Part shown: piece by piece, positions 1 to 64,000 of the stretch
How the letters are laid out: every line of letters starts with the position of its first letter
Numbering within the stretch: the stretch's first letter is position 1
Source of the DNA: Catajapyx aquilonaris
Taxonomy: Eukaryota
Assembly: GCA_000934665.2 (NCBI GenBank)
Contig: JYFJ02002020.1
Location: forward strand, 1 to 64,000
Direction: 5' to 3'
DNA length: 64,000 nucleotides
Translations under genes and position numbers: made by a program
The notes under the pieces: model-generated
The model's database searches: none
Told to the model about the DNA's origin: nothing
The model's input: only the letters and a program-made list of their open reading frames with translations

Positions 1-218
1 GCGATCTCGAAAACGGCTGGGAAATTCGCGGTTTTGAGGATTTTTGGATATTGTAACCCGGTGGCAAGGAATCCAACGGCGGAAGTCCGACGTCTCTCCG
101 ACCTCGGGAAGTGGGAGATCTTTTCCATCCTATATCCTCCTCGGATTGGGGCTTTATATATATTAGATTTCATCCTATATCCTCCTCCTCGGCGTGGGGC
201 TTTATATATATTAGATTT
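1..218. repeat. Interspersed-repeat remnant ending in a duplicated ~45-bp unit (CATCCTATATCCTCCTC...GGGGCTTTATATATATTAGAT x2), in an intron of copy 1
   Basis: Two near-identical units at ~126-168 and ~171-218, preceded by GC-richer sequence unlike the surrounding introns. Family not determined. Confidence 0.45.
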
Positions 219-306
219 ATCTGCTGACAATGAAAAATAACAATATTGTCTCACTTTTATATAATTATGCAAAACCAGCTATACTGCAACACCTCGAGTA
301 CATTAA

Positions 307-3547
<3,241 letters not shown>

Positions 3548-3989
3548 AGACTGCGATTGGAACTAATACTCTAGCCTGATGTATTCTTGGCTGAGAGTGT
3601 ACTGGCTATAAGACGAGCTGTTTTCAATAAAAAGATCGACCAAGTCAATGCCTATTAATCATTTACAAAACGATTCAAATTAAAGAGGATGGGATGCATA
3701 TGAGTACAGTTACTTAGCTTGCACTTTCGCATTTTGTACCGGTCCATATGTTTAGGACCATTGGTGAAGAGAAATGACGTAAAAACGCAACAGATGCTGA
3801 GCCAATGCTGAGCCCATATATGAGAGTATTCAGCAGAGCCGCTTCGGCTCTTCAGCCTTGGAATCCAGCCGGGCTCTGAGAGACACCTATTGTACAGTAC
3901 TGCAAACAGTATAATACCTCCATAACCGTGCTCCATACTCTGTAGTAGGTTTCATCATGTGTGCAGATATTAGCATAGCATCAATCGTC

Positions 3990-9328
<5,339 letters not shown>

Positions 9329-10049
9329 GAGACTAAGTCAGTGGATAATCCTGTCCGTGGACTGGGCATCAAGAATATTATTATCCGCAGCAACAATAAC
9401 CTGTTGTTAAAAGTTGTGCATATTCTAGATCCAGACATAGCATATCCTAATATAAAATTATGAGGTATTTCTAACAAGAAATGTGTGTATTTATATCTTA
9501 TTGTGCGTCATAAATTGACAAAAATTGCCATATTTTACAGTATTTTATAGATGAATAAAATCATTGGATAGAAGGACAGTGAGAGGTGCTTTTATTCTCA
9601 TGTATTCTACATAATGCATCTTCAAGTTTGCTTCAAAAGGACTTTATTTTTCCATATAAGGCAATGGCCCATGTCGGTATCCCACCCCCCTAAGAGGGCC
9701 CATGGCTCTAGCACGGGGTACAAATTATTAAATTATTCACTGCTGCTTCGTTGGGTTTCTTTTGCCATAATTTATCTTCTCTTTGGCATGACCTAATTAA
9801 AATGCAGTGAAGGAAGGGAAAAAAGAACAAGTGGATTCGCTTTCATTATGTACGTACTGTATACCAGGAGATGCAATATTAAAAAGTATTGGTACCGTTA
9901 TTTATATGACAAAGTATTTCTAATAATCACAAGAGTGGATTTTGCCAACATACATGTGGTACTAACTTCAAAAATTAATTACATGCTAATATTAATCACT
10001 GCATCCATTATGATAATATGCCTGAGCCTGAGTGACTTCTGTCAGTAAC

Positions 10050-10194
10050 TGCCTTTGCGTTCCTTGACGCGAGAAGACAGGTATTAAGTGGGGGCATTTC
10101 TGAATATTGTTGGCACAGCATCACTTGTAAGCTTGCACTGATCTCGTGGGATGAGAATTTCCTTGCTGTCTATCACATGTGTAAAGTGCCGCTC
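10050..10194 (-). pseudogene. Degenerate THAP-domain (P-element-like transposase) fragment
   Basis: Minus strand translates as ERHFTHVIDSKEILIPRDQCKLTSDAVPTIFRNAPT*YLSSR, matching the THAP C-terminal HF...AVPTIF signature. Contains an in-frame stop. Confidence 0.6.
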
Positions 10195-10647
10195 AATCAT
10201 ATATTCCTAGGACATATAGAATTATATTAAAATTTAGTATGACAGAAATAATAATTTCGTAGATTTTCATTTAACCTCAAAGTGCTCTTCGCAATTAATG
10301 TAATCATTGCCCGCCAGGAGACGATCAGACCGTGGAATTTTCCGCCTCCAAAGCTCCAGTTTTTGGTGATCCCTGTTGTAAAATTTTCCATATCCGGTTT
10401 TACAACCGTATGCAAAACAGGTCCTAGCGGGGTCCTAGGCATGTTCCAATTACTCTTCGCACGTCGCGCCCTATACTGCCACGTCTAGCACTCCCCCCCG
10501 CGGTCCCCCGCGCGGCTGTTTACAGAGCCATCTGTCGGCGTGACGGATTTTTGTACCAAGCGATTTACATTAGGTGGCGGAACCTGGTGTAGAAGTAGCC
10601 TTGGTAGCATATACATTATGTGTGTTTTGGAATGCGTGTCATGGACA

Positions 10648-10719
10648 TCCGGTATGGTCTAGTGGTTAGGATACCCGGCTCTCACCCGGGAGGCCCGGGT
10701 TCGATTCCCGGTACCGGAA
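10648..10719 (+). tRNA. tRNA-Glu (anticodon CTC)
   Basis: TCCGGTA acceptor stem pairs with TACCGGA; D-loop AGTGG; anticodon arm CCCGG-CTCTCAC-CCGGG; T-loop GTTCGATTC; followed by a T6 Pol III terminator. Confidence 0.97.
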
Positions 10720-10823
10720 CTTTTTTGACATTTTTGTATTCAGGGGTGTAACGAGGAAGAGTTAAAGAATGCTCAGCGTAAGAGTTTTTCTTCCAATAAT
10801 AAATAATCGAAAGACTAATCATA

Positions 10824-11621
10824 AAATTATATCAAAAACTTTCCCTTCAGTAAAAAAAAGAGAAGTAAGACCTCCGCGGCGGAATAAAAGTACTGAAACA
10901 AGGCAGGCGCACGTAAGACCTTCACCAATTGATTTAAGCTGTACCATAGGTCTTACTCAAGCAATTTCATTCACTGCTCATGAAATCTCCTTTCTGAAAA
11001 CAAATTTGTGGAATTTCTGTCGTACTACTAGTTACTTCTAACTTCGCAGTACCAGTGTAGTGCAATGGTACTGCTAAGTTAGCAGTAACAACAGACATCT
11101 ATAGTTAATAGTAATAGTAGTACGACGAAAATTCCACCCATTAATTTTCCATGAGCCACTCCATATGAGTGTTTTATGAAACTAGGAACTTCAATATTAA
11201 GCACATTGAATTTCTATGCTATTAGTGCGAATTATTGCCATGAAACATTCATGCAGAATCGTCACCTCTTTTAGATGCTGATTTTAACTCTAACGTTTAA
11301 TTTTTCACATATAAACGTTAATTGGTGAATTTTAGAGGGTCGTTTTCGATTGGACCGAGTCTGTTAGAATGGGTTTAGTTTTTCCCCGATTTTTTTCTTT
11401 TCATAATAAAATCCTACGTATACTGCTCTGAGTAGTTTGCAGCAGTCATTTTACGAGCCGTTCCATACCGTACTTGAGAATTGCTTGAGTAAGACCTATG
11501 GTACAGCTTAAATCAATTGGTGAAGGTCTTACGTGCGCCTGCCTTGTTTCAGTACTTTTATTCCGCCGCGGAGGTCTTACTTCTCTTTTTTTTACTGAAG
11601 GGAAAGTTTTTGATATAATTT
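10824..11621. repeat. Pair of ~143-bp near-identical inverted repeats (10824-10966 and 11479-11621)
   Basis: The same peptide (IISKTFPSVKKREV...GLTQAI) appears in ORFs on opposite strands, and the DNA is reverse-complementary. Each unit has internal GTAAGACC/GGTCTTAC motifs. Confidence 0.9.
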
Positions 11622-11709
11622 CAGTTCTTTTTTGACAGTACACATAACTTATGCTCTACACTATACAGTCTGCACTATGAATGCATTGGAGACGATTTTC
11701 GTCGCTCAG

Positions 11710-12456
11710 AAGTCCCTAAAATGATTTTAACAGGGATAGTCGTAAAAAAACGAAAGTCGAGTGCTATACCAGCCAACGGTTAGTCTGATTTATTTATTAT
11801 GAAATAGCCTATACGCTAAAATATACGGAATATAGACATTGAGAACTGTACCAGACGAATTTGCTGAAATCGTGGTACTTTGCAAGAATTCAATCAATAC
11901 TTATCTGCGGCTTGCCTCCGTCACATCTGAAAACTCCCAACCGTACTTAATTTTCGCGAAATGCGACGATTTCAGCAAATGAGTTCGTCTGGCACGTTAC
12001 AATAAAATACGCAAGTACATGTCTGCAAAACCTGCGTAACGAACGGACAATATGTCTGTGTTTGCATGGAAATGCCCAGGACATGTATCTTTTCCAATTC
12101 CCGGACCCGCGGAAACCAAAACTAGGCAACTGTCACCAATGTCACTTACAACAATATTCGGGGTAACCCTTCAATTATTATCTACATTGAGAACCGTACC
12201 ACTAGTACCAGCCGAATTAACTGAAATCGTGGAACTTTCCAAGAATTAAATCAATACTATATGCGTGGCTTGCCTCTGTCACATCTGAAAACTCCCAAAC
12301 TTATTTAATTTTCAACGATTGCAGCAAATATTAGTCTGGCACATTTCTCAAGGTAGATATTCCGCATACTGTAACATAATTTCATAATTAAATCAGCTTA
12401 AGAGTTGGCCGGTATTACCTGGCGATGGCGATATAGCAGGGAGCGAACGGGGTTAA
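11710..12456. mobile_element. Non-autonomous piggyBac-like element remnant (end ...GCGAACGGGG-TTAA) with internal subrepeats
   Basis: Its terminus reverse-complements to TTAA-CCCCGTTCGCTCCCTGCTATA, similar to TTAA-CCCATTCGCTACCAGCTATA at 14116. Internal blocks (GAAGTCCCTAAA, TACGCTAAAATAT, GAATTTGCTGAAATC) are shared with 14270-14660. Confidence 0.55.
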
Positions 12457-12464
12457 TAGTAGTA

Positions 12465-12900
12465 CAGTTGAACCCGGATACAACAAACTTCAAGAGACTG
12501 CGGAAAAAGTCTGTTATAGCCGAGGTCTGTTATAGCCGAATCGTGCCGCAACGTAAACATAAAATTCTGCTTTCAATATGGCTCTATACTATGCACTATA
12601 CTAGACTACATACTGATTAATGAAATCTGTCACAAATGCAATATTGGCTCACCCGAAAATTATGCAGGACCAAAATATCCGGAATTTCCTTCTGCCGTCT
12701 CCTTTTTGCAAATTTTATACCTGGAAATCAATATTTTCCCACCGAGGGTCCAAGAAATGGTCTGTTATATACCCGAGGTGAGGTGAGAATGAGTATGTTA
12801 TATCAGGAGTGAAAGTACACAGTGCCTAATGGAAGCATGCCGGGACGGCCTTTATAACCAAGTCTGTTATACCCGAGGCTGTTATATCCGGATTCAACTG
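12465..12900. mobile_element. pogo/Tigger-like MITE with TA target duplication
   Basis: TIRs CAGTTGAACCCGGATACAAC ... GTTATATCCGGATTCAACTG, TA on both flanks, and subterminal CTGTTATA(G/C)CCGAG repeats. Confidence 0.8.
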
Positions 12901-13654
12901 TAATAATCTGTAATAAGTGCAATGAGTTCACACCAGCGCAGCGGCAGGGTAACATTTCGCTAATAACAATATGGCTAGTGGGTAAACAAGAATTGTAGTT
13001 TCTAGGTGATGGCATTATGAACAAATGAATTAATGACAGAAAAAATAAGGGGTAAAAAAAATCACAGCTCCAATCCTGTAGCAGTGGGAACTGTGATGTT
13101 TTGAACATAGATCCGCACCATCCCACTGCACCTTCGGCCCTTTGATGAAGAAACCAAATTCCGAATAGTTATTGGGCAAAAAAAATGAAAACGTATTTTT
13201 TGGTGGTTTTAAATTTTTTGCGGCTTTTTGAAGAGGAATTAAGTTAAAGTGTAAATGGTAGGAAATCAAGTCACGATGGTGGGGATCTGCGTTCAAAATT
13301 TGGAAGCTCTACCTACAGCAGAACTTGAGTTAGGGCGAATAAAAAAAGCGTAACAAGAAGAAGAACAAGAAGAAGAAGAAGTAGGAAAAATTCATTGTTG
13401 AAACATTGTTGAAATCTATGCTACGGTCTTACTTAAGGGCTATCGCCCTTAAAATACCATGTTGCCGGCAGGGCTAATACTCAGCGTGTAATTGTGTCGG
13501 GAATAAAGAAATACACATACGCGTATGATCAGCTTTCTGAGTACTTGGCCAATTAGAAAGCAATAGGCTATTGTTTTTTAAAAAAATGTGGCAGGACAAT
13601 CTTCGATCAGTTTCAAGTGATACCTCTCTTAATGAATTAATAAATAATAAAAAG

Positions 13655-13726
13655 TTCCGGTACCGGGAATCGAACCCGGGCCTCCCGGGTGAGAGCCGGG
13701 TATCCTAACCACTAGACAATACCGGA
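13655..13726 (-). tRNA. tRNA-Glu (CTC), variant with G9>T
   Basis: Reverse complement is identical to the other copies except position 9 (TCCGGTATTGTCT...). T5 terminator follows; the 5' flank resembles that of the 10648 copy. Confidence 0.93.
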
Positions 13727-14115
13727 TGCCCATGACACTCATTCCAAAACATAGATGTTATGTATGTATGTGCTGTGTATGTTATCAAGGAAAAGGATAA
13801 CTATAAGTCACATGTCTTAATATTTTGCATGTACCTCATAAATGCTAACTGCAACGTCTTCGTCATGGTAATTAATTGCAAATTTTCAATGGATTATAAT
13901 GATTTTATGTTTTGACTCGGATATTATAGTGAACTGCACACGAGACGATTGCTAAGGTCACATCCGATGACGCGGATATGTCACTGTCCCACCAGCACTC
14001 CACTGCAATCGCTATTCGCGATAAATCCCATGCCAACTGATGGCCCACATTAAAAGAAATTTATGATAATAACGATAACATTGGCACCACTTAAGAATCT
14101 CAAGGTCCTGACTTA

Positions 14116-14660
14116 TTAACCCATTCGCTACCAGCTATAGGCCAGAAACGCCTAGATTTTAGCTTACGCCTACTCTGAAGATAAGGACAAGATATTTTAC
14201 AAATAATAACAGCTATATTTACCCATCCATGGAAAACACTATGAATGTGTTGCGAATAATTTTACTACTCTAGAAGTCCCTAAATTAATTTCCAAAAAAA
14301 TGGCTATAAAAACTGGACATTATAGAGTACTACCGACCAAATTTTAGGCCGATTAATCATGAAATAGGCCTACGCTAAAATATGCGGAACAACGACCTTG
14401 ACAACGGTGACATATGAATTTGCTGAAATCTTTGTACTTTGTGAGAAATAAATTAATACTTTTTTGCGGATTTTTGACACTTCGGAAAACTCCCATATTG
14501 ATTTACTTCTCGCGAAGTGTCAAAAGCCGCAAATGAGTAATTTCTTTCTCGCAAAGTACGACGATTTCAGCAAATTCGTCTGGCAGGGTTCTCAAGGTTG
14601 TTGCGTATATTTTAGCGAATTTCATAATTAAATCAGCCGAACAATTGGGCGGTAATAAGG
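14116..14660. mobile_element. Second copy/remnant of the piggyBac-like family
   Basis: Begins TTAA-CCCATTCGCTACC, shares internal blocks with 11710-12456, and contains internal inverted segments. Confidence 0.5.
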
Positions 14661-15159
14661 CGGCCGCCGTATTTTCCTCCAGTGATGTATCTCATGACTG
14701 ACATTACGTCTGTAACGTACACCTGCTGGTAAATTAATACTTATATTGAATATTTACGAAGCAAAATTCAGGTGATCAACACATGTGGACCGATGCATAT
14801 TTTGTACATTTATCAAACTACTACAGGAAGTGTGAAATATCTGTTGAAGGTAATTAGCTGTATCAAGAATTCTTAAACGTCCTCTGCTACCACGTGCGTC
14901 GTGTCATGCTGTCATGTTAGCATAAGTGACAAATCATTCACCTGTCTCGTGACTATTAGGGCACTTCTTACGTAGGTAAATATTGTCAAGATTATAATCG
15001 GAATAAACTTGCAAAATTCCGCCTTCCTGATAAGTTTTTCATTGATAACTGAAACCTTTAAGTGACCTTTCCATAGGTGATAATGCACAAACTTCGCTAT
15101 CTTCCATTAGATAGGCTATATAGTAAAACACAACAGAGTGTCACGGATCAAGCCTCTAG

Positions 15160-20963
<5,804 letters not shown>

Positions 20964-21226
20964 AAACAGACTTGATGAAAATTCTATCAAAACCTGACGG
21001 ATCCAACACCTATTTTTTTAAACACTGAGCCTCGAAGTATTGTAATGTCCATTTCACTTACGGAATAAAATACAATAATTAACTATCTATCTCCACAACA
21101 CATTATTATTGTCACTAACTGCATGATAAGATGAACATTACAAGAGTTTTAATTACGATTGAAGGTTAATTACGACGGCTAACCTTGGCCATGAACTTTC
21201 CTATACCTTTCACATGCTAATCGAGA

Positions 21227-21474
21227 GCATTCAGAGAAGCACATGGAGCTATACTTCGATTCAGACAAACTGAGAAATAAAGTAACTATTTGAAAAGAAC
21301 ACATTCCGATTGTTCCGTATTGAAAAGACACAATGTATGACAATAGAGGCATTCAGAGAAGCACATGAAGCTATACTTCGATTCAGACAACTGAGAAATA
21401 AAGAAATAAAGATATTTCAAAGGAACACATTTTGATTGTTCCGCATTAAAAAGATTAAATGATTGACAATAGAG
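21227..21474 (+). repeat. Tandem direct duplication of a ~122-bp unit upstream of copy 4
   Basis: Units start GCATTCAGAGAAGCACATG at 21227 and 21349, and both end GACAATAGAG. Confidence 0.9.
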
Positions 21475-21612
21475 GCTACGTTCAGTTCTATTCTATGTAT
21501 TCAAGTTGTGAATACTAAATACCTGCGCATTTCTAAGAGAATAATAGTGGTTGGGCACGTGACTCAGAAATTTTCTGTAGATCCTTGCATGTAATTATCC
21601 ACTGGGGTTTAG

Positions 21613-21618
21613 TATAAA
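21613..21618 (+). promoter_or_regulatory. Putative TATA box of GH31 copy 4
   Basis: TATAAA starts 47 nt upstream of ATG 21660. The equivalent position before copy 5 reads TATAAC. Confidence 0.45.
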
Positions 21619-21659
21619 GCTGCCTGAAATCCTCTTCACTTCAGCAAGAGAAGCCCAGA

Positions 21660-24600
21660 ATGAAGCACATCATGGGTTCCTCTCACCTTCTCTTCATTGC
21701 TGCCTCTCATTTCATGGTAAGCTATGTTATACTATTTCGCATCACACTGTAATTTTAGATGTGGCATCTTCAGTCCAGAATATGACTTTGCTCTGGACTT
21801 GGTGTCATTTGGTACTATGGAAGTGTTGTACTGTATTACGGTATTCTCCTTATATGCATACAATCCGTAACGCAAAATACGATTGATAAATGCTTGCCAC
21901 TGCCTCAGGAGTGTAGTGATATTTGAGTGTTAAACCCGAGTTCCAGGGTAAGTAACTCCCAATATAATTAAGTATAATTACACACAGCATCGAGGGAATT
22001 GACATACAAGGAATAAGTTCCTCTGGTGTTGCAGATCGCTGTGAGTGGTAGTGGTAACCATTGCCCCGAAGTTCCGGAATGTTACCAGCCAACCACATGC
22101 GCGGCGATCAAGGAAGATGTAGATGTAAAAGACTGCTGTCCTTCATGCGTTTGCTCCTGGTGTCCTAAAAATGGGCCTCCAAACTGCGTCAATAAGCCAG
22201 ACCTCGAGTGCTCATCCAGCACCGTCGTCAATAAGGTGGACTGTCACCCTCACCCGGATGCCAATGAAAATAACTGTTATGAGCTGGGTTGCCACTGGTG
22301 TCCTAAAAAAGCACCGAAGTCAGTTCCCTGGTGCTTCTATCCCAAGAACAGCATATGCACCAGGGTCGATCCCAGTGACAGAATACAATGCGGTGATGAT
22401 GGAATTACGCAGGAGGAATGCCTACACATAAACGGCCACTACTGCCCTACCAATGTGAAGGGTGTTCCATGGTGCTTTCATGACCCTAAGAGCCCATGCG
22501 TCACTTATCCGGATGAGTTGAGACATGACTGCAAGCCAAACCAACCGACAAACCGGGCGGACTGCCTGTCATCCGGGTGTCACTGGTGTCCTAATCCTGA
22601 CAGACGTGATATTCCCTGGTGCTTTTTAGACCAAAGTGTCACGTTGCAACCGACATGCCTAGATATTGCTGATGATGAAAAGTTGGACTGCCACCCTGAT
22701 GAGAACGTTGAACAGCAGAGATGTGCCAGCAGATATTGCAATTGGTGTGCTGAGAGCGATACTGCTCCACCGTGTTACTATGACACGAGAGGTAAGAAGT
22801 AACTTACGTGATTCAAAGAGAGGGAAACTTATACATGCACTGTACTTTTCAGATTGGGATCATTTTCCTGATCAAAGGGAAAACTTCCGCGTAAACGGTC
22901 ATCCAGAACCCGGTGCAACAAGAGAGAAATGCCAGAGTAGAGGATTCATTTGGCAAGAAGGCAGCACTCCTAATGTTCCGCCGTGTTACATACCGGCCAC
23001 GCATGGCTACACAGCCGTAAATAAAGTTAAGAAACTCCGAACAGGATACAGCGTCAAGCTTCGAAGACATCCCTTCCCACCTCAGTGTGGCGGACACTGC
23101 CCAAATACCATACAAATGATTATCACTACAATTAGTAAATCACTGTTCAGCTTCAAAGTGAGTTGAGATTTAAGCTACTCTAAGATTACAAGAATATCAA
23201 TTTCAAAATGCACCCCATTTCAGATCTTTGATCCTGACAATGCTCGTTACGAAGTCCCTGTGGAGACTGTGACTGAAGAGATAGACGTAGACGAGCCTTC
23301 ATTAGAATATGAGTTTAAATTTTACCACAAACCATCATTCAGTGTCGTTGCCAAAAGAAAAAGTACAGGAAGTGTGCTGTGAGTGTCTCGTTTCAAGTTA
23401 TACATTTCATCCATGCATCTTTTATGAACTTACATAAATGCATTAATGTACTATACATGAATTCTTCTCTTTTTCAGATTGGACACTCGTGATGGAGGTT
23501 TAGTTTTTTGCAAGCAGTTCGTTCAGCTTCACACCCGCGTGGCTTCTGAACATGTGTATGGATTTGGACAGAATGATCATCCAACGTTTAGGCACGACAT
23601 GAATTGGGAGACCTTGCCCTTGTTGACCAGAGATGTATGTACAGAGTCGAAATTCACTAAACTCTACCACAATAACGAAATCGTTCATTTGCAGGGAACT
23701 AATGGCAATCTGAACGGTGGCCTTCCATTTTACACAGTAACGGAAACTGATGGCAAAACCAACGGGGTACTATTTTTAAACAGCAATGATCAAGGCAAGT
23801 ATTATTTAAGTAGTCGTTAACCTTTCACTGTCCTTATGGGTGTGTTCATCCAGAGGTCCAGTTGACGCCTGCACCAGGCTTGTCCTACCGCACGGCTGGT
23901 GGAATTCTAGAGTTCTTCATCTTCTGCGGTCCAACACCCAAAAAAGTACATCAGGAGCTCGCAAAAGTGAGTTCACGACATGTCTCACGAGTATGACCTT
24001 TATTAGGCTTAAATATTGAATGTCGACAATGTTATCTCTGTTTTCCAGCTTTTTGGTTTAACAAATTCCATGCCAGCACTTTGGTGTTTAGGTGTCCACT
24101 TCGGTCAAGATAGTCAGGATCTTCAAGCACTGAAAAAATCCATTGAAAGCAACCGAAACAACGGAATTCCTCAGGTAAAGCTTCAGAAATGAGGCTTTAT
24201 TTTGACTCCTACATTATGTTATTGTTACAGGATGTGGTCTTTAGAAAAAGTGCCATTCAAAGCAAAATGGCAGGTTACACATACGATGCGGAGAGTTACC
24301 AAGCCTCGCTCCAAGCACAGTCTGAATATGTCGAATATGCCAACGAACGAAAAGCAGAAGGACTAAAATTTGTGACCCCAGTGGTAAGCGATTGTGAAGA
24401 TGGCTCATATATTATAATATAAAGTTATTATATTATTTCAGGAATCGGTAATTTCAATCAGGCAGAATAATCAATACAATAATTATACAGCAAAAAGTTA
24501 CGATCCATTCAAGCATGGCTGTAAGCATGACGTCTGGATAAAAAGGCACGATGGCACAACAGCACTTGGAAAGGTAGACAATATTCAAATCAGTACCACA

Positions 24601-27216
24601 TTACACGACAAAATATTATAAATATATTATTATTTCAGGTTTCACCAGATACAATAGTCGTCTATACTGATCCTGCCAGCCCTCATGCACAGGAGTGGTA
24701 TACATCAAGATTGACAAATGAACAAAATCTTCAACCTTGGGATGGACTTGATTTTGTAATGAATTCTTATGGCTCGATTTATTGTACATTATAAACTTAT
24801 CGATGGAAATGTAGCATTTTTCCACCATTGATTCCTATTCTATTCTCATCATGTACTGCATCTTACAACATTTCTTTTTCTTATTTCGACAGAGTGAACC
24901 ACCAACAATTGAAGACGGAGACGCTCGATATGGCAGATGCAGGGTGAACTTGTACAACAATCCCCCTTACAAACCTAGAGGTGAGTTTCACCAATGACGA
25001 CCTAACGTGTGCTCCTCTTAACATAACTTTCTATTTCTTCACGTGTCTTTCAATACAGGTCTTCAAGAGCTGATTACGGGGACCACATGTGCTGACGATC
25101 GACAATATGATGAGAATCTCCTCTACGATTCGCGCAACTTGCAGGGACTGCAACACTGTAATGTCATTTACAAGTAAGTTAATATGACCTATTATGCTCT
25201 TCAGGTGAATGACAAAAGTGATTCTGGAGTGACTAATTAGGCACTATTTACCACATAATGCAATGTAACCAATGCAAAGTAGAGTGTCAACAGACTAATA
25301 CGTTATATTGCATCACTACAATCTCATCTCGAAGTTATTGGTCACTGAATTTCTTTCCAAAACTAATATATGCTCTTCATACTTATTTTAGTGCCATCAT
25401 TCAACAGACAAATACGAGACCATTTGTTGTAACCCGATCGAGCAGCAGTTTCCCTTCGATTGGTAAATTCGCAGCAGTCTCTTTCGGCCATAACCTAGAA
25501 AGTTGGGACGATATGAAAAAGGCCTTTATCGGTATGAGCTATTTTCATTTATTCATTACACCAATAAATGACGGAATCCTTTGGTTACAGAACTTGTGAA
25601 AACGAGTACGTCAGCGACTCCTTTGGTCGGACCTAGTATAAGTGAGCCCACAGGAACTGGAAGCCCTGAGCAAACTGAGCGTTACTGTAGATGGTTTCAG
25701 TTTCTATCCTTCAACACTCTCTGCAGAGTGGTTAGTAGCCTCCAAGAGACAAAGCCAACAATGTCTCTGTGAGCCCAGAAATGACATTATTACTCTCCAG
25801 CCTCAAGACCTGTCTGCATATGGCGAAGAGGTTGCGGCCGTTGCGAAAGATGCCTTTTTGATACGCTACACTCTCCTGCCTTATCTGTACTGGCTCTTTT
25901 ACACGTTCGTCACAAAAGGAACACCAGTGGTCCGAGCTTTGCAGCACGTGTATGTATAATCGTCATTACATCATAACTACAAGGGAGGAACAAACTAGAG
26001 AATATTACCCACTGATACTATCTTTCGCACACTAAATTTCTATTAACTTTGTCCCTAGAAATGGTGAACATAGGTCGATTTTACACCTCACAAAATTGTG
26101 ATTTTAGATATTAATATCAAATTCAATTGACAAAAAGTGCTCTGAAGACTTCATACTTATTGTTAAAATGAATTGTTAATCAGATAATTAGGCTTACTCT
26201 TGTCTGTTCCAGATTCCCAAAGGACATACATGCGAGGGACACATACACACAATTCCTGTGGGGAAAAGGAATTCTGTTTTGCCCGGTTTCGGAGCCAGTA
26301 CGTCATCATATTTTTTTCTCTCTCTTAATATTCTTAAAATGCTTTCATTTCTCTCGTGAATATTTCAGGGCGAATATGTGAAAGTATACTTCCCCCCATC
26401 TGAACTTTGGTATGAATATGACACTGTAAGTAAAGTTGCCTACAACCTTCACTGTTTATTCTGTATATTCCTGTTATACTGACTCATGGTATTTGTGACA
26501 GGGCAAGCTAGTAACTACCACGGGGCGAAAGCAGAAGATATCAGCTCCGAAGCAGACCCTGCCAGCATTTGTACGCGGAGGTACCATAATCCCCACACAA
26601 GAACCGGCGCTGAATACAGAAGAGAGGTAAACTGACAACTTGCAGTCCCTGAAAACAATAGTGCTGTAATATATTATCATTTACTTTACCTATAGTTGGA
26701 GAACCCCTCTAGGGTTGATTGTGGCTCCTGACGAACGTGGAAAGGCTGAGGGAGAAATTTTCTTGGATGATGGCAAATCTCTAGGTAAACTTAATTATAC
26801 ATTATGAATCTCAGCACTTGCTACATTGATGCTCACTTTTGTCTGCATTGTCACGTTTCAGGAACTATTACCGACAAAAAATATTACACTGCAACAACGA
26901 GATTTGCCGACAATACCTTGAGGGTGATTCCCCAAGACACTAATTGCGAGGAGTCAAACAGCCGGAAATATGGACTGTGCCGAATCTTCACACGCAATAA
27001 AGTGGAGAGAGTGAGGGTTAATGGAAAAAGACACGATTATGTGCAAAACCCAGACACCAAGGTAATCATACATGCTCTAGTAGAAATAACAATTACTTAC
27101 ACATTTCGTCTTTAAAACTGCATTATTGTCCACAGGAAATAACTGTCGATGCAGCTAGTAGAAATATACGAATCGACCAGCCTCTCACTATAACATTGAT
27201 CGAATCCTCAGCCTAA
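21660..27216 (+). CDS. GH31 copy 4: intact ORF, about 6 trefoil-like units, predicted catalytically inactive
   Basis: ATG 21660 MKHIMGSSHLLFIAASHFM|IAVSG. All exons splice in frame at paralogous positions to stop TAA 27214-27216. Active-site motifs are altered (GLDF|SEP, SFGHN, GPSISEP, no RNHN). Confidence 0.88.
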
Positions 27217-29840
27217 CTTTGAGAAATGCGTGGCATCCTTCATAAATCAACGTAGTCACGATGCTGCGTAATTATGGAAAGAGAATGGTAACGTAATAAC
27301 GAAGACCGATGTATGGTGTGTGCAACCATGTAGCTTGTTTTTAAATATTCATATTCTTTAGCGTGTTGATCAGTAGTTATTAATAAATATATAATGTACT
27401 CCCTTTTGTTCCATCTCCCCTTATACTTTGAATTTCTGTGACATATAATAAATTGTTAATGGATACTGAAGGATAATAATTATGTGCCCTTCCATATTGT
27501 GTACAACTGAATGTCTCAATAAAACAATTTATCGGATTGAGGTCCAACAAAGTATGTCTTTTTTTAAAGGTCAAAATTAAATCCATTTCTTCATAACCCC
27601 CATGCAGTTGATCCTTCTGGAGGATTTAAAACTATTACTTCTTGTTTCAGCGTATTTTCATTTAAAGTGATATAATAAAATAATATCTACGCTACTTCGT
27701 AATGTGTCACCAGACCAATAAACCACTGAATGAGCCAATCAAGACATCGCAAATCGTACCCGCTCACACCTATCCCACTTTTGCACAAAATGTCCGATAC
27801 GCCTGGCATTAAGTTCCAAAAGTGACCAATGGAAAGGTCATCCAGGGAAATATTTAGAATTTTCAAACAGAAACTGGCTATAAGCGGTAGAGTCTAGAAC
27901 AAGTGTCACTTGCTTGCACTTTGTGTCCTTTGCCCACGTTTTGTGATTTTCTGTCAGTTTATCGTTGTTATTCGGCTTTTGCTCTGGGTTGTGACCTTAT
28001 TTTATACCTTAGTAGTTAGTACTTGAGGCCTGTAAAATTTTTCATTTTCTGTAACATTATCCTCCATACGCCAGCAAAAGTTTTTTTTTGCCTATTTAAG
28101 GGTTCATTTGGGCCTATTTTAGAGTATTTTCGTGCCTAAAAATCCGGACTCTAGGTGTGATATAAATTCCTCGGTGACAAAACCTATAGAATACGGCATA
28201 ATTATTCTCCATGAGTGATTCACGCCAGACATGTCATTAATATTGGTGTATGGAAACGCATGAAAATGTACACAGTAGAGAGAAACTTGAAGTAAAGATG
28301 GAAGATAATTGTGTCGTCTATTTTAGGACTCAATTATTATTGTGGACGACCGAGGGAGTAACAAGATCCAGGGATATACTGTATAAACCCCTTTAGTACA
28401 CCCTGTACACACAGTATGGAGCTATCCTGAGCACACCTCTTGATGATTTGGCATGGAATGATTGTTCTGGGTACCACTTAACATTACAATAGCAGGAAAC
28501 AATCAGGCTTGAAAACTTCACCTGTTATAGAACACATGCGACTTACATTGTGAACAGAGAGACTACTTTGCATGGGATCGCTAATCCTCTTACTAGGAAT
28601 ATTTCTCGCCTGACTTCAGCAATTCTTTTTCATTACTCATATTACAAGGAGCTGCACAGAAGAAATTACAAACCTGAATCACTAGCCGTCAATGTGACAA
28701 CATAGTAAAATATGAATATCAATTTCCATAGTTTCACCACCAGTATTAAAAGAATAATAACCTGACCTAGACAAGCGAAATAGCAGATATAAATATTAAT
28801 ATTTGCAATGATTGTAATTTTATCATCTGAAATGGATGTAATTACTCGGATATGAAGTACTTAACGGTTGGTACCGGTACGTGACCAACTGCATACAATC
28901 TGCTACGACCACGACCAAGGTCAGCACGGATACTTCAAATATAACCTGACGGTAGCATATGAGTCATATGACTGTGTTCAACTTTACCCAAATTGGAACA
29001 TTTTAAAATTCACTAATGCTTTATTTTTAAATATGTTGCATCTTAATAATAGGAACTCATAATGAATAATTTTTGTTGTTGTTGTACCCGGTGATGACCC
29101 TTACGGGTTCTATAGGGGGTGGTACACCACCACTTTTCAATCAATTTTCTAATTTTTTATCTTCACTCCGGTGCAGGGAAACAAGGACATTGGGTAAAGA
29201 TATGTATTTTTGGAGAGGACACATTGGTGCAAGTGCATTGTCTGAAAAGGGGTCATGTGCTGTTCGCCAGGAGGTTAGGTTGCCAGACACCTCCTTGGTG
29301 CAGGTCAGAGACCCTCCTGACACAGGTGGAAGGGAACTCCCTCGTGTACATTTCTCTTACTTGATAAAAATTTATTTATTCATCATGTACTTCCACAATA
29401 CGTAATTTTGGTCACTTTATCATGACATGAACATTTCAAGAATTTGACATGATTGTCTGCATAATGTGTGAGATTTGGTGTCTGGTAGACTAAATTACAG
29501 CTTTTTACTCTGAACATGAACTTTCATGTCCAAGTTCATGCCTTTCAAATGCTAATAGAGGTAGTCTGTGAAGCCCATCTGGAAGTTATATACTTAGACT
29601 CAAACAGACTCGTAAAAAAAATATTCAAAAGTAACACATTTCAATTGTTCTCCAATGACAAAGTAAAACGAATATTTACGAAGCTTACCTCAGTTCTGCA
29701 CTACGTGTTCAATTTCTGACTGATAGAGACATGCGCAATTCTATACTAAGAAAATTTCTGAACATCCTCACATAAAATTATTCATTGGGGTAATATAACG
29801 CTCCCTGAATTTCTGTTCACTCTAGCCTGAGAAGACCAGA

Positions 29841-35847
<6,007 letters not shown>

Positions 35848-36296
35848 AAGCCATGAAAACTGTGCAGCATACTTCATAAATCAACGCAGCCATGATACTG
35901 TGTAATATTAATGAAAGAAAATGACAACGTCATAATACACGACAGATGTATGGCGTGTGTTGCTTTGAAGAATTCATATTCTTTAATATGTTGATCCGTA
36001 GTTATTCATAAAAATATATACTGTATTCCAATTTGCTATACCTCTCCTTTCACTTTGAATTTTTGTGACATGTATATGAATGTTCTTTGGGTGTTCCATT
36101 ATACGGAAATTAATAAATAGTTGATTAGCGATTACTTTCAGTGTCTAATTGGCTCTAATTGGCTGCTGTTTAAAATGCTACAATATTACCTGGTCCACCA
36201 AATGCAACTATATAGTCCGTTAGTTTCAGAAGCATAACTGGCAAGAGCATCGTCAAGGTATCTACAGGGTAAGAAATAAGAAACCTCACTAAGTCA

Positions 36297-36368
36297 TCCG
36301 GTATGGTCTAGTGGTTAGGATACCCGGCTCTCACCCGGGAGGCCCGGGTTCGATTCCCGGTACCGGAA
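36297..36368 (+). tRNA. tRNA-Glu (CTC), about 290 bp upstream of copy 6
   Basis: Identical to the 10648 copy, but only TTT follows immediately (weak terminator). Confidence 0.95.
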
Positions 36369-36657
36369 CTTTATGAAAGAGAAAATGTCATCTCGAATGC
36401 ATTTTGGCAAAACTTAAAAGATGCGGAGTTATTTTGTAGCTCCGCGGAAAAAGAATTTCACTAATACGTCACTCGGCAATTCAATTATAGTGTATATTTA
36501 AAAAGACGTGTATGAGTCGACCTACAGGTCAGGCTTGTTACTGACCCATAGATGCCCTTGACTCCGAAAAGCATTACGTCTGCTGATAGGATAAGGATGA
36601 CAGAAAGGGATGTCTCAAAACCGGCTGGTTAAGCTAACCACGCACGAAAGTCACAAC

Positions 36658-41897
<5,240 letters not shown>

Positions 41898-41904
41898 TAA
41901 AAAA

Positions 41905-43339
41905 TCAGTCGGCATGGTAGTACTTGGGATTATGGGGATAGAGGCGCCTACTGTCGGGAAAGGGGCTCAGCTTTTCACGACTAGAGCGGAACCTCTGCTC
42001 TATTACTTTGTCATAAAAGCGAGTCAGTTTGATGGATGAACTGGATCCTGGAGCAAGAGATCGGACTGCGTTGCAATCCTGTTGGAATAAAAATAACAAT
42101 TTCAGTAATACATTGTTGCCAACAATTTCGTACCATGTCTTTTGTCTTTTATGTCTTGCTCAGTTTCCTCTACCCACCACACCATAGTTTAAAAGTTATT
42201 TTTCCTAATGGAAATTGCACATAAAAATATGGAATTCCAATGGACTTATACGGAATTACGCTGTTCACTTTGACACTTTCACTCTGGAAGCTGCGAGGTT
42301 GAATGCTGTGGCACTAACCCCTACACCAATATGCTGCCCTGAATGGTCTTTATGTGATGCCTTTGGGACCCTTTGGTCACTCTACCAGAGTTAATTCATG
42401 CCACATGTACTTACTGCGAAAAACACTGCAGTTTATTCAAATGAAAGTGAGTGTGACACTCTCACAACGCCAAAGTCATTATGAGAAAATTACAAAAACG
42501 GCCACTAATTGAAAAATCGGAACAACTTTGTAATATGACTGTAAAAAATATGTACCAGAAATATTTCATCGGCTCCACACTCTTCTGCAACTGAAGCTAT
42601 TCTCTTGTATTGCTGAGGTCTGGCTTCATCTACCAAGTCCAATTTTGTACCAATTACCAAAATAGGAACCTGCGGGACACCAACAAATTGCTCGGGATCA
42701 TAATCATCAAAGGAGCCTCTGGACTTGGATCCATTGCCTTTGTTGAGAATCTCAGAGAGCCAGCGATGAAGGTTTTGATGTGACTTCCGGTTCGTCAAGT
42801 CATGCACTAGGATAATCCCTGGAGGGGGAAAAAAAATGAGCAAATGAACAACATCTTGCATGACATCATATTGAACCATACCATGCACAGCATTGTAGAA
42901 AACATATCTGGAGTTCCTGTGGCTGCTGCTCCCGCCCATATCCCACATCTCGACAAAGTACGTGTTCTGCTGCGGTGTACCTTCCTTATACTCATGCAGC
43001 TTGACATCCACCGCACAGCCTATCGTCCACGACGGATTGCTTATCGGTTCATTGTGGCAGATCAGGTGCACCAGCGATGACTTCCCAACACCTGAAGAAT
43101 GCGAGTGTGTCAAACATGTTTATTGCTTACTCGTAATGCCAACCACACTACAATTATTCTTTTTAAACGCTTATAAACCAGTACAGTGCAGTACATTTAT
43201 GATTTTGGAGCATTTTTAGCAGCACAACTCTCTAAACATAATTCTAAAGAACATGCCTTTGCCACAATTGTACTCCACGTAATAATTCCTCACCTGAGTC
43301 ACCCACGACCAGGACCTTAACCTTGTCAATGGCAGCCAT
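41905..43339 (-). CDS. RABL3: Rab-like protein 3 (small GTPase), 4 exons
   Basis: MAAIDKVKVLVVGDS|GVGKSSLVHLICHNEPISNPSWTIGC...WDMGG...GIILVHDLTNRKS...VIGTKLD, and last exon DCNAVRSLAPGSSSSIKLTRFYDKVIE...HAD*. These match RABL3 signatures. Confidence 0.93.
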
Positions 43340-43434
43340 TCCATCCGAATTCCACTCGAAAAATGAGAAGAAAATTCAACCGAAAAGCGAATCGAACGTT
43401 TTCTAATCAAACGACGTCCATCTTGGATCTCCCT

Positions 43435-43448
43435 GTTCCGTTGGCAAC
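43435..43448. promoter_or_regulatory. Candidate RFX X-box in the RABL3/ARL13B divergent promoter
   Basis: GTTCCGTTGGCAAC: one perfect GGCAAC half-site and one imperfect half-site. Confidence 0.4.
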
Positions 43449-43954
43449 CCTGCCCAATTGTCGACTCAACAATTGCGAAGTGTAATCAGCTTTACATTGG
43501 AATCCATCTGATTGTTTTCTTTTGGAACGTGGATACGAGGTTTGGAACATGAGGCGTCGGATAATAAGACCAGGGGCGAGCATATCCTGTTGGCACCACC
43601 CTAATTACAGGATCAGATAATTTTACTCTTTTTTTTTTTCCTGTCGATTTGACACTTGCGACACTCGACGCCTGCCAGAAAGGCCCACCTCCTGAGGTCA
43701 CAGGTCGCATCAGAACATGACCTAGGACGGACCAGCACCACGGGGACAGAGTCAGGTTGTTACATCCTATCACTACCTGATGATTGGAACAGGCTCGTTT
43801 TTTGAAGGGCAATTAGCAATGATTAGCAATGTTCCTTTTAACCAAGAGTAATTTACTCTTGTTTTAACGGAACACACGAAATGTCATGTACGGAAGGACC
43901 GGATTACTAAACGTGATTGTCATTTCAGGACTGGCAGTACGAGCAACAGGCAGT

Positions 43955-46912
43955 ATGTACTCGTGCTGCGCCCTTTGCGGCAGTGGGGATTCCGCAGCTG
44001 TTGTGAGGAAAATCACCCTTTTGCTTGTTGGGCTTGACAATGCTGGGAAGACCACCATCGCCAAGGCACTTGTTGGAGGTCTGGCATGATTTTAATGCAG
44101 ACAATTTGCAGATATTGAACGTGTTGGAAACTAATTTCAGAACCACTGGATACAGTAGCACCGACCGTGGGCTTCTCTGCCTTCTCACTGAAGCACCGGA
44201 AATACCAAGTGTCAATATACGACCTGGGAGGTGGGCCACGGATACGAGGCATCTGGCACAACTACTTTGCGGATGTAAGTGTTGGTTTCTGTGCGACTGT
44301 CTCGTGACTGACTGATTCTCATTACCTTCAGGTGCATGGACTAATTTACGTGGTTGACGCAAGTGACACGGCACGACTGGAAGAGAGCAGGAAGATTCTC
44401 AGTGGCTTGCTTCAACACAAGCAACTGGCAGGAAAACCAATGCTTTTGTACGTTTGGTTTTAATGTTGCATTGACCTGAGCATAAAGTTGGAGATGGCAG
44501 GCCCTCCCCTTAGGCAGTATGCTCTGCCAATCCCTGCCTTTAATAAATACACAAACACATGCCTAAAGCAGCTAACTTGGGCCAAAGAAGAATCCATTAA
44601 TTTGAGTCGGATAAAGGAATGTCAGTGAAGGCCCGCACCGTCTCCAACTTGATGCTCGGGGCTGTACATTAGGGTGGATCGATTTTTTTTTTTTTTTTTT
44701 GAAGATTTCAAAACCTATGCAGAAAAGATGTTCTATGGTATATAGATTAAGGGAAAAATAAAATAAATAATTAATTTTAAGGTTAAACGCTGCTGCAAAA
44801 AGGTTGAAGTTTAGGTATTTGAGCATTTATATGGTAGTATTGAAAGTGATTTTTGTTAAAATGAAACGGGCAGATGCTACCGTGACAATTTTGACTACTC
44901 GTTCTGTAGCTTGAGTGTGGCAGGGAAACTCCTTGATGGTAGGTAGGATGGTCGCATGAATGATTACTGGGTTTACCATTGCTTCTGAAATCGTGTCATC
45001 ATTAAATCGTTCAGTCAGTGGGGGCTCAGTCACATTTTCTCACTTAATCAAGTCCACATAAAGGATATACAAGTTCATGTCGATATGTCAAATAGAGCAT
45101 TCGCTTTCTTTCGAAAGGTGTCAATCTGATTACAATAGCTTTCAACGTTTTTTCTTGCTTTGTAAGATTTAAGAAGAGAGCGATACTTGTCGTGGTATGA
45201 ACGTACTTTTCTCAAAACCCTGTAGTGGTCAATTATTGGGATTGAAGCTCGTTTCCAGGTCTCTTCTAACTTATTTGCAACTTCTTCACACGCTGTGGAA
45301 AGTGTAGAAACTGCTTCCTTGTGTCGGTTCTCTTTTGAATGCCAAAATATGCACCTTATTAGGTTTTTCGTAGATAGGAAGCACAATCGGCACCATATCT
45401 CAGCCAGTCCCAAATATAGGGCAAATCATATATTTTCTTAACATCGCCATAGTGCTCTACTTGTCCAAGTACACAAACACATTTCATGCAATATAATAAT
45501 AATTTACTTGACTTACCGAGAACAGCGCTCATGCGTGCTATTCTGTCGGCCGCTGGCAGTGAACTGATCGGGTTTACCAAAGAGCAGTAATGCTACTACA
45601 GACATCTTCCCCTCACTCTTAGCCCCACCCCTTACCTGCCTGCCACGTGGGTAAGATTCCATGACGTAGATCGTCTCTGCGTTGAATACCGGTTTGACGT
45701 TATGGAAGGGCAGGAGACGGAAGAAAGCAGGGATTGCCTCTGAGAAGCATGCCTGTAGTAGTATTACTGCATATATTTTTTCTTCATACAAGTGCAATCC
45801 AACTTACTGTATCATCAGTCCAAAAAGGATTGTCCCTCACGTCGAGCGGGCAGCCACGTGTCAGGATGAAAGGAACCAGTTAACTGGTTGCTTTCATCCT
45901 GATGCGTGGCTGCTCGCTCGACGCGAGGGACAATCCTTTTTGAACCGTTGATACATGTCACAATGAAACAGATTTCATAGTTACGCATTAAGTGACATTC
46001 CTCTCTGGCTTTCAGGCTGGCCAACAAGCAAGACTGCGAGAATGCCCTGGATGAGATTGAGATAGTGGAGCGGCTAGAACTGGAGGCTCTGGTTAACCAG
46101 CAAAAGTGTCCCACCCGTGTTGAGACCTGCTCTGCCTGTCCGCCTGTTCCCAGCCAGAGAGGGTGGATAGAAGTGTGTAGCAAGCGGAGGCGGGGAAAGG
46201 GAAGAGGCAGGAGGAGAATCGGGGGTGACCCAGGGGTGAAGCAGGGTTTCAGGTGGCTGGTGGCCACGGTGGTTGGGGACATGGACCAGATAGGTCAGCG
46301 GGTGGAGAGGGACACTGCCGAGGCCAGAGCGAAGCAGGAGGAGGAGAAGAAGGCAAGGGCATTGCGAGTCAAGGCGTCCAGGGAGGAGAGGGGAGAGGAG
46401 GAAGTGGAAGCAGGAGATGATAGGGTAGGGTTCAGGCCTATTGAAGAGGTCACAAGCGACCTGGAAAGAAGAGAGAGGGAAGATGCTGCCCACAATGGCG
46501 GGGCAGGCCATCAGGCGGAGGCTCACCTCAACGGCCATGCAGCTACACCAACCATTAAGCGTAAGCTACTTGATTTCTTCTAGATGTTTGTTTACATTGG
46601 CAACATAACTCGTGTATTTCCACAGAATTTGAGCTGGAAGATAGCAAACCAAAGAAGAAAAACCTGCTGAAGAAGTTGAACAAGACGGCCCCAATGGTGG
46701 ATCCGAATGAAGAGAGCCCAAAGAAATTCCTCCCGCCCATCAGCCTGGCCGGCAGTATTGCAGCCCCATGGATTAAATCTCCGCTCGGATCTGGGGAGGG
46801 TGCGGAGAGGTCTTCCTCGCAGCAGTCTCGCCACTCAGGGCTTGTCACGCACAATTGGGGTCTGGCTGAGGATCTCGAAGTTGTGGAGGCAGCCACACCA
46901 AAGAAAGCTTGA
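43955..46912 (+). CDS. ARL13B: ADP-ribosylation factor-like 13B-type ciliary GTPase, 5 coding exons
   Basis: N-terminal [33 protein letters not shown] (Gly in place of the catalytic Gln, typical of ARL13); YVVDASD; LANKQD; then coiled coil RVERDTAE...RV. Exons 43955-44078, 44141-44274, 44331-44447, 46016-46560, 46626-46912. Confidence 0.9.
44670..45500 (-). mobile_element. Internally deleted DNA transposon remnant (hATm-like) in ARL13B intron 3
   Basis: Terminus TAGGGTGGATCGATTTT at 44670. Minus-strand ORF pieces ETWKRASIP...[12 protein letters not shown] (N-terminal-like) abut TEPPLT...[19 protein letters not shown] (C-terminal motif of arthropod hAT-related transposases). The second terminus was not found. 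Confidence 0.65.
45809..45954. repeat. Near-perfect ~146-bp palindrome (hairpin) in ARL13B intron 3
   Basis: Arms CAAAAAGGATTGTCCCTC...CAGGATGAAAGGAACCAG and CTGGTTGCTTTCATCCTG...GAGGGACAATCCTTTTTG are centred on CAGTTAACTG. Confidence 0.9.
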
Positions 46913-47432
46913 TGGCCTAGCTGCTTCTTGCATTGAAACGTATTTTCCATGCCGTCCAGAAACCCTGGGGTTTTCCTCATGTCTGCACCATGTCAACATA
47001 TAGTGTGACGCACGCATTTTAACACTGATGCCAGCACATTCTAGTCAATGTTAGTCAAGGCTTGAATCAGTGTCAAATTCGGTCATGCTTGCCGTGATCA
47101 AGAAATCCGTCCCCAACTGAAAAACGCCGGCCTGATTTTTGTACTTGTGATCTCATAATTTTTCCACATTTTATATTTTATAATGCATTTTAAGCTATCT
47201 GAGAAATAAAAATATGCCGTTTTATTTTACAACAATAATGTATTCGTTATTTCCCCACAGGAAAACTACAATTTGCAAATGTTACATCTCCAATATGGAT
47301 GCAATGACCTTTTTTATCATAATTACACACGTGTCCTCCACATGTCCTTCCTCCTAATGGCAAACACAGAAACGCATAAGAAAAAAAACGAAAGAAACAT
47401 CAAGCGGTAATCAGTGCTGCTGGTGGTTCGAC

Positions 47433-48113
47433 CTAAGTGGATTCAGCAGTTGCCTTGTCGTCACCCTTCTTTCCAGACTGCTTGATGCGATAATCGCTCA
47501 GTGCAGCCTTTATGGCATCCTCAGCCAGCACTGGTAACGGAAAGATATGTCAGGTTTCACAGTACGGTTTAAGGCTAATTACAGGGCATACTTGAGCAAT
47601 GCAGCTTGACGGGTGGCAAGCGCAGCTCCTTTGCAATGTCTGTGTTCTTCAGCTTCAGTGCCTCGTCCACCTGTGAAAAGAAGCTCATTTTTTACTCTGA
47701 AACATGGGTATGCGCGAGGTACGTACAGTCTTGCCCTTAACCCATTCGGTAGCGAGTGAGCTGGAAGCGATGGCAGAACCGCATCCAAAAGTCTTAAACT
47801 TTGCATCAACAATCTTCCCATTGTCGTCCACCTTAATCTGCAGCTTCATCACATCTCCGCAAGCCGGAGCACCAACCAGGCCTGTTCCGACCTGCTTATC
47901 CTCCTTATCCAGCGACCCCACATTCCTGGGGTTCTCATAGTGATCAATCACCTGAAATTAATAAATAATTACAACCCCAAAATGGGTGACCCCTGACCCC
48001 CTTCCAAGTACCTTCTCATGATAGTGCAAAGCAGGTGTGCTTGCGCTCTTGTTCGTAGTCTCCAGGAAGGTCCTTGGTATCAGCTGCCTGGACACAGCCC
48101 GGATCAAAGCCAT
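47433..48113 (-). CDS. ISCU: Mitochondrial iron-sulfur cluster scaffold protein, 4 exons
   Basis: Presequence MALIRAVSRQLIPR, then YHEK|VIDHYENPRNVGS...GAPACGDVMKLQI...FKTFGCGSAIASSS, LPPVKLHCS and LAEDAIKAAL. Stop at 47433-47435. Confidence 0.96.
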
Positions 48114-48300
48114 CACCGGGTTTTAGGGTCACACGAGGTCAGCAAATTCAATGCGAGGTCAGCTAATGCAATGCGCACTTGTTCTATAACCAGAACGTTC
48201 GAATCCGACACTATCGATTGTTGCAAAAATTATTGTCATTTTTAGTCTCATAATGATGGCGATACCAAGTAGCAAACTTTTTCTGGTCGGGAATTGTTGC

Positions 48301-48314
48301 GTCACTATGGCGAC
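48301..48314. promoter_or_regulatory. Candidate RFX X-box in the ISCU/CCDC81 divergent promoter
   Basis: GTCACT-AT-GGCGAC fits the RYYNYY-AT-RRNRAC X-box consensus. Confidence 0.5.
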
Positions 48315-48630
48315 ATGTTTGTTTGAAAAAATTTCGTCAGGTTTTTGGTTCTGGGCACCCCGAGGCAGGTGTACTCCGTCGGGGGGTTTTTATACACGAC
48401 GGTGGACCCTTCTGGAGGAGTCGACCCGGGGATATACATTTTGGGGGAAGGAACCAACCGACCGGGTGAGGAAAACATTGTTGCAATAATTGCAAGTGTG
48501 TAAATGCAACTCGAATATATGAAATTCGAACAATTGTTGTGTATTTTTACTGACAGTAATTTTTCATTTTCAGGGCCACTTTTTGGGAAGTACAAAAAAA
48601 AAAAAGGACTAGGAAATAATAGAGCTGGTC

Positions 48631-51600
48631 ATGGGAACGGTTGTGTTTGATCAGAGCGGCTTGGTGGCTGAAGCTAAGAAAAATTTTCGTTCCAGAATTG
48701 GGCCAAAGTATTCAGACGATGGTAAGAAATTTTGCGTTTTGCGTAATTATGCGGTGACAATGTTATTATTTGGCAGATCTCATTAAAACGTGGAATGGAA
48801 TATTTGATGTCATCAAGGACCAGTTGATGAAGCAGCGTGTGAGTATAGCACAGTCATCGTTATTATGACTACAGTACCGGTACTTAACCTTGTTATTAAT
48901 TGTTCAGGGAGCGGACTTGGCTGGGTTCGGCACATTCAATTTCTCCCAGATCAAAATGAACATTGCCCAGCAGGCAGTGCTGTGCAGCCGCCAGCCAATA
49001 TTCCGCCTCTGCCCCAAACTTGCAGACTACTACCGCATCCAGTCGTGCCAGGTCTTCCGAGATGGAGACCTCACTTGTTATCCGGTGAACTTGGCCACAG
49101 TGGCTCAGCAACTGGGAATGGACAGGCGTGTGGTGGAGTGGTGCACTGCGGAAGTTCTGTCCGCATTAGCTCGTGCCCTCAGCCAGGGTAAGGACGTGGA
49201 GTTCCCGGTGCCAGGGATGTGCAAGGTGCAGATACGGAACAAACGGCTGAAGACCATATTCCTGAGATCCTTTGAGAACAAGCTACCCATCTACCACATT
49301 CCAGAGGAGCGAAAGAAAGACGCTGAGCGAATTGCCCAGATTGAGGCCGATGGGATTGCCAATCGGGACAAGCAGAGGGCCGCAGGAAGAGAGAGGAAGC
49401 CAAAGGTGGTGAAGAAGGAGAAAAAGCCGGTGAAAGCTACTACGCCTAAAGCAGTACCATGTGGCCCAACCACATGCAAAGCCTTCATGGCTTCTGCTGG
49501 GGACAACGAAGCATCCCAAGAGGAAGGAGGCAGCGGTCCATGTGTACCCAACACTTGCCCAAAGTTTAACCCGGCAAGCGTAAGTATACACACCTTCTCT
49601 TATGTCAATTACTGAATTGTTGCTTGTGCTAACATGCCATTATTCCAGCTTATCCTTAGAATCCATATGGGGTTTATTAGTTGAATAATGAAATATCCCT
49701 TTTGTCATGAAATTTTGTGCATTATACTGTATACTATCTAAATGGATAGCAATTGCTTCTTAAAATTTGGCATGCAGAAATACAGTCCTAAAACAAATAA
49801 TCATTGTCTAGTGAAGGTCTTGTTGCACTGTCGCTGGAATGCCAGCGGAAAGCGGGCCAGGAGAGTTTGTTATTCATTGTCGTAAACTTTTCTCTGAACA
49901 ATGAATAACGGAATTTTCAGGCTCCTTTCCAGCTGAGAAATTTTTCTGGTGATGATGTAACCAGACCTAAATGTACAATAATTGTTCTTCAACTACTTGG
50001 GTTGGGATTTCCCTACACTTGTGTGCATGATTTATTTGGTGACTCGGTGGATCCCCATTTTCATTCTAGAACTAAGGCAAATGTGTCACAAGGAAGTGAA
50101 ATGGGAATAGCAGCCATAACCACAGCCACTGCTGTTCTCTAGAACCGAATCTCAATCAACTTGACACCCCATCACTCAATAAACTGCCACACAAAATGCA
50201 CATTGTAGTTTTATTGAATAGCATCCTATGAAGAATGAAATCCAAACTCTCTTCCTCTCCTCTCCTTTCCCTCTCTGCCCCTTCCGTGGTTCAGGGTGAC
50301 GTGCAACGGACTTCTCGCAGGCTTGAAAGAGACACCCTGTGTCTTAATGATCCTAAGAACAAGTCTGCTGTCCCAGACAACTTTGTGGGGAAGAACATTT
50401 GGTGCCGTAAAGGGGACGAAGAGAAGCAAGCACCTTTCATCAAAGCCTGCTTCCCTGGGACCAACCACCCTATCAACCCAGCTCCGCCTCACAAGACCAG
50501 TGTTTTTTCTGAGTCCATGATGAAGCCCATGCAAAGCATAACTGACTTGGAGCAAGTGCTGGCTGACTGTGAGGTAAGTTACTGCCATAGAATTGGCTGT
50601 CAGAGAATTTAATGTTGCATATGGTGCACAGGAAAAGAAAGAATCTGTGGCCTCTTTATGGGAATTATTTTTGGCACACTCTTGGAAACTGCGGATTCTT
50701 GATCCACGGTAGGTTGCATCCGCAGGTGTGGAACATGCAGTTACGAAGGGTTGCTGAAATTTAACTACTGCATGGCTACTCAGTGGAATGATCATTATGT
50801 GTGTCACTGTGGTCTCTATTGCACATATTGTATTGAGAACAAGGATGTTGATTAATATACACTTTCTAGGTAGGACAGTAAGCCATAAGGAATCAGTGTA
50901 ATTATATCTCACTTGATTAGTTTTTTTTGTCGTGACTATCATTACCAGGATCTGAAAGGGCGTCGTTTGTGCGTGAGGTGTTCTCGCAGGATGGGGTGTA
51001 ATGCACGTGCAGCATGGACTCAAGAGCATTCCGTGAAGCAGCATGAGGACATGGATGCCTATCACAGAGAAGCCCTTCCTCTGCAACCAGACTTTGCTGG
51101 CGAGTTGGCTGCTTGCAGGAGAAAGCAGGCTACGGAACAGGCCAAGTTCAACTATGATAAGGGACAGAAGGAGAGGGAGGAGCGGTTTAAGAAAGACACA
51201 ACCTCCCTGCCCATGTCTGATGTCTTCCATGCCGTATGTGTTGCTCCTCTTTGTTGGTCCCAATTTTATATCGAAGTTTGATAATAATTGAATCACACTG
51301 AATGACATGCAGGACTGAGGCTTGGTTGCATAAATGTAAATTTAAAGTGACCTATACAGGGTGTAAATGAATTCAACCGACAAACTTCTAGGGGTGATAG
51401 AGGGGACCAAGACAAACATTTTTGACATAGGAACCCGTGTCCGGAAACGCCATCTAGAGGGGGTTCATAGACAAGGAACGGGTGAGCTCAGACGCGTCAC
51501 ACGTGAGGCGCTAGGCGAGCGGACTGTTTTGTTGATAGATGGCGCTCGGATAGTAACCAACGATGCGATGTGCCATAACGTGGCAACAACAGAGTCATCT

Positions 51601-53281
51601 AGCAACTAAAGTCCCCCTCCTAGGAGACGCGCGGATAGTCAACAGCGGTTCTGTTGTTGCCAGGTTATGGCGTATCGTGTTGTTGTTTACTTACAACAAC
51701 GCGATACGCCATAACCTGGCAACAACTGCGTGCCATCTATCAACAAAACAGTCCGCTCGACTTGCGCCTCTCTCGTGACGCGTCTGAGCGCACCCGTTCC
51801 TCGTCTATGAACCCCCTCTAGATGGCATTTCCGGACACGGTTTCCTATGTCAAAAATGTTTGTCTTGGTCCCCTCTATCACCCCTAGAAGTTTGTCGGTT
51901 GAATTCATTTACACCCTGTATATTGTAAATCATATTTCTAATGCATGATCTGAGATTTTGATACAACTGCCCTAACTTGGTTAATTCAGTATATGTTATT
52001 GGTATATGTGAGAACTAAGTCCTGATGAGAATGTTAATATGATTCTTTGTGAATGATATTTCGTTACAATTGCTGCTTGGCAGAGGCCGGCTACTCCAAA
52101 AGGGTTCGAGAACGCCCGCTTTCTGAAAGATGTGGAAGAGATGAAGAAGCAACTGAGTGACAAGAATGCCAAACAATTAAAAGATGCTGAGGACTTGATG
52201 TCTCGGGAGAAGGCTGAGAGAGAGAATCTCATTTCAGAGTACAAGACAATCTAATATTTGTTTGTACATATATCAACTGTAACGTAATTCAAGTGAACTG
52301 ACATGTCCCTTCTCTTGTTTTGGTATAGATTAAAAGCAGACATGGAAGCAGCAAGGAAGCATGAGGCTGAAGAGAAGGCCAAGTACATGGCATCACTTTT
52401 CAAGCAAATAGCAGAAAACAATGCCGTAAAACAGGCGGTGAAGGACAAGGAGTTGAGCACTCCATGCCATGAAATTCTTGACCCGCATTTGTTGTTTGAG
52501 AAGAATTACGAATCAACTGGAGCAGGACCAGCCATGTCGAAAAAGTTAGTATTTTTACAACTGACGTATTGGCAGCACAGAGCCATTGAGTCAATCAGTC
52601 TAACAAGGTTTGCACCAATCATTTCATCCTCTTTTTGTGTGATACATTAAATTGTTTTTGTGGCACATGGTTTTGGCCTTTCATGTACCAACATATCATA
52701 GTGATTTTGGTAAACGTAGAGTATTTGAGTTTCCTATAGCTTCATCCAGGAATTAAGTTCAGCCTTTACCTTCTATTGTAATGAAAAATGGGTCAAGATG
52801 TAATTGGAGAATAATTTCAAATTAAGACTTTGGGTTGTGACCTTACAATGAAAGGACACTTACTGAAACTCAAAATTCTATCATTGTTAATGCTTTATTG
52901 TGTTACGGCAGTGTGGCTTTGGAGATCCAGAAGATAAATATGGAGAAGGCAAAGGAGCTTCACCAAAAGGCAAAGGACGACTATGAAAAAACAGTGAAGG
53001 AGGAGACAGAGGCACTAATGAGGACAAGACAGAGACTGAGGGATGCATGCCAGTATGAAAAGGCCAAGAACCTTACCTTGTTGGAAGACATGAAAAGTCA
53101 TTGGGAAGCCCTGGCCAAGATTAAGAAGAACAAACCTGTGGAGAAACCAACTATTTCAGTTATGGACCAGCTTTTCTATTACAACAGATGCTTCCGGTGC
53201 AAGAAGAAGGTCTCATATGATGGGAAAGGAAACTTTTGGAAAGGACACTATCCTCTTGATGGGCATCCTTATATTGAGTGA
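48631..53281 (+). CDS. CCDC81: Coiled-coil domain-containing protein 81-like (N-terminal HU-like domains, C-terminal coiled coil and CxxC)
   Basis: LIKTWNGIFDVIKDQL...GADLAGFGTFNFSQ...RQPIF...PVNL...VVEWC...VEFPVPGMCKVQIR resembles the CCDC81 HU region, and the end YNRCFRCKK...NFW resembles the CCDC81 C-terminus. Boundaries of the middle exons (~50295, ~50950, ~52085, ~52330) are less certain. Confidence 0.75.
49815..49968. mobile_element. Short degenerate fold-back element in a CCDC81 intron
   Basis: Ends AGGTCTTGTTGCAC ... GATGTAACCAGACCT with inner arms GTTATTCATTGT / ACAATGAATAAC. Confidence 0.4.
51357..51918. mobile_element. Tc1/mariner-type MITE with long TIRs and TA target duplication in a CCDC81 intron
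   Basis: CAGGGTGTAAATGAATTCAACCGACAAACTTCTAGGGG ... CCCCTAGAAGTTTGTCGGTTGAATTCATTTACACCCTG. TIR similarity extends ~190 bp, TA flanks both sides, and there is an inner palindrome at ~51654-51727. Confidence 0.92.
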
Positions 53282-53541
53282 TTTATAATAAAGTGTACAG
53301 CAGTTTAGCAATCATTTTGTTGTTCCAGAGAGGGCATGGATTATTACTGGTGAAATAAGTGTTCCTCATGCACATCCCTCCCACATTCAAGAGTTAGCTA
53401 AAACCTAAATGTGGGTTCAAATCCTACACTCGGAAGGTCCACCTTACTTTGTGGTGCCAGTGCCATGAAGAGAGAAGAATAGTCTGTATTTTCACCTTGA
53501 CAAGAGTAATGTTCCTAAGATGCGTAAATGCAATAATTGGG

Positions 53542-56500
53542 TCAATATGTTTCAAGAAGCTTTTGTGAAGGTACTGAGGAGAGTACTTCATACTCAGGTT
53601 GCTTCTTATGGTAGACCATCAGTAACGAAAGTTCGTCTGGATTATGAACTTCTTGTAAATTGGTTTTCTTGCACCTATTTTGTTCCAGCTGGGATGAAAT
53701 GGACTTGACTTCTTGGTACACTGGAACAAGCACGATGAATGCAGTGGCGATGTAGGCCCATCCTCTGGAGATGACGGTCCAGATGGAGAATCCGTAGGCA
53801 TCCAGAATGGTGGTACCAAGGAGCATGCATGCAGGCCACAGGATAATGAAGAACACAGCCAGGATGACTGCAGTTACATATGCAGTCAGAATGGCTGGAC
53901 GGAACTTCCGAATCACCAGCTCCAGTGGTGGACGGCTTTGGACATCTTTTGGGGAATCAAGTTTGAGCTCATCCTGTTTTGAAAGGACAATTGATTTACA
54001 ATCGAATTGTACTCGTATAACACAGGTGAGGCTAACTATGAACCACCCTCATGTCGGTGTGTGCAATGAATTATTATTATTTTGTGCCAAACTTCACCTG
54101 ATAAGCTTCAACCCAAGGCGAGAGTGGGTTGTCTATGTTGCGAGTCTTTTCCCATTCGGCTTCCAGTTCCTCAGGTGTCCACTTCGGTTTGGTTATTATG
54201 GACACCAAGGCACATATTATTCCTCCTGCTCCAATGGACACGACATTGCCAATAAACATGGCATATATCTATATCAAAGAGAGAAGTTGATTAAATTAAC
54301 CTTTGTGTGACCTATGGCTATGATATTACATTTCCGGTGTTGTTGATGAAGTCCCCCAACCCCCCTGGCAGAGTGGACGAGTAAGAGAGCCAGGAGACGA
54401 TGGCGCAGAGGAATCCTCCGAGGCTTCCAGCGATCATCCCAGAGGAGGTGGCCCTTGTCCAGGTGATGGAGAAGGCGATGGGGATGACCGCTGCCGAGAT
54501 GAGGACCCCGATGAAGTAGTAGATCCAGGAGAGGTTGAGCTTGGCGTACCAGGCCAGAAGGGTCAGGACCACGGACAGGACTGTCCCGTTCACTATCCAC
54601 CAGTTCTTGTAGGCCAGGAGGTCCTCCAGGTACTCCCTGTACTCCTTGTGCACTGGACACTGGTACCGGAACTTGCCTTTGGCAGGGGAATGAACTTGGA
54701 GGAGTGAGTGGTCCTCCTGTTGTGTACATAATATTAATTAAAGCATTAAAGCATTATAAGATAATGATATAATGTGTTACACAGTATCATAGCGCGAATA
54801 TGGGACTACCAACATTTTGTTTGCCAACATTTTCATAATAATTAATTACCCATTAAAAATTATATGCAGCCAATGAGACAAAAATACTCGTACCTATGAA
54901 GTAGTATAGGAGAGAATTGTTTTTCATACCGTACCTAACTTACCAGTATCTTCACAAGGCCGCCCAATTAAATGTCCCTTAGCGATTTTTAGTGCTAAGC
55001 TGCTAATTTTGAGGCAGATGGAAGTCATCAAAAATATTAGCTCATAATATATAAATTGTGTTGATCCATTTGGAACTTTACTAAATACATTCCCTTACTT
55101 TGCAACCTTCACATTGCGTGGCTGAAAGGCATTGACAGAGTGGCTCGTCGGTCGCATCGAGCATATCCGTCGGCGGATGGACGTATTTGGAACAAAGGAT
55201 GCACTGACCTTCCTTCAAGTCCTCTCGAAAAGGCTTCAGGTATACCTGATAGCAAAGCAAATAATGTTAATTCACCTCTGGGCATGCTGTCAATATCAAC
55301 CCAAGTATCAACTGGTAATAACTCTTCACCTGGTATATGTCGTAGACCACAATGGAAGCCACGGCCACAACCTCGGAGGCACCTGTGGCCATTACTGCCA
55401 TCAGTATAAGGACGATCATGATCACTTCTCCCAGCTTGCCCAATAGTTTGTGGCATACAAATGCAGCCACCAATCCTAGATTTATTTTACCGGAATTAGT
55501 AAATGGACGGATAAGAGTGTGTTCTGTTAACTGACCGCTGTCCACTTGGTTGTCTGTGAGCAGCTGTTGTCCGTGGGCCGAGTTGAGTCCCAGGTAGGCC
55601 AGACCCATTGTTGTGGCCAGTCCAAACGGAACCGCAAACCAAGTCACTGCTCCCAGAACAAAGCCCCACACACCCTGGTAAAGATGTGTGTCTTGGAGTG
55701 TGTGTAATGAACTTTCAAAAAAATTGCAACATGGTTCTATAGTACCAAGAGCTAACAACTTATTAGCTCTTGATAGTACGTACTATAGTCTCGTACTACA
55801 ATGTACGTGTTTGCGTCTGATGTTGACAAGACATAATAAGTGTCCTATAATACACTGGGCTCATCGCAGTCTTGAGGTCCACATGTATACTGTACGACCG
55901 TATGTCGGGGATATAGGATTACTCATGATTTACTACAACTGATGAGAGCCATTTCAACGTTTTATGTCAACTAACGTTAGTTACTGTACAGTACCATCTG
56001 TTCAACTGTTCATGCTCAAGCAATCTGATTTTACAGGATCGACTGACAATGACCGATATACCTGATCTTGAATTTATCAGAGGCGCAGCTATTAATTTTT
56101 CATGAAATTAGCAAGGTAATAAGGGTTTTAACCTCTAGGGCTATTAACCTACCTCTAATGGTTTTGCTGCCACCGATTTTTGCCAATAGGCCTGGTCGCA
56201 AAAGACGGCACCGAAGTTACCAACAATGTTGACAATGCCAAAAATGATTCCCTCGGAGGAGTAGAAGGTGAGGTAGCTCTTGTCCCTGTTTCCTTCTGGC
56301 CCTTCCCAACACTCGAGGAAGCCAAACATGGCCTGGCTGCTCCCAAAAGGATTCTTCGGGTTGTCGCTCGGATTGTGGTAAACCTCGATGATCAGCCAGC
56401 ATATCAGGATGTAAATGAGGGCCGTGTTGAAATAAGAGACGTAGAAGGTGGCACCCAGACCACCGATCACAGTGTAGATGGCCACTATGCTGGCCAGCAT

Positions 56501-57591
56501 GAATGTGGCCAAGTCAGGGGACAAATCACTCACTAGTCTGTAATGAAGAAAGTAAATAATATTACTGGAAGCGCACCGCGAACATGATAAAAATTGAGCA
56601 TCCTTCGTAACAGCAAGAGGAAAGGACTGACCCGTTAATGACGGCAACGCCTGCTACCATGAGAGCCGTGACAATAATTGCATTGGTCAGCAAGGCAAAT
56701 CCGCAGAAGACCAGGTGTGCTCTTGTCCCAAATCTTGCCCGGATGACCTGTGCAATAAAATAGGATATTACCTTAATGCTTATTTTTTATATGAATAAGC
56801 AAGTCAGTATGATTTTAACCTGAAGGAATGTCTTGGCTCCTGGAGCTCTGGTTTTAAGCTGGATAGACAAAATGGCAAAGACGATAATTTGTATTGTTGC
56901 TCCACCAGCGTACCAGTAAGGTCCACTGATTCCAAACTGGAAGAAATTAGAGCTTGTAAATGTTTTCAGTAACTTTTCTGTTAGTGTGACGCTTTTAACA
57001 AAAATGGCAGTGACTTTTTCACCTGCTTTTAAATTTATGTAGGCTAAAACTTACTTTGGCAGCCACAGTGCAGCTCTGCAGCAACGTTGCAGTCCAGGTC
57101 CAGTTGGAGACAATGCAACTGGCAGTCAAGCTCAGAGACACGTTTCCTCCAGCGTCGAATGCAGTGTCCAGGCTGTCCGAATCGTGGTACACATGCGTCC
57201 GTACCTGAAATCAAAGGAATGTGCAAAATTTCAATTCAAACGTGTAAGATTGAAATTTAAAACAAATGGAATTACTCACCATTTGAAATGCGTATGCAAT
57301 GATGGCCGATATGACTCCGACGACAAGAAAGACAAGAAATCCTTCCCACATTTCCACCGATCCCAATGCATGGGTTGGATCTACTTCCACATTATTTCCT
57401 CCGAATTGTTGGACCACCCTGTCCTCGCAACCTTCCTTCAAACGTGGGTCGTACACAGGACCAGAAATGGTCGTCGTGTCTGCATCTTCCTCTGCAGACA
57501 CCATTTGAGGCACGTCATTCACAATAAACGTCGCAGTTGCACACATGCAACGTGAAATCAGAAAGATTGCCAAAGTAAGAGACTTATTCAT
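53542..57591 (-). CDS. DUR3-like urea active transporter (SSS family) copy 1, apparently intact
   Basis: Spliced exons give AFDAGGNVSLSLTASCIVSNWTWTATLLQS, GISGPYWYAGGATIQ, APGAKTF, YTVIGGLGATF, GNFGAVFCDQAYWQ, WFAVPF and MAVMATGASEVVAVASIVVYDIY. All are DUR3-family motifs. Confidence 0.88.
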
Positions 57592-58336
57592 TGCGACCAG
57601 AGTACCGTGTAGCTAGTACCCAGCCTGCTCAGAAGACCTTGTACATACAAAGGAGTATGGTACACTGAGAGATCATGTAACTTGCAGGCAATAAAAATGG
57701 ATCGAGGAATGGCGTAGAAAAATAATTAGATGTAAAATTCTGCTTCTCCGTATAAAGCATCTAAGTACAGCGGCTCTTTGCAAGCCACAATTTCCCTTGA
57801 CATCATATTGTCTGGAAATGATCCTACGTGTGCTTCTCACGTTCAAGGTCAGGTTTATAATATTGACCCGTTGCGTAACGCAAATACTGAAGCCTTCAAC
57901 GTGAAGAAGCATTGTTATTCGCACAGTTTGACTACATAAATAAATCTCACTTTGTCATGCAATAGACAGCATCAACTGGCAGGCACAATGTAGCTGAAGC
58001 ACAGCTTCTAATAATTATATTGACCAGGTTAATTTATGATTTTTTTTTCGTTATGCATGTAGAGTGTATAGGGATGTTGCTGTAAGTTACTGAATGGCAG
58101 GTTATTGTTGTAGAAGCTGTGGATCTGCAGGAATTAATGCCGGATGTATTTAATATTTTAAATATTTTGAAAGAGTTCCATTTTGTCCTGTAGGCCCTTG
58201 CATAGCACCTTTATTTAGGACAAAATAATGAGGAATACCGTGGTAATTATTGCGTTTTTAAATAATTATTATTTATTCACTGTACACGCTAGAATCACCT
58301 CCACTCGATACATTGCTCTCATGTTGCATACTGTAA

Positions 58337-61300
58337 TTATGATTGTCCAGAGCTGTGGAAATTGTCCCCACACTGCTCACATGTCTGGTCAGCCACAGCC
58401 ACCAACGATTTTTGTTCCAAAGGATCTTGTAGTTTTCTCCCCTTGCATCTGTTTCGCTTCATCTGAGTCCTGATGGCCATTACCTCCTGGACCACTGGAG
58501 TAAAGACAAAGAAAACGGTAGCAATGTATGTCCACAATTCGGAGACAATGACCCAAGCCGAAAATTCATTTTGGCCCAGAACGGTGGTCCATAGAAGCAT
58601 GCAGCCAGGCCACAGGATGATGTAGAAGACTGTGAGGATGCCTGCTGCCCAATAGGCGATCAGCAAGGACGGACGGAACTTTCTGACCACCAGCTCTAGA
58701 GGCGGACGCTTGTAGACGTCTTTGGAAGTCTCCAGGTCCAAGTCATCCTGTAGCAAAGTTCCGTTATATATGGCGAACCAAATGGTCAATCGCACTTGGA
58801 AGAACCGTGAAATTACCTGATAAGCTTGAACCCAAGATGAGAGAGGGTTATCTATATGTTGCGAGTCTTCTCCCATTCGGCTTCCAGCTCCTCAGGTGTC
58901 CACTTCGGTTTGGTTACAATGGACACCAAGGCACATATTATTCCTCCTGCTCCCATTGACACCACGTTACCAATGAACATGGAGTAAATCTGCAGTCATA
59001 AAAGGGCTTATTAATATTAGTTCTTCCCGTCAATTACCAGCCCCAGAGGACCTACATTGCCGGTGTTGTTGATGAAGTCCCCCAACCCCCCTGGCAGAGT
59101 GGAGGAGTAAGAGAGCCAGGAGACGATTGCGCAGAGGAATCCTCCGAGGCTTCCAGCGATCATCCCAGAGGAGGTGGCCCTTGTCCAGGTGATGGAGAAG
59201 GCGATGGGGATGACCGCTGCCGAGATGAGGACCCCGATGAAGTAGTAGATCCAGGAGAGGTTGAGCTTGGCGTACCAGGCCAGAAGGGTCAGGACCACGG
59301 ACAGGACTGTCCCGTTCACTATCCACCAGTTCTTGTAGCCCAGGAGATCCTCCAGGTACTCCCTGTACTCCTTGTGCACTGGGCACTGGTACCGGAACTT
59401 GCCATGGGCAGCCGGGTGAACTTGGAGGAGTGAGAGGTCCGACTGTTTTGTTTACATATGGGTATAAGACACGGAGATTATATCACCATGTCCTAAAGAA
59501 ATGTATTGTAGTGGTCGTTCCTGCTTACTCTGCATCCTTCACAGTGCGAAGCATCAGAACACTGGCAGAGTTCTTCTATACCTTCTGGTGTGCCTTTCAA
59601 TGGACGGATATATTTGGAACATAGAAGACATTGTCCTTCCTGCAGGCCTCTTCTGAAAGGCTTCAGGTACACCTATACAATACACATGGTACGTAACAAT
59701 ATTGTTTTTACGCCACTTTCTATGTTGTTGCTTAAATGTTTCCTACCTGATAGACGTCATAAACTACTATGGAAGCCACGGCCACAACCTCGGAGGCACC
59801 AGTAGACATTGCAGCCATCAGAATCAAAATTATCATCATTACTTCTCCCAGCTTTCCCAGAAGTTTGTTTGACACAAAGGCAGCTACCAATCCTGCAATA
59901 AGTGATTGTTATTAATTCTGCAACACTAGAGCAATGTTACATGAATACCGCTGTCCACTTGGTTGTCTGTGAGCAGCTGTTGTCCGTGGGCCGAGTTGAG
60001 TCCCAGGTAGGCCAGACCCATTGTTGTGGCCAGTCCAAACGGAACGGCAAACCAAGTCACTGATCCGATCACAAAGCCCCACACACTCTGGTGAAAAGTC
60101 AGTTGCCAATACTGTAGTAGAATCCACCAGAATAGAAAATTTTGCACTTGAAACTTACTTGCACTGGCTTTGAAGCAACTGACTTTTGCCATAGTGACTG
60201 GTCACAAAATGAGCTAAATCCCGTCACTATGTTCATTATGCCAAACAGAATTCCCTCGGAGGAGTAGAAGGTGAGGTAGCTCTTGTCCCTGTTTCCTTCT
60301 GGCCCTTCCCAACACTCGAGGAAGCCAAACATGGCCTGGCTGCTCCCAAAAGGATTCTTCGGGTTGTCGCTCGGGTTGTGGTAAACCTCGACGATCAGCC
60401 AGCATATCAGGATGTACATGAGGGCCGTGTTGAAATAAGAGACGTAGAAGGTGGCACCCAAACCACCGATCACAGTGTAGATGGCCACTATTCCGGCCAG
60501 CATGAATGTGGCCAAGTCAGGGGACAAACCACTCACCAAACTGTATTGAAATCAATGACAGTATTTGTTATGAAAATGAACCAGAGAGTGTACTTGCCCG
60601 TTAATTACAGCAACGCCCGCCACCATAAGAGCAATAACAATAATTGCGTTGGTCAGCAAACCAAAACCGCAGAAGACCAGGTGTGCTGTTTTCCCAAATC
60701 TTGCTCGTATGACCTGTAGTAAAATAGAAATATTAATGTCAATTAAATTATTAATATTTTACTTTTATTATCATTACCTGCAGGTATGTCTTGGCACCTG
60801 GCGCCCTAATTTTAAGCTGGGTTGATAGAATGGCAAAGATGATTATTTGAATCGTTGCTCCCGCTGCGTACCAATAGGGTCCACTGATTCCAAACTATTT
60901 TTTGAAAAAAAATGTAATGGTATACATATGACATGAACTCTGCATTTTTGCAGCCTTGTTGCACTTTTTGCATGTACAAACATTCTTAGTGAATAAACAT
61001 AAAAATTGCTATTGCATTATTAATTAAATATTAGTACTAGATTAGTAGGGGGCCTACTTTATTATGCTATCACTATGTTATAATGTCCTTAGTGGTTAGC
61101 GATTTTTGGCAATGCACTGCTTATTTTTACTAAATTTTATTACTTTTTCATAGTGGCACATAGTGGTTACGAAAACTCTCAGGAAATGTTTTCTCCTTAC
61201 TTTGGCAGCTACAGTACAGCTCTGCACTAACGATGCAGTCCATGTCCAGTTGGAGACAATGCAACTGGCAGTCAAGCTCAGAGACACGTTTCCTCCAGCG

Positions 61301-61739
61301 TTGAATGCAGTGTCCAGGTTATCCGAATCGTGGTACACGTACGTCCGTATCTTAAATTCAAAACATTATTACACATTATTGAATAAATATTTAAAAGACT
61401 CACCGCTTGAAAGGCGTATGCAACGATGGCCGATATGATTCCGACAACAAGAAAGACAAGAAATCCTTCCCACAATTATACCGATCCCAATGACAGGGTT
61501 TGATCTGCCTCCACATGTCGTAAGTGTTGGACCACCCTGTCCTCGCATCCTTCCTTCAAATGAGGGTCGTACACAAGACCAGAAATGGTCGTTGTATCGG
61601 CTGCAATTTCCTCTGCACACACCGACACCTTTCTAGACATATCATGTTCAAATGTCGCAGTTGTCCTCTTGCATCGGGATATGACGATGGTAAAGGTCAA
61701 GAAAAGTGAATTCATAAGGACTGAGCTTGTCCAGACCAT
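58337..61739 (-). pseudogene. DUR3-like copy 2, probable pseudogene
   Basis: Same exon layout as copy 1, but with TAA at 61476-61478 where copy 1 has GAA, and a 2-nt insertion at ~58853-58857 (AAC ATA TAG vs AAC ATA GAC) giving a frameshift and stop. Confidence 0.8.
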
Positions 61740-62582
61740 GCTCAGATGATCTTATGCAGTTCCTTGTACAATGGTACGAGGTACACTGAAATATTGTACA
61801 CACTTTTACGCACAACCGTACTACTATAGAGGAGAGAGCTTTGTTTCTATAGTGAACTTATCAGTCCCTTTTTCACTCCATGTTACTGTACTTTTCACAT
61901 TCAAGGTAAGAGTTATCACAGTCCCATTGCGTAATGCAAGAATGAAGCATAAAGCGTGGCTATGAATTATTTTTCGAGCAGTTTGAATATTTTAAACCGT
62001 GTAAGCAAGTCTCATTTTGTCATGAAACTGACAGCATGATGAGGTATACGCAAAATGAAGCGGGGTTACGTCGACTAATATAATACACACCTTATAGCAG
62101 CAGCAGATTTTTACATTGTCATTATTGCAAGTCATTTTGGATGTAGATATCGGACTACTGTATAATACTCTCCGATAACAATGAGGGTAAGTTGGATAGT
62201 TCATTTTACAATTTGTTATTCATATGTGTTACTCATATGCATTTTTACATGCGCGTTTATTTTGATTGTTACTCAGAAGTAATAAATCGTTAATTAATTC
62301 ATACGATTAAATATTACCATGTTGAAATTTATTCAAAGATTGCAACAGATTTCAAAAGTGAAACGTCCAATTTTTTGTGCCGCTAGCGATGCAATGAAAA
62401 AAATAACATAAAAATGCTTCAAAAGCAGCCTATAAACATTATGTACTGAACTCAACCGACATTATTGACGGATGACCCAGCAGTAAGAAACATCCTATAA
62501 AATAATTATGAAGTGTAATATATTACTTGAAGCAATAGCAAAGTCAATGGTTAGACACTTCTTATAGCACTGACTCGATGCT

Positions 62583-63939
62583 TCAGCTAATGGTGGTGGT
62601 AGAAGTGTTCAGACTGGTCTTGCTGTTGGACGCGTAACGTCCATACATTCCAATCACAGACATGTCAGAGTTGTTCTGACTGGTGCGGTCATCTTGGTCC
62701 TGTCGTCTGTTTCGATTTAGTTGGGCCAAGATGGACACGACCTCCTGGACCACAGGGACGACCACGATGAATCCAGTGGCGATGTAGGCCCATCCTCTGG
62801 ACACCCAGGTCCAAATGGCGAATCCGTAGGCATCCAGAATGGTGGTACCAAGGAGCATGCATGCAGGCCAGAGAATGATGAAGAACACAGTTAGGATCCC
62901 TGCCGACACATACGCCGTCAGTATGGCTGGACGGAACTTTCGAACCACCAGTTCTAACGGAGGACGGTCGGGGGCTTCTACGGAGGAATCCACTTTCAAA
63001 TCATCCTGAAAGCAGGTTGCAGTTAAACGCAAAATTTCTTCCAAGCACTGCCTCTCTTGTAGCATAATAAGCCAGAGAAAAACTGTGCAAACCTGATAAG
63101 CCTGAACCCATGGTGACAGTGGGTTGTCTATGTTGCGAGTCTTCTCCCATTCGGCTTCCAATTCCTCTGGTGTCCACGTCGGTTTGGTTATTATGGACAC
63201 CAGTACACATATTATTCCTCCTGCACCCATGGACACCACGTTACCAATGAACATGGAGTATATCTGATTTTTAAAAAGTCGCTTGAAAAATTATGTACAC
63301 TTTATGGTAGATGCAAAATGGACAGTACATTCCCGGTGTTGTTGATGAAGTCCCCTAATCCTCCTGGGAGAGTGGAGGAGTAGGACAGCCACGAGATTAT
63401 GGCGCAGCTTAATCCTCCAACACTTCCAACAATCATTCCGGATGATGTAGCTCTAGTCCAGGCTACACAAAATGAGATGGGGATGACCGCTGCAGAGATG
63501 AGGACCCCGATGAAGTAGTAGATCCAGGAGAGGTTGAGCTTGGCGTACCAGGCCAGAAGGGTCAGGACCACGGACAGGACTGTCCCGTTCACTATCCACC
63601 AGTTCTTGTAGGCCAGGAGGTCCTCCAGGTACTCCCTGTAGTCCTTGTGCACTGGGCACTGGTACCGGAACTTGCCATCGGCAGCCGAGTGAACTAGGAG
63701 GCGTGAGCGGTCTTCCTGTTGAAGAAGATTGAGCATGTTCTAAAATAATGTGAACTATTAGAAGAAAAGAACATGCTCTATATCCACTACTTACTTTGCA
63801 CCCATTACAATAGGCAGCGGCGGGACACTGGCAAAATGTTACCGCATTTGGTGTTTCATGTACTGGTGGATGAAGATATTTTGAACATAGAACACATTGG
63901 CCTTCCTGCAGGCCCTTTCGGTACGGCTTCAGGTACACC
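62583..63939 (-). CDS. DUR3-like copy 3, 3' exons only (5' part beyond window end)
   Basis: VYLKPYRKGLQEGQCVLC..., YQCPVHKDYREY..., MFIGNVVSMGAGG...WEKTRNIDNPLSPW, RKFRPA... to the stop at 62583-62585. No lesions seen in these exons. Confidence 0.88.
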
Positions 63940-64000
63940 TGGCCATATGAAAATATATTAGTAAAACTCATTCGACTTGATTCCGTTATATTATCACCTG

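Follow-up and report, generated by a model that had tools for sequence, protein, structure and literature searches.

Lysosomal alpha-glucosidase, maltase-glucoamylase and sucrase-isomaltase share one domain order (trefoil, N-domain, barrel and two C-terminal domains), and the same order is found in the gene described here, copy 4 of a tandem array of GH31 genes. Copy 4 differs from these trefoil-bearing alpha-glucosidases in having five trefoils where the enzymes have one per unit, and its catalytic Asp pair, like the majority of its subsite residues, has been replaced. Retention of a glycosidase fold, and expression, after the loss of catalytic residues is known from the chitinase-like lectins (GH18) and the 4F2hc/rBAT heavy chains (GH13-like), families that are conserved under purifying selection. 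Copy 4 resembles them in fold retention but is only a candidate binder and is evolving fast. The general concept of pseudoenzymes is set out in PMC5106787 and PMC10211241. A literature search turned up no work that treats trefoil-bearing GH31 proteins without catalytic residues as pseudoenzymes, apart from a brief mention of sandfly genes. Copy 4 has the look of a young protein, derived from an enzyme and put to a new, non-enzymatic use, rather than that of a pseudogene in decay.

Gene structure, expression and domains of copy 4

The window (the whole stretch of DNA analyzed, 64 kb) contains six GH31 genes in tandem on the + strand (copies 1–6), of which copy 1 is truncated by the window edge. 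Copy 4 (21660–27216, + strand) consists of 22 exons with 3441 nt, comprising 1146 codons without an internal stop and the stop codon at 27214–27216. The model was built from the sequence and from spliced contigs, and a custom spliced aligner gave the identical 22 exons. The features of the gene and of its neighbor are as follows.

21613–21618, + strand: TATAAA box, 47 nt 5' of the start codon.
21660–21716, + strand: exon 1, ATG and a hydrophobic N-terminus that is likely a signal peptide (36 nt ahead of the exon 2 acceptor in X1 record 1).
22035–23157, + strand: exons 2 and 3 (22035–22791, 22853–23157), five trefoils and the start of the GH31 N-domain (Pfam; contig joint 22789/22851).
23224–24174, + strand: exons 4–8, GH31 N-terminal domain and barrel start; intron 6 has its GC donor at 23795.
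23478–23634, + strand: exon 5, well conserved, with the Asp203 equivalent at its end (maltase-glucoamylase match, E 1.1e-22).
24231–24383, + strand: exon 9, RKSAIQ (24243–24260) replacing GDIDVM, and a 7-residue insertion (six-copy alignment).
24442–24573, + strand: exon 10, ESV replacing DPG, and a 7-residue insertion (splice sites inferred from the paralogous position).
24639–24755, + strand: exon 11, VSP for VWP, YTDP for YPDF and DGLDF (24741–24755) for DGIWI (contig joint 24755/24893).
24893–24980, + strand: exon 12, SEPP at its start in place of the DMN[ED]P of the paralogs, and hence no nucleophile Asp (alignment, contig joint).
25392–25531, + strand: exon 14, SFGHN (25480–25494) with His825 (CAT, 25489–25491); Arg526 equivalent kept (aligned to 2qly).
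25591–25730, + strand: exon 15, GPSISEP (25629–25649) for GADVCGY; RNH deleted (six-copy alignment).
25801–27216, + strand: exons 16–22, barrel end and two C-terminal beta-sandwich domains, stop at 27214–27216 (seven of seven joints in contigs).
27217–27420, + strand: 3' untranslated region, to the contig limit (X1 record 2, piece 27134–27420).
29841–35847 (end approximate), + strand: copy 5, sister of copy 4, in which every catalytic motif is retained (4 of 4 listed RNA joints match the model).

The intact in-frame splicing, TATA box and hydrophobic N-terminus (MKHIMGSSHLLFIAASHFMIAV, from the ATG at 21660) reported in the preliminary description are all present in this model. Consensus ends are intact in 21 out of 21 introns (42/42 splice dinucleotides), 20 of them GT-AG and one GC-AG (donor GCAAGT after 23794), and the disabling mutations of an unprocessed pseudogene were not found (no stops, no damaged intron). 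The 300 nt upstream of copies 4 and 5 are 75% identical. Splicing and expression, suggested earlier as a check, were seen in the single public run that contains the gene (X1): its contigs lack 12 of the 21 introns, removed precisely at GT..AG (the other nine are inferred), and along the coding sequence the contigs, which reach 27420, show no indel and one synonymous difference.

Pfam scoring was done on exon pieces of copy 4. The trefoil family PF00088 matches four stretches of exon 2 (E 4.5e-28) and one of exon 3 (E 1.9e-05), and these five matches together with the cysteine pattern make copy 4 a trefoil protein. PF01055 reaches 23.9 bits on one piece (cut-off 23.5) and 21.2 bits on another, and PF21365 reaches 22.5 bits (cut-off 24.4). 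In the PDB, maltase-glucoamylase is matched by exon 5 (see above) and exon 14 (E 7.9e-13). By descent and domain architecture copy 4 belongs to GH31, based on the matches and on its position in the clade of six genes.

Divergence from copy 5 and selection on the reading frame

Copies 4 and 5 are sisters (SH-aLRT 100) within a clade of the six window genes (SH-aLRT 95), and they are young: 58 out of 204 four-fold sites differ (JC 0.357) and intron identity is 75.7% across 1477 nt (JC 0.294). Neutral-distance estimates for all other pairs were saturated, and copy 4 is 37–40% identical to every remaining window copy. The proteins of copies 4 and 5 are 45% identical, with a dN of 0.47 that exceeds both the four-fold and the intron distance, as in an accelerated duplicate. 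Exons of the venom PLA2 genes are reportedly less conserved than their introns, and copies 4 and 5 display the same pattern (64% nucleotide identity in coding sequence, 76% in introns). Snake venom gene families are a case of accelerated evolution of duplicated secreted proteins and, like copy 4, are tandem duplicates with KA/KS near or above 1, as described in PMC6062510. Copy 4 differs from them in the kind of protein, an enzyme scaffold of 1146 residues against small toxins, and in that its acceleration is coupled to catalytic loss.

The codon models were run with in-house code that is unchecked against PAML or HyPhy, and one null fit landed at an odd optimum. When five genes are modelled together, the copy 4 branch has an omega of 1.26, not different from 1 (p = 0.28) and not clearly different from that of copy 5 (p = 0.068); with copies 4 and 5 set to equal neutral length it is 1.28 and exceeds 1 (p = 0.0135; 1005 codons), compared with a GH31 family background of 0.14. 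At the most conserved site class of the family omega is 1.01, and 299 out of 505 conserved residues are kept in copy 4 where 287 are expected neutrally, so that no ordinary fold-wide constraint is visible. In the five-gene model the mean is indistinguishable from 1, but heterogeneity among sites is strong: two site classes (70% with omega 0.49, 30% with omega 7.9) fit the branch better than one (LRT 66.9). The same test on copy 5 likewise assigned 19% of sites an omega of 3.7 (p = 5e-4), and part of the signal may be shared with copy 5 or artefactual. Amino-acid replacement in copy 4 has been as fast as neutral change or faster, with some sites under weak constraint and others substituted far more rapidly than neutral.

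The open frame of copy 4 cannot be chance survival. Stop-creating changes are expected at 153.7 per unit of neutral divergence, which puts the probability of an entirely stop-free frame at 2e-8 for K = 0.115 and at 2e-19 for K = 0.28 (at least 17 stops expected, none seen). Only 10 of the 72 intron gaps between copies 4 and 5 (1477 nt) are multiples of three; the coding alignment contains 21 gaps (1022 codons), and exon lengths differ in 9 out of 18 exons compared, always by multiples of three. Cysteines are kept at 29 out of 32 positions against 18.4 expected (p = 4.8e-5), including 25 of the 26 that copies 5 and 6 have in common in the trefoil part. Retention above the neutral expectation extends to Pro and Gly, and Leu (15 vs. 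26.2 expected) and Met (0/7) fall below it. Differences per codon are over-dispersed in exons (chi2 75.9), with the effect strongest when triplets are read in the true codon phase, and no over-dispersion was detected across the intron triplets of the two copies (chi2 2.7, p = 0.25). Overall, selection has maintained the frame and splice sites of copy 4, and the disulfide framework of its trefoils remains in place. The in-frame indels, the retention of Cys, Pro and Gly, the site classes and the codon-phase clustering together rescue a functional reading despite an omega of about 1. In the preliminary description, a dN/dS near 1 across the whole gene would have signified neutral decay; the ratio itself is as specified there, but heterogeneity, frame and cysteines speak against decay.

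The most serious alternative is that copy 4 has just died, having become functionless after the catalytic loss, with its inherited promoter still transcribing and selection having ended very recently. An omega of 1.26 not different from 1 (1.01 at conserved sites), the equal divergence of the three codon positions (identities of 0.63, 0.66 and 0.64), the near-neutral total retention of residues and the destroyed pocket are all as this history would have them. However, even a 0.05 probability of no stop requires a neutral divergence of at most about 0.02 per site, less than one-fifth of the shortest branch estimate, and under this ceiling most of the roughly 200 replacements specific to copy 4 (206 at sites identical in copies 5 and 6) arose while the frame was under selection. 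Together with the exclusively in-frame indels, the cysteine retention, the codon-phase clustering that introns lack, the undamaged splice dinucleotides and X1 contigs free of frame-breaking variants, this makes a recent death unlikely, although it deserves more weight than any other competing account.

The catalytic pocket

The nucleophile of active retaining GH31 alpha-glucosidases is an Asp within WIDMNE on strand beta-4, and no known GH31 enzyme is active without both Asp residues (PMC8063059). The sugar and inhibitor contacts of N-terminal maltase-glucoamylase given in PMC8435576 are Asp203, Asp327, Trp406, Asp443, Arg526, Asp542, Phe575 and His600. The earlier observation that the pocket motifs intact in the other five copies are jointly replaced in copy 4 is confirmed by the six-copy alignment: GDIDVM is changed to RKSAIQ, DPG to ESV, VWP to VSP, LHNLYG to SRNLQG, DGIWI/DMNDP to DGLDF/SEPP (the slash marks the exon boundary), SWLGDN to SFGHN and GADVCGY to GPSISEP, and RNH is deleted. 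Scaffold motifs including DDG are retained in copy 4, and copies 1, 2, 3, 5, and 6 retain WIDMN[ED]P, WLGDN, DID, RNHN and GxDxCG.

At the acid/base position, His825 aligns with residue 542 of chain 2qly. Concerning the nucleophile, the loss of WI and MN and the survival of an Asp had been recognized before, leaving its status ambiguous, and the position can now be refined. Exon 11 has the same length (117 nt) in copies 4 and 5, which aligns GLDF with GIWI, and the surviving Asp722 therefore occupies the Trp site, two residues ahead of the nucleophile position. The latter, which follows chain residue 442 and corresponds to the opening codon of copy 5 exon 12, is Ser725 or a gap in copy 4. Mapping onto maltase-glucoamylase, a check called for in the preliminary description, gave D327K, W406S, W441D, W539S, D571S, F575P and a deletion of H600; the catalytic pair is lost, six of the eight contacts are replaced or deleted, and two (D203, R526) are kept. 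Copy 4 thus departs from active retaining GH31 enzymes in the nucleophile Asp, the acid/base Asp (strand beta-6, WLGDN) and the subsite contacts. A role as a decoy for active-site-directed inhibitors, one of those first suggested, is disfavored because six of the eight mapped inhibitor-contacting residues are gone.

Exons 9, 11, and 15 of copy 4 matched no GH31 chain in the PDB at E <= 10, and the equivalent exons of copy 5 match such chains with E-values of 1.4e-8, 1.8e-4 and 3.4e-35. The degree of change varies among the exons of copy 4 (chi2 43.2, p = 0.0012): conserved sites are kept at 58 out of 129 positions in pocket exons compared with 241 out of 376 in other exons (p = 2e-4), and exon 15 is the most altered (7/28). 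Judged from these replacements, the protein has presumably ceased to cleave alpha-glucosides. With its motifs lost, its transcripts spliced and its frame held by selection, copy 4 qualifies as a pseudoenzyme whose inactivity is predicted.

It is improbable that copy 4 is still an enzyme acting on alpha-glucosides or a new substrate through relocated or different catalytic residues. Asp722 does lie near the nucleophile position, with Ser725 and His825 at the nucleophile and acid/base positions themselves; D203 and R526 are kept, replacement is fastest in the pocket exons, as for a site that was rebuilt rather than merely lost, and some pseudoenzymes have migrated catalytic residues (PMC10211241). 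This is outweighed by the disappearance of six of the eight sugar and inhibitor contacts, D327, W406, F575 and H600 among them, and by the need of the known GH31 enzymes for two Asp residues (PMC8063059). There is a still slimmer chance that positive selection rebuilt the pocket into a Ser-His-Asp-like constellation (Ser725-His825-Asp722, the Asp taking the place of the pocket Trp on the strand that also bears Ser725), which might serve a new hydrolysis or form a new high-affinity ligand site.

Proposed role and relationship to other inactive GH31 proteins

On balance, copy 4 is probably an expressed and probably secreted, non-catalytic trefoil/GH31 protein that evolves under a mixture of weak constraint and positive selection. 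The non-enzymatic secreted factor envisaged in the preliminary description agrees with an intact, transcribed gene that has lost the catalytic pair and has its frame under selection, but the idea of a maintained protein needs qualification, as the GH31 body shows no conservation of the usual kind (omega 1.01 at the conserved sites of the family). Tandem duplication of a trefoil-bearing GH31 alpha-glucosidase would have produced copy 4 as the sister of copy 5, and loss of the retaining-glycosidase machinery would have left a full-length, probably secreted, non-hydrolytic protein. Such a protein may work by binding: the trefoil modules could tether it to mucus-type glycans, and a surface or pocket newly formed on the remodeled GH31 body could keep pace with a rapidly evolving partner, for example molecules from microbes, parasites or the diet.

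In copy 4 the transition from enzyme to non-enzyme appears to be caught early, and since the active sister adjoins it and the introns can be aligned, the order and tempo of the changes are directly readable. For annotation, it follows that a dN/dS near 1 across a whole gene does not by itself mark the gene as dead if frame, splice sites and cysteines are selected. The function of copy 4 could also open a neglected protein class in gut and mucus biology, given that no pseudoenzyme study of trefoil/GH31 proteins free of catalytic residues was found.

Such proteins recur in invertebrate proteomes, the acid/base Asp being absent in 3 of the 16 external full-length trefoil/GH31 representatives aligned. 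Like copy 4, the uncharacterized sea-urchin "sucrase-isomaltase-like" proteins (P0114, P0151–P0155), P0126 and the Strigamia protein P0047 are full-length and lack this residue. P0114 shows a parallel change of Trp to Asp and P0126 one of the acid/base Asp to His, and the tree places neither protein near copy 4. Descent of copy 4 from an old inactive lineage such as the sea-urchin clade, with gene conversion by copy 5 feigning its youth, is the least probable account of all, for although P0114 has the same Trp to Asp change two residues before the nucleophile and a basic acid/base residue, P0126 shares the Asp to His change, and introns 9–11, 15, and 16 flanking the pocket exons show the lowest similarity to their copy 5 counterparts, copy 4 groups with copy 5 (100) in the window clade (95) far from P0114/P0152, P0047, and P0126, its low identity to every remaining copy leaves no donor visible, and conversion would have homogenized the exons too. 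The likeness of a young non-catalytic copy 4 to the sea-urchin clade ends at tempo: the clade has a stem of 1.32 and tips of 0.04–0.11, and the tip of copy 4 is 1.28. The long stem and short tips indicate that the sea-urchin proteins have been conserved since their catalytic loss, whereas copy 4 arose recently and its sequence continues to change rapidly.

Transcription and gene model of copy 4

Six GH31 genes are arranged in tandem on the forward strand of the window. Copy 1 is truncated by the left edge and the other five start as follows.

Starts of copies 2-6
near 4.9 kb, forward strand, copy 2
near 15.4 kb, forward strand, copy 3
near 21.7 kb, forward strand, copy 4
near 29.8 kb, forward strand, copy 5
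near 36.8 kb, forward strand, copy 6

A single public sequencing run (X1) was found, in which 48% of the words sampled from the region are present. Contigs of X1 were aligned to positions 21000-40999 and omit segments with GT..AG borders, indicating that they represent spliced RNA. The preliminary description had read every exon of copy 4 as splicing in frame at the paralogous position; among the 15 of 50 joints listed, 12 of the 21 introns are directly seen in the contigs (11 joints within 24755-27134 and the joint 22789/22851), and introns 1 and 3-10, which lie outside these 15, were placed by prediction. A 2085-nt contig starts 36 nt ahead of the exon 2 acceptor and extends 986 nt past the donor at 23157. 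Based on the listed joints and the paralogous positions, copy 4 consists of 22 exons (3441 nt, 1146 codons, stop codon at 27214-27216), and our spliced aligner gave the identical model. The intron ends are GT-AG in 20 cases and GC-AG in one, the ATG is preceded by TATAAA 47 nt upstream, and over copy 4 the contigs differ from the window by no indels and one synonymous substitution (25435, R807). With copy 6 as template, the aligner proposed a different splicing of exons 9 and 10 (24231-24393 and 24491-24573), which was set aside in favor of the paralogous junctions. Intron 5 (23635-23694) is 60 nt long, in frame and stop-free, and is 82% identical without gaps to the matching intron of copy 5; its retention would give 20 extra residues.

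The catalytic site of copy 4

A six-copy alignment contains all of the motif changes that the preliminary description had listed for the pocket of copy 4, and the motifs are intact in copies 1-3, 5, and 6. Compensated frameshifts were rejected as the source of the scrambled motifs: aligning the nucleotides without frame constraint brings little improvement, and no paralog is matched when copy 4 is translated out of frame (best E 0.78).

GH31 enzymes require two Asp residues, one in WIDMNE and the other on beta-6 (PMC8063059). The pocket positions were mapped via PDB alignments to 2qly, the N-terminal unit of maltase-glucoamylase. In copy 4, position 542 is occupied by His825, the Arg526 equivalent is retained and W539 is replaced by Ser. 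The exon of copy 5 with GIWI at its end covers 2qly 405-442, which places the nucleophile at the first codon of exon 12; this codon specifies Asp in copy 5, and copy 4 has Ser (or a gap) there. Because exon 11 is 117 nt long in both copies, Asp722 of copy 4 falls on the position of Trp441. Further pocket changes are D327K, W406S, D571S, F575P, and a deletion of H600; D203 is retained. In a PDB search, no GH31 chain matched exons 9, 11, and 15 of copy 4 at E≤10, and the same exons of copy 5 matched GH31 chains with E values of 1.4e-8, 1.8e-4, and 3.4e-35. Two other copy 4 exons, 5 and 14, are still plainly GH31 (E 1.1e-22 and 7.9e-13).

A decoy for glucosidase inhibitors was among the roles suggested for copy 4 in the preliminary description. 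A docking paper (PMC8435576) names Asp203, Asp327, Trp406, Asp443, Arg526, Asp542, Phe575, and His600 as inhibitor contacts; copy 4 lacks six of the eight, making a decoy role against active-site inhibitors unlikely. There is a slight chance that Ser725, His825, and Asp722 support a new chemistry.

Age, selection, and the nature of copy 4

In a phylogenetic tree of the six window genes and 16 outside proteins, the window genes form a single clade (SH-aLRT 95) in which copy 4 is the sister of copy 5 (100); the tip lengths are 1.28 for copy 4 and 0.40 for copy 5. On the strength of the tree, an origin of copy 4 from the inactive sea-urchin clade, or by gene conversion, was rejected. The dS between copies 4 and 5 is 0.49-0.56, all other pairs being saturated, and 58 of 204 four-fold sites differ (JC 0.357). 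Over 1477 aligned nt, the 19 introns that can be compared show 75.7% identity (JC 0.294), with values as high as 89% in individual introns. The two proteins share only 45% identity, and the coding DNA is 64% identical, equally across the three codon positions. Exon 2 of copy 4 had no match in a large protein collection (compared with longer and near-length proteins); a search of representatives with the 1362-nt open frame of copy 6 yielded relatives of only 34-41% identity.

Codon models were fitted with our own likelihood code. In a model of five genes (857 codons), omega was 0.14 for the background, 0.20 for the stem, 0.54 for copy 5, and 1.26 for copy 4; this branch model was superior to a one-ratio model (2dlnL=226), and the copy 4 value did not differ from 1 (p=0.28). 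With two background site classes, omega of copy 4 was 1.01 in the conserved class, against a background of 0.027, and reached 1.62 in the variable class. A three-gene model (1005 codons) with equal neutral lengths for copies 4 and 5 gave 1.28 for copy 4 (p=0.0135 vs 1), with 1.09-1.55 in every domain. A two-class fit to gap-trimmed columns (698 codons, copies 4 and 5 sharing one neutral length) assigned 70% of sites on the copy 4 branch an omega of 0.49 and 30% an omega of 7.9 (LRT 66.9 vs one class); 71 fast sites have a posterior >0.9, with a peak at residues 840-880. In copy 5, the control, most sites are constrained (81%, omega 0.12), yet a fast class is present too (19%, omega 3.7, LRT 12.0 vs omega=1). 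Copy 5 (29841-35847), called the active sister, itself evolves fast (omega 0.54 vs background 0.14, p=2e-9; 0.35 vs 0.027 at conserved sites) and has lost RYEVP of the N-domain while retaining all catalytic motifs.

The preliminary description would have taken a dN/dS near 1 as a sign of neutral decay. Taken alone, the mean values do fit neutral decay, but the absence of stops, the indels, and the heterogeneity among sites oppose it. Copy 4 is expected to accumulate 153.7 stop-creating changes per unit of neutral divergence (K), and the probability of finding no stop is 2e-8 at K=0.115, the lowest branch estimate, and 2e-19 at the model estimate. The main rival explanation, that selection on copy 4 ended very recently, is considered less likely: a 5% probability of no stop needs K of about 0.02 or lower. 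Only 10 of the 72 gaps in the intron alignment (1477 nt) are multiples of three, and the coding alignment has 21 gaps over 1022 codons, with all exon length differences relative to copy 5 being multiples of three.

Of the 505 sites at which copies 5 and 6 share a residue, 299 are retained in copy 4 (neutral expectation 287). Retention exceeds the neutral expectation for Cys (29/32, expected 18.4, p=4.8e-5; 25/26 in the trefoils), Pro, and Gly, and falls below it for Leu (15 vs 26.2, p=2e-4), Met (0/7), and Ser. The number of differences per codon is over-dispersed (chi2 75.9, variance ratio 1.31), with the strongest effect in the true phase, whereas intron triplets are binomial-like (chi2 2.7, p=0.25), a pattern that argues against an origin by clustered mutation. 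The extent of change is unequal among exons (p=0.0012), and the pocket exons (9-13 and 15) retain 58 of 129 conserved sites compared with 241 of 376 in the remaining exons (p=2e-4). The missing stops, in-frame indels, residue retention, site classes, codon clustering, and exon differences together argue against decay of copy 4.

The frame, splice sites, transcription, and trefoil disulfides of copy 4 are maintained, and the GH31 pocket is exchanged wholesale, with much of the body changing at or above the neutral rate. Taken together, the sequence data suggest that copy 4 is probably a young, expressed, non-catalytic GH31 derivative that would function through binding, any ligand being conjectural. 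Duplicated secreted venom families display high KA/KS (PMC6062510).

Among the 16 full-length outside representatives, three lack the acid/base Asp (the sea-urchin cluster P0114, P0047 of Strigamia, and P0126), and none of them is a relative of copy 4 in the tree. P0126 carries the same Asp-to-His change and P0114 the same Trp-to-Asp change near the nucleophile as copy 4. The sea-urchin clade remained conserved after losing the catalytic residues, whereas copy 4 is recent and fast. Sea urchins (P0114 and P0151-P0155, conserved across genera) and a centipede (P0047) possess trefoil/GH31 proteins that lack the catalytic Asp pair, and P0126 is another protein of this kind. A literature search returned no paper combining GH31 and pseudoenzyme, and broader searches returned only a remark on possibly inactive GH31 genes in a sandfly survey.

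Other features of the array and its surroundings

In copy 6, a 1362-nt open frame (36768-38129) spans three introns called by the aligner (60, 54, and 58 nt), which are either in-frame introns or lost from this copy. Copy 3 contains an intron of about 1 kb (17471-18508), compared with 60-300 nt in the other copies.

Further features of the window
10648-10720, forward strand, tRNA-Glu(CTC)
13654-13726, reverse strand, tRNA-Glu(CTC)
15338-15410, forward strand, tRNA-Glu(CTC)
36297-36369, forward strand, tRNA-Glu(CTC)
42508-43119, reverse strand, Ras-family match
48869-49612, forward strand, CCDC81 match
56147-56653, reverse strand, PF00474 (sodium:solute symporter) open frame
60102-60551, reverse strand, PF00474 (sodium:solute symporter) open frame

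Of the four tRNA-Glu(CTC) genes, which are dispersed across the array, two directly precede copy 3 and copy 6; no such gene was detected ahead of copy 4 or copy 5, and the interval between these two copies yielded no tRNA or Rfam family. Within this interval, X1 depth peaks (83.3) at 29004-29670, and a contig departs from the window at 29336, leaving a loose end; the segment probably represents an element that is repeated or has its own transcription. The two PF00474 frames match the same part of the profile (positions 116-166), which suggests two adjacent sugar-transporter-like genes near the glucosidase array.
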